Of a DNA stretch of 64,000 nucleotides, positions 1 through 64,000 are shown one piece after another. The notes under the pieces were generated by a model. That model was not told the origin of the DNA, did not search any database, and saw only the letters and a list, made by a program, of their open reading frames with translations. Every line of letters starts with the position of its first letter. The first letter of the stretch is position 1. The position numbers were made by a program, and so were the translations under genes. Origin of the DNA: Ostrea edulis (lineage: Eukaryota); the NCBI RefSeq assembly GCF_947568905.1, contig NC_079169.1:62248001-62312000 (forward strand). Direction: 5' to 3'.

Positions 1-9
1 AGGAACTAT

Positions 10-162
10 CATAGGCGTAGCTTGGGTTCGAATATTACCGAGGCAGGGGGTTTGGGGGACTGCGCCCCCAGAAGCTATCGACATTTTAACAATGTAAAAG
101 GTGTTGTTTTTTTTTTTACCGAGGCAGCTGCCTCGGTTGCCTCAATGGAAACTACGCCACTG
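10..162. mobile_element. Small non-autonomous TIR element (CA..GGCG type), 5-bp TSD
   Basis: Ends CATAGGCGTAGC / ACTACGCCACTG, flanked by ACTAT on both sides; subterminal palindrome GAGGCAGCTGCCTC. Confidence 0.75.
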
Positions 163-910
163 ACTATTTGATGTTGGTAGCTGAGGCTACTTCCTGAGGT
201 GCACTCAGGCTGTTTACACACATGTGATACATACTGGTTGCATCGAATCATGGCCGAAAGAAAATAATTCCTGGAACTTTGCATGTTTTATGGGACTTTC
301 CTTATGAGGTAGGCTCTCCAATTTTTTGTGAGGTGTAAATTCAAGTATTGTGTTTGAAATTTTGTGAGTAGAAACCATGAAAAAAGGATTTAAATATTTT
401 TTTGCATTTTTGTTGTAGAGGTGGGTGATTTGGTTTTTGACCAGCTGATTTTGCACTGCTTGACTTCGATGTTGTTTTTGCGATGTCAGCAGGGTAACAT
501 TGAGCATTTCCAACAACGTTATTCGGCATTAGCGCGTTATTGGCATCAATTCTAACAGTGATCAATTACAACTTTCTCTAACGATTCATTCAAAATATGT
601 GATGATATCCTTCATTAGAGATCAAGCGCAAGGGGGGGGGGGTGTCAAAATTTGTAATTTTTGCCATTAATGTGCAAAAATAATTTTCAAAAATGACCAA
701 ATAAGCCGGTATGGGGTTATTTGAGTGTTTTAGTATAATACACAAAAATCATGACCATGCCAAGAAATCCCGTCCGGTCTGAATTCGTTGGCTTCAATAG
801 GATCATATTACATGCTGATTAATAGTAGCCGTTGCTTATCTTTTAATTATGGTCACTGATTTATAACGGTTTTTCTATACCGGAGATTTTGCTAGGAATT
901 TCTTGGCATG

Positions 911-954
911 CAAGGGTGACGATACAAGAGGAACACCGTGTATCGTCACCCTTG
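911..954. repeat. Perfect 16-bp inverted repeat (probable MITE remnant)
   Basis: CAAGGGTGACGATACA + 12 nt + TGTATCGTCACCCTTG. Confidence 0.7.
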
Positions 955-1104
955 GCTAGCGAAGATGCCGCGTTAAACGAAGAGGCGGATAAAATGTCTA
1001 AGTCGTGTTGCAAAATGTTGTTGGGCTTCGCTCGTCTCAACGGTCACACCGTACAACATATTAAATGCATAAACGTCAGTCCTAATGACGAGTTCCTGTT
1101 TAAA

Positions 1105-1265
1105 TAAAATATTTCGCGTTATATCGCGAAAAATACGCGTTTATTCGCGAAAAGTAAGCGTTTATTTGCGAAAGTTTCACGTTATAACGCGAAAGTTTCG
1201 CGTGCGAAAGTTATGCGTTCATTAGCAAAAATTACGCGTTTATTCGCGAAAGTATATTCGCGTGT
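1105..1265. repeat. Degenerate CpG-rich ~20-22-bp tandem repeat (TE-internal); a related fragment lies at ~40100-40245
   Basis: Repeated ACGCGTTTATTCGCGAAA-like units. Confidence 0.6.
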
Positions 1266-2049
1266 GTAGACCACATGTACATTTATATATACCTTAATGC
1301 ACTCTGGATTGGTTTTCTCCCTACTTCTTTGTATGAACATTTTTCCTAATTTCAAGGAAATGTCGCTAATTTTCCCAATTGGAAAGGCCCAAGCCCTTGA
1401 AATCAAGACCTTAAAAAACCCCTGAAAATACTGACAAAAGATGAATAACAACACTTCGTTAAACGTGACTCAAAATATAAGCGCAAATGTTATATAGGGA
1501 TTATAATTTTTTCCCCGATTACCCTCTTCTAGAACTGAAAAAAAATCACTAAAGAAAGTAACCTTTTAAAAGTTTTTAAGACATTCACTTTCCATTCATA
1601 ACTTTTTCCCCTCTGGTTGAATCTTTCGCATGTGTCGGACTACATTTACCATAATCCTTTTCCGAGGTCAGTGTGCGAGGTACGAGTCACGCGAGGAGTT
1701 CCGAGTGGTGTCCTTCAAGAATGGAATATACAAAAACGAATCTTTATTTTAAAAATTTATTTCTTATCTTGAAAAATTCAAACATCATTAAAAACGCTTA
1801 CCTTACAATTTTTTGACAAAAAAAAAGTATTTTCATGCTTTTTAAAGACAATTTTAAATCAAATATCTTATAGTTTAAATATTCGTTTTGTAACTAAATT
1901 AGTTCGTAAAAATCTTTTTACCTGTGTGGATCAGACCATCTCGTCCCATGATTGCCTACCAAACGACTGTTGGGGTTACTATGTGTTAGTTAGTCCAAAG
2001 TTCAAAACATCTAACTATCTTCCACTTATTTATCAGTCACTGACAGAAG

Positions 2050-2133
2050 ATGTGGCTGCTCCGAGAAAAGAAAGTTGTCAACATGCTGGCTTATTTTCTA
2101 GCTGTTTGCCTGTGTGGAATAGCATTTACGAAG
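2050..2133 (+). CDS. NPC1: NPC1 exon 1 (signal peptide)
   Basis: [28 protein letters not shown], then AAG|gtaaat, phase 0. A second in-frame ATG at 2083 could be the real start. Confidence 0.75.
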
Positions 2134-5100
2134 GTAAATTAAGTGTAAACTGTATATTCAATGAATCATGTCAAACAGTGAAACTTCATAAAGCATTGTA
2201 ACTAGATTTCCCCCCGCATCATATTGTTTTTGAAAGTGTTTTTGTAGTTGTATCTTATCAAACGGGGAATGATTCAGTTTTATATTTTTATTTTCCTTGT
2301 CTTTTAAACGAATACGTTTGTGCCGTGTAGGCTTTGTTTAAAATGTGTCAAGTTGTTCTAGCAAAGTTTTTATGGGTGTTGTGTTATGATTAACTGTAAT
2401 ATATTGTACGTAGCATTTGTCCAAATTACTTCATCATCATGTAAGCACTTAGCAGCCCATGTGCATAATTCACGAACATGAGTTAGGGATTCTATGACTA
2501 GCTTAATTGACACCACTAAAATCAGTTACAAGGCCAAAAATAGAAAATGTGTTTTCCTTGACATCCAATTCAAAATTAGGTTGGTAGGAAATAAATTATA
2601 TATTTTTGTCAAACTAGATTGGGCGGAAGACTCTCTCAGCTATTTCTATGTGCTATTATGAGGTCAATAGGGCATGGACATGATCATTGCATGCAAGTGC
2701 AAGTTATACCAGTTTACATTCAACGGATAATTCGGAAAGCATTGATACAGACTATTCATTGTAAATATATGGTAAATCGAATTACCACTTTGCCAATCCG
2801 CAGCCATAATTAGATTTTTTTTTATGTTTATCATCTGTTGTGTCATCGTCGCAAGCCACGCCTTATTGTCTCCATTAACACTCCATCAAGGAGGTAGGGT
2901 AGGGACTACCTGACTCGTTAACCGTGTCTAACAACAATGCTGTTGTGTTGGTTTTTAGTTTCTTCTTTTTAGCATCTTCAAACGCAATTTTTTGAAAATA
3001 TACCTTAGATAGTTCAAATTTATATATTGGGCAAGGCTAGTAACAACAACAAAAATGTCAAAAATTATGGTATGTTTCAGTTATATTAACATTATAAAAC
3101 AGGACTTGCACATGATAGGCTCATTTAATTTTTTCACTATAAATAGAAATGCAGCTTTTGAATATGCATTGATATAAATCACTTTCAAAGTAATAGTTGT
3201 CTAACTCCAAAAGAATGTTTTTCAAAGATATCTTGCACATTTATACATATTCAAAAATTTGTAGGGTGGAGCCATAGGGGTATAATTTAGGGTTGATCAG
3301 GAAATGGAAATGCAGCAGTTTTTATTTTAGGCCAAAGTAAATACCTGTCCGATCACGAGGCATTACCGTGTGCTATGAATTTGTTAATACTTTATCAAAA
3401 TCCTAATTTGTAGAAGTACTCCTGTAGTTTGCACATTATGCTTCCTTCTAGCCATAACAATAAACATTTAAGTTGATATTCGATAGATTCTGAATGCAAT
3501 ACGTACAATGCTACAATGTTTTATCTTTGTGTCAGTCTTGGGACGGATAAATATTTTGCATAAATGGATTTCTGACGATGTTGTATAAGTGGAGTATGAA
3601 AGTATAGTAGGATAGCAATTTGTACATATAGTATTGTTAGTATGTAGGTGAATATTGTGTATGAACTGTGCAATAAAGAGGTCAAACATAAAATAATGTT
3701 TCAGATAAGATTTGAGGTGAAGTTCATCTGACTTTTATACTATGTACAAAGCTACTTTCTCATATTGATTCAGTTTATCAGGGCAGTTATCAAAGGTTAG
3801 GCACACTCTCACGTGATTATCAGGTATCACAGTACATAAACTGGGTGATATTTATGTAAATTAAATGTATATTATATGCTGATGCAATATTTCAATATTG
3901 AATTTCCTGATCTTGTACACGTGTTTTAAAGTAATAAATAAGTAAACAAATATTATAAAATAATTCATATCTTTGAAAAACTTTCCTTCTTATTTTTATC
4001 TCCCCCCCCCCCCCCCTTTGTAATTTTAAAAGTATATTGCTTCACACTTGTTGGTTGCAGTGCTTCCACACACAGTTTCACTGGATTAAAGACCCTTTAC
4101 TTGGCACAAATCACAACATAATTTTTCCATTTATTTTCTTTTCACGATATAGTGTTCGATTCAGTACACTATAGCTCGTTTTAATACACCTTGTTATATG
4201 TACTTCAATGTATATTCTGCTTTTGACAAAAAATCATTTGTGAAAATGGCAAAAGCCCAGATCGGGTATTGGTTGGTCGGTCAGTTGATATTAAGGTCAG
4301 TCAGTCCTCCACATCTTGGATACAATGGATAACTTTATTTGTAAGACTTCATACTTGAAAGGCTAAGTTATATACATAAATGTGCAGATCAACCCTGTAG
4401 ATCAGTCTATTCAAGGTCAATATCACTACCAGGTCCTCATGATTTTTAGGATGTTAATAAAGGTCTTGATATCACAAAGTTATTAATATATAAAAATGTT
4501 TAAACATTGATTCACAAACTCCAAATTAGTACATTAGTACAAAAGAACTTAGAGATATGGTTTTATCTAATTGACATATAAGTATACTTTTTTTTAAAGC
4601 AACTATATATTATGCATTTATAATATGTAATTTGTATATGTATACAGACAGTATGAGGTGGAGATGTCTAGTTTACATGGGTTTGAATAGTTACACTAAA
4701 TGAATTCTTCATAATCTGTCATCACTGCAGTACAAACTCATGTGACAATGTAGAGTTGAGTCATTAGAATTCATTGTCACAGAAGTGTTAACAGTCATAA
4801 CTTAGTTGCCTCAAATTTGTGCATAACACAACACTTCGTAAATGATGTTAATATGATTTATAACAATAAGAAATGTACTTTACAAGTAGATTATAAATGT
4901 TGTGCTTCCCGTTATATATTCAATAACATGTACATGTACTTATAAACAGGATAAAGATTTGGACTAATATGATGATTTTTAAAAAAAAGAATGGATACTG
5001 GGTAATTGTTGATATAATTGCAGGCTGAAGAAGGTCAGTGTGTTTGGTATGGAGAATGTAAGTCTACAAAACCAGGGATGATTAATTGTCTGTACGAGGG

Positions 5101-8100
5101 ACCATCAAAGGTGATGACAGATCCGGAGGGCCTGGATATTCTGCGTACCTACTGTCCTGATCTTGTTACAGGTAAGGCAGATGAAATTGAAGGTAGATTG
5201 CAGCTGTGCTGGCTTTTTTGGGTTCAAAGTTACTTAGTAATGATCTGTGTAGGCTTCGTACAAATGTATTCCAAAGTTAGTTTCCATTTGGAACAATCTG
5301 ACTAAAGTGCAGACCTATATTGTGAATATATATATGATCATAATAATCAACGATCAGTTCCTGCTAGTACTTTCGCCTTACGGCTCTTCAGACAGTTTGT
5401 CTTGAATGTTCAAACATTACCAGCAGGAACTGATCATTGAATATTATGTGATCATTTTGGATTTTATTCTTTTAAATTATTTAACAACTGTGCCGATTTC
5501 TTCATTCATTTTTTTTTTTTTTACATATATAGATATATACATATATATACATACACACACAGGTTGCATTGGGAATAAACTGATTTAATGATATTAGAAA
5601 GTGTTTATAATATTATACATGTATCATCTATGAAAACAAGTTTCAAGTACCTGAGCTGGTATAATATAATTTCATGGGAATTTGATTATAACATATAACT
5701 TACGTCTCCCCTATGCTATTAATCTCTTTTTCGACTTATGGGTTAGGTAGATTGAAAAAATATATCCTATTGGGACAAAAAATGTAAAATAGCAACATTC
5801 AATTAATTTTGACCAATTCTTTTTCAGTTTTACTTACCAAAATTTGTCAATCATGTTTGTCTGTAAACTTCTCACGTTTTCAATTTCTTAAAATCAATGG
5901 GCCAAATACAAAGCATATGTAGGAAAAGAGGGTTCAAGTTTTTCAACTAAAGGATCATGTTATAAGAAAATCTGAAAATAGGGTGTGTTTTAGATATCTT
6001 TAGAACCACTGAACCAGAAAAGTCAAACCTTGTATGAAGAATTCCTTTTATGATGAAGATTCAAATTTGTTCAAACCATAAGGCTAGAGCCAGGAGGGAG
6101 CCCACAGTTGGGATTCATAGTTTTACTGTAGACTATTTTTGGATAATTCTTTGGAAATCTTTCAAAGAACCACAATGATACAGTGTTTTAAATTCATATT
6201 TTAGCATCGAGCTTGTAGAGAAGTGGAGCGGATTGTAAACCCTTGGCTAGCAAAGTTGCCTTATGTGTACACAGAAGTTTGTTCACACCATGACCCCAGG
6301 ACTAGGATGGGGCCACAGGAGGGTTTTATTATAGAATCTTCTCAAGAACCACTGAGATGCAATCTATCAAACTCATGCAAAAATACTGATACAGTGTAGA
6401 TTAATTTGTCCACACCATGGTCCCACGAGGATACTGTTTGTCAAATTGACTTGCATGTATCCTCATACAGTGTAGATTTAAATTCATTCTTGTTATGACA
6501 TCTGAATTGTTCCACAATAGAGGTTTAACATGGGAATACATATATATTTAAGGGAAACAAAAGGACTCAATATGATTGTGAATGACGACTTCTCTTGATA
6601 CAATATTGGTATATTATCATAATACATGTACTTGTGATAAAGTCAGTACTGCTAAACTTGCAACATAATTCTTTCAGGTAACGAGACAAAAACCTGTTGT
6701 GATGTTGATCAACTACGTACATTACAATCTAACATGGGACTTCCTCAACAGTTCTTCCTCCGATGTCCGTCATGTTACAACAATTTCCTCAACCTGTACT
6801 GCTACTTGACCTGTGGTCCTCACCAAAGCCGATTTATGGAGGTGAATGGAACTGTTCCCTCCGCCAAAGGCACAGCTGTTAAAGCAGTAACATACTATCT
6901 GACAGATGAATATGCTCAAGGAATGTTCAACTCGTGCAAAGATGTCCAAATGCCATCAGCCAATGAGAAAGCTCTCAGTGTTTTCTGCGGAAGACCAGCA
7001 GAAGAATGCAGTGCAGAAGCTTGGCTCACCTATATGGGCTCAATAGATAATGGTCACACCCCATTTGGAATTGATTTTGTCATCGGGGATAGAAATGTCA
7101 CAACATCAAATGGAACATACGTTCCTATGAACTACACAATCACTCCATGTGACAAGCGTTATAAGAATAAAACTGCATGCAGTTGTCAGGATTGTGAAAC
7201 ATCTTGTGCCCCCATTCCTCCAATTCCGCCTCCACCAAAACCGTGCACAATCCTCCATATCGACTGCTACTACTTTGCTTTTGCCATCATCTTTCTGGTC
7301 TTCAATCTTTTCTTCTACATTTACGTAATTTGCTACAATGTCATGATTCGGAACTCCTTGGGTGTTATGGATTCTTCATACTCCCATCTGGGAAGCGATG
7401 ATGAAGAATACTCAAGTGTCCTCTGTGTAAATGGTGATGGCAAAAAGAAACGTAGAAGTGGATCACAAAACCAGAAGTCTAGTATTCCAAAAATATCCCA
7501 TGCAGATATCAGTTGCCTGGAGAAAACCGGATCCTGGATGGAAACCGTTTTGGAAAACTTTTTTTGTTCTTGGGGTACATTTTGTTCAAAACATCCGATT
7601 CTGATACTAGTGGTTGGTTTAGTTATAGCTGCCGCTTTGTCTGCTGGGATTTCCATCTTCCAAGTGACCACTGATCCTGTTAAGCTATGGTCAGCCAAGG
7701 ACAGTCGTGCTCGGACAGAACGGGACTACTTCAATTCTCATTTTGGGTATAGTATGATTTACTGTGTGTATTTTACAAGCATAGATCCTCAGGGGATTCT
7801 GGGTTGACTTACTTAAGACATTTACACTAAATTCAAAAACGCGTACATATTGATTCAGTCAGTAGACACTCTACTTTTACTCCTCAATAGTCTTGCGTCT
7901 GGTTGCTTAAATTCTCCTAGATACATTTTAAAATTCATAATGAATATAGTAACATAAGAAATCTAGCTTACCCTATGCCTAAAATTTGTTGTTAATGATG
8001 TTTACACCCTTTAAGTTCATTTTCACAGTGTGCATCACCATACCATATAACGGGTATCTTCTGTGGGTGGAAATTTTTGCTATCCAATCCCAAAAGGTAG

Positions 8101-11100
8101 CAAAATATACTTTGGATTTCCAATTTCTGAGGTCCCATTATTCCTATCCATACCTATATTGCAATCTTAATTTTTGTGGATTTTTTCTATTCGCAAAAAA
8201 TGGACTCGCAGAAAATACCCGTTATACTGTATTTTTATACGGATTCATAAATTACAAAGTATTCATGTAAGAAAATAATTCCAACACACATTGAATAATC
8301 TTTTCACTTATTATTTTATTCAGATGATGAATAAACAAGTGCTCACAGACCACATATCAGTAATTAACACAATGCGTGTAAACATGTTAAAATACGTGTC
8401 TTATAAAATCACCGACTGTGGCTGGTTTTGTGAGGGGCTATTTCCTATGTTGTTGATAGTAACCTTTTTTGAAAAATGGCCAGTGTGTGGTTTTCAGGGG
8501 TGGCCAGTATTATGAAAATGTTCTTTATAAGGAATATGTAAGAAATTTGCCAGTACTTTCAAAATTGGTTAACGCCGATGGGTGAATGGGCGGTCTTCAG
8601 ATGGGGTAATATTGAGGAGTTTGTCTGTAAAAGTTAATGATTTGATAGCAAATAATAGCAAGATTTATGAATTGTTTTGATATATTTTACTCAATGAAAT
8701 ATGAGCAAATCAATGATTAAGGTTAAAATGGAGTTTTAAGTACAGCATTATTGGGTATATGTAATGGTGGATTTCATCTACTTATTGATACCCTATAGGT
8801 GATTAAGCATACTTGCTGAGGAAATACAATTGAATTATATGCAAAGGTCCACTAAAAACATGGAACTTTCCGATGTTTTCAAAATAACATTTAATTGTTG
8901 TATGTGTTTAGGAAAGTAATTTAACTAAAAAGATAAGGTGTCTTAATTCATATCAGAGTGTTGTACATGTATATAATCTGCATTTTCATGTTCATTATCT
9001 TTTTGTACATGTGATTTTTCTAAAATAAATATCTTGTATGAAAAAGGAGAATTAAAATAGGTGCCTTGAATATATATATTTACAGGCCATTCTACAGAAC
9101 CGAGCAGCTGATTATAACTCGCCCCCACAACAACACTTTTGTTCCACATACTTTGCCTCCCCCATCAGAAAAAATTGTCAATTACACCAGCTTATTTGAC
9201 AAGGAGTTTCTACACATGGTAAGTGTTATGGAACAAAGAACATAGTGAGACTGTGTCTTTATTTGGCCTTAAACAGGAGTAAAATCAGATTGAGCAAGCA
9301 AGAGTTATTTTCCCATAATATGAGAATTTAAGGACCGCAAATTGTACATGAAAATCAAAACTTGGTACCAGTACAGTTAAACACGGCTACAGCAAACACG
9401 ATTATAACGAATTAACACTTACAGTGAAGTAATTTTCATTCCCTGTAGTTTTTAAATCATATTATGAACTTATTGGATATAATGAATCAATTTTTTTGGC
9501 CCCAGCAGTTTGCTATAAGTATGTTTTACTGTATAATGCCTGCACTTAGTGTGTAAACAACTTGACCATAACCATCTAACCCTACAGAATATAGACTTCT
9601 TATTGGAACTACACTGAGATATATGCAATTTAGTAAAAAAAAGTCAAGATGAAATTCTATTGCATCAAATTCATACATCAGTGTTAAACAGTTGGACTTG
9701 GTCATGGTTTGCTCTATTACAGACACGGTTCGTTTATCGTGATAGATTTATAGATCTATCACAGGCACAGTTCTAGTGATGAAACAATTGTTGCCGACAA
9801 TCGAATGCCGATCGTTTTTGGCTCTTTGATTCCGATTATCTTTTTCATTTTTCATAATTGATTGTCGCCCGTGCATTAGTTGATAACTAATCCAAGATTC
9901 TTCTGACTGTTAACCCCGATTTCATATATATCGTGACATGTGCGGGGGGAGAGTCAGAGTGTATTGAAAAGTGGGAATTCAACGACACCAGCTATTGTCG
10001 CTGCTTTGCCTACCTTTAACAGCTTTATTTCGCGGGTTTACTATCCAAGACGCGCGGACTCAGTTATCGAATGATTATTCTATAAGTTAATCATGACTAA
10101 TACAATGCTATTGCCATGTAAAAAGCTCTAACACTGACAAATGAAGCGTCACTTAATTTGGCTTAGGGCGCCTCCTTGCAATTTGATTTCTTTGCGCTTG
10201 ACATCAGCACACACATGTACACAAAATTCTAATCGGCGTCAAAGTAGTCATGATTAACTTGAAGAATACTCATCCAATAACTGAATCCTATCTAGATCCG
10301 CAAAATAAAGTTGTAAAATGTAGGTAAAGCAGCGACATTAGCTGAATTCCCACTTTTCAATATGGAGTCCGCTCTGAATCTCCCACGCACAAGCCTCAAT
10401 ATAAAAGCGGGGTTAACAATCAAAGGAATCTCGGATTACATGTAATTGATAACTTGATATATATACGTATATCCCAACCCAGGGAAACCCAATCAGATGT
10501 CTGGATTTTTTCTTCGAAGTAAAACCAATCTTGATTTGTGGCGAGAGAAAAACACATTTCATTCCTCTTTAATAGGCTGATATCTGGATATTTGTATGTT
10601 GCACATATCCAGGCATAAAACTAAAAAGAAATAACCCGAAAAATAAAAAACATTTATGAACTGCATGTAAATATCGCTTATTGATCGACACAGTTCTTCC
10701 GATTATGACCGATTATTCAACACTACACAGTTTGTTTATCATGTGATGGATATATGTTGTTACATGTTGATAGATTATGCTGCTATACTTATGTTGTGTC
10801 TTTGAGGATTTTTAACTTTGATCATTTACATACAGTATGGGACTTGTGGAACCCCACCACCACCATTCTGGATGAATATTCCATGAAACTTCCTAAAACC
10901 ATCATTTTGAATGGACATGCATCATTTAAGTATACTTGTGCTTGTTTTAGACATTAGACCTGCAGCTGGCCATTGAAAACATCACTGCTGAATACAATGG
11001 CAAAACAGTGACTTTGAAAGACATCTGCTTCCAGCCCCTGGCTCCAGACAACACAAAATGCACAATCCAAAGCATTTTACAGTACTACCAAAATGACCAT

Positions 11101-14100
11101 AAAAACATAGATAAAGTAAAGAAAGGGCAATATGGATTCTTTACGGTGGCTGACTACCTTGACCATCTCAGTTACTGTATGCAGTAAGCACTTTGTATTC
11201 TCTTGTCATATTAGGATGTTAATCGCCAATGTAGATACTAACTCCCAGATTTATGTTTGAAAGATGTTCAAAAGAACAAATTCATTATGTATATTAATAC
11301 ACAGCAAATTATAAACTTGATGGTTATTATTTTATGAATGTTTCATTAAGGGCCCCAGCTTCGACACAAGACACTGTTGGATTAAATATGAGCTGTCTGG
11401 CAGAGAGTGGTCAACCAATCTTTCCTTGGATATCACTGGGAGGGTTTGATGGTAAGTACAATCATGGCTATCATGGAGAGGGTTTGGTAAACTAGTAGGG
11501 GATTTTTATGTTGTGTAGTGTTGGATATCCCAAAGAGAGTTAATGTTGGATATCACAGAGAGAGTTTGATGTTGTATACTGTTGAATATCACAGAGAGAG
11601 TTTGATGTTGTATAGTGTTGGATATCATAGAGAGAGTTTAATGTTGTATACTGTTGAATATCACAGAGAGAGTTTGATGTTGTATACTGTTGGATATCAT
11701 AGAGAGAGTTTAATGTTGTATACTGTTGAATATCACAGAGAGAGTTTAATGTTGTATACTGTTGAATATCACAGAGAGAGTTTGATGTTGTATACTGTTG
11801 GATATCATAGAGAGAGTTTAATATTGTATACTGTTGGATATCACAGAGAGAGTTTGATGTTGTATACTGTTGGATATCATAGAGAGAGTTTCATGTTGTA
11901 TAGTGTTGGATATCACAGGGAGACTTAATGTTGTATAGTGTTGGATATCACAGGGAGAGTTTGATGGATGTTGTATAGTGTTGGATATCACAGGGAGAGT
12001 TTAAGGTTATATGGTGTTGGATATCACATGGAGAGTTTTGGTAGAAGCTATACTCTTGGATATCTCTGTGAGGATTTAGTGTAGGGATGCTGTTAGATAT
12101 TATAGATAGGGGATTCATCAAGGTTCTTCCTACTGCCATGAAAGGGCAACTTGCCCCTTTTAAGGTAGTTCATTACACCAAGACTTAAACTTTTTTATGC
12201 TCCCTGAAAAATTTCAGGGGAGCACATAGTAGCTATTGTGTCTGTCTGAGCTCATATCTCTTAAACCTTTCATCAGAAATTGATCATAATTGAACACAGA
12301 TGTTCTTTGTGACAGACTTTCCTACCAAGTTCTCTTAAGGTCATTTTGGAAAGGTCAAGGTCATTCAGAACATATAAAAGTTCCTTATTTCAACAGTTTT
12401 TGAACAAGTATCGATCATATATCACACTGATAAGGAAATAGGCAAATGGCTTACTGACTAAGGTCACTCAAGGCCAGAGAGAAATATGTTTTTTAATGGT
12501 ATATACAAGTTCAACAAAAATTTTATCTATCTAACAAATAAGGACAAATTTACTTGGTTGATGATTAATGAAGACAAACCAGTAATTATCAAATTGAGTG
12601 AATATTTAGTGCAAACTTTCAGAAAAAGAAGTGATGCTTTAAAACTGCAAAAATCATTATAGTTTATTATTCATATATTGGTATAATACTGATACTGTCC
12701 ATCTACTTGTATATATACAAGATTAGCAATTCATATATGTATGTACTTGTTTCCCCAACATGCTGCATCCACATGCAGTTTGCAGTCTATGTAACCTGTA
12801 GTTAATGTAAACTTTGTTTCTTTTTTGAATTTCCTTCTTTATAAAATGTCTTACTGTTATGCCCTCTGGGCCCAAAATTGGAATAAACTTATCTTATCTT
12901 ATACCTTATGTATATAAAAAATCTTCATTTTAACAATATTTCAACAGTTATTGATCATTGTGAGTCTTTCATCATATTAAGTAGTTCATTTGTTAAATGC
13001 AACTTGGCGAGCATCCATCAGTTTTACTAATATTCTTGTCATGATGCTGCATCACTAGATGGTAATGATTTAAATGTTTTGTGAAGTTATTTACAAGTAT
13101 CTATCGATATGTTTTGTTTATCATCATAGCTCAGTGCCATGTTAGTGACCTGCAGTTAAATCCACCAGTCTTTTGTACATATTTATTAAAGTAGATGTTT
13201 GAAAATTGTGTATTTTATCTAAAATTGTCTAGTTTTAGCCATTTTGACCTATGTACTTGTAACATATCATCACATCTTTCATAATTCAAACCATTTTGTG
13301 CTGATGTGAGATTCTAATTATCTCCCATTTTACATGTAAGAATTTCTATTCAGTTATAGAAATTCCCTGAAATTCCATGCCTGTATTCTAAAAAAAATTC
13401 CCTTTAAAAATATGAAATGGGTGGTGAAATCTAAAATTTGGAGAAAATCCAGACTATTCTCTTGTATATCACTGGAAGGGTTTGGTAGAGGCAAAATCCT
13501 GAGATATCATTTGGAATGTATACTTTCCCGAGACAGTGTTGCACAAATGACTAGAATCAGAGAGTGTAACTTTCTATTAATGGTTAGACTTTCTAACTTA
13601 ATATGGAACTGAGTATCCCAATTTACGTGTATGATCGCTTTTCAGGAAAAAATTACAACTCTTCTGAGGCCCTGGTAATCACATTCGTTGTCAATAATCA
13701 CCTGGATGAAGATATGAATAAGAAAGCTGAAGCATGGGAAAAAGCATTTATTGAATTTATGAAGTCCTTCTCCAGTCCCAACATGACGGTGTCTTATTCT
13801 TCTGAGGTAAGTTTGGTGATGGTGCAATTGAAATAGAAGTGGCAGCTATTATCCCACCTATAACGAGAAGTTTGAAGTTATATCTTACATTTGACAAAAA
13901 AAAGAGAGATCATTTTCCCTTGATAATGGAAATCTTATCTTAGACTTTGTAAGTAGTCTGCCTTCGTATTTTAATTTATAGATGAATGAGAATATTCAAT
14001 GTGGTATCATATGATTAAGGAAAAATCCAATTGCCCATTTTGACTTCAAAAAAGAAAGTATTCATGATAGTGCGTAAAATATTAAAGCATTAAAAAAGAT

Positions 14101-17100
14101 CTTATTTTTCCTCTCAACAGCGTTCAATCGAGGATGAGATTAATCGAGAGAGTAGCTCTGACGTGCTGACCATCCTGGCCTCCTATCTCATCATGTTTGG
14201 CTATATCGCACTAACACTGGGCCAGTACAGAGACTGTGTTGAATGCTCTCTTCCCAATCTTGTGGTACACCTATTTATTCATATATAATAGTATTGTGCA
14301 AAAAAATCATGAATTTGTGATTCTGCTTTCATATGAATTTAAGAGAAATTTTCTGTTGTCAGTGCCTGACATCTGTGTCATCTGGAAATATGTCATCTGC
14401 TTAATGCATCATCACATGACATCACATACTTGTAGTTACAAAGGGAATCACCCTAAAATCTGCCCCAGGATTCATGATAATTAGAAAATTATTTATTTGA
14501 AAAATAATCAAATTTTAAATGCATACAGAAAAGCATGAATTTTTTTGGCACAATACTATACATCTTATTGGGGGTGGGGGTGGTGTTATGTTTGATTTTT
14601 TTTTATTTGTTTAATATTGTTATTGTATAATTTGTTAGTTAATGGCACTTGTATTTATATTTCATCTGAAGATTACAGACAAAACTATAGGATATTTAAA
14701 TAAGATAATGTTTGAGACATCATGTATTTTGCTTGTTGTATTGTCTCCAGTTGTTGATTTTATGACTGTGTATCTTATCTATGTTAACAGGTGGATTCCA
14801 AGATTACCCTGGGTTTGTCCGGAGTACTGATTGTCCTGCTCTCGGTATCCTCCTCGCTTGGTCTGTTCAGTTACTGTGGGGTGGCTGCCACGCTCATCAT
14901 TATCGAGGTCGTCCCTTTCCTGGTTCTGGCTGTTGGTGTAGACAACATCTTTATATTGGTACAGACATTCCAGGTAATCGATTATGGCTGTGTAGAAGAT
15001 ACATATGACATTAACCCTAAAGTGAGCTGATCCAGATTGCTGTCTATCTCTTGCTTGTGAATAGACATGTAATTTTTCTTGTACATTTATGACTTCATTA
15101 AAACCATCAGTCACTTTTTCAACCAAACTTGGTACTAAAATATGTTTGTGTAAAACTAAGGAATTGAGGAGACATTTATGAATAATGAGAGATAGGTAAA
15201 ATTAAAGTGGAATCTCTAAATTCTTCTAACGATCTACTGAGCCAGTCATTTCAGGGTGATTTGCCCATAGACATCATGTCTTTCAATAACTACTGTTGCA
15301 ATAAAAAGTTTCAACAGGTAGTCATATCAAAACAACAAAGCGAACATTGGATGAATTACCTTTAAATTTCTGTAGAGTATGGAACAAGCTGATGTGTTTC
15401 TTTTCACTGAATATCACTGATGATTGTAAATTTCTATTTGTTTCTTTTCCCTGTGAATTTCTATGTAGTATAATGTCTGATTGCAGAGAGACAAACAACG
15501 ACCAGGTGAAAGTGTTGAAGAGCAGATTGGAAGAATATTGGGAAAAGTAGGACCCAGCATGATGTTGTCAAGTTTTTCAGAATCCATTGCTTTCTTCCTA
15601 GGTAAGTGGCTGATCACATCACTTTTAGTGTCAGACAAAGAAATAAATCACTCACAATTTTCTTTTTATCTATTAATTTCTGTACTGTAAAAGTGGAATA
15701 TATTACGGTGTTTTTAAGTTCACTATATTTGCGATTTAAGAATTTTCCACAAACATTAAGCCATCGTGAATATTGTGGCAATGTAGTATTCATATATATG
15801 ATGTAAAGTAAATGACACACATTTTAATACCATGTTTTCGTATTGTGTAGCATTAAACTTATATCAAAGAAATTCTAAACTTAGAAAACAAGGGAGTGAA
15901 CACAATGACATTGCAAAAAAGATGTTCGTATGCAGTAAATCTTAATTACTGTTTCAATTTATCGATAATTAAGCCAATTCATATTCCCACCTTATCAAAA
16001 AGACTGACAAGAAAGTCACGGTCAGTAAATCGCTTGGGATACATTAGCTCTGAACATTTTCATGGCTTTCAAGAAAAAATTGCAAAACTCATAAATTTTA
16101 TATTTGATATATAAGAAATTCCATTCTCCTCAAAAATAAAACCACAGTGAAATGTACCAATGCAGCAAATCACTCAGAATTAAAGACGTTTACAGTATCG
16201 AGAGCTAATGTTTATTAGTTGTTTTGTTTTTTCATTTACATTTGTTGTTTTAGGTGCCTTGACCAACATGCCTGCTGTAAGGGTTTTCTCCCTTTATGCA
16301 GCTCTGGCTGTCCTGATTGATTTCCTGTTACAGATTACAGTATTTATTGCTCTCATGACAATGGATGCCAAGAGACAAAGGGTAAAGTAGTGAACAGAAT
16401 TTTTTTCTTTAAATATGTTAAATTATATATGTAGCCAGAGCATGTCAGATGTGAAAACTGCCATTTTTTATACCATTTGGACTTCAAGAGATGCTCTCTT
16501 CAAATACATGTATTATACATCACTTTTTAGCTCACCTGACCTATAAGCTCAAGTGAGTTTTTCTGATCACTGATCCATCCATCTGTAAATTTCATAAATT
16601 CTTTAGAACCACCGGGTCAATTTTAACCGAACTTGGTTCAGAGCATCCCCTGGTAAAGGAAATTCATTTTATTTTTCAAATGGAGGCTCATACCCTTTTC
16701 CAAGGGGAAATAGTCAAGAAAAGATCAAAATAGGGTGAGGTCATTTAAAAATCTATTTCTCAAGAACTACTGGGCTAGAAGAGATAACACTTATTTGAAA
16801 CCTTCCTGACATAGTGTAGATTCTAATTGTTCAAATTATGGTCCGTGGGCATAGGATGGGCCACAGTAGGGAATCAAGTTTATGTATGAATATGTGTACA
16901 GTAACTGATTTTCTAAAACTCTGTTCACAGAATAGCAAGGCCATGATTAGTCATATTAACATGCAAGCATCTTCAGGTGTAGATTCAAGTTTGTTTAGAT
17001 CAATGCCCCAGAGTAGGTTTGAGCCACAGTAAGGATTCAAAGTTTGCATGGGAATAATTATATGCGTAGAAAATTTGAAAATCTTTCCAAAAGAAAAGAG

Positions 17101-20100
17101 GAAGAAAAGGGCCATGATTAGTGTGTAATCATTGTCAGGTAGTGCAGATTCAAGTTTGTCTGAATCACGGTCCTAGAACCTACCTGGCCACAATCGGGAT
17201 TCAGATTTTACGTGTCAATACAATTCAGTATTTGAAAAAAATCTTTTCAAGAACAACTGGCCATGATTAAAGCATACCAATGTGCAAGTATTTCAATGTA
17301 GTGCAGATTCATATTGGTCAATTTATAGCACTGGGGCTATGATAGTTCAAAGTTTTACATTATCAGAAAATATGTTGTAGATTAAAAAAAAAACTTTTAA
17401 AGAGTAGCAGGGCCACAATATGATATGCATGCATTCCTACGATGTGTAGACTCAAGTTTGGTTGGTTTTTTTTTTAAATTATGGAACATAGGGTTAGGAG
17501 ACTAAATCGCAAGGGCATGTTAGTAATATTGACATTGAGGCATCCCTTTGTCCCATAGGGGTCAACATTTTTCATGGAAATAAAGAGGGTAAAAAATCTT
17601 TTAAAAAACTACTGAAGAATAGCAGGGCCAAGGTGACTAGGGTAAGCATTGTGGCCCGTGTGCCTCTTGCTGTTTGTGAGACCTGTGTTTTGTTGTAAAT
17701 TCACAAGGTTGATTTGACAAGATACTCGAGAATAATTTGGTATACATGTATAGCAAGAAAGTGACGAACAAAATGAATGTTAGTGTCACTGTGATGAGGC
17801 ATGATCACAAAAATGAATGTCTTGCAGAATACAAGTAATTTACAATCCTCTCCTGAGATAGATTAGGAGGAGTTCTGAATTATCACAGCACAAGTTGATT
17901 CAGTGTATTGCATTTAACAGGATAACAGACTGGATATGTGTTGCTTTGTCAAAATGGGCAATCAGAAATCACAGGATGGAAATTATGAAGGATTGCTGTA
18001 CAAATTTGTCAAGGAGTATTATTCTCATTTTCTGCTGAAGGAGTGGGTGAGACCGATAGTGGTAAGATTAACATATATAAAATATAAACCTTCAAAGAGT
18101 TTTACACAAATTGTTGTTTAGAAACTATTTCAGAGTCATTTATGATGGTATATTTTCATGGGGACAAAGTTCGTGGATTGGTTTTTACAAGAAAAAAAAT
18201 TCATTTGGGCTTAAAATAGATGGTATTAATATAGAAACCACGGAATCCCACAAACTGAAACAATAATGATTTCAGAATATGATTTGTAGATAAAAAGAAA
18301 GTTTGCTAATTGCGCATTGGGGTTAAGGCATCCTGAATAAAATAACAAGTAATAACAGCATATTCAAATTAAAGTAAGATTTTTCCAAGCATCGCATATT
18401 TGACTAAAAATCATTTGTCAATACATAAACAAACATCGTACCACATGGGGAAATCCCTCGCTTTACTATTATATTATCATACAAGTGGCGTAGAGTTATT
18501 TTTATCTTCTAGACTTTCAGTTGTTTATTACATTGGCACAGGGGAAAGGTGCACTCAAATCATTTGCATTTTGGGCTTGATATGTCGACATTGATATGAT
18601 AAATTCAAAAAGTGATCCGGACCGGTACAATATCCCTCATATTAAGCAATTTCCATAATCTCAATTCAAATGTTGGTCATTTCCCACATTCACTGCCAAA
18701 TCTGATCTAAACGAGACAAAATCCTACCTTCCATATTGAAATACTAAATATAAATCCAGTTATGTTTTGCAATATGCCTTGATCGAAATAAAATATCGTC
18801 ATCTTTCACCTGTGCCAAGTTGATATGTAAACACAATTGGCTTTCTTGATTCTAAATGACATGCACATTGGGGGCAATTTCAGGTCACAATATAATATAA
18901 AGATTACTTTAGTGCACACTATATATGAAAACATGAGACTCATATATATATTATCAAAGAAAACTGAAAAATAATCATTGGACAAACATATTTACACATA
19001 CACAGCTTGAACACTGGAAAACAGTAGTAAATAGTGAGAAAATATTATTACATTTTCCCAGCAATACAACTATAGAGCTGTACATCGTGACATACTTATA
19101 TATTGTGTGAAGTACACTGAGGTACATTTTGTGATGTTTATTTTAACTTTTCTCGGGACACCCTAACCCCACTCTGTATTAATGAGTGCTAATTGTTAGC
19201 TTAAAAGATATGCATCATGAAGTATGCATGTTTTTTCATCAGTTAAAATATACTGGTCATGAAGCCACATATTTCTTTCTTACATTTGTATCGCATACAG
19301 TATAACTCTACAATCGGGGCTAGGAAACGGGAACTATATATTCTTATGGAATTGGTGGCATAGTAAATGGGAAAAAATCGAAAGTTTGAATGACTCTTTT
19401 CTCCAGAAGAAGAGTACCAAAATATGAACAAATTCTCATATCCAGGAGAATAAGTTTTGCCAATATGACAGAAAACTATGAAATTTTATTATTGCTATTT
19501 CAATATGAAAACTGAAGAATTTGGCTGAAAAAAGACAAATGTTAAGGGCCAGAATTGGCTATTGTTTCTACATCTAGTCCTTACTGATCTTTATGAGTGA
19601 TAGATTGGTAAGCCATTGTTATTTTATATTTCTTTTTTCTTGTAGATGACAATATTTGTGCTGTACTTTTGTATCAGTGGAGCTGTAGTTAATAAACTAG
19701 GCATTGGTTTAGACCAGAAACTCTCTATGCCAGATGTAAGTGTTACAGATATATGAATAATTGCCAAATCACCCCTCCAAAGAGGAGTCAAATTGTGGTT
19801 ATCTTTGTGTAATAACACAACCATCATTAAGTTGAAATGGTGTCATATCTGCCTCAGTGAATTGTAAAAGTAATCATCATTAGAATATTTTGTAGCTTTC
19901 AATTCATGTTTAATCATTACAGGATTCCTATAAGTTGTTATTTAATCATTTCAGGATTCCTATAAGTTGGTATTTAATCATTACAGGATTCCTATAAGTT
20001 GGTGTTTAATCGTTACAGGATTCTTATAAGTTGGTATTTAATCATTACAGGATTCCTATAAGTTGGTATTTAATCATTACAGGATTCCTATAAGTTGTTA

Positions 20101-23100
20101 TTTAATCATTACAGGATTCCTATAAGTTGGTAGTTAATCATTACAGGATTCCTTTAAGTTATTATTTAATCATTACAGGATTCCTATAAGTTGGTATTTA
20201 ATCATTACAGGATTTCTATAAGTTGGTGTTTAATCATTACAGGATTCCTATAAGTTGGTGTTTAATCATTACAGGATTCCTATAAGTTGGTATTTAATCA
20301 TTACAGGATTCCTATAAGTTGGTATTTAATCATTACAGGATTCTTATAAGTTGTTATTTAATCATTACAGGATTCCTATAAGTTGTTATTTAATCATTAC
20401 AGGATTCCTATAAGTTGGTATTTAATCATTACAGGATTCCTTTAAGTTATTATTTAATCATTACAGGATTCCTATAAGTTGGTATTTAATCATTACAGGA
20501 TTTCTATAAGTTGGTGTTTAATCATTACAGGATTCCTATAAGTTGGTGTTTAATCATTACAGGATTCCTATAAGTTGGTATTTAATCATTACAGGATTCC
20601 TATAAGTTGGTATTTAATCATTACAGGATTCTTATAAGTTGTTATTTAATCATTACAGGATTCCTATAAGTTGTTATTTAATCATTACAGGATTCCTATA
20701 AGTTGGTAGTTAATCATTACAGGATTCCTATAAGTTGTTATTTAATCATTACAGGATTCCTATAAGTTGGTAGTTAATCATTACAGGATTCCTATAAGTT
20801 GGTATTTAATCATTACAGGATTCCTCTAAGTTGGTATTTAATCATTACAGGATTCCTATAAGTTGTTATTTAATCATTACAGGATTCCTATGTGCTGGAC
20901 TACTTTAAGAACCTTAGTGCCTACTTACACACGGGAGCTCCGGTTTATTTTGTTGTGGAGGATGGACTGGATTACAGAACTCTGGAAGGACAGAATGCAA
21001 TTTGTGGGGGAAATGGATGTCCACAAAATTCTCTTTGCGGCCAATTATTTACAGCATCCCTGCAGGCAAAGTAGTGAGTTGCTCTGTTTCCTATTTAGTG
21101 CATAGAATGTGTAATACAGCTGCAGTATGGTATCCTTTTTCTTTTAAAGTAGCTGTTTGTAAATGTGCAGAGTTAATGGGATTCATAGATTCTCTTAGCA
21201 TAATTAAACTTCAAGGGCACAAGGATTTTAACATACATGTACAATTTTGTTGTCTTAAAACATTTAATCTGAATGTTGATCAATGGAAATTCCGGGTGGG
21301 GGGGGGGTGGGGTGGTACAGAGCACAGTTTATATTATATTGTATATACATGTAAGCATATAGCTTGTTTTTCTTTGCAATCAGACATTCAGTATAAACAA
21401 ACTGTTGTAAAGAAATCACAATTTTTTTAAATATTTCCAGCACAAAGATAGCACAGCCCACATCTTCATGGTTAGACGACTATCTCAGCTGGCTGTCCCC
21501 AGGAGGAGACCCTCCATGTTGTAGAGAGAATGCAGCATCCCATAAATTCTGTCCATCCACTGGTATGTGTGACAATTCCCCTCTTAGCCTTAGTTGTCAA
21601 CTACCCAAGTCATATATTCATACATGTACTTTAATTAATATTGTTTTAGAATCTCAAATAAATTCTATTGGGAGTGGGTGGGGGGTTGGGTTGTTGCTAT
21701 GTTTATTGCAGCAACAATGAAAAGGCACGGGCATTCATAAGCCATGTGTACTGAAGCTTTAAAATTTGCTGAACCATGCATTCTGGACTATCCGTGAAAT
21801 GAAATGTTAGGGATGCATACAATCAGTGGCAGTTCAAAATCCTGGTGAAATTTTAAGTATATGAATGATCAGGTACAGTGTCTAACATTCATACAAGTGA
21901 TTTAGGAATGTTTAAAGAAGAAGTGAATAAATAAATGATTAGATGAATAATGGGTGTGTGTTTGGGAGAAACACAATTCCAGATCAGACCCTCACTAGAT
22001 CATCAGAACTTGATGATGTGTGTGTATTGGGCCTGGTCCATTAGTACAGTGTATATATACAGAATCATCAGAACTTGATGATGTGTGTATTGGGCCTGGT
22101 CCATTAGTACAATGTTTATATATGCTGTAAGACAGTCATATAGTTCTACCTTGTGACGGAGTATGTAGAGTTAAACATGTTTTCTTTGCTCTTGTTTTGG
22201 TAATCTTAAGTTGAAATTTTCAAATTCTCTATCACTGTATTAAAATGTGAACCTACAAACTCTGCCTAGAATTACTTGTGTTTTGTTTTTAGCAAACTTG
22301 ATGGATGTTTTTAAATATTAAGAGTTATCTGACTTTATCTTTTGACAGACAATACATCTACTTGCATTGGGTGCCCCATGGGACAGTCAATTCATGGAAG
22401 ACCTAATGCAAAAGATTTTATGAAGTACCTGCCTTGGTTCCTGAAAGACAACCCTGGTGTGAAGTGTGCTAAAGGGTACAGATCTTGCTAATATCTCCCT
22501 ATCAATAGTTCAGCCACAAATCTGACTGATATCTCCCCATCAATAGTTCAGCCTTTTATAAGCGTATCTATTTCTATCATTGTATGTTTCTGCAAAAAAT
22601 TTACAAATAACATTCAAATATGTTCATGAGGTTTTGTATTATGATATGAATTCAATATCAGATAACAAGGACTTGTTAGTAAATTTCAAAGTATATTTGA
22701 TCTATGTAAATGTTTGTTTATATATTACTTGATGAATTCCTAATCAGATGCATGTTATTTTTTACAGTGGACATGCTGCATATGGGAGTGGAGTCAATCT
22801 CATTAGAAATAAAACAAATGTTGGAGGTACAAATTCAGTCCATTGAATGCTGTCAATTTGGAAATGAATGCTTAATGATCAATTTTCACTTGAATACACA
22901 TACAAACACACACTTACTCCTTGCATTGCATTGTATTTCATACTGAAAATAATAAATTTGCATCATGGAAATAATATAAATATTTATTCCATGAATTTGT
23001 TGCAGTTAACATCACATAGAACTTTTGATATTTATATATCCTACATTATTTAGATATTTATATTTATGTCTTCATACATATTGGATTCACATTTTGTTTT

Positions 23101-25723
23101 ACTGAAAAGTTTTTATCCTGATTCAATTTAGCTACATATTTCATGACCTACCACACCATTATGACTGAGAATGAGGACTACATCAGCGGATTAAAGATGG
23201 CTAGGAAAATAGCAGACAACATCACCAGCACCGTGAGGACCATGCTCAATAATGACAAAATCACTGTATTCCCATACAGGTACACTATATTACTCAGTCT
23301 CTCTTACGATGTTAAGATTGAATATTTTGTCTGTCAGATCACAAAGTACTGTTGGAACTTCGGTATCTCAAACACGAATATCTCGGGATTACATGGATAT
23401 GTTGCAGTGATTCAGAAGTCCTAAACACTTATTTTTTAAGTATTTTACCTTCAGTATCTTGAATTCTCGGATATCTCTCAGTTTTTCTCTCGGTCCCATC
23501 GAGTTTGAGATAACGAGGTTTGACTGTACCTATTTCTGTGTTATGTACTGCAAATGTTGTTCATGATTCCGGTCGTCTTCATAGTGAGGTGTACCTTCGT
23601 GTTTATAGGAGTTGCATAGACATACATGTACATATTTAAATTTCCAATGTCTTTACCTAATTTTCATGATAGTCATTTCCTTATAAATGTGATACATAGT
23701 GTATTAATCTTGATAGATATGGTACATCTATTTAACAGCTGGAAATTCTGACAGAAATGAAAATAGAATGTAAATTATATATGAAATAAATTTCATTTTT
23801 AAAAATACAGGAGGGTATTCACACTTCTCGCCAGCATACTTTTCATGTAGTGCTAATGAGCTGCATGAAAGATGTTGTAAAGTGTTGCAGTTCATAACCT
23901 CATGTTTTTTCAAAAGTAAAATTCATTTCTTAAATGTATGTGTCATTTGTATTTTCACTGGGAGAAAAAAAAAAAAGAAATATGTTTTGAAACACTAGGT
24001 TTGATATATATATTGTCTGTTTGTGTAGTGTGTGGTACGTGTTCTACGAGCAGTATCTGACCATTGTTAAGGACACTGTGGAGAACCTCTGCATCTGTAT
24101 TGGTGCCATTTTCATCGTCACCTTCCTTCTTCTGGGTTTCGACTTCTTCTCAGCCCTCATGATCCTGATCACCATAGGGATGGTTGTTATCGACATCCTG
24201 GGCTTCATGTACTTCTGGAACATCACTCTCAATGCTGTGTCACTGGTCAACTTAGTCATGGTAGGTTTTAAAACATCACTCTGAGTGCTATGTCTCTAGT
24301 CAACTGAATTTTCATAGGTTTCTTGGATTGGGGTAATACCCAAGACTGGATACATTTAACAGGAAGATTATGTTGTTTTGACAAAACTACAGACCATATC
24401 TATTTATTTGATGCACTTACACTATCTTATATTACAGGAAACTATTATTTGTTTTGTGGATAATTCTCCTGTGTAAATGTTCCATAGTTTAGTGTCAGTA
24501 TTAGTTATCAATATTTAATTGTGGAACATAATTTTCTTTCAGGCCATTGGTATATCAGTAGAGTTCTGTGCCCACGTAACCAGGGCCTTTGCAGTCAGTT
24601 TACTTCCCACTAGAGTGGACCGGGCACGCGATTCACTGGCACATATGGGGAGCTCTGTAAGCCAATGCAATTTATTCAATATTTTCAAAGTAAACATTTT
24701 TTCCATTGAACAAACATGCAGATCTGTAGATCCCCAGTAGTTCAATGGAAGTACAGTTGGAGGAATCAAAGTACACTTTTCAACTGTCCACTAATTTAGA
24801 GTTCAACAAGCTTTTGAAGAATATACAGTATATATATTTTCTTAGTCATTCAAGAGATGTATTTGATTTATGATTTTAGGTTCTGAGTGGCATAACTCTG
24901 ACCAAACTGGGAGGAATAATTGTACTTGCATTTTCCAAGTCGCAGCTCTTCCAGGTGTTTTATTTCCGCATGTACTTGGCCATGGTTTTGTATGGAGCTA
25001 CACATGGGTTAATTTTCTTACCTGTTTTGCTCAGTTATATAGGTATGTAAAGATTTCTTTTGGTGGAGGAATGGTGAAAAAGAAAAATACATTAAGTGCG
25101 TTTTCTGTATCTTTGTTGAATTTCGTTCTTATTCTCAAAAAAAAAATTTTCGACTGTAACTAGTAACAAAGAGGACAGTATTAATTCAAGGTATTCGTGA
25201 CATGAATATATATGATATTTCAGGGAGTAGATTGAATTAAGCTATGTTTTTATAAGATACTAAGATAAAAAAAATTTAAAAATATCAATGATAAGGGTAT
25301 AATGTAACCTTTTAAGAAAGTTAATGATCATTACAAATTCTTTCATAAATAAGAATGGTACACAGAGTGAGCAGCCTGTGCACTGACAGTTTTCTGACTT
25401 TTTTTTTCTTTGACTATTTCTGCAGCTATTGAATTGAAAATTTATTAATGAACTTATACAAATCAAATCAGTACCTATTTTATAAAAAAGAGTTATAGAC
25501 CTTGAAAGTAGCAAATGATGCCACGAAGTTGGGCATTTTTGTGATGCTTGCCGTGACAAGGATGTCTTGTAATAGAACCTTTCCACATGTCTCATTTTCT
25601 TTTTCAGGACCTCCGCTGAATAAGGCAAAATTATACAAGCACCAAAATAAAGACCAGTATGAAAGTGACAGTATAATTGTTCCGAGTGATAACCGGTCAA
25701 ATTATCAATCTATTGGAAGCTGA
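2050..25723 (+). CDS. NPC1: Niemann-Pick C1 lysosomal sterol transporter, full length, 22 coding exons, ~1333 aa
   Basis: 22 GT-AG exons join in frame (4002 nt including stop). Recognised motifs: [40 protein letters not shown], sterol-sensing domain ([19 protein letters not shown]), [57 protein letters not shown]. Confidence 0.96.
5024..5171 (+). CDS. NPC1: NPC1 exon 2
   Basis: ttgcag|[15 protein letters not shown]...YCPDLVT, G|gtaagg. Confidence 0.95.
5845..6530 (+). mobile_element. Degenerate Helentron-like non-autonomous element with Cg170-like monomers
   Basis: TGTCTGTAAACTTCTCAC...AAGAACCACT...GGGGCCAC motifs shared with the elements at 16524 and 52093. Confidence 0.5.
6678..7746 (+). 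CDS. NPC1: NPC1 exon 3 (NTD, Pro-rich linker, TM1, TM2; 1069 nt)
   Basis: tttcag|[14 protein letters not shown]...[10 protein letters not shown]|gtatag; overlaps ORF 6734..7807. Confidence 0.95.
9086..9218 (+). CDS. NPC1: NPC1 exon 4 (middle luminal domain)
   Basis: ttacag|[13 protein letters not shown]...DKEFLHM|gtaagt. Confidence 0.95.
9371..9530. mobile_element. TA-flanked MITE (Tc1/mariner-like)
   Basis: TACAGTTAAACACGGCTACAGCAAAC ... GTTTGCTATAAGTATGTTTTACTGTA inverted ends. Confidence 0.6.
9880..10450. mobile_element. Foldback element with ~220-bp imperfect arms in NPC1 intron 4
   Basis: For example TTGAAAAGTGGGAATTCA (9965) versus TGAATTCCCACTTTTCAA (10344), and TTAATCATGACTA versus TAGTCATGATTAA. 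Confidence 0.7.
10951..11183 (+). CDS. NPC1: NPC1 exon 5
   Basis: ttttag|ACA, TLDLQ...DICFQPLAP...[18 protein letters not shown]|gtaagc. Confidence 0.95.
11351..11451 (+). CDS. NPC1: NPC1 exon 6
   Basis: attaag|G, APASTQ...[21 protein letters not shown]|gtaagt. Confidence 0.93.
11517..12030 (+). repeat. 36-bp minisatellite (~14 units) in NPC1 intron 6
   Basis: Unit TTGGATATCACAGAGAGAGTTTGATGTTGTATACTG. Confidence 0.95.
13646..13806 (+). CDS. NPC1: NPC1 exon 7
   Basis: tttcag|[15 protein letters not shown]...AWEKAF...VSYSSE|gtaagt. Confidence 0.95.
14121..14264 (+). CDS. NPC1: NPC1 exon 8 (start of sterol-sensing domain)
   Basis: caacag|[14 protein letters not shown]...[14 protein letters not shown]...NLV|gtacac. 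Confidence 0.92.
14791..14973 (+). CDS. NPC1: NPC1 exon 9 (SSD)
   Basis: taacag|[11 protein letters not shown]...[13 protein letters not shown]|gtaatc. Confidence 0.95.
15487..15601 (+). CDS. NPC1: NPC1 exon 10 (SSD)
   Basis: ttgcag|AGA, RDKQ...[18 protein letters not shown]|gtaagt. Confidence 0.95.
16254..16381 (+). CDS. NPC1: NPC1 exon 11 (SSD)
   Basis: ttttag|[17 protein letters not shown]...DAKRQR|gtaaag. Confidence 0.95.
16524..17670 (+). mobile_element. Helentron-like non-autonomous element with internal ~165-bp Cg170/HindIII-like monomers
   Basis: 5' TTTTTAGCTCACCTGAC...GCTCAAGTGAG, (CCAT)n/CTGT microsatellite, 3' ...TGTGGCCCGTGTGCCTCTTG; family recognised from memory, not from a search. 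Confidence 0.7.
17921..18061 (+). CDS. NPC1: NPC1 exon 12
   Basis: taacag|[12 protein letters not shown]...KEWVRPIV|gtaaga. Confidence 0.93.
19646..19735 (+). CDS. NPC1: NPC1 exon 13
   Basis: ttgtag|ATG, MTIFV...[10 protein letters not shown]|gtaagt. Confidence 0.93.
19909..20890 (+). repeat. 32-bp minisatellite containing the exon 14 splice acceptor (31 AG sites)
   Basis: Unit TAAGTTGGTATTTAATCATTACAGGATTCCTA; acceptors at 19922 to 20882, exactly 30 x 32 nt apart. Confidence 0.97.
20883..21073 (+). CDS. NPC1: NPC1 exon 14
   Basis: ttacag|[11 protein letters not shown]...GAPVYFVV...ICGGNGC...QAK, TA|gtgagt. Confidence 0.92.
21441..21562 (+). CDS. NPC1: NPC1 exon 15
   Basis: ttccag|[18 protein letters not shown]...CCR...FCPST, G|gtatgt. 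Confidence 0.93.
21998..22122 (+). repeat. Two-copy ~63-bp tandem duplication in NPC1 intron 15
   Basis: ATCATCAGAACTTGATGATGTG(TG)TGTATTGGGCCTGGTCCATTAGTACA appears twice. Confidence 0.8.
22349..22475 (+). CDS. NPC1: NPC1 exon 16
   Basis: tgacag|[10 protein letters not shown]...[14 protein letters not shown]|gtacag. Confidence 0.93.
22768..22826 (+). CDS. NPC1: NPC1 exon 17
   Basis: ttacag|[12 protein letters not shown]...NVG, G|gtacaa. Confidence 0.9.
23132..23279 (+). CDS. NPC1: NPC1 exon 18
   Basis: atttag|[10 protein letters not shown]...VFPY, AG|gtacac. Confidence 0.93.
23347..23528. mobile_element. TA-flanked MITE
   Basis: TACTGTTGGAACTTCGGTATCTCAAAC ... GTTTGAGATAACGAGGTTTGACTGTA. 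Confidence 0.6.
24029..24260 (+). CDS. NPC1: NPC1 exon 19
   Basis: gtgtag|[11 protein letters not shown]...[10 protein letters not shown]|gtaggt. Confidence 0.95.
24543..24656 (+). CDS. NPC1: NPC1 exon 20
   Basis: tttcag|[14 protein letters not shown]...MGSS|gtaagc. Confidence 0.95.
24880..25042 (+). CDS. NPC1: NPC1 exon 21
   Basis: ttttag|[12 protein letters not shown]...FYFRMY...[14 protein letters not shown]|gtatgt. Confidence 0.95.
25608..25723 (+). CDS. NPC1: NPC1 exon 22 (cytosolic tail, stop)
   Basis: tttcag|GA, PPLNKAK...NYQSIGS*. Confidence 0.9.
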
Positions 25724-27419
25724 GAAGTCTGTGATTATTCGGTGCATCAGGGATATCACCATTGTTATTCATGTAGGAATTATTCTCATCAGACACATGT
25801 CAGAAGTCTAAATTGTCTTCTGAGCTGCTGTCGGAACAAAATCACAGTCCTTGATTGGAATATGTTGTACATTTTCTCCATTATTTTCCACATTACCGTA
25901 TCTGTTCTTGTCCTGAGATTATTTATTGTTTCACGGTGTATTTCTTAATTCATTCATGTGATGAATGTTGATTTTTCTTTTCTTTTTTTTTTTTTTTTCC
26001 TTTTGTTATACAAAACACATGTGTAATAGAACCTTTAATTCATTTTTCTGTTGAAGAGGAACCAATGTTAAGTGATCCTTCAAGTCTGTAGAAAAACAAA
26101 AATAAGAATTTGACGTATTTAGTATTTTGTAAAAGTAGCAACATGGTTGAAAGAATTGTGTGATTATCAATCAAAATGGTTGTTTTTATGTTCAGAATTA
26201 GTCTTCTCTGTTTTCTGAACATGCATGAATCACTGCATAATCATTAATTCAGTTATTTTTCCTTTGTATTCAAGGTATTCATTGTATAGCAAAAGGAGAA
26301 ATTTTGAATGATTTAAATGAAGATAAAGGTTTATTGTTAAATAATGAGGAAAGTGAAGGAGATCAAATTCACATGACTTGTAAATTATTAGACACCAATC
26401 TTTTTGTATTTGAGAAAAATTTTAGTAGGTTATCCAACCTTGTTAAAAATAAGAAAAACCAAATGGCTTAATATATCTGCAGTAAATAATTAATTCTATT
26501 TCATATTTTTATGAAGAGAAAGTTGCGTAACTTTTACCAAGAAATTTGTATGAAAATACAATTTTTAAAAAAAAAACAAAAAAACATGATCTTCCTATAC
26601 CCGAGTACCACTGATCAAATTTTGCAAATTCCTATGGTGGATTATTTTTATTTGATAAGCCCTTCAAAATGATACCATGTTTCAAAACTGCACCCTCCAT
26701 TTATTAGGTAAGAAATATGATTGTTATACATAGAATACCTCAACTACTGGATGTAAGTAGATATATATTTTCATTATTCATAAGAAGTTTTGTCATTGGA
26801 ATTGAACATAATGGTTTTCATTAATAAATTTTAAACCATTCTATGATTTCAAATTTTGCATTAGATTTTGCCTATTTAAAATTTTGATATTCTGAATACA
26901 CCATTATGTGCTGATTTAAGCCTTCCCACCATTATTTGCAATGCCATGAGGATGATGTACATGTATGTGCAAGTGTTTATTTATGAAAATATGTATTGTT
27001 TTATGTTTGCATACTGTAATATTGCTGCTCAAAGAGTGACTAAAGAAATAAAATGACTATAAATAACTGCTGTCATATTTTTTATAGGTGTGACCACATG
27101 GTTACCCATTTTTGTTACATAACATGACAATGTGATTTCATCTTGGAAGAATGTTATGGTCCAGTTCATAGCATAGAAGAGTCCTAGATAATGCTCTGTT
27201 GAACAGAAAACTAGTATTACTTGGTATAGGATCACAATGAAAGTGAAGATAATGAACGTGCCATGAGGTAGAACCACTTGCCTAGGAGGAGTAAGCATCC
27301 CCTGTTGACTGGTCACTCTATATCTTGATCAGGCAAACGGGTATTCGTAGTCAAAATTAGTATGTAAAGAATGACGTATCCATTGGTATGAAACATATTG
27401 GACAGCATTCGACCTAATG

Positions 27420-27619
27420 NNNNNNNNNNNNNNNNNNNNNNNNNNNNNNNNNNNNNNNNNNNNNNNNNNNNNNNNNNNNNNNNNNNNNNNNNNNNNNNNN
27501 NNNNNNNNNNNNNNNNNNNNNNNNNNNNNNNNNNNNNNNNNNNNNNNNNNNNNNNNNNNNNNNNNNNNNNNNNNNNNNNNNNNNNNNNNNNNNNNNNNNN
27601 NNNNNNNNNNNNNNNNNNN
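27420..27619. other. Assembly gap (200 N)
   Basis: Run of N. Confidence 1.
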
Positions 27620-28366
27620 TTACCAGATGTTAAATGTTACGTGTAGTGATGATCAATACCGGATCATAATTAATTATGTCGGAAAATATAGGAAATAATG
27701 AAGAAATCAACAAGAGTAGTTAACAAGGCGTTGACTCTTCCTTCTCTCTGACGTCATCTGTTGCACGACTTATAGTACTTTTACCATTAACTGTGTCAAC
27801 GTCTGCTCATACAAAGTGATTAGGAGCTTTGTTTTTCCCTCTCTTTTGTTTACAGTGTACAGAATTGTTGAAATGGGTAACAGGTTGAATGAACGATTGG
27901 ACATTCACTTCAGTGAGGGAGGAAAGCCTTATTCAGTTATCTCAATATAGTACACAATCTAAGATATTTTCACAAGCAAAACATCCTTCTCTCAAGGATT
28001 CAGTGTGAATGACCGTTATTATTTTGTAACAGAACAAGTACAAATATTATTGGAAGACAGACGGGATAAAAGGGAGAGAGAAGGATGGAACCCCCCCCCC
28101 CCCCCCTGGAATTTCTGTGGACACGAGGGGTTATTTATATCAGGTCTTTCCCATCCTTCGTGTCCACAGAAATAAGGCCCCCTGACGCACCACGCATGGT
28201 TAACCTCTAACGTAAAGTTCTGCATTTACATTAAAAAGTCTGTCTGATTATATCTCTTTGCTGCAGTTGGTATACTCAGTGTTACTACTGAGCTTCGTTA
28301 TTTGTGCATTGCACTTCATAACCTCTACAATAAGCTTCATTGTATTGCATTCAGATTTTAAAATGT

Positions 28367-28677
28367 CAGGGCCGTAAATGAACCTTCAATTTGGAGGAGG
28401 CAGGAAATTAGGCGGGGGCCTAGGCCCCCAGACGCTGAGCACATTTTGTGCACACTGAACACGTTTCGTGCAAAATCCTTGATTCTAGGGCCTTCTAAGA
28501 TGTTACTTGACTAACTCATTCTAAAAGAAAGATTTGGAATGCTTTTTAAGGGAGGTATCATGTTCTTAGTTATTGGAAACAACATAAATTCTAATGAACT
28601 TTAAATTTTAATTTTTTTTGGCTCAAAAGTTGGAGGAGGCAGCTGCCTCCTCCGCCTCCATGTAATTTACGGCCCTG
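28367..28677. mobile_element. Non-autonomous TIR element, 13-bp TIR, 6-bp TSD
   Basis: CAGGGCCGTAAAT / ATTTACGGCCCTG flanked by AAATGT on both sides. Confidence 0.85.
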
Positions 28678-28689
28678 AAATGTTCCCGT

Positions 28690-30020
28690 ATTGAGCTTCT
28701 TTATTTCCGCTTTGAGATTTACTATTCCCGAATTGAGATCCACTATTCCCGAATCGAGTTTCATCATTCTTGCATTGGCTTCAATATACCCATATTGGGC
28801 GTCAATGTCCCCGTTCGCATTCATACATGTAATTACCATCCCCACATCCAGCTTCAGTATCCCGCACTGAGCCTCATTATCCCCGCATTGAGAATTGCTA
28901 TTCCCGCATTGAACGTCATTATCCCTGCTCGCACTGAATTTCTCTATTCGTGCATGCTCGTTATTTCCGCATTGAAGTTCATCTATTGTCACATTGTTTC
29001 GATGTCCCCATTTTGCCCTTTAATATATCCATTGAACTTCATTATTCTCGCATTGAATTTCTTTATTTCCACATTTGATTTAGCTATTCTTCTCGCATTG
29101 AGCTTCATTATAGATCTAGATCTCGCATTGACCTTCATTATCTAGATCTCGCATTGAGCTTCATAAAAAACAAACCACACACCTTGAACTTCATTTTGCC
29201 TACTGATTGAGCTTCCTAAAACCAATTGCCATTCTCGCATTGTGCTTCATTATTCGCGTATTGAGCTTCATTATTCTCGCATTGAGCATGTCTGTTTTAG
29301 CATTGAACTTCATCATTTCCACTTTGAGCTATGGAGCGCTAAATTAACATAAACTCGAGTCTTTAATGATCTGAAGATATTGATCATCAATTCAATTATT
29401 GTGCGCTATAATTGATTTAATCCACGCATTAATTAAATTGATGCGCGTTTCCGCACACTAAATGGTTGTTAATGATTAAAGATATCATCAATTGAATTAA
29501 AGAGATCACCAAATCAATTATACCGATCTGTAAATTAATTTTGGCGAGCAATATTTCCATCACATTGATGCACGCGTCCATCGAATTCATGATTAGAAGC
29601 AATAAATGATTTGATGCGCTCATCAATTCAATTATTGCGCGCATCAGATCAATTACTCGAGAAAATTCATTTATAGCTCGAAATAATTGATTTGATGATT
29701 TCTTTAATTCAATTGATGTCTTTGATTATTTGCAATGATATAAGTATACGGAAATGACGTGTACATCAATTATTTTCAAGAGAGCAACAATTCAATTTAA
29801 GAGATCATTCATTTAATTGTGGATATGTTGCATTGAAAAATATTTATAGTTAGAAAGTTGCTCTCTCTGATTGTGCGCATGATATTATCGATTCAATTAA
29901 AGAGAGCAACAATCAATTAACTGAATTGATATGCGCAATAATTCAGTTGAAGAGAGCAATCAAGTTATTATTATTATTTTTTTTTTTTTGGTAACTAATT
30001 GTAGATTCATGCGTCAAATT
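28690..30020. repeat. Degenerate short-period repeat field
   Basis: TTGAGCTTCATTATTCTCGCATT-like units, then AATTGATGCGCG-like units. Confidence 0.55.
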
Positions 30021-30395
30021 GATGCGCGTACAATGACAGATTGAATGAAAGTTATAAAAAGACACAAACGTTAATCGCATTAATCAGCAGCCTGGCAGGG
30101 ACATCGGTACATAACATGTACCCTGTAATTACTGCAGAGAATATAGCTTTAAACCTTCCATTATTATTCCTGCTTTATGTAAATGATGTTGCTGAAAATA
30201 TTAGATCAGTCTACAGACTTTAAGCTGATGGTAATTCAGTGTAACAATGTTTAGATAACGTTTATCTTATGGAGCATAGATACATGTAACGTTTATCTTA
30301 TGGAGCATGATGTTAATTATGACCTCAAAGCACTAAATGAATGATCAAAAGAAATAGTTGTTACAGTTTATTCCTCAGAAAACTAAAGCTGTATT

Positions 30396-30829
30396 CAGGG
30401 GCGCATCCAGGAATTGCGGTTACGGGGGCGCCACTTTATGAGGCAGTGGGGTCTGGGGGCGCCTTGAGGCCCCCAGTGGGTCCAGGGCAAAGCCCTGGTG
30501 GGGGGCCCAGGGGGCGAATACCCCGAAAGCTCCGGAATGTTACAGATTTGATAGGGTTTGAAATATGTCTCCTATTTAGTCATTTGTACTATTTTCTATC
30601 ATTTCTAATAAAATGACGCAAATTTTAAGGGTTTCTGGAACAAAATTAAGTTCTCCCAATACAGTAATGCAAGAAATCAAAATATTTTGTCATTTATTAA
30701 GAAATTATTGCTTCTTTTATCGTTTAGCACATTTTTCTAAACAAGATACCCCGATTTACCTTAGACTTGAAAATTTAATTTAGGGGGGGACGCGCCGGCT
30801 GCGCCCCCCCCCCCTTAAATCCGCCATTG
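30396..30829. mobile_element. Non-autonomous TIR element (CA..GGCG type), 5-bp TSD
   Basis: CAGGGGCGCATC / AATCCGCCATTG flanked by GTATT on both sides. Confidence 0.8.
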
Positions 30830-31235
30830 GTATTTGTCACCTTTAAAAAGGTAGAACAACTTCTTCGATTATTCTTTGGCGATTGTACATGCATATAGGA
30901 ATTTGTCTCACAACACAAACAGCCCAGGGATGGTCACAATATCGTAAAGAAGCATACAAAAAACTTGGTTTACCTTGAAAACTTAAATTTACGGTGTCTA
31001 CTCTCTTAAGATAAAAACTTTTCACTGTATCTATTTTGGAGGAGAAATTTTCTTCTACAATTGTTGACAAGCAGAAAAGGAACCTAAAAATTTCTCTTCT
31101 GCCCAAACTTCATACTCTTAAATTGGAGGGAGGGGTCTCCGTTCGGATCACAGGCAATTGCATCGCTTGGGGTCGAATTTAAAGAGGAATTCATTCAGCA
31201 TTCACACAAAGTAAGCAACCCCTTTAGGTTTCTTT

Positions 31236-32417
31236 AATAAGAGTTCCCATGGGCTACATCACTCATATGAGTCACTTTGGCCATGCAGTTGTTCAGCAGT
31301 TGTGATTTTTAAAATAATCTTTTATAAATCTTTATTCCCATGAAAAATGTTGACGCCATCACGATATAACTGAAATACAGATATGCCTCAACACCAATGT
31401 GACTAAAACGGCCTTTACCACAAGAAATCTGTATACAAAACATGAAAGCCCTATCTAAAATAGTTCCAGTCCAGATATATCAAATAGGTTATATTTTCTT
31501 AAAAGAAGGTAAAACTTCGAGTTTAAGTAGATATTAATTAGGTCAAGTTTTTATAAAGTAGGCCAAGATCACAAGATCAAACACGATTTTATCACAAGGT
31601 TTTGTCATAAAACATCTATGTACAAAAGATGAAAGCCCTACCTTAGATAGTTGAGGATATATTGAATACATTTTTACGTCAGGTTTTGTTTAAAAAGTAG
31701 GTCAAACTCCAAGGTTAACATTAAACACAGTCTTGCCATAAGGAATCTGTATACAAAATATGAAAGCCCTATCTAAAATAGTTCCAGTCCAGATATATCT
31801 AATAGGTTATATTTTCTTAAAAGTAAGTAAAACTTTGATTTTAAGGTTATAAAGTCAAATGCCATGATATAAAATGAATAGTCTTTCCATTTGAATTACA
31901 TTTACAAAATATGAAAGATCTACCTTGAATAGTTCAGGAAATATTGAATAAGTAAAATGTTTGATAAAAGTAGGTCAAACTTCCAGATCAAGGTCACGCG
32001 ATCACACACCATTGTATCACATCTTAAAAAAGGTATTGACTTAAAGAATGCATACATAAATATGAAAGCCCTAGCTTAAATAGTTCAAGAGATATTTAAC
32101 AGATTGTCCTATATATCATCATATAAAACTTTGAACACCCCCCCCCCCCATTGTGGCCCCACCCTACCCCCGGGAGCCATGATTTTAACAACATAAATCT
32201 GCTCTATGTCAGGAAGCTTTCATGTAAATGTAAATTTTTCTGATTCTGTGGTTCTTGAGAAGATTTTTAAATGACCCCACCCTATTTTTGCCTTTTCGTG
32301 ATTATCTCTCCTTTGAAGGAGCATGGCCTCTTCATTTGATAAAACTTGAATTCCCTTCGTCTAAGGATGATTTGTACCAATTTTAATTGAAATTGGCCCA
32401 GTAGTTCTGGAGAAGAA

Positions 32418-32450
<33 letters not shown>

Positions 32451-32496
32451 TGATCAGAATAGTTCACTTGAACTTTCAGCTCAGGTGAGCTAAAAA
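31236..32496 (-). mobile_element. Helentron-like non-autonomous element with Cg170-like monomer and ~150-bp degenerate repeats
   Basis: Ends with ...CTCAGGTGAGCTAAAAA and AAGAGTTCCCATGGGCTAC..., (ACAG)n microsatellite, GGCCCCACCCTACCCCC monomer. Confidence 0.7.
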
Positions 32497-32716
32497 TGTC
32501 TTCAGAGTGATGTTGTTAATCCTCTTTAAGATTTTATACACCGAAATAAATTTGTAAACATTATTCATACAAAACTAAGACACATTATGATTAGCAAAGA
32601 TGTAATGTTATTGCAGCCCATATAATTTACACAGACATAATATTATTGCAGACTCTAAGTGTTCATGTGGACTCTTAGAAGATGCACACCATTTTGTTTT
32701 GTATGCAAAAACATCC

Positions 32717-32722
32717 TTTAAT
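32717..32722 (-). terminator. Candidate ATTAAA polyadenylation signal of the paralog
   Basis: ATTAAA ~210 nt downstream of the TAA, in AT-rich sequence; weak evidence by itself. Confidence 0.25.
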
Positions 32723-32932
32723 AATAGCTCGACAATCTTGACGGTATAACCTAGCTCATATCACTATTTTTTCCAACCATCTATGTACATATAATTCTTA
32801 TGTAGAAAATATAAAACTCATGCTATGAAATGTAAATATTCAATATCTGTATGACTGTTTATGCAATTTTATGTATCAAAGAGAGGGATACATGTATCTT
32901 ATAGTCTTAGAATGAATGTACATCGCTATTCA

Positions 32933-33114
32933 TTAAAAGGTAGGGGTATGAACCGAAGCTGTCATGTTGGTTTTAGGGAAGGTCTCCACAAATTCTCTGA
33001 ACCCTGCTTCCCATGCACGAGCTACGGCATTCATGCGATCATCCTGGTAATTCTGCACCAGAAACGTAGTGACAAAAGCAATGGTGTTATTGTAATATTC
33101 CACTTCATTTTCTC
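32933..33114 (-). CDS. NPC1 paralog exon 7 (terminal)
   Basis: ttttag|GA, ENEVEYYNNTIAFVTTFLV...AWEAGF...NMTASVHTPTF*; no GT donor at the position where NPC1 splices to the SSD. Confidence 0.85.
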
Positions 33115-36100
33115 CTAAAATAAAAATAAGAAAATATTCGTGTTTACATTTAAATATATTCTTAGATTTATATGTACATTGTATTTCCTTTCACTTTTGA
33201 GTCATGTTTTAATTTTTAAGTTACTACAAAATTATGAATGACAAAGTTGTATTTATAGCCACATCACATATTAAAAAATATTACGACAATAGATATCAGA
33301 GCAAGAAACCGTACATCTATAACACCCTTGACTTACCTCCATAACCAGCGAAGACCATGTTGGGGTATATGGTTTGATTTGACGTGGAAACACAGGAAAT
33401 GTTCAGTGTGCCATCATACGCCTGGGGATATCTACAATTAAAATCAAAGGCAATCAACAAGGAGAATTAACTCTTAGCATACTGACGTCATCACTTTATT
33501 TACGGAAACAAGTGCCCGGGGGTTTACCAAAACAGCATTCATGTCATTCTTCAGTACTATGCTAATGCAACCAAAGTCACCCCCTCCTCAACATGATGAA
33601 CCAATACAAAAACAAAGGGTCTTTACCTGAATATTAAAAAGAACAAATATAAACTGCATGTTGATGGTGGGATAAGTCTCATCAACACTTAATTCGTGTT
33701 TAACATAATCTTTTATTGGGAATTCCATTGAGAAACTGGGGCCAAAAAATGGTTGTTTTTTTTTTTAAATACTTCTTTTCAGTCCGTCAACAGTCCCCTT
33801 AAGTTACATTGATTCTAAATATAAACACACTTCATAATTCTGTACTTTCAGATATGTTACCGAACATGTGTTGCAGCAGTATATTTACTAGCATGGATTT
33901 CCATTACTGGGAAAACATCATCAGGATAGCAGAAGTATAAATGTATTCCCCTAATCATCCATATAAAAGACCATTTTATGCATCTATTTTACTTTATTTT
34001 TGTATAGGTCATCTTAATTATAAAATCTAAGGACCATGAATTTCAGAGGCACACAAGCCTAATCGGTCACCTGAGTATCAGTTAGAGGGGCTATGCAATG
34101 GAATTGTATTTAATTGTGTTTAAAAATAATTTTCTTTACCGAGTTGATTGATTGATTGTTGTTTACCGCCACACTCAACAATTTTTTCAGTTATATGGTG
34201 CCGCCCAGTTTTTGTTGGTGGAAGAGAGAACCCAGATACAATGTACCTGGGAAGAGACCACCGACCTTCATCAAGTAAACTGGGAAACTTTCTCACTTAC
34301 CGGCGCGAGCGGGATTCGAACCCGCGGGATTCGAACCCGCGCCGACAGAGGTGAGAGGCCGTGTGATGTTAAGCGCGATGCTCTAACCACTCGGCCACGG
34401 AGGTCCCTTAATTTTCAACGGGGTGTGTGGTTGCGATTGCACCCAAGAAAGGGAGAACGGTGTTGAAAACCGCAAAATGGCAAAAATTACCGTCGGTTTT
34501 AAAAACAATATTCAAACAATTTAAGGCGAGGGGTGCCACTTCATTCTAGAACATCAAGTACCTATGGTCCACGTATTGCAGCCCTATATGAGAATAGAGA
34601 ACTCCAGTCTATATGAGAATAGAGAACTCCAGTCTACATGAGAATAGAGAACTCCAGTCTATATGAGAATAGAGAACTCCAGTCTATATGAGAATAGAGA
34701 ACTCCAGTCTATATGAGAATAGAGAACTCCAGTCTACATGAGAATAGAGAACTCCAGTCTACATGAGAATAGAGAACTCCAGTCTATATGAGAATAGAGA
34801 ACTCCAGTCTATATGAGAATAGAGAACTCCAGTCTATATGAGAATAGAGAACTCCAGTCTACATGAGAATAGAGAACTCCAGTCTATATGAGAATAGAGA
34901 ACTCCAGTCTATATGAGAATAGAGAACTCCAGTCTATATGAGAATAGAGAACTCCAGTCTACATGAGAATAGAGAACTCCAGTCTATATGAGAATAGAGA
35001 ACTCCAGTCTATATGAGAATAGAGAACTCCAGTCTATATGAGAATAGAGAACTCCAGTCTATATGAGAATAGAGAACTCCAGTCTATATGAGAATAGAGA
35101 ACTCCAGTCTATATGAGAATAGAGAACTCCAGTCTAGCACAAGAATCCCTAATCCGAAAGCCATCAATTGCAAAAGTTCGGTAGAGACTTTTCTAATAAT
35201 TAATATTGATAAATGTGTGTGCACGGTTTAGTTACTTTATATTTTGGATCCAAGAAGTAGATTCTTAAAGAAATAAGGCACTTCTGCTATCTAAGTCATA
35301 TCCTAAAACAACCTGACTCTGGAGCCACGAATTAAACAATTCACATTAAACTCATGTGACGTGAAAAGTACTTCATAAGATTATCTGACTCAACAATCAC
35401 CAGATTAACGACGTGTTTTCGCAGAATCCACGTCAACTTCATTATAGTTGCCACAAAGAACTTACGAAGAACATTTTGTTAGATGATCCAGGTAGTTTGC
35501 TATGGTGAAAAATCCAAAGTCACCCATTTTGATCTTGTCTATAGCTGTGTGGTTATTTTGCCAGTATTCAAGGACACTAATTTCAGCGCAGGCTTGGCCT
35601 GTTGGTCTGTAACAAATATCCTCCAACCGGATAAGTTGATTTTCATATTTCACAGATAACTTTTTTATCATGTCTTGAAAATCTACAAGCTAAAAGCAGA
35701 ATATTATATCAGTTTAAGCAATGTTTCTTCAAAGATAAACCTACACGTTAACAGAGGTATTTTATTTCTCAGTAAAAGCCCCAACCTCTCAACTCACATA
35801 CCCCTCTCTCTCACTTTCTCTCTTTCTCTGACATGAATATAACAATTTTATTCTAAAGATATAGATATATGGAATCGATGTCTCAGTGTCTGGGTTGCCT
35901 TTACTGTGGGACATTGTATTAAAAAGAGGCCTTCAATAATCACCCAAGTTAAATGCAACAATTCTTCAATAGAAAGCTCAATCAAAGTGTTCGATTCACC
36001 TTTATATAATAAAAATAAATCGTCTTAAAGCTTTTTAGACTCAGTTTTTTTTTTCTGGCTAGAACATATCAAAGTGAAGACCCACTGAAGACCTAAAGAA

Positions 36101-37646
36101 AACGTATAGACATTCAGGCAATACTACATCATATGTAATACCAAATCCAATGTAATAGCCAGTAAGCCTTGTTTTATATATGTACACTATCACAATTTCT
36201 TTTGTGCAACTTTACGTTTTTGTCATCTTCTAACTTTTCACATTTAACCCCATTTAATCAGAAAAAAATCTAACAATTTGCGGATTCAAACCCGTGATAG
36301 AGCGCTTACTAAGCGAAAGCACTATCCACTACTTGGTAGTGATTAAACTCGGTCTCGGTTCCGTGACCAAAACTTGGTCCCATGACTAAAACCCGGTCTC
36401 GGTCCAGTGACTAAAACCCGGTCTCGGTCCGAATTATTTTTTTATTCGATAAAAAAAAAAAAAAGAATATATCAGAATACATGAGATAAACTTCTATTTA
36501 ATTCTGATATGAAACTTCCATGCAAGTATTCTAATAATTAGGTGATTGTATTATTTTCTCATTTGTAAAATAATAATAGTGATCAAATTAAAAGTGCTAA
36601 AAGCAGGTCTCGACATTATCACTCAATAGCCGTTTTAACCTACCTTTTCATTAAAAGATAAAAGGATATGAAGGGGAAATCAAATATATTTACTGAATGA
36701 CATACTGGGAATGCTTTGAATATCTAAATGTTATTCAATATATGATATATATTTTTACGTACAACTTAACAAGATTAATGACAAAACAATCTAAAATTAT
36801 TTAAACAAGTTTTAAGAGCATTTCTATATTGCAATATACACTTGTATTTATTTACATACAGGTTTCTCTTTTTTGCATGCCCATATACAACTGTTAGAAC
36901 TGGAATAGCACCCTCTCAATCTATAGTCCTGTGGTATATAGTTCACGGTAGTTCCACCCGCCTGTGACGTTATTAGATTTCGCAAAGTCAATGATGACAG
37001 GAATATAAATGTTGTTGGAATCTTTTTCAATAGATATTGTGAAAAATCTTGTTAACCATAAGATATTCCAAAAGTTTTATATGAATAATCAATTATATGT
37101 TTCAAAATATTAATCCAAGGGCAATAACTCTGTTTTCATTAAATTATTTATCAAGTCCATTATGCGATAGATTTCCTTTATTTTTCACAAGTATTTTGTA
37201 TCTTTTTTAAAGAAACAGTTTCATGAAATTGTCATAAATATTATTATATCCTTACAACCACTTTTCGTGAAATTTTGATAATGCTGTATAAGGAAAATTG
37301 CAATTTTCTGACGTTGATAACAGGTATATTGTGCTAATTGATAAAACATTTTATTTAAAATACCACAACATACTTATTTTATCATTTTTATTTGTTACTA
37401 AGAAATATTAGTTGAAGAATCAACAATCAAATATAAGATTGAACCTATCTAGAAGGGTGGAATTACCTTAATTTTCAGTACTCGTGCACACATGCATTTA
37501 GTATGCCTCTTTAATATTTCTTTAAAGATTGGCCGTATTTTTTAAAGGCTATAGTTATCATCACTATGTATACTTAATATTTTAAATTGTTCCATTCAAC
37601 CTAACTTGGTATCAGAACAAGCCGAGGATAAGCTGGAAATAATCTG

Positions 37647-37680
<34 letters not shown>

Positions 37681-40600
37681 ATGGCTCGGGATTGACAGTG
37701 AAAGGGTTACAAACAATCCGGATAATGTCTGTGTCAAAATTGTAAAAATGTGTTAACCGTGAAAATTAAATACTTTCACAGGGATACGTCTTCTTTATGT
37801 AAACAATCAACAATACAAAGCGGAGAATGAAACACTTACAAGATGCAGAAACTCCTTGTCAAACAATGACGTGTAATTGACAATGTCATTTGACGGAGGG
37901 GGTAAAAAATGCTTGACGACAGTGTGGTTCTTTGGGCGAGTTATAACGACCTGCTCTTGTCTGTAAATTGGCCTGAAAGACGAGAGTAACAAACGTACAA
38001 AGCATAACATCATAAACGCGGTTTTCCTTCTTCTTTTTTTAATCGTTAATGATGAAGCAATAAAAATACTGCTGATTTAGATTTTATAGTGTGATTCATC
38101 AATATGTACTGGAAATAAATGTGTACCTTATATGTCCTTTAAAACACGAACCACCTGGGCAGGGAAGTGGTTCGGGTAGCTTAGGGACGCCACAGTCTGT
38201 CTTGGAACACGTATCTAAACAGCGTGATGTTGTTTCGTTCATTGGATGATAAACCTCTTTTCCAATCGTTACATTCTTGTTCGATATGGTGAACGAAATA
38301 TCGAATGGTGTGTTACCATTTGACGTAGAACCAAGATAGTTTAGAAGACTTTCTGGTGTGCAATACTTGGCTGATCTGCCACAAACAACTGATAAAGCTT
38401 TATCGCCTGCACTAGGTAATTTGACATTTCTGCAAGAATTAAACATTCCGTAGGTAAAATCACGTGATATGACGTAATCCAAGGAGCGCACTGATCGACT
38501 GTCATTACTGGTGACTTTGAGAAACGTGCTTTGTGTTGGACTGCATGTCATTTGACAAAACATGTTCATAAAATTGTGTAGACAAGAAGGGCATCTAGAG
38601 AAAATCTGCTTGATGAGTCCTATATTTTTGTTCATGCTTTCCAGCTGGTTTGCATCACAACAGGTCTTTGTGTTACCACCTGAAACATGATGAGGATGAA
38701 TCTTGAAATTTTAAAAGAACATAATTTCGTGGAACCAAGCATGAATACATGCATGCAGTGCTAAATACCTTGCTAAATTATCAAAAACACCATCACTATA
38801 CAGTGTCATCGTAAGTACATGTTTTGCAGGAGCATTCATGCGAAAAGAGAACAAATGGCCCAGGACTGCAATCTGGCCTTATTTCATAATTTGGGGATGC
38901 AGTAAAACGTGTTTTTGAAGTCTTCAATCAGCCCTTGATCAACCGTTTTCTTAATCCACATGACTTTATGATGTTTTGCATGGTACATGCTCAAACCAAA
39001 TGTTTGAAAAGTCACAGTACAAAATCTTACTTAATTTATTACCATTGCTGTTGATAAGTTTTGCCCAAGCAGAAATCATTCTAGTAAACATTGTTATATA
39101 TGAAGGATATTGTCCAGTTTCACTGTAAACCCATTCGGCAAACTGCGGAAGATTCCGGTACCCTACATCTAGATGGAATCGATCGAGTGATCCGAGTGAC
39201 TGTAAACCGTATAATTTGACGTACTACTTTTTAGATTATGTATGTTATAAGAAACGTTTGTTTCTTTGTTTTACGTTCCTTCGAAAAAAAAAATTCATTC
39301 TGACATGTTGAGCTTACTCTTCCTAGGTACCTGATCCCACCGCTGGTATATCCAAGGGTCCGTGTTTGCGGCGGGTGTGACTGGTCGACAGGGGATGCTT
39401 ACCCCTTCTAGACACATGATCTCACTTCTGGTATATCCAGGGGTCCGTGTTTACCCAACTCTCTATTTTGCATTGCTTTTAGGAATTATGAAATTGATCA
39501 CTGTTCCTTATCTTTACCTTTCATTGAGATGTCATCAGCTGTAGATGAAGTACCACAAATATAGACCTATGTCTAATGCTCAGGCCTGTAGCAGTGAGAG
39601 TTCTTTAACGTACCAATGCCTGTCGCGACACGGGACCTCCGTTTTTAAGGTCGATATCCGAAAGATCCGTTGTTGTAGTAAAGACTTTCTCCTTGGAAAT
39701 ACGAATCCAGCATAGAATTCCCCTAAGAAGAATTAAACTGGTTCTAATTGCCGAGCGTTTGGCGGAGGAGCAATCACTATCTATTTTAACGTCTTAGGTT
39801 TGACGAGCGACACGAGCGGGGTTCGAACGCACGACCTCCCGGTTACGAAGCGAATATTCTACCACTGAGCTACCACGACCGGTTATTTAACAAATGTATG
39901 AAGACGTTCAACAATATCAATATTTCCATAACCCCGAATTTTATATGCATACATTAAAAACAGGTATGAAAGCATTGAAGAAAAAAATAGTCCAAAAATA
40001 AAAAAATTGAAACGAAGTTCATTCAATCATGAAATTAAGTCATACATTTTTTATTAGAATACGTCAACCGTAACAATAGTGAAACTGTCAGAATTCATTT
40101 TGCGAAATTTCGCGGTTTTCGCGGACGTTGCGCATTATATCGCAAAAATTACGCGTTTATTCGCAAACTTTATGCGTTACAATGTATAACACGGAATATT
40201 TTTTCAGCTACGAAAATGATCGAGCTCAATGGGCTTTCGTAAAAATATAAATGACTCTTACACCCCAAATCGTCGCCCATCCTAAATCGTCACCGGCGAC
40301 GATTTGGGGTTTCTTATGTAACACCCCAAATTGTCGCCCGTCCTAAATCGTCGCCGGCGACGAGTTGGGCATAACCTCACATCCCAAATTGTCGTCCCCC
40401 TTGCAACAACTATTTGGAAACATCATTTACATACAAACTGGCCCTGTTTGTTAACTCCTTCTCCTCTCCTCCTTTTTCATAAATTCTGCTGATCACGGGG
40501 TTATTATGTCTTGTGCATCGCAAACGTGTAAGTGACCTCAGATTATATTAGATAACGTCTGTTAGCTACCGTTTGGACACTCTCCCGCCGTTTGGACACT

Positions 40601-41381
40601 CGTGAAAACCTCGAGAAACACCCATCCTTCCTCTTTATTTCTCAAAATTTTGTTAGTCTCGTTGCTATCTCTCTCTATGAAATGAAACCTAAATGTGTAG
40701 TCCCATATAACCTACATGCAAAATTTCAGCTCAATCGGTTCACAAACACCAAAGTGACAGTCGAAAATAGTTCGCTATGACAGCTTTTGGCGCTTTGAGT
40801 TCGCGATCAAGAAATTTCATGTTACGGGAAGCACATGCCAGGAACACATGTAACCAACATATCGGTTCAAAAACACTAGAGATTTGGCAGAGTTGCTGAA
40901 AAGTGTACACCGCTCTCGGCACTTTAAACTCTCATTCCAGAATTCTCAGTTTTGGGGAGGCATATCAGAGGGTCACTTGTAATCTACATACAAAATTTCA
41001 GCCCAATAGCTTGAATAGGTCGACAAACACCAGAGATATGAATGCGGACAGACAAACAAACAGACCAAGTGAAACCACCCTTCCCGCATATAAAATATAT
41101 TCTGTGTAATCTATCCTACATCTTCTGTTGTCCAGCTATGGCCACAAAGGTTCTCTGGACCCTATAGGCAAGACATTTTAATCTTCTACTTCGTCTTTTA
41201 CTTGTTCTGTTGTATATTTCTTGAATTAAATATTTATTAAGATCATATTATTTGTTATTGTTGTTTTGGTTGGTAGTGGTGTTATTACTATTGAAAGAGT
41301 TGTATTTGTTGTTGATGGTGGTGGTGGTGTCATTTTTGTCTATATTATTTTTTTTCGTCCAATCCTCCCGCCCCAGAGAGG

Positions 41382-41444
<63 letters not shown>

Positions 41445-44400
41445 GTCCGACAATGAATCATTTTGCCTTTTGTTAACGTTGTAGGGTCATTCTGCTGATC
41501 ACGGGGTTATTATGTCTTGTGCATCGCAAACGTGTAAGTGACCTCAGATTATATTAGATAACGTCTGTTAGCTACCGTTTGGACACTCTCCCGCCGTTTG
41601 GACACTCGTGAAAACCTCGAGAAACACCCATCCTTCCTCTTTATTTCTCAAAATTTTGTTAGTCTCGTTGCTATCTCTCTCTATGAAATGAAACCTAAAT
41701 GTGTAGTCCCATATAACCTACATGCAAAATTTCAGCTCAATCGGTTCACAAACACCAAAGTGACAGTCGAAAATAGTTCGCTATGACAGCTTTTGGCGCT
41801 TTGAGTTCGCGATCAAGAAATTTCATGTTACGGGAAGCACATGCCAGGAACACATGTAACCAACATATCGGTTCAAAAACACTAGAGATTTGGCAGAGTT
41901 GCTGAAAAGTGTACACCGCTCTCGGCACTTTAAACTCTCATTCCAGAATTCTCAGTTTTGGGGAGGCATATCAGAGGGTCACTTGTAATCTACATACAAA
42001 ATTTCAGCCCAATAGCTTGAATAGGTCGACAAACACCAGAGATATGAATGCGGACAGACAAACAAACAGACCAAGTGAAACCACCCTTCCCGCATATAAA
42101 ATATATTCTGTGTAATCTATCCTAAAAACGTCTATGAAATATTGGTGGACGACGATTTAGGACGGGCGACGATTTGGGGTATACTGTAGTACATCCCAAA
42201 TCGTCGTCCCTAATAATGGTAGTGCAATCTTGTCCCATGGGATGCCGGGCGACGATGTGGTGTGAAATGTCATCCCAAATCGTGGCGACGATTTGAGATG
42301 GGGCGACGATTTAGGGTGTAACAAATGACATCTAAGAAAAGTTCTATACCTGCATACAGATCCGGGCATAAGTCTTTCAAAATCTGCAGAGCTTTGGGGT
42401 CTTGAAGAGTTCTCGCGGGGTCACTGTTGGTACAGGGAAGTGCCCCTCTAGGAGTTTGTTTACATTGTCCGTACATGACACACTTTCCATGATTGTCTGC
42501 CTACAACATGATTTATTCATTAGTTACAATTAGCTTGTTTTTTCTAAATATATATTTTTTCTTATTCCCTAATGGAATAAAACAAAGTAATCTACACTGT
42601 ATTCATTCATAATTCTGTTTCCATGCAATAAATAAATAATATGTATGAATTATGGTGCATGGGATCTATTTTGTGTAATAAGAACCCGGGTAAAAGGGGG
42701 AAGGGATAAGGCTCACTGCAAACTAAGCATAAGGTATAGTACCCGTGGTATACGCGTACTTTCGCGATATCCGTAAATTGATTTATAATGCCCATGATAT
42801 AAGCATTTCGCGATAGCTGTGTATGTGTAGATAGAGTACCCGCGATACACCTGTAACAGTGAACAGAGATACTGAGTACCCGCGATACACCTGTGACAGT
42901 GAACAGAGATACTGAATACCCGCGATACACCTGTGACAGTGAACAGAGATACTGAGTACCCGCGATACACCTGTGACAGTGAACAGAGATACTGAGTACC
43001 CGCGATACACCTGTAACAGTGAACAGATATACTGAGTCTGTAACAGTGAACAGAGATACTGAGTCTGTAACAGTGAACAGATATACTGAGTACACGCGAT
43101 ACATCTGTAATAGTGTACAGAGATACTGAGTCTGTAACAGTTAACAGAGATACTGAGTACCCGCGATACATCTGTAACAGTGAACAGAGATACTGAGTAC
43201 ACGCGATACATCTGTAATAGTGAACAGAGATACTGAGTCTGTAACAGTTAACAGAGATACTGAGTACCCGCGATACATCTGTAACAGTGAACAGAGATAC
43301 TGAGTCTGTAACAGTGAACAGAGATACTGAGTACCCGCGATACAGTGAACAGAGATACTGAGTACCCGCGATACACCTGTAACAGTGAACAGATATACTG
43401 AGTCTGTAACAGTGAACAGAGATACTGAGTCTGTAACAGTGAACAGATATACTGAGTACACGCGATACATCTGTAACAGTGAACAGAGATACTGAGTCTG
43501 TAACAGTGAACAGAGATACTGAGTCTGTAACAGTGAACAGAGATACTGAGTCTGTAACAGTGAATAGAGATACTGAGTCTGTAACAGTGAACAGAGATAC
43601 TGAGTACCCGCGATACATCTGTAATAGTGAACAGAGATACTGAGTACCCGCGATACATCTGTAACAGTGAACAGAGATACTGAGTACCCGCGATACACCT
43701 GTAACAGTGAACAGAGATACTGAGTCTGTAACAGTGAACAGAGATACTGAGTACCCGCGATACACCTGTAACAGTGTACAGAGATACTGAGTACCCGCGA
43801 TACACCTGTAACAGTGAACAGAGATACTGATTACCCGCGATACACCTGTAACAGTGAACAGAGATACTGATTACCCGCGATACACCTGTAACAGTGAACA
43901 GATATACTGAGTACACGCGATACATCTGTAATAGTGTACAGAGATACTGAGTCTGTAACAGTGAACAGAGATACTGAGTCTGTAACAGTGAACAGAGATA
44001 CTGAGTACCCGCGATACACCTGTAACAGTGAACAGAGATACTGAGTCTGTAACAGTGAACAGAGATACTGAGTACCCGCGATACACCTGTAACAGTGTAC
44101 AGAGATACTGAGTACCCGCGATACACCTGTAACAGTGAACAGAGATACTGAGTCTGTAACAGTGAACAAAGATACTGAGTCTGTAACAGTGAACAGAGAT
44201 ACTGAGTACCCGCGATACACCTGTAACAGTGAACAGAGATACTGAGTACCCGCGATACACCTGTAACAGTGAACAGAGATACTGAGTCTGTAACAGTGAA
44301 CAGAGATACTGAGTCTGTAACAGTGAACAGAGATACTGAGTACCCGCGATACACCTGTAACAGTGAACAGAGATACTGAGTTCGGGGGTACTTAACTTTG

Positions 44401-44766
44401 ACAAAGAGTGAATGGAGATAATCGGCCACGTGGTTTGCGACGAAGAATGATACTTGTGTTACCCACGATACAAGCGTATCTAAGGTGTATCTAAATGTTA
44501 CGATAATTTAGTATGCAGAATCCCAAGCTATTTTTTTAGGAGTTGTAAACAACTATTCGGAAAAGATCGGAGCTTTTTATCCTTATGACAGTGTGTATCG
44601 GGATCGGTCATTTGCGGCCTATTTGACGCTTGCGTCAATATGTGTTCTTGGAATGGGGACACATCCAAGATTTCACCATAAGACAAAGCGTTTTACAAGA
44701 AAGTTTTAGATTTCTGCATTGACAGAGGTGTTAGCGAGCAGCAAAACCTATGGGTATTGAATATAG

Positions 44767-44797
<31 letters not shown>

Positions 44798-47700
44798 AAT
44801 ACAAGTTTACGACCCATAGTAAGAGAAATTAGCAGATGTATTTCATAATATATGAAATAGCTAAAAGGCTAACAGTATTATAAAATAGTAAAATGGCTAA
44901 CAGGGATTTCATGCTTGAAATGGAATTAAAAGGTCATCTCATTATCAATATGAATGTTGAAATACAAGTATTTAGTTTAGATACAAACTACCAGAAGTCC
45001 TTTCTATTTAGTATTGGAGTGCTTAAAATTATTTCAGAACATGTAACAGACGAAATGCGTTTAACAAAATTGAAAACTGCCGCCTCGCACACTCCAAATA
45101 TATCAGCAATTGTTTGTAACGTTAGCTGTGTAGAAACATATTTGACATATTTTCATACAACCACCTTGATCACAATATATCAAATATGGAGGTAACTTAG
45201 TAAATAGGGACTCAACGGTGTCTGTTCATTCTCAATCTATCACGGAAATCATCTATTCTATACAAGTGTAGTTATTGCCTCAATATAATTTGTGACACGA
45301 GCCTTCCTTTGTCGTCTGTTTTAATGAGTATTGCTATCTAACTGAGCATGGGCATAATTATACTCTCGTGCAAATGAAGATAAGTTGAAGAAATATCTTC
45401 TTCTGAGTGATCGTAAGAATAATTCAAATAGGTATACGTATACAAAATGTAAGTGCTATGTTACATGTAGCCATTTTGATGTGGGTTTTTTAAAACCGAA
45501 ACTTTCCATTTAGTGCCAAACCATTAAACCATCAAACCGTTTCGAACTTAATGAAAACTATTTCTAAACACGGGGCCAGTTCAACAAAACTATCTTACGA
45601 CTAAGATCTGTCTCAAGACCAAAATTTGTCATAAGATCCATCATAGCTGTTTCACAAAACTGTCATATCTTAAGATAATCTTAAGATTGTTAGAAATCTT
45701 AAGACATCCAGATACTTGTTTTCAGTCTATACTGAACTATGTTGTGCTTAGAGATCGGTAGATTATCCGGAGGGAACGTGGTTTCAGGGACAGAAACAAT
45801 CTATTAGACTATATGGAGGATGTGGACATCATTGATAAGGTCCGTATACCGCGACATGTGTTCTTTATGATGAACTCAATATTCGTTTAGAATATCCCAC
45901 AGTCAACTTTTTCCTACTTTCGCTATTTAGGCATATTCAATTTTTCTTCATTTCTTCACTCGATCGGACATAATCTGTTGAATTCATAGCATCTTAAATA
46001 CAAATGCCTTTTTTTTCACCTTGTCAAACAATACTGATATTTCAGCAACGAAAAAGTTTGGGAACTGTTTCATAAAATCTTTTGACACCGATTTGTCTGA
46101 GTGCATGCACACGGACTTTGTAGCCGCTGTGTGGTCACAATTAAACGTATTCGAATACCATTCATTTATTGTTTGTAGGCACAAAAGCAGTGTTGGGTGA
46201 ATCTATTTCTTCACGTTTTTATGTTTGTTTAGTTTTCGTACTATTTCATTGATCAGTTATAGGCTTTTTCACACAGGAAAGCCTTTGCGCCCAGTATACA
46301 TGTACATTGTATAGTCGAACACGCGTATACTTACACGCGTTTTGTTCGATTAATGCGTCATTCGTTATAAATTTGCTATCACTGATTATACCCGCACTTT
46401 CTAAAGAAAGTTCGGGTATATTGTTGTTACCCTGGTCCGTCCGTCCGTCCGTCACACTTTCTTCTTCCTCAAACTGCTCTTTTATTTCAAGTGGTAACCA
46501 ATTGATCTTTTGGAATATGATAGGTGGTGTACTGTAGATATATGATAAGGTGTTAGAATATTCAATTTTACCCTGGGGGCAAAACGGGGGTAAAAAAAAT
46601 GACGTTTTTTCAACAAAAACCTGGTTCCCAGAACTCCTCCTACATTTCATGCAGTAGCCCAATCATCTTATGGAAGATGATTGGTTGGGTCCTGTAGATG
46701 TGCAATAAGGTTTCGGAATTTCATTTTCACCCTGGGGGCCAAATGGGGGTCGAAAATGATGCTTTTTAACACAACCCTGGTTCCCAGAGCTCCTCTTACA
46801 ATTTACACAGTAGCCTAATAATCTTTTGGAAAATGATTGCTGGTGTCCTGTAGATGTGCAATAAGGTTTTGGAATTTTCATTTTCAGCCTTGGGATCAAA
46901 TAGGGGTCGAAAAATGACGATTTTGTACAAAGAAACTCTGGTTCCCAGAACTCCTCTTACATTTTACACAGTAGCCCAATAATCTTTTGGAAGATGATTG
47001 CTGGTGTCCTGTAGATGTGCAATAAGGTTTTGGAATTTTCATTTTCACCCCAGGAGTCAGATGAGGGTAGAAAAATGACGGGTTTTTGCAGAAAAGAACC
47101 CTGGTTCCCAGAACTCCTCTTACATTTTAAGCAGTATCCTAATAATCTTTAGGGAGGTGGTTGCTGGTGTCCTGTAGATGCACAATAGGGTTTCGGAATT
47201 TTTATTTTTGAAGTGGGGGTCGAAAAATGACGATTTTGTACCAAAAAAACCCCCTTGTTCCCAGAACTCCCCTTACATTTTAAGCAGTATCCTAATAATC
47301 TTTTGGATGATGATTGCAGGTGTCCTGTAGATGTGCAATAAGGTTTTGGAATTTTTATTTTCACCCCTGGGGTCAAATGAGGGTTGAAAAATGACATTTT
47401 TGCACAAAAGAACACTCAGGTCCCCAGAACTCTTTTTACGTTTTAAGCAGTATCCTAATAATCTTTAGGAAATTGGTTGCTGGTGTCCTGTAGATGCGCA
47501 ATAAGGTTTTGGAATTTTTATTTTTGCCCTGGGGGCCAAATGGGGGTCGAAAATGATGCTTTTTGTACAAAAAACCTTGGTTCCCAGAACTCCTCTAACA
47601 ATTTATGCATTAATTAATTATAAAATAACGATTGTGGCTTCTTTGCCAGTAACACCAAATGACGAAGAGTATATTTAAAGGCAAACACTTGTGTGCGGGT

Positions 47701-47954
47701 ATTACTGTCTTATGACAGCATCTAGTTGAGTATTACTTGTGTCTTTGGTCTTCCCTACCCACCCACACCCTCGTTTACTGAATACCCTTTTCTGTATTCA
47801 GTATATTATTTTGTTGAATAAAACAAGTGCGGCGTTGCTAACTTGTAACAAACGCAACAATCCAGACTGTCTTTTTCTTTATACAATGTATTTCAAATTA
47901 GTTAGGCAAATATTTTATTTTCGGAGGAGAGGAATGGGGAGAAAAAATAAATAA

Positions 47955-48000
<46 letters not shown>

Positions 48001-48648
48001 CTTTGATATACTGTTTCTACAAAAATATCATTCAATGTTTTAATATTTGTACCACAATTTCTGAAATAGTACACAAATCGAATGTAACTTTTGAAATACG
48101 AAAAAAGTGTAGGTCACATGATTTAAAAAAAGAAGTACAGTGTATCAAATTTTATAAATATATTAGATAATTACAAATGCCTAAAATCGAAATATTTCAA
48201 CTTCCTATTTATATTTTTGTATACTTTAATCTTTCATTTACGTGTAACATTTAAATTCATCTATGCAGTTAAAAGATTATAAAGGAAACACGGTAATTTA
48301 CAATGTAACGAGTATACATGTACATGTAACAACGTCCTAAGATCTATCTTAAGATTTCTTGAAGTTAAGATAGTTTTGTGAAACGGTACTGCCGTATCTT
48401 ATGATTGTCATAAGTCAGATCGTAAGACACTCTTACGATCTATCTTATGACAATCTTAAGATAGTTTTGTGAAACCCAGCTCTGGAACTTAAACTCAAAC
48501 TAGTTTTTGATCAATAAATTCGCCCACAACTGAAAGTGAATTGAAATATGTAATTGATATGGTGATGCTTAATCAAATTACTAACCTTTACTGGACTTGC
48601 ACCTACTATCAGCAGAAACGCCACGGAGATCGACAGGTGCCCGAACAT
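32933..48648 (-). CDS. Transmembrane-less NPC1 paralog (signal peptide + N-terminal domain + middle luminal domain), 7 coding exons, ~466 aa, predicted soluble/secreted
   Basis: Seven GT-AG exons (63+151+553+133+224+95+182 = 1401 nt) join in frame with no internal stop. Intron phases 0,1,2,0,2,1 match NPC1 exons 1-7. NTD and MLD motifs are present, and there is no hydrophobic helix after the signal peptide. Confidence 0.88.
33337..33431 (-). CDS. NPC1 paralog exon 6
   Basis: ttgtag|A, YPQAYDGTLNISC...QTIYPNMVFAGYG, G|gtaagt. Confidence 0.85.
34143..34408 (-). mobile_element. tRNA-derived SINE (Meta-like central domain), duplicated B box
   Basis: A box TGGCCGAGTGG, B box GGTTCGAATCC twice, (CAAT)n tail; near-identical to the SINE at 60824. 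Confidence 0.85.
34586..35136. repeat. 25-bp minisatellite (~22 units) in paralog intron 5
   Basis: Unit ATATGAGAATAGAGAACTCCAGTCT. Confidence 0.97.
35466..35689 (-). CDS. NPC1 paralog exon 5
   Basis: ttttag|CTT, LVDFQD...DICYRP...GFFTIANYLDHLTKCS, TC|gtaagt. Confidence 0.9.
37840..37972 (-). CDS. NPC1 paralog exon 4
   Basis: tttcag|G, PIYRQEQ...DKEFLHL|gtaagt; 133 nt, same length as NPC1 exon 4. Confidence 0.92.
38127..38679 (-). CDS. NPC1 paralog exon 3 (NTD, TM1-TM2 deleted)
   Basis: tttcag|GT, GNTKTCCDANQL...RCPSC...NGNTPF...PCPGGSCFKGHI, AG|gtacac. Confidence 0.9.
39320..39520 (+). mobile_element. 3' fragment of the Penelope-like family
   Basis: GGTGTGACTGGTCGACAGGGGATGCTTAC...ATCCAGGGGTCCGTGTTT, also at ~27270, 50420, 51910 and 54370. 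Confidence 0.6.
39570..39885 (-). mobile_element. tRNA-derived SINE with Deu/Nin-like domain, interrupted
   Basis: Reverse complement head GGTAGCTCAGTGGTAGA...GTTCGAACC; body AAAACGGAGGTCCCGTGTC...TAAAGAAC. Confidence 0.6.
40261..42318. mobile_element. ~2.06-kb non-autonomous DNA transposon (CACCC TIRs, TA TSD) in paralog intron 2
   Basis: ta|CACCCCAAATCGTCGCCCATC ... GATGGGCGACGATTTAGGGTG|ta, with subterminal AAATCGTCGCC repeats at both ends. Confidence 0.75.
40483..42124 (+). repeat. 636-bp direct duplication (40483-41118 and 41489-42124) around a (GA)n microsatellite
   Basis: Constant offset of 1006; the ORF track shows identical peptides in both copies. Confidence 0.95.
42350..42500 (-). 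CDS. NPC1 paralog exon 2
   Basis: ttgtag|GCA, ADNHGKCVMYGQC...LCPDLYA, G|gtatag. Confidence 0.9.
42834..44381. repeat. Minisatellite of interspersed 40-bp and 27-bp units in paralog intron 1
   Basis: TGTAACAGTGAACAGAGATACTGAGTACCCGCGATACACC and TGTAACAGTGAACAGAGATACTGAGTC. Confidence 0.97.
46386..47620 (+). mobile_element. Helentron/DINE-1-like element with ~6.5 copies of a ~160-bp satellite
   Basis: TTATACCCG...CGGGTATA subterminal inverted repeat, (GTCC)n, then GGTTCCCAGAACTCCTC recurring every ~155-163 bp. Confidence 0.75.
47958..47996. repeat. (TA)n microsatellite
   Basis: Direct reading. Confidence 0.95.
48586..48648 (-). CDS. NPC1 paralog exon 1 (signal peptide)
   Basis: aaaATG, MFGHLSISVAFLLIVGASPVK, AAG|gttagt, phase 0 like NPC1 exon 1. 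Confidence 0.75.
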
Positions 48649-48751
48649 TTTGGTGCTGGGATAATTTACAAGTGTTACATGTACCAGTGGGTTCACGCTT
48701 TAATGGCCCTATGTGCATAGGGAAAACCAAAACGTCAGAGAACTTAAACTA

Positions 48752-49830
48752 TGGCACGCCGTTTCTACATTTATTCCTCTTTAAGGATATCTCATAAACT
48801 TTATAAGATACCTTATAAAAATTATAAGATATCTTATTAACGTTTTTGATATAAGATATCTCATAAACTCTATAAAATATCTTATAAAGTATCCTATGAA
48901 TTTATTTTTTGTAAGATATATCTTATAAAACATATTAGATATTTTGTATGTATTATGAGACATTTCATAAAGTTTATGAGATATCTTATAAAAATTGAGC
49001 TATGAGATATCTTATAAAACCTATAAAATATCTTATTTGTTTAATAAAATATCTTATAAAAACAAATTTATAAGATATATCATAAACTTTATAAGATATG
49101 TTGTTTACTGTACAAGATATCTTATAAAGTGAATGGAGATATCTTATATAGTTTGTGGTTGCCAGTTTATATAGTTTTGTATGGTTGCCAGTTTATATAG
49201 TTTTGTATGGTTGCCAGTTTATATAGTTTTGTATGGTTGCCAGTTTATATAGTTTTGTATGGTTGCCAGTATGTGGAATGACTTTCCGCAGCATATTAAA
49301 GCTGCCAAAACATTAACGTGTTTTGTTTTTAAACTTTTTAAAAGTTGCTTTCCCTGATTTTTAAGCTTCTTATACAGTACAAGTTTTTGTCAATGACCGT
49401 TCTAATGCAAATTTCTAAATCTTATTGTTTTATCTCGTTGATTTCTATTACTTTGCATAGTGCTCGACATTTAAAAAAACCCCTTTAGCTATTGATTTTA
49501 ATTATAGTGTTTTATTTGACTAATTTTACAGATTTAAGATCATGTGCCATTTCATTTAATTGTGTTTTACTGTTTTCTTCCTCTTCTTAACCTTGTAAAA
49601 CACCTTAGAGTACTATGTTTTATATAAAGCGCTACATAAATTTTATCATCATTATGTTATTATTAATATAGTTTATAAGATATCATATATATTTTATGAG
49701 ATATTTTATAAACTGTAAATCATATGATATATCTTACAAGATTTATTTGATTCCTTATTAAAAATGGAAGATATCTCATAAATCATATAAGATATCTTTA
49801 TAGAGGAATAAATATATATATGGCGTGCCA
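48752..49830. mobile_element. TA-flanked TIR element directly upstream of the paralog ATG; contains AAGATATCTTATAA repeats, a 26-27-bp x4 tandem and a LINE-like 3' fragment
   Basis: ta|TGGCACGCCGTTTCTACATTTATTCCTC ... GAGGAATAAATATATATATGGCGTGCCA|ta. Confidence 0.7.
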
Positions 49831-50409
49831 TATTCAACGTTATGATAATTAATTCGAATGAGGTTTTTCGGTGAAGATGGCGTTATGAACAGCTGATTTG
49901 CTGGCGCGGATACTGAGGTAATGTAGTCTCATCTGATCAGACCACGGTCTTATCTGATCACATGGCAATACGATCACCCCATAACATTGTAAACACTATA
50001 TTCCGGATTGTGAAAAAACAAAATGATAAATTAAAGATATGAATGCTCGTTAAAATCACCTAAACGTCCTTTGATGCGCGGAGGTATCAATATATCGTTT
50101 ATATAACATATCCCACAACAGTATCATTGCACATTCAAGATGATTTTAAATATGCTTCATACTTTTATTTTCTACAATCCGATAGACAATCCTTTCTGCA
50201 TACTACAACATCTATATTGCAGATTATTATTTTTATTGTTATTCATAACAAAGAATGGTCTCATCTATTGTCATGGTGTTTTCTACAGAATCCGTGCACG
50301 AGGTCATTCGGCAATATCTAATGTCAAGTTGTAGCAGAATTACCAGATATCTCTCGTGGTCACATCTACAGAATTCGTACATGACACCATTCAGTAATGC
50401 TTTTGATGT

Positions 50410-52045
50410 TCAGGAGAAAAGGTGAAGATAAAGAACAGTGATCAATCTCATAACTCCTATAAGCAATACAAAATAGACAGTTGGGTAAACACGGACACCA
50501 GAGGTGGGAGCAGGTGTCTAGGAGGAGTAAGCATCCCCCGTCAACCGGTCACACCTGCCGTGGGCCCTATATTTTGATCTGATAAACTGTGTTGTCCGTT
50601 GTCAAAATCAGTGTGTAAAATTGGTATGAAACTTTGAACGCGACTATTGAACCCTCTGTAACACCAACTTGTTTGTCAGTAGCCTGCCTCGATTTAAAAA
50701 CTGACCATACACAGAACAACCTCTTGTGCATCGAATCAGTTGAGAGATATAAACACCATATACAGGTGATGAGGAAATATTGCTACAACAATATAGAATG
50801 TTGACGACGGAGAAGCTGAAATCACCCCTTATAAAAAGTCATAGATTTTGATGTTGTTGATTTGAGAAAAGTTTTGAAATTTCTTATTTACTAAAAGGTT
50901 AGAATTTTTTTATAATCCACATTTGATTTACACCACTTCTGGCATATGTTGTGGCACAATACATTTGAAGTTTTTTCTTCACAGCTGTCGATATCGTGAG
51001 GAGCAAAGATAGGGGCTTCAGGCTGTCCAGCACACTCTGACAAATAATAAGGGCTAATTTTAGGACTGAAATTACGAAAATTTAGGGCTAAAATTAGGAA
51101 ATTCATAACTAAATTAGGGCAGATTTAGACATTTAAATGGTTTTACTTTCGCAATTTGGACAATAAAAGAAACTCACAAAAATACTCTCCGTGCAGGAAG
51201 AGTGTCTTCCAGCTATCATTAGTAGTCATATCTTTGTCACAAGCAATAAACAGCTTGACACATGGATTCATTCACTGGTCAAATTTAGTTTGAATGCATT
51301 TTCAAAAATAAATTTTCAAAAAATAGGAATTGACGGGGAAAATTAGGGCTTTTAAAAAAAGTATTTCCACATGAATTTAACATTTTCAAAGGAATTTTAA
51401 CAAAACTAAATTTTTTTTAGAAGTTTTGGGGAATTTTGGGGCCACTGGACATTCTGGGGCCTGGTAAGACATTTACTGGATCCAACAATATATCTTTGTA
51501 AGTCTGTGATGTCCTGTTTATTCTCTTTTACGTTATTAATTTGGGATGGCGGTGGTAGTATTTTCAAGAAACTATTTTAGAAGATGTTTTAATGGCAAGA
51601 CTGTAATGATTGGCTAAATTATCTTGCGTTATCATAAAGCTAGGATTTTTTTTGCAGTCTTTACTACTTACTCCAAAGGAACGAGGTTCAGATTTGGATT
51701 AAGGGTTAGATTTGCGTTTTATCTGAGCATGGATACGGTTTTGATTTGGTTTTAATATCTGGGTCGTTATAACAATCTAGTTTGCCAATACAACCTATCA
51801 TTGGATCAAATGCTGTCTGACTTGTTTTATACCGATTGCTAGGCCGTTTTTGACACACTGATTTTTACTACAGATAACTCCGTTTACTTGATCAAGATAT
51901 TGGGCTCACGGCTGGTGTGACCGGTCAACAGGGGATGATCCCACCTCTGGTATATCCAGGGGTCCATGTTTGCCCAACTCTCTATTTTGTATTGCTTATA
52001 GGAGTTATGAGATTGTTCGCTGTTTGTTATCTTCACCTTTCAATA
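50410..52045. mobile_element. Penelope-like element: internally deleted - strand copy plus an inverted + strand 3' copy
   Basis: Matches segments of the 54365-56260 copy; 51760-52045 is the same 3' region in the opposite orientation. Confidence 0.6.
51019..51456. mobile_element. Non-autonomous TIR element inserted in the Penelope-like remnant, 6-bp TSD
   Basis: CAGGCTGTCCAG / CTGGACATTCTG, TSD GGGCTT/GGGCCT; the empty site is visible in the sister copy at ~55535. Confidence 0.7.
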
Positions 52046-52092
52046 CTATTCATATTTGATAGATTAAGGTTAAGACTTTGGTTGGCATACCG

Positions 52093-53200
52093 TTTTTAGC
52101 TCACCTGAACTGAAAGCTAACGTGAGCTACCCTGATCTCTGTACGTAAACTTTTCACATTTTCATTTTACTCAGAACCACTGGACCAATTTTAATCAAAC
52201 TTAGTATAAATCAGCCTTGTGTAAAGGGAATTTATTTTCATTCAAACGAAGGGTCATGCACCCTTCAAAGGGGAGATAATCAAAAATGGCGAAAATAAGG
52301 TGGGTAATTTAAAACCCCTGGACCAGAAAACTTGTACATGCGAGCCTCCTGATAGTAGATTTAAGTTAGTTCAAACGATGGTCTCCGGGGTTAGGGTGAT
52401 CACAAAAGGGGATCAAAAGTTCACTTGGAGATACAAGTTTATATGAAAGTAAAGATTGTTTTTATGAAAAACTAATGTCTCCCCAGCTCCCCAAAATTGG
52501 AAGTGCTCCAAATGAAACTTCAGCTCCTTAATGTAATGCATGGTTTGGAGGAGAAAGCATGAGCAAGAACATAGACATTATGAACTCCCATAACCACATA
52601 GGAGAAGTGTTCAGAAACTATTTTACACCCTCCACCCCTCAGATCCACTATAATTTTAAGGAAAACAATTGGATCCTCCTGTTCCTACAATATGCATATC
52701 TGCAAATGGCATTGAAGTATTGTACAAAATTACAAGTCTATCGGATAAGCCATATAGGAGGAGAAGCGTTCACAAGCTATTTTAACATCCCCCATCCCTC
52801 TTACCGGTAGATCCACTATAACGTTTAGGAAAGTAATTGTATCCCCCTGTTTCCCAAATATGCACATCTACAAATGGCAATGAAGCATTGTACAAAGTTT
52901 CAAATCTATCTGATAAGCCATATAGGAGAAGTGTTCACAAGCTATTTTACATCATCCACCCCTCTTAGATCCACTATAACTTTTAGGAAAATAATTGCAA
53001 CCTCCTGTCCCTACAATATGAACATCTACAAATGGCAATAAAGCATTATACAAAGTTTTAAGTCTATCCAATAACCCATATAGGAGGAGAAGCGTTCACA
53101 AGATTTTGTGACGGACAGACGGACGGACGAACAGCCGGAGGGAAAATACAAAAACAATATGCCCCCCCCCCCTTTTGAAAGAGGGGAGCCATAAAGAACA
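52093..53200. mobile_element. Helentron-like remnants with ~165-bp satellite (3+ units)
   Basis: TTTTTAGCTCACCTGAAC start; ATAAGCCATATAGGAG(GA)GAAG repeats; (GACG)n and terminal hairpin near 53160-53195. Confidence 0.55.
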
Positions 53201-53599
53201 GGACCTTCACTAGTCATGTTAATATGCAAGCCCCCCCCCCCCCCCCCCCCCCCCCGAAGTAGAGTGGGCCACAATATGGGATCAAGACTTTACAAGGAAG
53301 CATGATTTGAAAGAATCTTCATCACTACATTAATTGGGCCATGAAATGCAACGAATTTCAGAAACTGGTAGTGGTATATAAGTGGTAGGGCGTTCGCTTT
53401 GTAACCGGGATGTCGTGAGTTCGAGCTCACTGGTATTGTCCAACTTAGGAAGAGGGCACTTCAAACAGAAGAGGCCGCCAAGGTCGGAGAGTGCTTCTAC
53501 ACCAAAGACGGGATCATAATGCAAAAATGGCGACCACCTGGTGCAAAAATTGAATGAAAAGAAAATGAACTTGGAACCCTCAATTGACCCCAGAACCCA

Positions 53600-54240
53600 A
53601 ATGTCGTCGACATTTCAAGACTTTGAAATATTTTGGTATACAGTGCTGAAAGTTTATTTGCAAGTACCATTAACCGAAAGAGCCGTGGCAATTTCTGCAT
53701 TTGTGACCCCACATGGCCTGTTTCAATATAAAGTGACGCCTTTGACATAAAAAATGCTCCATTGAGGTTTCAGAGGATGATTCACTCCATAAGCGCCGAA
53801 CATAGGCAGTGGTGACGTCTCCTTTCTTGAGAGGGACGTTAAACAATATACAACCAACCAACCATTCTTTATGACCTTCAAGATGTGGAGTCTACATTGA
53901 TGATGTTATTGTCGACAGCGACACATGGGACGAACATCTCCGAATCATGTTTGCGTTCTTCGACATTCTGACAAAAGCAAACTTAACAGTGAACCTTACG
54001 ATGAGTGACTTTTGCCATGTTACTGTAGAACATTTAGGTCATAAATTAGGTCAAGGTTATGTTACACCTATTATGTGGAAGCTATCACAAAGTTCCCGAT
54101 TCCTACAAACAAGAAAGAGATGAGATTTTTGGGCATGACTGTCTTTTACAGAAAATGTCCACATTTTTCCTCAATAGTTGGCACACTTACCAGCACATTA
54201 CAAAAGAGGGCCAAGTTTGAAAGGACAAAGGACTGTGACG
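53600..54240 (+). pseudogene. Decayed Ty3/Gypsy reverse transcriptase fragment
   Basis: SAFVTPHGLFQYKVTP, NAP..FQRM, YIDDVIV, R.FLGM..FYRK; frameshifted and interrupted by a SINE tail. Confidence 0.75.
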
Positions 54241-54364
54241 AATGATTAATTGTATATTGTTTAACGTCCCGCTTGAGAAATTTTTCATATTTTATATGGA
54301 GACGTCACCATTACCAGTGAAGGGCCTCAAAATTTAGGCCTGTGCTTTTTTTCAAATTTTTTCA

Positions 54365-56260
54365 ACTGCGCCAGTTGATATTGATGAAAGGTGAAGATAA
54401 TGAACAGTGATCAATCTCATAACTCATATAAGAGATACAAAATAGAAAGTTGGGCAAACACAGACCCCTGGATATATCAGAGGTGGGATCAGGTGCTTAG
54501 GAGGAGTAAGCATCCCCTGTCGACCGGTCACACCCACCGTGATCATGATCAGGTAAACGGAATTATCCGTAATCAAAATCAGTGTGCCAAGAACGGCCTA
54601 ACAGTCGGTATTAAACACGTCAGACAGCATTTGACTCAATGATAGGTTGTATTGGCAAACAAGATCGTTTTAACGACCATAGAATTTGCGAAATGCTGAT
54701 TTTAAACGAGACTGTTGGAACCCCTGCACCATCAAATTGTTTGTCAGATACCTGCTTCGATTCAAAACCTCATCATAATCAGAACAAGCTCTTGCCTATC
54801 GAATCAGTTAAGAGATATAAACACCACATGCAGGTGATAATGGAATATTGCTACATAAATATGGGAAGTTGACAATACAGAAGCTGAAATCACCCCGTTT
54901 GTCATCACGTTGAGTTGTTAGTTTGCCATTAATATCTACTTTCAATAGAATATGAAGCAGAAGTGGACGACTCTGTGGTGTGTTTTATTTCGAGTTCACT
55001 GGGATATACCAAATCGACATATGAATGAAAATTATTATTGTTAATAGATAATACGTCGTCGATATATCTACATGTCGAATTGAAGGCCACAGCATTTTTT
55101 CTTCTCACGTAGAAGTTTTTGAATAAATTCTACTTCATAGGGATATAAAAACAGGTCAGTAAACAAAGGAACACCATTCTTGCCCAATCGAATTCCAAAA
55201 GACTTTTGGAATACCTCGTCACCAAAGACCATGAAGACATTGTCAATAAGGAACTCCAGCATATATTTTATTTCAACTTCAGAGTACTTGTGCGTGGAAT
55301 GTCAAATAGTCTAGTATTTAATTTATCGTGCGGAATGGCCGTGTAAAGTGTTGAAAAGTCATACGTTTTGATGTTGTTGATTTGAGAAAAGTTTTCCGAT
55401 TTCAAGTTTACTAAAAGTTCTTTTTTTATAACCCACATTTGATTTACACCACATCTGGCATCTGTAGTCCCACAGTACGTTTGAAGTTTCTCCTTCACAG
55501 CTGTTAATATTTTCGTGAGGATCAGAGATAGAGGCTTGGTAGAATATTTACTAGATCCAGCAGTATGTCTTTGTAAGGCTTTTTATGAAGTTTAGGAATC
55601 CAGTATAGGTACGGTAACTCATATCCATCCGACCCATTGACTAGTATATTAAATGTGTCTAAAACTGAAGCATGGTTTTAAGGAATTTCGTCTTTTGAAA
55701 GGGCAGTTGGAGTGTAAGTACGATTACCATAAGTGGAATTAATGCCAAATTCGTTTAAAAATGAGCCTTACAAAGAAAGACAATGTTGTTAGAAGCTTTG
55801 TCAGCTGGAATCAAAACATATTCCTCATGTAACCTATCTAATTCTTTTCTCAGTTCTGGTTTACTAAACACAGAAAGATAGATGGTACATACTTATGTTT
55901 GAATATGTCTTATGCGGGATTTTAATATTCTTTGTATACTTTTAATCCATTCTGACAATGTATCAAGTTCTTCTTTTTCATATTTAGCCCATCGTCTGGC
56001 ATATTCCTTGACAGGATTCATAATAGAGATGAAGTTCTGTCGCCAATTGAAAAATCGAGGTTCCCTGTATTTAGGACCTTTTAGAATAAGTGATTTGAGG
56101 TCCTCATTTTCAACTACATGTTTATCAACATCACCAGTAATGACATGTCCAGCGGGACTATATTTGAAAGAAGATGAAGAACAAAAACTGTAAGAATTGT
56201 ATTTGAACTTTATTTCAAGTCTTAATTTTCCTTCTTCTAAAAGTACGTCATTCATAGATT
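54365..56260 (-). mobile_element. Decayed Penelope-like retroelement (RT plus 3' region)
   Basis: YSPAGHVITGD, GPKYREP, TYDFSTLYTAIPH, GI..G.N..PL..DLFLY; frameshifts; no C-terminal endonuclease visible. Confidence 0.7.
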
Positions 56261-56644
56261 TAATACTGTAGTATTCTTATTCCTCTACCATCTTTTATTT
56301 TAAAATTGAAATCATACCGAAAATTTCATATTTATTTTTATCAAAACTGCTTCTCTGAGTCAGCGGAGTTAATACCATGATGTTCTTCCTGGTCATACAC
56401 AATCTTTTGTTGTGAATACTGATATTGAGGAAGACATACGGTTATATACAGATAAGAGACATTTAAGGAACGCTGTCACGCTTTGGTATATTCAATACCT
56501 CGAACTTGGACTGAAATCCGATAAGAGGAGCCATATCATTATATTTATATTTCCTCCCCGACTTTGCTTTTGTTCTATGTTGTTTAACGATCTATTCGCG
56601 AATTTTTCACTCATAAAGAATCGACAACAGCAGTAGGAAAAGTG

Positions 56645-56890
56645 TCACAAATGACATATGTATAACACTCTTGCTAAGGTCGTAACTGTGGAGTTTTTGT
56701 TATCATACCAACGCCTACCGTGACAAAGGGTCTCCATTTTCAATGTCATATCCAAATTTCGGGCGCTTAACGAATGAACAGTCACCCTGGTTAACGTCTT
56801 AAGTTCAATGCGGCACCGGGATTGAGATTCGAAACCGGGATCTTGTTGCCAAGCAATTGCTCTAAACACTACACTACCGTGACCCGGTTC
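56645..56890 (-). mobile_element. Old tRNA-derived SINE
   Basis: Reverse complement head GGTAGTGTAGTGTTTAGAGC...GGTTTCGAATC. Confidence 0.5.
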
Positions 56891-57419
56891 TGTTATTCTG
56901 GAAAAAGAAATTTATTGTGTATTATACGCTGAATAAACATAATGTTGACATCAGTTGACCATTTGCGTTGAAGTAGGTAGCTGAAGACCTGTAGCACTCT
57001 TGGTGGAAATTGGTATAGACCAGAGAACTATAAGAGATGTAAAAATATACAGATTTAAGTTCCGAATTTATGTAAATCAAAAGTTTTCATAACGGCTGGA
57101 ATTGTATAGCTCTCAGATATATCCTGATTTTCCCATAGAGCTAGTTCTGCAGCTGTGAAAAAAGAAGTCATATGACAGCTGTTGCGACGTTTTGACAGTT
57201 CAGACACCAAATTTTTCTTTGGAAAGAAATAGGTTATTGCATTATTTCAAATATATCACATGTCTTGAGCAATATTTATAAGGATTTTGAATGGTTTTTT
57301 TTTGTTGTTGTTTTTTTTTTTTTTTTTTTTTTTTTACATCTATTGTGCTAGTAACACGGTGAGCAGGCAAAGTTTCCACGGCTGCCTAATTAATTCATTT
57401 GCACATCGTTGTATACATT

Positions 57420-57611
57420 TCCCGTGGGGATCCGGGTTAGAATAGGTCCTCCGTACCCCTTGCTTGTCGTAAGAGGCGACTAGATGTGGCGGTCCTTCGG
57501 ATGAGACCGTAAAAAACCGAGGTCCAGTGTCGCAGCAGGTGTGGCACGATAAAGATCCCTCCCTGCTCAAACGCAAGCGTCGATCATAGGCCTAACTTTT
57601 CCTACCCTTCA

Positions 57612-57647
<36 letters not shown>

Positions 57648-57686
57648 GTCGGGAGGGACATTAAACATCTATACAATCAATCAATC
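57420..57686 (+). mobile_element. 5'-truncated SINE with Deu/Nin-like domain
   Basis: TCGGATGAGACCGTAAAAAACCGAGGTCC...ATAAAGATCCC, tail (CAAT)n. Confidence 0.65.
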
Positions 57687-58104
57687 GTTGCATATTATTG
57701 TAATGGTGTGGGTTGTACAGGCATATACAACAACACCAATGGCAGGATTCAACATAAGAGTTTACATTCTTTTCTAATCAGCTCTATGTGTGACACAGAA
57801 CCAATTTCTGATCAGGTCCAAAATATATGCTGGTAATAGATAGTCAAAATGTACTTGGAAAATCTCCTTCTAGGAAACACTTCTATACTCTTAGATGACA
57901 ATTCAAAATAGAGGGAATTTAAAGAACCAATGAAATTGGAGTGTTCTATATTCTACAGATATTTACATGGTGCTATCACTGACCATTACGATCTCATAAT
58001 CTATAAATAACTTTAGAGATATTTGCATATACTATTCATTATGAAGTAGTACGTAAATTAAATTAATAGTAAAGGCAACTATTGTCAGATGCCAATCTTC
58101 ATAA

Positions 58105-58295
58105 TGTAAAACTTATACGGTACCAATTTTGATGCACCAGATGCGCATTTCGACAAATAATGTCTCCTCAGTGATGCTCAACCGAAATGTTTGAAATCCG
58201 AAATAACTATGAAGTTTTAGAGCTAAATATAGCCAAAAACAGCGTCCCAAAAAAATGGAGCCAAATTCGTCCAAGGATAAGAGCTATGCATCTAG
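58105..58295 (-). mobile_element. Solo Penelope-type terminal repeat (pLTR) carrying a hammerhead motif
   Basis: Inserted in the LTR; contains the ribozyme listed next. Confidence 0.6.
58134..58177 (-). ncRNA. Minimal type I hammerhead ribozyme
   Basis: GCAUCA-CUGAGGA-GACA(UUAUU)UGUC-GAAA-U(GCGC)A-UC-UGGUGC: complete core, helix I 6 bp, helix II 4 bp, 2-bp helix III with palindromic loop. Confidence 0.8.
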
Positions 58296-60823
58296 ATAAT
58301 GAAATAATATATTTACTTGGGAAAATATCACCCTGTCACATGCTCCCCCTCTTTGTAAAATGACGTTCTCGTCATTTAGTGCAGCAAAAAATATAGATAT
58401 GAAAATATACTAATAATAGGTAGGGCTTATTTGAGTTACTTGACTGTAAAGTATGAAAAATCAAAGCTAGTAAAATATATTAAAATTCTTAAAATGTCTC
58501 GAATACTTATATCTTTAATATCCAACTTGCTAGACTGACTGAACTGACTGGTTTATTTTGATTAGAAAATGACTTTACCAGTAACTATATCTATGAGAGC
58601 TTTAGCTACTGCTTCGGAATTCAACGAGTTAATAATTGGATTAGTGGCGAGCGACTGCAAATAATCTGCTCTGACTTTCCATTCTTATTGAGATACATGT
58701 ACTGCTATCGGTTGGTTGATAAGATAATCGCCTCTTTTCATCCAAGCAGATTTATCTCCATCTTTTTTACTTCCTCTGACCCTCAGCATCATCTTCACCA
58801 TTTTCCTCATCAGTACTGTTAAGGTAGGGTACGCTCCCAACTCTAGTACTAGTATCTGGTAATTTAGCAATGTTACTATCTTCATCCTCATCTTGAGTGC
58901 TGACCTCTTTATCCTTCTTTCCATCCTCCGAAGCATTAGCGACTGTATAAACATCTACTGTCGCTTCTTTGGGTATATTGGTACCAGCATGTGCTTCATC
59001 TCTCTCTGGAGCGGATGCAGCTCCTGCCACCTCAGTTAACACTGTATCAGGTGTATCTATACTTTGTCTATCTGCAGAAGTTACATGGAGCTTTGGAACT
59101 AAAACAGGTGTACTTTCATCGCGGTTTGCAATGTCTTCTGTCTCTCCTTCGAACCAATAACTGTATTCTGAATCGCTTTGATCTTGTTTCTGGTCTTTAG
59201 TTTCTCTCTTGGATACTCTGGTGATAGGTTTGCTTCATCTAGGTGCTGGTTTGGGTCTAGGTTTGTTCTCAAGTTCGAATTCATCAAGGTGACCAAAAGT
59301 AACTTTCTATGCAGTGTTCTTTGTATCTCTCCGTCACTCTACTTTTTGACCACATAAACTGGAATGTCTTCATTGGGCTGGCGGTAAAGTATATATGGTT
59401 CTTCCTCCCATTTATCAGATAGCTTATGCCTCCCATCAAATACATTTATCGTCACTTGGAATCTGTCTCCTGGTCGGATTACAGCTCCTCTAACTTTGAT
59501 ATCAGAATTCTTTTTCTGTCTTTGTTGTGATTTTTTCAATGGAATCTTTGGCTAATTTGTAGGAATTTTCCAATTTCGATTTCAAATTTGCAATATATTT
59601 ATGAAAAGTTCCTGGTTTGTCTTAGTCTTAGTGTTGAAGATTTTGTCAACAGGTACATGTAATTTCGGTTGTCGGCCAAACATTAAAAAGAGAGACAATT
59701 GTCCAGTTGTTTATTGTCTCATAGAATTGTAGGCGTAAAGTAATGAAGATATGTATGATTTTCAGTACTGTATTGGTATTTTTCTAGTATCCCTAACATT
59801 TTGATCAAAGTTCGATTAAACCTCTCCGTCAACTCATTTCCCATAGGGTGGTATGATGTGGTTCTTGATTTCTCAATTCCCAACATACTGTATAATTCTC
59901 AGGTGATGTTGGACTCAAACTGTGCTCCTTGATCACTGGAGTTTCAATGGAATGCCATAATGAACTATGAAGTTGTTATATAATGCTTCAGCTGTCGTCT
60001 TTAATGTCTAATTTCTTGTAACTATGGCTTGGGCATATCTCGTAAAATGATCTGCAATAACGAGTATATTTTCATAACCACCTTTGGAGGTTTCTAATTT
60101 CAAGTAGTCCACACACACCAGTTCAAGAGGTTGAAAAGTTTTGATGCTTGTCAATGGAGCTCTTTCGTTATTCGATGTTTTCCCCAGATGACATCGCCTG
60201 CAGTTGTTGATATGATTTTCAACATCAGAAGTCATTCCATGCCAGTAAAATCTATCTCTGATCAAATTAATGGTCTTTTCTAGGATGTCCTATTTCGGTA
60301 TGAAGATGGTAAAGTAACCTGCGTCTTGTTTTCTTCATTCACTGTGATCTGTCTAACTAAATTACATCTTTGATTTTCAGTTTGGCAAAGTTTCGATACA
60401 TTGCAGCATGTTTTTGTGAAAAATTGAATGGCAGTTGATGTTTTTGTCTGGTAATTATCCCTGATAAATGGTATCCAAAAGCGTAATACAGGATCATTCT
60501 GTTGGCAGTACTGTACATCAATTTCAATATAGTCTGATAAATCTGGTAACTGTCCTACTGCAGATGTTGTTATAGATAGGCATTGTGAGTATGGCAATGC
60601 ATTTAGAGAATTACAAATGGCTTTGATGGAATCATCCGGAATTCTGGACAAGCTGTCTGCATCAGCATTCTGGCTACCAAGTCTTTACTTGAGGTCGAAA
60701 TCATAATTGGCTAGAGCTGCAACTCATCTTTGACTCGTAGCGTCCAACTTCACTGATGTCATTACGTATGAGAGTGGGTTATTGTCAGTAAGTACCGTAA
60801 ATATGTTTCCATATGCTATAACT

Positions 60824-61080
60824 AGGGGTCTCCGTGGCCGAGTGGTTAGAGCATCGCGCTCAAAATCACACGGCCTCTCACCTCTGTCGGCGCGGGTTCG
60901 AATCCCGCTCGCGCCGGTGTGAGAAAGATTCCCAGTTTACTTTCGGAAGGTCGGTGGTCTCTTCCCAGGTACATTGTATCTGGGTTCTTTCTTCCACCAA
61001 TAAAAACTGGGCGCCACCATATAACTGAAAAATTGTTGAGTGTGGCGGAAAAAAATCAATTAATCAATCAATCAATCAAC
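60824..61080 (+). mobile_element. Full-length tRNA-derived SINE inserted in the Gypsy RNase H region
   Basis: A and B boxes, Meta-like domain, (CAAT)n tail, TSD ATATGCTATAACT (60811-60823 and 61081-61093). Confidence 0.92.
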
Positions 61081-64000
61081 ATATGCTATAACTCGTTTTA
61101 CACCATTTTGTAATTGGTATAATAACTCTAATACTATTGGAATATGCATCCGTATTAAGCTCAAATGAATTGGTATAATCAGCATATCCAAGGATTGGAT
61201 AAGTAATAAGCTTTTTTTCAAGATTTTGAATGAATGTTCCTTCTCTGGACCCCATTCCAACTAGCTGGTGTTGGTTTTGGTTCAGCTCCTTTTCGGGTCT
61301 TCATCTTGGTGTTTGGTAGAAGGTCATTCAATGGACGAGCAATGTTCGAAAATCCTTCAATGAACCGACGGTAATATCCGAGAAAACAAAGGAATTTCCG
61401 CACTTCATCCGGATTGATAGGTGCTGGCCATTCTTTTACCTTGTTGATCTTCTCATGATCTGGCTCGATATCCCTCTTTGAGACAATGTTTCCTACATAT
61501 TTGACCTGTCGTCTAAAGAATTCACATTTCTTCGGAGATGATTTCAAATTGACATCTCTTAGTCACTGGAATTTGTTTTCTACTCTTTCAAGATCAAATA
61601 GATGTAACAAACGTCAAGATGGAGTCCTTCAAAGCATTGTTCCATAACTCGCTGGTACGTGGCTGGAGCATTTACTAAACCAAATGGCATTCGATTGTAC
61701 TCGAAGAATCAAAGTGTATCTACGCTGAATGCTGTCCGATCCTTATGGTCTTCGTGAACCTCTATCTGATGGTAACCACTTTTCATATCTAATATGGTGA
61801 AATATTTGTTCCCACTAAGAGCATCTAAGATATCCTCTACTCTAGGTAATGCATAGGTTGAGTTGGCGATAGTTGACACAGATTCTCAACTCGTTATTCT
61901 TCTTCCTGCATAAGACAACATTACTTGACCATGATGACTTTGATTTTCTGATAATTCCTCCACTGCTTCAAGTGTTGCTTAATCTCAGAAACCATGGATG
62001 GTGGAATGCGACGTGGACGTTGCTTGAATGGCGTATCATCCTGTAGTTCGATTTGATGTCTAACCATTTATGTACAATTAATATCTATGTCGGACTTTGA
62101 GAACACATCTGTGAATGTCAATTGTAGTTTCTCACTTAATTGAATCTGGTTGGTCGTCAAAGTATCTCTTTCCAGCTTGATTAGCTCCAGTAAGTGGTCT
62201 GTGGCTTGTGCTGAATTACAAATCTGGAGATCTTCTATGACTATAGGCTGTATCTCACAAAGAGTAGATCTTGGTTGGATTTGAACTGTACTAGTGGTTA
62301 CATTGTCAATGCACACTTTGACTAAGTTTCGTGCTGGATAACTATAGTTGAAGACTGTGGGCTGTATATCGAGAACAGATGGAATGTTGGAATCAGCAGT
62401 TGCTTGAAGAAGGGCTGGTGTTGTTTGGTGTGGAATAGCTTTATGAATGTAGCCTGATATAGTGACACTAGAGTTAGGTGGCATGACAACTGGTTGAACT
62501 TCTGCGGATTTAACTATCCCTAGTCTGTTCTGTTGTTTCCTAAATTATTTTGCCTGTAACGTCATACTTCGGAACGCTAAATACCATGGGGTGTGTAATT
62601 TGACTGTTTGTAGATATCTGTCTCCATAGTTGGTATGTATATCAGTAAGAAGATGATGAAGTATGTTGGTTCCTAGAAGAATAGGTACTTTCTGATTGTA
62701 GTTACTGTCCGGGACAACGAGGATAGGATACTCTGTCAAGTCAGAATGAGGTAGTCCTGTAGATGTTATACCGGCCTCTTTGTATCCACAATATGGTAAT
62801 GTTCCTCCATCTGCACACTCTATATGTAGTATTTCAGTCATGGATGCAGTGGTAAACCTGAGAGACATTTTTCATGGTATGATTTACTCACAGTGGACAC
62901 AGTAGAACCTGTATAGGATTGTTACTTCCATGTTATTCATAAAAATGTGTACTTCTGTCGCGCTCTCAACTAAAACAGTTTCTGTATTCTTTCTTTTCTC
63001 AAATGTTGTCTGTCCCTCGGCACAGGTCTACAGAAGTTTAAATGACGATGGCTGTGATCATCATGATGGGACAATTTCTTGCAATGTGTCCAGGTAGGTG
63101 ATTTGCCCTCCCCAGTCTCATATGATTCATGATGAGGGTTCTGAAAATATTTGCTGGATGATATTTGTTTTGGTTCCCAATCCTTCTACCTGAATCATTT
63201 TCATGTATCTGTTTGTTCCTTGTCTCCATGTAAGAATGATTAAAAATTGTTTTCCTCTTTCATTTGGGATTTTTAAGCTCCTGTACTTTGGTTGTGAATT
63301 GCTGAACCATGACCTTAAGCTCTTTGATATCATCCTCTCTTTCAGTATTGGTTGATGTTACTGTCATCTTTAAATGTGTTTTTTTTATGGTATCGTGTTC
63401 TGTCTCCACCACTCTAATTTCTTTGCGAAGTTCATCAAAATTCAAAATCTGGTCGAACTTGTATCCAGTGATATCTTTGATCCATTGATGTAGTCCATTC
63501 CGGTACTTTGATCTCAACTTTTCATTTGATTCTTCTTTCCGAGCTACTCCTTTGATGATTGCCTTCCTGTATATTTCCTCTAATCTGCAACTTCAACTCA
63601 CAGTTGTCTCATTCTGTTCTTGCTTTGCACTATAAAATCGTTCCATGATAGTTTCTCCTCCCTCAACTTTTCTGAAAATACTCTCCATCTTATCCAAAAT
63701 CTAAAATATGGTGGCATCAGGTCCAATTCTCACCGCAACACTCCCAGTCTCTCCTTTGAGAGATCGCCTTATTGCCTGGACAATGACTCCTTCTGCATAC
63801 CTCTCCTTAATCGGACAATCCACTTCATATCTCCATCAGGCATATGTGGCCTCATGTTTCCAATCTCCCGAAAAGCATGAAATCTTCGGAATGTAGTTTC
63901 TTTGTCTAGTCGTAACTGTCTTCTGGTTCCCTTTTAATTCCAGTTTCATTCATATTTGAAACAAAATCTGACATCCATTTCTTGAAATCAGCAGTTGAAT

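What the first reader, a model, noticed from the sequence alone, without database searches (positions are those of the whole stretch)
32933..48648. Intact, transmembrane-less NPC1 paralog: a predicted soluble NTD+MLD sterol-handling protein
Seen: seven exons splice into an unbroken 466-aa frame with a signal peptide, the Cys-rich NPC1 N-terminal domain and the middle luminal domain. It has no TM helix, no GPI-like or KDEL tail, and 10 N-glycosylation sequons. Known: NPC1 is a 13-TM lysosomal protein whose NTD binds cholesterol and whose MLD docks NPC2 and filovirus glycoprotein. Inference: this gene keeps only the two luminal hand-off domains as a soluble fusion. It could be a secreted or lysosomal sterol carrier or scavenger (plausible for a bivalve relying on dietary sterols), a soluble relay feeding the neighbouring NPC1, or a decoy receptor. 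High divergence with no disabling lesion argues for long-term selection. I do not know of a characterised protein with this architecture.
Basis: partly seen in the sequence, partly recalled or inferred. Interest (0 to 1): 0.93.

Follow-up and report, generated by a model that had tools for sequence, protein, structure and literature searches.

The report
Expressed membrane-less NPC1 paralog in oyster
An oyster gene next to the normal cholesterol transporter NPC1 encodes only its two luminal "hand-off" domains behind a signal peptide and has no membrane segment; it is spliced, expressed and conserved under purifying selection, and similar predicted but unstudied proteins exist in other molluscs.

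Summary
Seven minus-strand exons (48648 to 32933), all with GT-AG introns, give a 466-aa frame: signal peptide, NPC1_N, a short linker, NPC1_MLD, then stop. The only hydrophobic stretch is the N-terminus. There are 10 sequons and 22 Cys.

- **Expression:** one spliced 1701-nt contig of a public run joins exon 6 to exon 7 exactly. It runs 331 nt past the stop and ends there. Its length fits exons 2-5 plus 32 nt of exon 1.
- **No hidden membrane exons:** no SSD or C-terminal NPC1 exon lies on the minus strand, in the window or nearby.
- **Orthologs:** Saccostrea echinata and S. cucullata have syntenic genes with the same exons, junction and C-terminus. Amino-acid identity is 67% and dN/dS is 0.16.
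- **Wider family:** scallops have the same fusion plus a hydrophobic C-terminal tail. Patella and Littorina have similar proteins of apparently separate origin.

All relatives carry only automatic RefSeq names, and five literature searches found no study of them. Function is inferred: a secreted or luminal glycoprotein that docks NPC2 and accepts sterol. Two sterol hydroxyl-side pocket residues are changed (W27M, N41P).

The parts
48586..48648 (-). Exon 1: ATG at 48648 and a 21-aa signal-peptide-like leader (MFGHLSISVAFLLIVGASPVK). The donor is GTTAGT in phase 0; an alternative donor lies at 48592.
   Evidence: Sequence and translation. It is the only such mini-exon within 9.5 kb upstream of e2. 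Saccostrea orthologs have an equivalent 20-22-aa leader exon. Not seen directly in RNA: the spliced contig holds 32 nt upstream of e2.
42350..42500 (-). Exon 2: start of the NPC1 N-terminal domain (ADNHGKCVMYGQC...LYAG).
   Evidence: Pfam NPC1_N 2.8e-7. Splice sites read. tblastn against S. cucullata NPC1 covers aa 25-71.
38127..38679 (-). Exon 3: the bulk of the NTD. It ends ...PLPCPGGSCFKGHIR, with the TM1, cytosolic loop, TM2 and neck coding part missing.
   Evidence: Pfam NPC1_N 3.3e-48. Sequence. The alignment shows an internal deletion relative to the full-length exon 6656-7804 that keeps the last ~6 codons and the donor.
37973..38126 (-). Intron 3, 154 nt (GT..AG). Too short to hold TM-coding sequence.
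37840..37972 (-). Exon 4: start of the MLD (PIYRQEQVVITRP...LFDKEFLHL), including the first protruding loop. It is the exon best conserved with the full-length paralog.
   Evidence: Pfam NPC1_MLD 4.4e-5, 23.8 bits, below the 27-bit cut-off on its own. 74% DNA identity to plus-strand 9080-9227. 75.5% aa identity to S. cucullata NPC1, against 38-45% for the other exons.
35466..35689 (-). Exon 5: MLD core, including the GDFGFFTIANYLDHL loop that corresponds to human F503/F504/Y506.
   Evidence: Pfam NPC1_MLD 2.8e-15. Sequence. Alignments.
33337..33431 (-). Exon 6: MLD.
   Evidence: Both borders match the spliced contig X6 record 11, to within one ambiguous G at the exon 6/7 joint.
32933..33114 (-). 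Exon 7, coding part: end of the MLD (...NMTASVHTPTF) and the TAA stop at 32935-32933. The ancestral donor site after the MLD is lost.
   Evidence: Pfam NPC1_MLD 2.1e-8. Compared with the plus-strand gene's donor at 13806/13807. Joined to e6 in the contig.
32602..32932 (-). 3' untranslated region as far as the RNA contig reaches (331 nt). No further splice.
   Evidence: X6 record 11 is collinear from 33113 to 32602 and ends there.
5021..25720 (+). Neighbouring full-length NPC1 gene (context, tail-to-tail with the short gene). All domains are present, including TM1/TM2, the SSD and the C-terminal half.
   Evidence: tblastn of S. cucullata NPC1 (P0177) covers aa 21-1330 in 21 plus-strand blocks; identity is 63-96% in 20 of them and 47% in the last.

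Best explanation
SHOWN. This is a real, transcribed, spliced protein-coding paralog of NPC1 in an oyster genome. It encodes a 466-aa protein made of a signal peptide, the NPC1 N-terminal sterol-binding domain, a ~20-residue flexible linker and the NPC1 middle luminal domain. It has no transmembrane helix, no sterol-sensing domain and no C-terminal luminal domain.

Two changes to a copy of the first seven NPC1 exons produced it:
- an in-frame deletion inside exon 3 removed the end of the Pro-rich linker, TM1, the cytosolic loop, TM2 and the neck;
- the donor site after the last MLD exon was lost, so translation stops three codons beyond the old junction.

The gene sits tail-to-tail with one full-length NPC1 and head-to-head with another. 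It has syntenic orthologs in Saccostrea and evolves under purifying selection in both domains.

INFERRED mechanism. The protein enters the secretory pathway, is N-glycosylated, and is released as a soluble luminal or extracellular glycoprotein. Possible sites are lysosomes or digestive vacuoles, the digestive-gland lumen, or haemolymph. Its MLD keeps the two protruding loops that dock NPC2 in human NPC1. Its NTD keeps the pocket entrance and hand-off residues (Q79, L175/L176-type hydrophobics, P202, F203, I205). It would therefore work as a free 'receiving module': an NPC2-type carrier docks on the MLD and passes a sterol, or a related dietary lipid, into the tethered NTD. With no membrane tunnel behind it, it holds, buffers or ferries the lipid instead of inserting it into a membrane. 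The W27M and N41P changes at the hydroxyl end of the pocket suggest altered ligand preference.
For: - **Gene model and protein features:**
- **Expression, splicing and 3' end:** run X6 has a 1701-nt minus-strand contig that joins 33431-33336 to 33113-32602. It holds 1093 nt upstream, which equals e2-e5 (1061 nt) plus 32 nt. X6 has no depth in unique intron and intergenic bins, while the DNA runs X3 and X7 are collinear through the intron. Two small RNA libraries of another study hold 16-21% of the sampled exon 3 words.
- **No TM exons:** tblastn of a full-length oyster NPC1 hits the minus strand only at aa 25-265 and 428-636. Genome-wide, NPC1_N and NPC1_MLD occur only in this three-gene cluster, and no minus-strand SSD lies near it.
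- **Orthologs:** S. echinata XP_061187964.1 and S. cucullata XP_062596321.1 share the exon borders, the junction (...CPGGSCF.G.IRPIYRQEQ...) and the end. Two transcript contigs of 1.8-2.1 kb carry ORFs of the same 472-aa length in that S. cucullata cluster. An unannotated signal-peptide exon exists in S. echinata.
- **Synteny:** the short gene lies next to a full-length NPC1 in both Saccostrea species.
- **Selection:** dN/dS is 0.16 overall, 0.15 for the NTD and 0.17 for the MLD, over 435 codons at 67% aa identity.
- **Fold:** the AlphaFold2 model of the S. cucullata ortholog has pLDDT 88.9 with two confident domains; the linker (residues 236-252) is below 50. Foldseek gives TM 0.84 to the human NTD 3GKH and 0.91 to the human MLD 5KWY_A.
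- **Conserved functional positions:**
- **NPC2 docking:** a co-fold of the S. cucullata MLD with S. cucullata NPC2 scored 0.42 against a best control of 0.01, rated 'weak support'. The runs agree in at least 94% of contacts and the partner's pLDDT is at least 82. The mark was reached by 51 of 78 solved complexes and 2 of 108 mismatched pairs. However, scores of 0.60 or under came from only 5 of those 78 solved complexes and from all 4 mismatches that passed (of 180). On eukaryotes the mark was reached by 39 of 65 solved pairs and 2 of 126 unrelated pairs.
Against: - No binding, localisation or tissue data exist; the whole mechanism is inferred by homology with human NPC1.
- W27 and N41 are replaced (M, P) in all three oyster short forms, and N86 varies (N, E, Q). 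I recall from Kwon et al. 2009 that these lie at the 3-beta-OH end of the human pocket; this is memory, not something tested here. Sterol binding may be weakened or retargeted.
- The co-fold pass is weak. A like complex (5KWY) is solved, so the score may reflect memory of that structure rather than binding by this copy.
- Junctions e1-e2 to e5-e6 were not seen directly in RNA.
- No protein of this kind from Crassostrea/Magallana appeared in the 241-768 aa search, so the gene may not be general in oysters.
- The relative orientation of the two domains is not predicted (pTM 0.58).
Confidence: 0.5

Rival explanations
1. Decoy or brake. The soluble NTD-MLD competes with the membrane NPC1 proteins for sterol-loaded NPC2, or for some other MLD ligand such as a pathogen protein. 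It would lower or tune sterol export rather than carry sterol itself.
For: The MLD loops are the best-conserved part: exon 4 is 75.5% identical to full-length NPC1, against 38-45% elsewhere. The hydroxyl-side pocket residues of the NTD have changed. There is a weak co-fold pass with NPC2. The gene lies between two full-length NPC1 genes.
Against: The NTD is under the same purifying selection as the MLD (dN/dS 0.15 against 0.17); a pure MLD decoy would not need this. The scallop relatives are tethered to a membrane by a C-terminal hydrophobic tail, which fits a surface receptor or acceptor better than a diffusible competitor. No pathogen ligand of a mollusc NPC1 is known to me.
Confidence: 0.17
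2. Neofunctionalised binding protein. The fold is kept, but the ligand is no longer a 3-beta-hydroxysterol (for example another dietary lipid or a carotenoid), or the protein serves in recognition or adhesion independently of NPC2.
For: W27M and N41P occur in all oyster short forms and N86 is variable. The oyster short clade sits on a long stem branch of 0.77. The Cys pattern at the NTD end is rearranged (CSCQDC becomes CSKTDC, plus a new CPGGSC).
Against: Q79, P202, F203, I205 and the hydrophobic 175/176 pair are kept, as are both MLD loops. The scallop short forms keep W27 and N41.
Confidence: 0.2
3. Transcribed relic. A partial duplicate of NPC1 that is expressed but has no function of its own.
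For: It arose by partial duplication and deletion next to its parent gene. Only one spliced contig from one run was laid.
Against: The frame is open over 466 codons although DNA similarity to the parent is detectable in only one exon. dN/dS is 0.16, with dS about 1.35, against a syntenic ortholog that has the same exon structure and stop position. Transcripts exist in S. cucullata too.
Confidence: 0.03
4. Mis-modelled fragment of a longer membrane protein whose remaining exons lie elsewhere, for example in the 200-N gap at 27420-27619.
For: An assembly gap lies 5 kb downstream of the 3' UTR end.
Against: The RNA contig runs from exon 7 straight through the stop codon for 331 nt and shows no further joint. 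The ancestral donor is gone. There are no minus-strand SSD or C-terminal exons in the window or nearby. Orthologs in gap-free loci of two Saccostrea species end within a few residues of the same place: same position in S. echinata, five residues later in S. cucullata.
Confidence: 0.02

Closest known systems
NPC1 / NPC1L1 / yeast NCR1 (13-TM RND-type sterol transporters; PDB 3JD8, 6W5S, 6V3F, 6R4L)
   Same: The NTD and MLD are homologous. phmmer against human NPC1 gives 2e-73, covering residues 10-256 and 394-604. Foldseek gives TM 0.84 to the NTD 3GKH and 0.91 to the MLD 5KWY_A. The exon borders match the first seven exons of the neighbouring full-length gene.
   Different: It lacks human-equivalent residues ~257-393 (TM1, cytosolic loop, TM2, neck) and everything after ~611 (SSD, C-terminal luminal domain, TM8-13). 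It has no membrane anchor and no tunnel, so it cannot itself deliver sterol to a membrane.
Predicted short 'NPC1-like' proteins of Saccostrea (XP_061187964.1, XP_062596321.1)
   Same: These are orthologs. The junction, exon structure and C-terminus are the same. They are 67-68% identical, lie next to full-length NPC1, and form a 100/100 clade with the window protein.
   Different: They come from a different oyster genus. The S. echinata model lacks its signal-peptide exon. S. cucullata ends 5 residues later. They carry automatic names only, and I found no study of them.
Scallop short NPC1-like proteins (Pecten XP_033726830.1, Mizuhopecten XP_021364302.1, Argopecten XP_069106602.1)
   Same: The architecture is signal peptide, NTD, short Pro-rich linker and MLD, with the MLD starting at the same exon border. 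The first seven exons are equivalent. They are sister to the oyster short clade in the trees, but weakly (82/59; SH-aLRT 90).
   Different: They have two extra 3' exons that encode a stalk and a hydrophobic C-terminal tail, either a GPI signal or a single-pass anchor. W27 and N41 are kept. The Pecten gene is not adjacent to the full-length NPC1; it lies 19 Mb away. An oyster-specific origin is not rejected (AU p = 0.17).
Recombinant soluble NPC1 fragments: NTD (3GKH/3GKI) and MLD 'domain C' (5F18, 5KWY with NPC2)
   Same: Each domain folds and works as an isolated soluble glycoprotein in vitro. The natural protein is in effect these two constructs joined by a flexible linker.
   Different: Those are laboratory constructs of a membrane protein. 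This is a natural gene product under selection.
Gastropod short forms (Patella vulgata XP_050411924.1, P. caerulea KAK6177466.1, Littorina saxatilis XP_070208614.1, Haliotis rubra XP_046580963.1 isoform X2)
   Same: The NTD is joined to the MLD with a 14-29-residue spacing and no TM helices.
   Different: The Patella and Littorina forms group with the full-length NPC1 of their own lineage, which points to independent origin. Some may be isoforms or incomplete gene models; I did not check this.

Membership tests
NPC1-type sterol transporter (NPC1/NPC1L1/NCR1) | Cys-rich N-terminal sterol-binding domain (Pfam NPC1_N) | tested here: met
   PF16414 at 3.3e-48 on exon 3 and 2.8e-7 on exon 2. The fold matches 3GKH with TM 0.84 in the ortholog model.
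NPC1-type sterol transporter (NPC1/NPC1L1/NCR1) | Middle luminal domain (Pfam NPC1_MLD) | tested here: met
   PF22314 on exons 4, 5 and 7. The fold matches 5KWY_A with TM 0.91.
NPC1-type sterol transporter (NPC1/NPC1L1/NCR1) | Sterol-sensing domain and RND-type 13-TM core | tested here: not met
   No hydrophobic segment beyond the signal peptide. No minus-strand SSD or Patched exons. The mRNA contig ends after the MLD.
NPC1-type sterol transporter (NPC1/NPC1L1/NCR1) | C-terminal luminal domain that pairs with the MLD | tested here: not met
   tblastn of full-length NPC1 finds nothing beyond aa 636 on the minus strand.
NPC1-type sterol transporter (NPC1/NPC1L1/NCR1) | Sterol pocket residues of the NTD (human W27, N41, Q79, N86, P202, F203, I205) | tested here: inconclusive
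   Q79, N86, P202, F203 and I205 are kept in the window protein. W27 is M and N41 is P. N86 is E or Q in Saccostrea. The list of residues is from my memory of Kwon et al. 2009.
Mollusc short NTD-MLD 'NPC1-like' proteins (Saccostrea type) | Signal peptide, NTD joined to the MLD by about 23 residues without a TM, and a stop within ~10 residues after the MLD | tested here: met
   The profile-based spacing is 23 residues in the window protein, P0001 and P0151. The tails after the MLD are 5-12 residues. Alignment.
Mollusc short NTD-MLD 'NPC1-like' proteins (Saccostrea type) | Orthology: same exon borders, synteny with full-length NPC1, and monophyly | tested here: met
   Exon maps, neighbouring genes, and a 100/100 clade.
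NPC2-docking module | Physical binding of NPC2 to the MLD loops | tested here: inconclusive
   The loops are conserved. The co-fold scored 0.42 against a best control of 0.01, rated weak support, and may reflect memory of 5KWY. No experiment.
GPI-anchored or tail-anchored variant (scallop type) | C-terminal hydrophobic segment | tested here: not met
   The window protein ends ...NMTASVHTPTF and has no hydrophobic tail. Scallop proteins have one at about residues 486-512.

The most novel reading that the evidence does not exclude
Molluscs have repeatedly cut the NPC1 'receiving module' (NPC2-docking MLD plus sterol-accepting NTD) free from the membrane transporter. It is soluble in oysters and tethered by a C-terminal tail in scallops. 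They use it as an extracellular or luminal acceptor that takes dietary sterols from NPC2-type carriers. That would be a natural, minimal, soluble version of the NPC2-to-NPC1 hand-off, and a previously unrecognised class of animal sterol carrier.
Probability: 0.3. Interest if true: 0.8.

Novelty: new variant of a known kind. Interest (0 to 1): 0.62.

Why it matters
In the current model of lysosomal cholesterol export, NPC2 docks on the NPC1 middle luminal domain and hands sterol to the flexible N-terminal domain. The N-terminal domain then feeds a tunnel into the membrane.

A natural gene that keeps exactly these two domains and nothing else suggests that the hand-off module has a use of its own. 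The gene is expressed and has been selected over a long period. Similar proteins have appeared in several mollusc lineages.

It offers a soluble, naturally evolved system for studying NPC2-to-NTD transfer without detergent. It also points to an unstudied route of sterol handling in filter-feeding molluscs, whose sterols are thought to come largely from the diet. Practically, it shows that the automatic name 'NPC intracellular cholesterol transporter 1-like' hides proteins that cannot be transporters.

Tried and rejected
- **DNA comparison with the plus-strand gene:** this found only exon 4 (74%) plus a shared repeat, so a recent duplication is rejected.
- **Hidden TM exons:** I looked with tblastn of a full-length oyster NPC1 and with genome-wide SSD, NPC1_N and NPC1_MLD scans. 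None lies on the minus strand.
- **Single or separate origin of the oyster and scallop short forms:** the trees put them together only weakly (82/59; SH-aLRT 90). An AU test does not reject an oyster-specific origin (p = 0.17). This stays unresolved.
- **P0006 (519 aa, transcript contig):** it looked like another short form but is sister to the Sinanodonta full-length NPC1. I set it aside as a probable aberrant isoform.
- **P0152 (Solemya, 693 aa):** it keeps TM1-TM3 and is just a truncated gene model.
- **Literature:** five full-text searches (NPC1 with bivalve, oyster, scallop, soluble paralog, and genus names) found nothing on TM-less NPC1 proteins. The library is open-access only, so this is not proof of absence.
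- **The spliced 466-aa protein itself** could not be given to the search or folding tools because it has no single reference. Exon 3 and the S. cucullata ortholog P0151 were used instead.
- **Not available here:** SignalP, DeepTMHMM and GPI predictors.

Full report
**What is in the window**

The window comes from a large mollusc genome (895 Mb in 52 pieces; window = C6:62248001-62312000). It has one 200-N gap at 27420-27619.

Stop-to-stop frames and Pfam show NPC1 domains on both strands. On the plus strand a complete NPC1 gene runs from 5021 to 25720. tblastn with the Saccostrea cucullata NPC1 (P0177, 1330 aa) covers residues 21-1330 in 21 blocks; identity is 63-96% in 20 of them and 47% in the last. 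On the minus strand the same query matches only residues 25-265 (NTD) and 428-636 (MLD), between 42488 and 32954. That minus-strand gene is the one in the finding.

**Checking the observation**

I read every junction from the sequence and assembled the exons in a script. The exons are e1 48648-48586, e2 42500-42350, e3 38679-38127, e4 37972-37840, e5 35689-35466, e6 33431-33337 and e7 33114-32933. All six introns are GT..AG and the phases agree. The CDS is 1401 nt, which gives 466 aa and a TAA stop.

The protein has these features:
- A hydrophobic N-terminal leader (Kyte-Doolittle 1.8 over residues 2-20) and no other membrane-like segment.
- 22 Cys and 10 N-x-S/T sequons.
- A C-terminus ...NMTASVHTPTF with no hydrophobic or KDEL-type tail.

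Pfam gives NPC1_N at 3.3e-48 on e3 and 2.8e-7 on e2. It gives NPC1_MLD at 4.4e-5 on e4 (23.8 bits, below the 27-bit cut-off on its own), 2.8e-15 on e5 and 2.1e-8 on e7.

One small caveat concerns e1. It has a second phase-0 donor at 48592, which would give 464 aa. It is nevertheless the only signal-peptide-like ATG mini-exon in the 9.5 kb upstream of e2.

**How the membrane parts were lost**

In the full-length neighbour, one large exon (6656-7804) encodes the NTD, the Pro-rich linker, TM1, the cytosolic loop, TM2 and the neck. The next exon starts at [11 protein letters not shown].

In the short gene, exon 3 ends ...PKLPEPLPCPGGSCFKGHIR. Then comes a 154-nt intron, and exon 4 starts PIYRQEQVVIT. 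The last residues, F-K-G-H-I-R, align with the last residues of the full-length exon (F-N-S-H-F-G). The loss is therefore an in-frame deletion inside the exon that kept the donor.

Against human NPC1, the protein covers residues 10-256 and 394-604 and skips about 257-393.

At the 3' end, the full-length gene has a GAG|GTAAGT donor straight after ...NMTVSYSSE. In the short gene that donor is gone, and the frame runs into TAA TGA three codons beyond the old junction.

**Expression and the 3' end**

A search of public runs with exon 3 found two small RNA libraries of one study holding 16-21% of its sampled words. It also found five runs of 'organism A' holding 75-100%.

Runs X3 and X7 are DNA: their contigs are collinear through intron 6 and have even depth. 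Run X6 behaves as RNA: it has no depth in unique intronic and intergenic bins.

X6 contains a 1701-nt minus-strand contig (record 11):
- Positions 1094-1189 lie on 33431-33336 and positions 1190-1701 lie on 33113-32602.
- This is exactly the e6-e7 junction, with one ambiguous G.
- The contig continues through the stop codon for 331 nt and ends there, with no further joint.
- The 1093 nt upstream of e6 equal e2-e5 (1061 nt) plus 32 nt, as expected if the contig starts inside e1.

So the gene is transcribed and spliced, and its mRNA ends after the MLD. Junctions e1-e2 to e5-e6 are supported only by this arithmetic and by orthologs.

Genome-wide, NPC1_N and NPC1_MLD occur only in this cluster of three genes. 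The third is a full-length copy with an SSD, starting about 8 kb beyond the window. No SSD exon lies on the minus strand nearby. The gap at 27420 is 5 kb past the end of the transcript and is irrelevant.

**Age and selection**

DNA similarity to the plus-strand gene is detectable only in exon 4 (74%), so the duplication is old.

An exhaustive protein search with exon 3 gave one outstanding hit, P0001 (439 aa, 69% identity, E 6.6e-84). The next hit was at 39%. P0001 is XP_061187964.1 of Saccostrea echinata. S. cucullata has XP_062596321.1 (472 aa), whose cluster also holds two transcript contigs of 1.8-2.1 kb with ORFs of the same length.

Both Saccostrea proteins show the same NTD-MLD junction (...CP[GD]GSCFDG.IRPIYRQEQ...) and end at or near the same place. 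I mapped both onto their genomic loci. The exon borders and phases are the same as in the window. The S. echinata model merely lacks a signal-peptide exon, which is present 430 nt upstream.

In S. echinata the short gene lies tail-to-tail with a 1334-aa NPC1. In S. cucullata it lies head-to-head with a 1328-aa NPC1. Together these match the window's arrangement between two full-length copies.

Over 435 aligned codons, the window gene and the S. echinata gene are 67% identical. By the Nei-Gojobori method, pN is 0.19 and pS is 0.63, giving dN/dS 0.16. The values are 0.15 for the NTD and 0.17 for the MLD, and dS is about 1.35, near saturation. This is clear purifying selection on both domains.

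**Relatives elsewhere**

The same search found other proteins with only NPC1_N and NPC1_MLD: Pecten maximus, Mizuhopecten yessoensis, Argopecten irradians and Patella vulgata. A profile scan of all fetched proteins added Littorina saxatilis, Patella caerulea, a Haliotis rubra isoform and an unnamed transcript cluster.

The scallop proteins have the same first seven exons plus two more. The extra exons encode a stalk and a hydrophobic C-terminal tail, either a GPI signal or a single-pass anchor.

In maximum-likelihood trees of the NTD and MLD columns:
- The oyster short forms are a 100/100 clade on a long stem, and the scallop short forms are another.
- The two are sisters only weakly (82/59 in the careful tree, SH-aLRT 90 in the quick one).
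- The Patella and Littorina forms sit with the full-length NPC1 of their own lineage.

An AU test does not reject an oyster-specific origin (p = 0.17). The architecture has therefore arisen more than once in molluscs. Whether oysters and scallops share one origin is open.

No short form from Crassostrea/Magallana turned up. This may reflect loss or lack of annotation; proteins of the window's own genome or one very near it may also have been withheld from the search. I could not search those genomes.

**Structure and functional residues**

AlphaFold2 on the S. cucullata ortholog, with a 55-sequence alignment, gives mean pLDDT 88.9. There are two confident domains and a disordered linker (236-252, pLDDT below 50). 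pTM is 0.58, so the relative orientation of the domains is undefined. Foldseek matches the human NTD (3GKH, TM 0.84) and the human MLD (5KWY_A, TM 0.91).

In the alignments with human NPC1:
- The window protein keeps Q79, N86, P202, F203, I205 and a hydrophobic pair at 175/176.
- W27 is Met and N41 is Pro in all three oyster short forms. N86 is Glu or Gln in Saccostrea. The scallop forms keep W27 and N41.

The roles of these residues are from my memory of the NTD crystal-structure paper (Kwon et al. 2009); I did not test them here.

The MLD loops that contact NPC2 and filovirus GP in the human protein are well kept. Exon 4 is 75.5% identical to full-length oyster NPC1, against 38-45% for the other exons. 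The GFF...Y loop of exon 5 is also preserved. This agrees with note s1-311977.

**NPC2**

The genome has at least three ML-domain (NPC2-like) loci. I fetched the S. cucullata NPC2-like protein (P0287) and co-folded it with the S. cucullata MLD (residues 250-466).

- The score was 0.42 against a best control of 0.01, and the verdict was 'weak support'.
- The runs agree in at least 94% of contacts, and the partner's pLDDT is at least 82.
- The mark was reached by 51 of 78 solved complexes and 2 of 108 mismatched pairs. Scores of 0.60 or under, however, came from only 5 of those 78 and from all 4 mismatches that passed (of 180).
- On eukaryotes the mark was reached by 39 of 65 solved pairs and 2 of 126 unrelated pairs.
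- Because the human MLD-NPC2 complex (5KWY) is solved, the pass may be memory of that structure.

I count this as a slight plus only.

**Interpretation**

Shown: this is a real, expressed, selected NPC1 paralog without any membrane part, and it has orthologs in another oyster genus.

Inferred: the protein enters the secretory pathway, is glycosylated and is soluble. It keeps the platform on which NPC2 docks and the pocket that receives the sterol, joined by a flexible tether.

The most economical mechanism is a free acceptor that takes sterol, or a related dietary lipid, from NPC2-type carriers and holds or ferries it. I give this about 0.5.

Alternatives:
- A decoy or brake that titrates NPC2 (0.17).
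- A protein with a changed ligand (0.2). The W27M and N41P changes favour this, while equal constraint on both domains and the kept pocket entrance argue for a still lipid-related role.
- A functionless relic (0.03) or a mis-modelled fragment of a longer gene (0.02). Both are largely excluded by the selection, ortholog and RNA evidence.

**Novelty**

The gene family is NPC1, but this is a variant that fails the defining transporter features (SSD, TM core, C-terminal domain). Predicted orthologs and analogues are already in RefSeq under automatic 'NPC1-like' names. Five full-text searches found no description of them.

I rate it a new variant of a known kind. The architecture is not unique to this genome, and its function is untested.

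Noticed in passing
window 5021-25720 (+): A complete full-length NPC1 gene with about 21 coding blocks. It is orthologous to S. cucullata NPC1 P0177 (63-96% identity in 20 blocks, 47% in the last) and lies tail-to-tail with the short gene.
   Followed up: partly
G000:C6:62320383-62326280 (+), about 8-14 kb beyond the window's right end: A third NPC1 copy with NPC1_N, NPC1_MLD and sterol-sensing exons, head-to-head with the short gene. The NTD match has two in-frame stops in its open-frame report, which may be intron sequence or a lesion. Not examined.
   Followed up: no
window 42610-44507: A large satellite in intron 1 of the short gene. It gives long repetitive open frames (...SVSLFTVTGVSRVLSISVHCYRCIAGTQYLC...) on the minus strand.
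   Followed up: no
window 40556-41110 and 41562-42116: Two copies of a ~0.55-kb segment about 1 kb apart in intron 2, giving identical open frames. A (GA)n/(TC)n-type simple repeat lies between them at about 41390-41450.
   Followed up: no
window 34584-35136: A tandem array of a ~25-nt unit (about 22 copies) in intron 5. It blocked the first read-laying request.
   Followed up: partly
window 32146-32496 (-) and 16524-16871 (+): A high-copy interspersed repeat. The two copies are 72% alike, and it has very high contig depth in all runs. It lies just downstream of the short gene's 3' UTR and in an intron of the full-length gene. Other high-depth repeats lie at 30265-30783 and 34071-34416.
   Followed up: partly
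window ~53300-63600, mostly (-): Retrotransposon-like open frames between the short gene and the third NPC1. They include integrase-like (60011-60289), reverse-transcriptase/RNase H-like (61079-61885) and gag/protease-like (62071-63592) pieces, judged by eye only.
   Followed up: no
L001:9507-9569 (Saccostrea echinata): The RefSeq model XP_061187964.1 starts at an internal Met. An unannotated exon encoding MAMQKSIIATSLLLVAVQTL with a GTGAGT donor lies 430 nt upstream, so the real protein probably has a signal peptide.
   Followed up: yes
L005 (Pecten maximus) exons at 29164-29235 and 33041-33124: The scallop short NPC1-like gene has two extra 3' exons that encode a stalk and a hydrophobic C-terminal tail (...SSAAVPQYGIITLLTCALCTIFIRKM). 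This suggests GPI or single-pass anchoring.
   Followed up: partly
G000:C9:19807242, C5:40498846, C5:40506099: At least three NPC2-like (ML-domain) loci in the genome. Two lie 7 kb apart on opposite strands.
   Followed up: partly

What the first reader, a model, noticed from the sequence alone, without database searches (positions are those of the whole stretch)
37840..38250. TM1-TM2 excised in frame from inside one exon, with a new CPGGSC junction linking NTD directly to MLD
Seen: NPC1 exon 3 is 1069 nt and the paralog's is 553 nt, with the same flanking phases (1 and 2). The 516-nt (172-codon) difference covers TM1, the cytosolic loop, TM2 and TDPVKLWS. The paralog reads ...PEPLPCPGGSCFKGHI-R-PIYRQEQ where NPC1 reads ...HFG-PFYRTEQ. 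The following intron is only 154 nt, too short to hide the missing helices. Removing both helices keeps both domains on the luminal side. Inference: the unusually large fused exon allowed a one-step topology change, and the two close Cys may form a new linker disulfide.
Basis: partly seen in the sequence, partly recalled or inferred. Interest (0 to 1): 0.72.

Follow-up and report, generated by a model that had tools for sequence, protein, structure and literature searches.

The report
Oyster NPC1 copy without membrane helices
Next to its normal NPC1 cholesterol-transporter gene, this oyster-like mollusc has an intact second copy in which the first two membrane helices are missing from inside one exon, joining the sterol-binding domain directly to the NPC2-docking domain; oysters and scallops share this design, but the only RNA seen in this species stops before the joint.

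Summary
Full-length NPC1 (gene A, + strand) has a 1069-nt exon 3 (6678-7746). The convergent paralog (gene B, - strand) has a 553-nt exon 3 (38679-38127) with the same phases, then a 154-nt intron and a 133-nt exon 4. Gene B reads ...PCPGGSCFKGHI-R-PIYRQEQ.

It is not an assembly deletion: contigs from seven other runs cover it without gaps. It is not species-specific either. Saccostrea echinata and S. cucullata have the same junction (exon 3 = 550 nt, CP[DG]GSC). A third, unidentified species has it too (577 nt, CPNGSC). Scallops have a short exon 3 (586 nt) with the same phases but no linker cysteines. Two scallop mRNA contigs carry the whole ORF uninterrupted.

Oyster and scallop copies form one well-supported clade. 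dN/dS is 0.16-0.27, and gene B has no transmembrane-like segment. AlphaFold2 gives two confident domains joined by a low-confidence linker.

Caveat: the only RNA contigs found for this species run unspliced through the exon 3 donor to a poly(A) tract inside intron 3. They carry GT>GA at the donor. So the NTD-MLD splice is not shown in this animal.

Verdict: real, ancient and conserved; a new, undescribed architectural variant of NPC1.

The parts
38127..38679 (-). Gene B exon 3 (553 nt): the N-terminal sterol-binding domain (NTD) plus a proline-rich linker. It lacks the 172 codons for TM1, the loop and TM2.
   Evidence: Direct reading. Pfam NPC1_N E=3.6e-47. Maps to human NPC1 residues 69-255. 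Gap-free in independent contigs.
38144..38161 (-). The CPGGSC codons (a C-x4-C motif) in the new linker.
   Evidence: Direct reading. Conserved as CP[GDN]GSC in S. echinata, S. cucullata and P0054.
37973..38126 (-). Intron 3 of gene B (154 nt): donor GT at 38126-25, acceptor AG at 37974-73.
   Evidence: The orthologous introns are 213, 195 and 1421 nt long.
38022..38043 (-). Candidate poly(A) site inside intron 3: ATTAAA at 38043-38038, with RNA contigs ending at 38022 followed by 14 non-templated A.
   Evidence: runs X1, X2; loose end of 14 T before 38022 on the + strand; ATTAAA position.
37840..37972 (-). Gene B exon 4 (133 nt): start of the middle luminal domain (MLD). It is 73% identical to gene A exon 4, the best-conserved exon.
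   Evidence: Exon 4 is 133 nt in every orthologue examined.
35466..35689 (-). Gene B exon 5 (224 nt), MLD.
   Evidence: Pfam NPC1_MLD E=4.6e-15.
33337..33431 (-). Gene B exon 6 (95 nt), MLD.
32933..33114 (-). Gene B exon 7, ending in TAA (32935-32933) just past the point where gene A splices on to its TM3 exon.
   Evidence: Pfam NPC1_MLD. The Saccostrea proteins end at the same place.
42350..42500 (-). Gene B exon 2 (151 nt), start of the NTD.
   Evidence: Exon 2 is also 151 nt in S. cucullata.
48586..48648 (-). Candidate exon 1 of gene B (63 nt): MFGHLSISVAFLLIVGASPVK, a signal-peptide-like sequence, followed by donor GTTAGT.
Evidence: No RNA support.
6678..7746 (+). Gene A (full-length NPC1) exon 3, 1069 nt: NTD, TM1, loop and TM2 fused in one exon.
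7244..7747 (+). The stretch of gene A exon 3 (CTILHI...FNSHFG) that has no counterpart in gene B; its last codon borrows one base from the next exon.

Best explanation
Gene B is a conserved, intact paralog derived from NPC1. It sits tail-to-tail with the full-length NPC1 gene. Its reading frame is a candidate signal peptide (21 aa), the sterol-binding N-terminal domain (NTD), a linker of about 20 residues rich in proline (carrying C-x4-C in oysters), the middle luminal domain (MLD) that docks NPC2 in human NPC1, and a stop: 466 aa in all, with no membrane helix. The roughly 172 codons for TM1, the cytosolic loop and TM2 are missing from inside exon 3. That exon keeps its original acceptor, donor and phases. 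The loss happened in a duplicate of NPC1 before oysters and scallops diverged, and the result has been kept under purifying selection. Shown here: the exon anatomy, the shared breakpoint in orthologues, the lack of TM segments, the selection, the fold of both domains, and spliced orthologous mRNA in a scallop. Inferred: the protein is secreted or luminal; it works as a free sterol-accepting module, with NPC2 docking on the MLD and sterol passing to the NTD on a flexible tether; and the two linker cysteines form a small disulfide loop.
For: Exon anatomy and junction. Domains. Independent DNA. Orthologues with the same junction: P0045 (S. echinata XP_061187964.1, 71% identity, E=1.6e-81), P0224 (S. 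cucullata, exact CPGGSC), and P0054/L012 (CPNGSC, 577-nt exon). Exon lengths 550/550/586 with conserved phases. Scallop mRNA contigs L009 and L010 carry an uninterrupted 532-aa ORF, while the gene spans 14.6 kb. Patella copies keep 'KDSRVREEKKHFVSHYGP', homologous to gene A's post-TM2 '[19 protein letters not shown]', so the 3' edge of the loss lies just after TM2. Oyster and scallop B-type proteins form a clade at 100/95*. dN/dS is 0.27 between the two Saccostrea species (MLD 0.20) and about 0.16 between the window and Saccostrea; there are 445 open codons at only 47% identity to A. No TM-like segment. The AlphaFold2 model has mean pLDDT 88; its MLD matches 8eus/5kwy (TM-score by target 0.90-0.92, rmsd about 2 A) and its NTD matches 3gkh (0.84). 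B lies next to a full-length NPC1 gene in all three oysters.
Against: No read or contig of this species shows the exon 3 to exon 4 joint. The only two RNA contigs (runs X1 and X2) run unspliced through the donor to a poly(A) tract at 38022, and they carry GT>GA at the donor. Polymorphisms among individuals are 3 non-synonymous (counting the two adjacent changes in codon 263 as one) to 2 synonymous, which is too few to show constraint within the species. Exon 1 and secretion are predicted only. The linker is at pLDDT below 50 and pTM is 0.54, so neither a disulfide nor a fixed domain arrangement is supported by the model. The function is entirely inferred from what the two domains do in human NPC1.
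Confidence: 0.75

Rival explanations
1. In this species the main product is an NTD-only protein. Transcripts read through the exon 3 donor, add about 9 residues (a stop follows at TGA 38101-38099) and are polyadenylated inside intron 3. The NTD-MLD joint is then little used or not used at all, at least in carriers of the GA donor allele.
For:: the only RNA contigs (runs X1 and X2, two samples of one study) cover 38022-38265 and 38022-38231 unspliced. X1 ends in 14 non-templated A after 38022. ATTAAA lies 16-21 nt upstream. Both contigs carry 38125 A>T on the + strand, which turns the donor GT into GA.
Against: Both runs are tiny (about 3 million letters) and were found through exon 3 words, so they cannot show a distal 3' end. 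All seven DNA data sets have the GT donor. MLD exons are under stronger constraint than the NTD between species (omega 0.20 against 0.34), and exon 4 is 73% identical to gene A. Neither would be expected if the MLD were not translated.
Confidence: 0.15
2. The helices were lost by deletion or skipping of a whole exon in an intron-rich ancestor, and introns were lost later. On this reading there was no deletion inside a fused exon.
For: In Patella vulgata the NTD-to-post-TM2 junction lies exactly on an intron (...AVTK | MDFTAKDSRV...), followed by a 65-nt mini-exon. Another organism's NPC1 (L001) has an intron between the NTD linker and TM1.
Against: Gene A and all four bivalve B-type genes examined have no intron in this region. 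Many related species encode NTD, TM1 and TM2 in one ORF. The bivalve B clade sits beside the oyster full-length gene rather than with the gastropod copies. The exon-loss path would need the same introns to be lost in parallel from both A and B.
Confidence: 0.1
3. Gene B is a decaying partial duplicate, that is, a pseudogene.
For: It lacks everything from TM3 onward. A donor-site variant segregates. The within-species polymorphism ratio is uninformative.
Against: It has 445 open codons at 47% identity to its parent, intact splice sites, dN/dS of 0.16-0.27, orthologues with the same architecture in at least six bivalve species, and expressed mRNA in a scallop.
Confidence: 0.04
4. An assembly artefact removed 516 nt.
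For: None found.
Against: Gap-free agreement of contigs from seven other runs, and the same short exon in other species.
Confidence: 0.01

Closest known systems
NPC1 / NPC1L1 (human structures 3JD8, 6W5R, 6V3F)
   Same: The NTD and MLD are homologous by sequence and by predicted fold. Intron positions and phases of exons 2-7 match those of the neighbouring full-length gene.
   Different: There is no TM1 or TM2, no sterol-sensing domain, no C-terminal luminal domain and no TM3-13. The product is 466 aa rather than about 1300. It cannot be a membrane transporter.
Automatically annotated 'NPC intracellular cholesterol transporter 1-like' proteins of Saccostrea echinata (XP_061187964.1) and S. cucullata
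   Same: Same architecture, same junction motif PCP[GD]GSCF.G.IR-PIYRQEQ, same exon pattern, same C-terminal end, and the same position beside a full-length NPC1 gene.
   Different: 65-67% protein identity over the whole protein (71% over exon 3). Exon 3 is 550 nt against 553 nt. No paper describing them was found.
Scallop B-type proteins (Argopecten irradians XP_069106602.1, Pecten maximus, Mizuhopecten yessoensis)
   Same: A short exon 3 (586 nt) with the same phases, NTD joined directly to MLD, and the same clade.
   Different: The linker is ...LPNISVLYPW-P[DE]YR, without the cysteine pair. In Argopecten two extra exons encode a C-terminal hydrophobic tail that looks like a GPI or membrane anchor; Pecten and Mizuhopecten proteins have similar tails.
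Isolated NPC1 NTD (3GKH) and MLD-NPC2 complex (5KWY), as studied in vitro
   Same: Both domains fold and function as soluble fragments in the laboratory. Gene B is a natural fusion of those two fragments.
   Different: Here they are joined by a short natural tether and kept by selection. Ligand and partner are untested.

Membership tests
NPC1/NPC1L1 transporters (Patched-like RND superfamily) | N-terminal sterol-binding domain (Pfam NPC1_N) | tested here: met
   E=3.6e-47 for exon 3 and 2.1e-07 for exon 2. Fold match to 3gkh with TM-score by target 0.84, on the orthologue's model.
NPC1/NPC1L1 transporters (Patched-like RND superfamily) | Middle luminal domain (Pfam NPC1_MLD) | tested here: met
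   Exons 4, 5 and 7 hit PF22314. Fold match to 8eus/5kwy with TM-score by target 0.90-0.92.
NPC1/NPC1L1 transporters (Patched-like RND superfamily) | TM1 and TM2 between the NTD and the MLD | tested here: not met
   No hydrophobic segment, a 172-codon gap relative to gene A, and no remnant in the window.
NPC1/NPC1L1 transporters (Patched-like RND superfamily) | Sterol-sensing domain, C-terminal luminal domain and TM3-13 | tested here: not met
   The frame ends at TAA 32935-33 right after the MLD. The self-comparison finds no gene-A-like exons below 32.9 kb on the minus strand.
Bivalve TM-less NTD-MLD paralogs (unnamed; Saccostrea, scallops) | NTD joined to MLD within a short exon 3 (550-586 nt, phases 1 and 2), followed by a 133-nt exon 4 | tested here: met
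   553 nt and 133 nt here; 550, 550, 577 and 586 nt in the relatives.
Bivalve TM-less NTD-MLD paralogs (unnamed; Saccostrea, scallops) | Groups with these proteins in a tree rather than with full-length NPC1 | tested here: met
   (window B, S. echinata B) at 100/100*; with Argopecten B at 100/95*.
Bivalve TM-less NTD-MLD paralogs (unnamed; Saccostrea, scallops) | Expressed as a spliced mRNA that joins exon 3 to exon 4 | tested here: inconclusive
   Met for the scallop orthologue (L009, L010). For this species only unspliced, polyadenylated RNA contigs were seen.
Bivalve TM-less NTD-MLD paralogs (unnamed; Saccostrea, scallops) | N-terminal signal peptide | tested here: inconclusive
   Candidate exon 1 at 48648-48586 has a hydrophobic core and a good donor. 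The S. cucullata protein has one. There is no RNA support here.
Processed or unprocessed pseudogene | Frame disruptions or neutral evolution (dN/dS near 1) | tested here: not met
   No stop in 445 codons; dN/dS 0.16-0.27.

The most novel reading that the evidence does not exclude
Molluscs have repeatedly and independently cut TM1-TM2 out of NPC1 duplicates, once in pteriomorph bivalves and at least once more in gastropods. Each time the result is a free or GPI-tethered 'NPC2-docking plus sterol-acceptor' module that works away from the lysosomal membrane, for example in extracellular or digestive handling of dietary sterols. In the oyster lineage a conserved C-x4-C disulfide staple in the new linker sets how far the two domains can move apart.
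Probability: 0.25. Interest if true: 0.7.

Novelty: new variant of a known kind. Interest (0 to 1): 0.55.

Why it matters
In the current model of NPC1, NPC2 docks on the MLD and hands cholesterol to the NTD, which then feeds the membrane domain. Here evolution has kept exactly those two domains, joined by a short tether, and discarded the whole membrane machine. The design has been under purifying selection since before oysters and scallops split. That suggests the hand-off module has a use of its own, and it offers a natural, soluble, expressible minimal NPC1 for biochemical and structural work. It is also a clean example of a topology-preserving deletion: removing two helices leaves both domains on the same side of the membrane. 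Molluscs depend heavily on dietary sterols (my own background knowledge, not tested here), so a secreted or surface-anchored sterol acceptor is a testable candidate for sterol uptake.

Tried and rejected
1. Nucleotide alignment of the end of gene B exon 3 and of intron 3 against gene A exon 3, to locate the breakpoints. Scores were no better than shuffled sequence, so the 5' edge of the loss cannot be placed exactly.
2. P0044/L001 looked at first like another helix-less exon. It is an ordinary NPC1 of an unrelated organism, with an intron after the NTD linker and TM1-TM2 on the next exon.
3. The word search with gene B exon 3 found only itself, because the length window excluded full-length relatives. 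The exhaustive representative search was needed.
4. A scaffold alignment of the separate exon translations (A1) was misaligned and was not used.
I asked for the part beside it instead, so exons 6-7 and the distal 3' end could not be examined.
6. Domain orientation against the cryo-EM structures. The model aligns to 3JD8 over both domains only at rmsd 13.8 A, with pTM 0.54, so the predicted orientation carries no information.
7. The hypothesis that all TM-less mollusc proteins form one clade is marginally rejected (AU p=0.039). I treat single versus multiple origin as open.
8. Three literature searches found no description of such proteins.
9. No contig was taken for human, and the N gap at 27420-27619 was left alone.

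Full report
ANATOMY. The window comes from a mollusc: the RNA runs are labelled 'mollusc metagenome' and the nearest proteins are from Saccostrea. It holds two NPC1-type genes that converge on each other. Gene A lies on the + strand from about 5 to 26 kb and is a full NPC1. Gene B lies on the - strand. Read by hand, gene B has these exons: candidate exon 1 at 48648-48586 (63 nt), exon 2 at 42500-42350 (151), exon 3 at 38679-38127 (553), exon 4 at 37972-37840 (133), exon 5 at 35689-35466 (224), exon 6 at 33431-33337 (95), and exon 7 at 33114-32936 followed by TAA. Exons 2-7 give 445 open codons. The corresponding gene A exons are 148, 1069, 133, 233, 101 and 161 nt, with the same phases.

CHECK OF THE OBSERVATION. 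Every number in the finding holds: 1069 against 553 nt, phases 1 and 2, a 154-nt intron, and the reading ...PCPGGSCFKGHI-R-PIYRQEQ against ...FNSHF-G-PFYRTEQ. Gene A exon 3 aligns to human NPC1 residues 69-399, including TM1 and TM2. Gene B exon 3 aligns to 69-255. Pfam calls NPC1_N on exons 2-3 and NPC1_MLD on exons 4, 5 and 7. A hydropathy scan shows two TM-like segments in A and none in B. A relaxed tblastn search with the missing 168 residues finds nothing else in the window.

NOT AN ARTEFACT. Five Logan contigs from five other runs match 39179-37654 at 99.9-100% with no gaps, and all have the GT donor. Two further runs have even depth over introns and exons, so they are genomic DNA, and their SNPs show they come from other individuals. 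They bridge 37687-38750 with no indel.

RELATIVES. The exhaustive protein search with exon 3 gave P0045 as top hit: 439 aa, 71% identical over the whole exon including its end. This is Saccostrea echinata XP_061187964.1, annotated 'NPC1-like', and it reads ...PRPCPDGSCFDGRIR-PIYRQEQ... S. cucullata P0224 (472 aa, with a signal peptide) has the exact CPGGSC. P0054/L012, from an unidentified species, is only 45-48% identical to the oyster proteins. It still has ...PRPCPNGSCFDGKIR, then the same split codon and donor, in a 577-nt exon. Fifteen of 17 junction residues match S. echinata, so the junction is among the best-conserved stretches.

Scallop proteins (Argopecten, Pecten, Mizuhopecten) also pass from NTD to MLD without helices. 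Their linker is ...LPNISVLYPW-P[DE]YR and has no cysteines, and they add a C-terminal hydrophobic tail. Exact spliced mapping gives exon 3 lengths of 550, 550 and 586 nt, and exon 4 is 133 nt in all. Two scallop contigs of 2.1-2.2 kb carry the whole 532-aa ORF uninterrupted, whereas the gene spans 14.6 kb. The orthologous junction therefore exists as spliced mRNA.

Gastropods (Littorina, Patella, Haliotis) also have helix-less NTD-MLD proteins. The Patella ones keep KDSRVREEKKHFVSHYGP, clearly homologous to gene A's [19 protein letters not shown]. This places the 3' edge of the loss just after TM2 and supports the view that the original exon end was kept.

HISTORY. A maximum-likelihood tree of the NTD+MLD regions puts all the mollusc sequences in one starred clade. 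Inside it, (window B, S. echinata B) plus Argopecten B are supported at 100/95* and sit beside window A at 94/91. Littorina B groups with an unidentified full-length protein at 100/98*. Forcing all helix-less proteins into one clade costs 28 log-likelihood units (AU p=0.039). So the loss seen here predates the oyster-scallop split, and the gastropod forms may be independent.

Intron maps differ between the groups. In Patella the junction falls on an intron, followed by a 65-nt mini-exon. In Littorina it lies inside a 164-nt exon. In bivalves both A and B lack introns in this region. This favours an intra-exonic deletion in the bivalve lineage but does not prove a single step.

SELECTION. dN/dS is 0.27 between the two Saccostrea orthologues: NTD 0.34, the 30-codon linker 0.37, MLD 0.20. 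It is about 0.16 between the window and Saccostrea, where dS is near saturation. Exon 4 is 73% identical between A and B, against 35-48% for the other exons. Cysteine counts are 22 in the oyster proteins and 20 in the scallop ectodomain, matching the presence or absence of the linker pair.

STRUCTURE. AlphaFold2 on the S. cucullata orthologue with a 40-row alignment gives mean pLDDT 88. Both domains are confident, the linker (residues 235-254) is below 50, and pTM is 0.54. Foldseek matches the MLD to 8eus/5kwy (TM-score by target 0.90-0.92, rmsd about 2 A) and the NTD to 3gkh (0.84). The two domains together fit full-length NPC1 only at rmsd 13.8 A. The model therefore says 'two rigid domains on a flexible tether'. 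It says nothing reliable about orientation or the disulfide.

RNA IN THIS SPECIES. Only two small RNA runs held exon 3 words. Each gives one contig, 38022-38265 and 38022-38231. Both cross the donor unspliced and end inside intron 3. One carries 14 non-templated A after 38022, with ATTAAA at 38043-38038. Both carry 38125 A>T on the + strand, which changes the donor GT to GA on the gene's strand. None of the DNA data sets has this variant.

This shows transcription on the gene B strand. It also shows an NTD-only read-through form, at least from that allele. The between-species constraint on the MLD exons argues that the joined form is the selected product. For this animal, though, that remains an inference.

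VERDICT. The core of the interpretation, an in-frame and topology-preserving loss of TM1-TM2 inside a fused exon, is well supported by orthologues. The event is ancient rather than a novelty of this genome. The cysteine pair is conserved in the oyster lineage and is plausibly a disulfide, but this is untested. No paper on such proteins was found; they exist only as automatic 'NPC1-like' annotations.

Noticed in passing
window 38125 (donor of gene B intron 3): Both RNA contigs (runs X1, X2) carry A>T on the + strand, which turns the donor GT into GA. Seven DNA data sets have GT. It could be a segregating splice-site allele that forces read-through to the intronic poly(A) site.
   Followed up: partly
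window 36985-37460 (intron 4 of gene B): Summed contig depth in the two genomic runs reaches 10^4 to 4.5x10^5 here, against about 13 and 90 in the flanks. This is a very high-copy repeat, and it produces many spurious joints.
   Followed up: no
window 37650-37682: A run of more than 30 G on the minus strand in intron 4. The independent contigs L002-L005 all break or diverge there.
   Followed up: no
window 40546-41135 and 41552-42156 (intron 2 of gene B): Six-frame ORFs are 100% identical at an offset of 1006 nt. This is either a perfect tandem duplication or an assembly duplication.
   Followed up: no
window 42834-44381 and 46505-47609 (intron 1 of gene B): Two tandem arrays. The first has a 27/40/67/107-nt unit family (consensus unit 'CTGTAACAGTGAACAGAGATACTGAGT...'). 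The second has a 163/316-nt unit. The first gives long spurious ORFs in all frames.
   Followed up: partly
L007:168-1091 (Saccostrea echinata): A second, partial B-like copy lies just upstream of the B orthologue. Its exon 5 and exon 6-7 equivalents are 74% and 53% identical to P0045.
   Followed up: no
L011:1603-4966 (Saccostrea cucullata): A different full-length NPC1 paralog lies head-to-head with the B orthologue. It is only about 41% identical to window gene A, and the equivalents of exons 3 and 4 form one 1.3-kb ORF. Oysters appear to carry an NPC1 gene cluster.
   Followed up: no
P0190, P0226, P0227 (scallops); L008:23848-24640: Scallop B-type proteins end in a Ser/Thr-rich stretch and a hydrophobic tail of about 20 residues, which looks like a GPI-anchor signal or tail anchor. 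In Argopecten two extra exons encode it; oysters lack them.
   Followed up: partly
P0048 / P0192 (Strongylocentrotus purpuratus LOC115920225) and P0047: Other NPC1-derived proteins without helices: tandem repeats of the NTD alone in a sea urchin (cluster member of 1220 aa), and an NTD-MLD-spacer-NTD transcript ORF of unknown origin.
   Followed up: no
   Followed up: no
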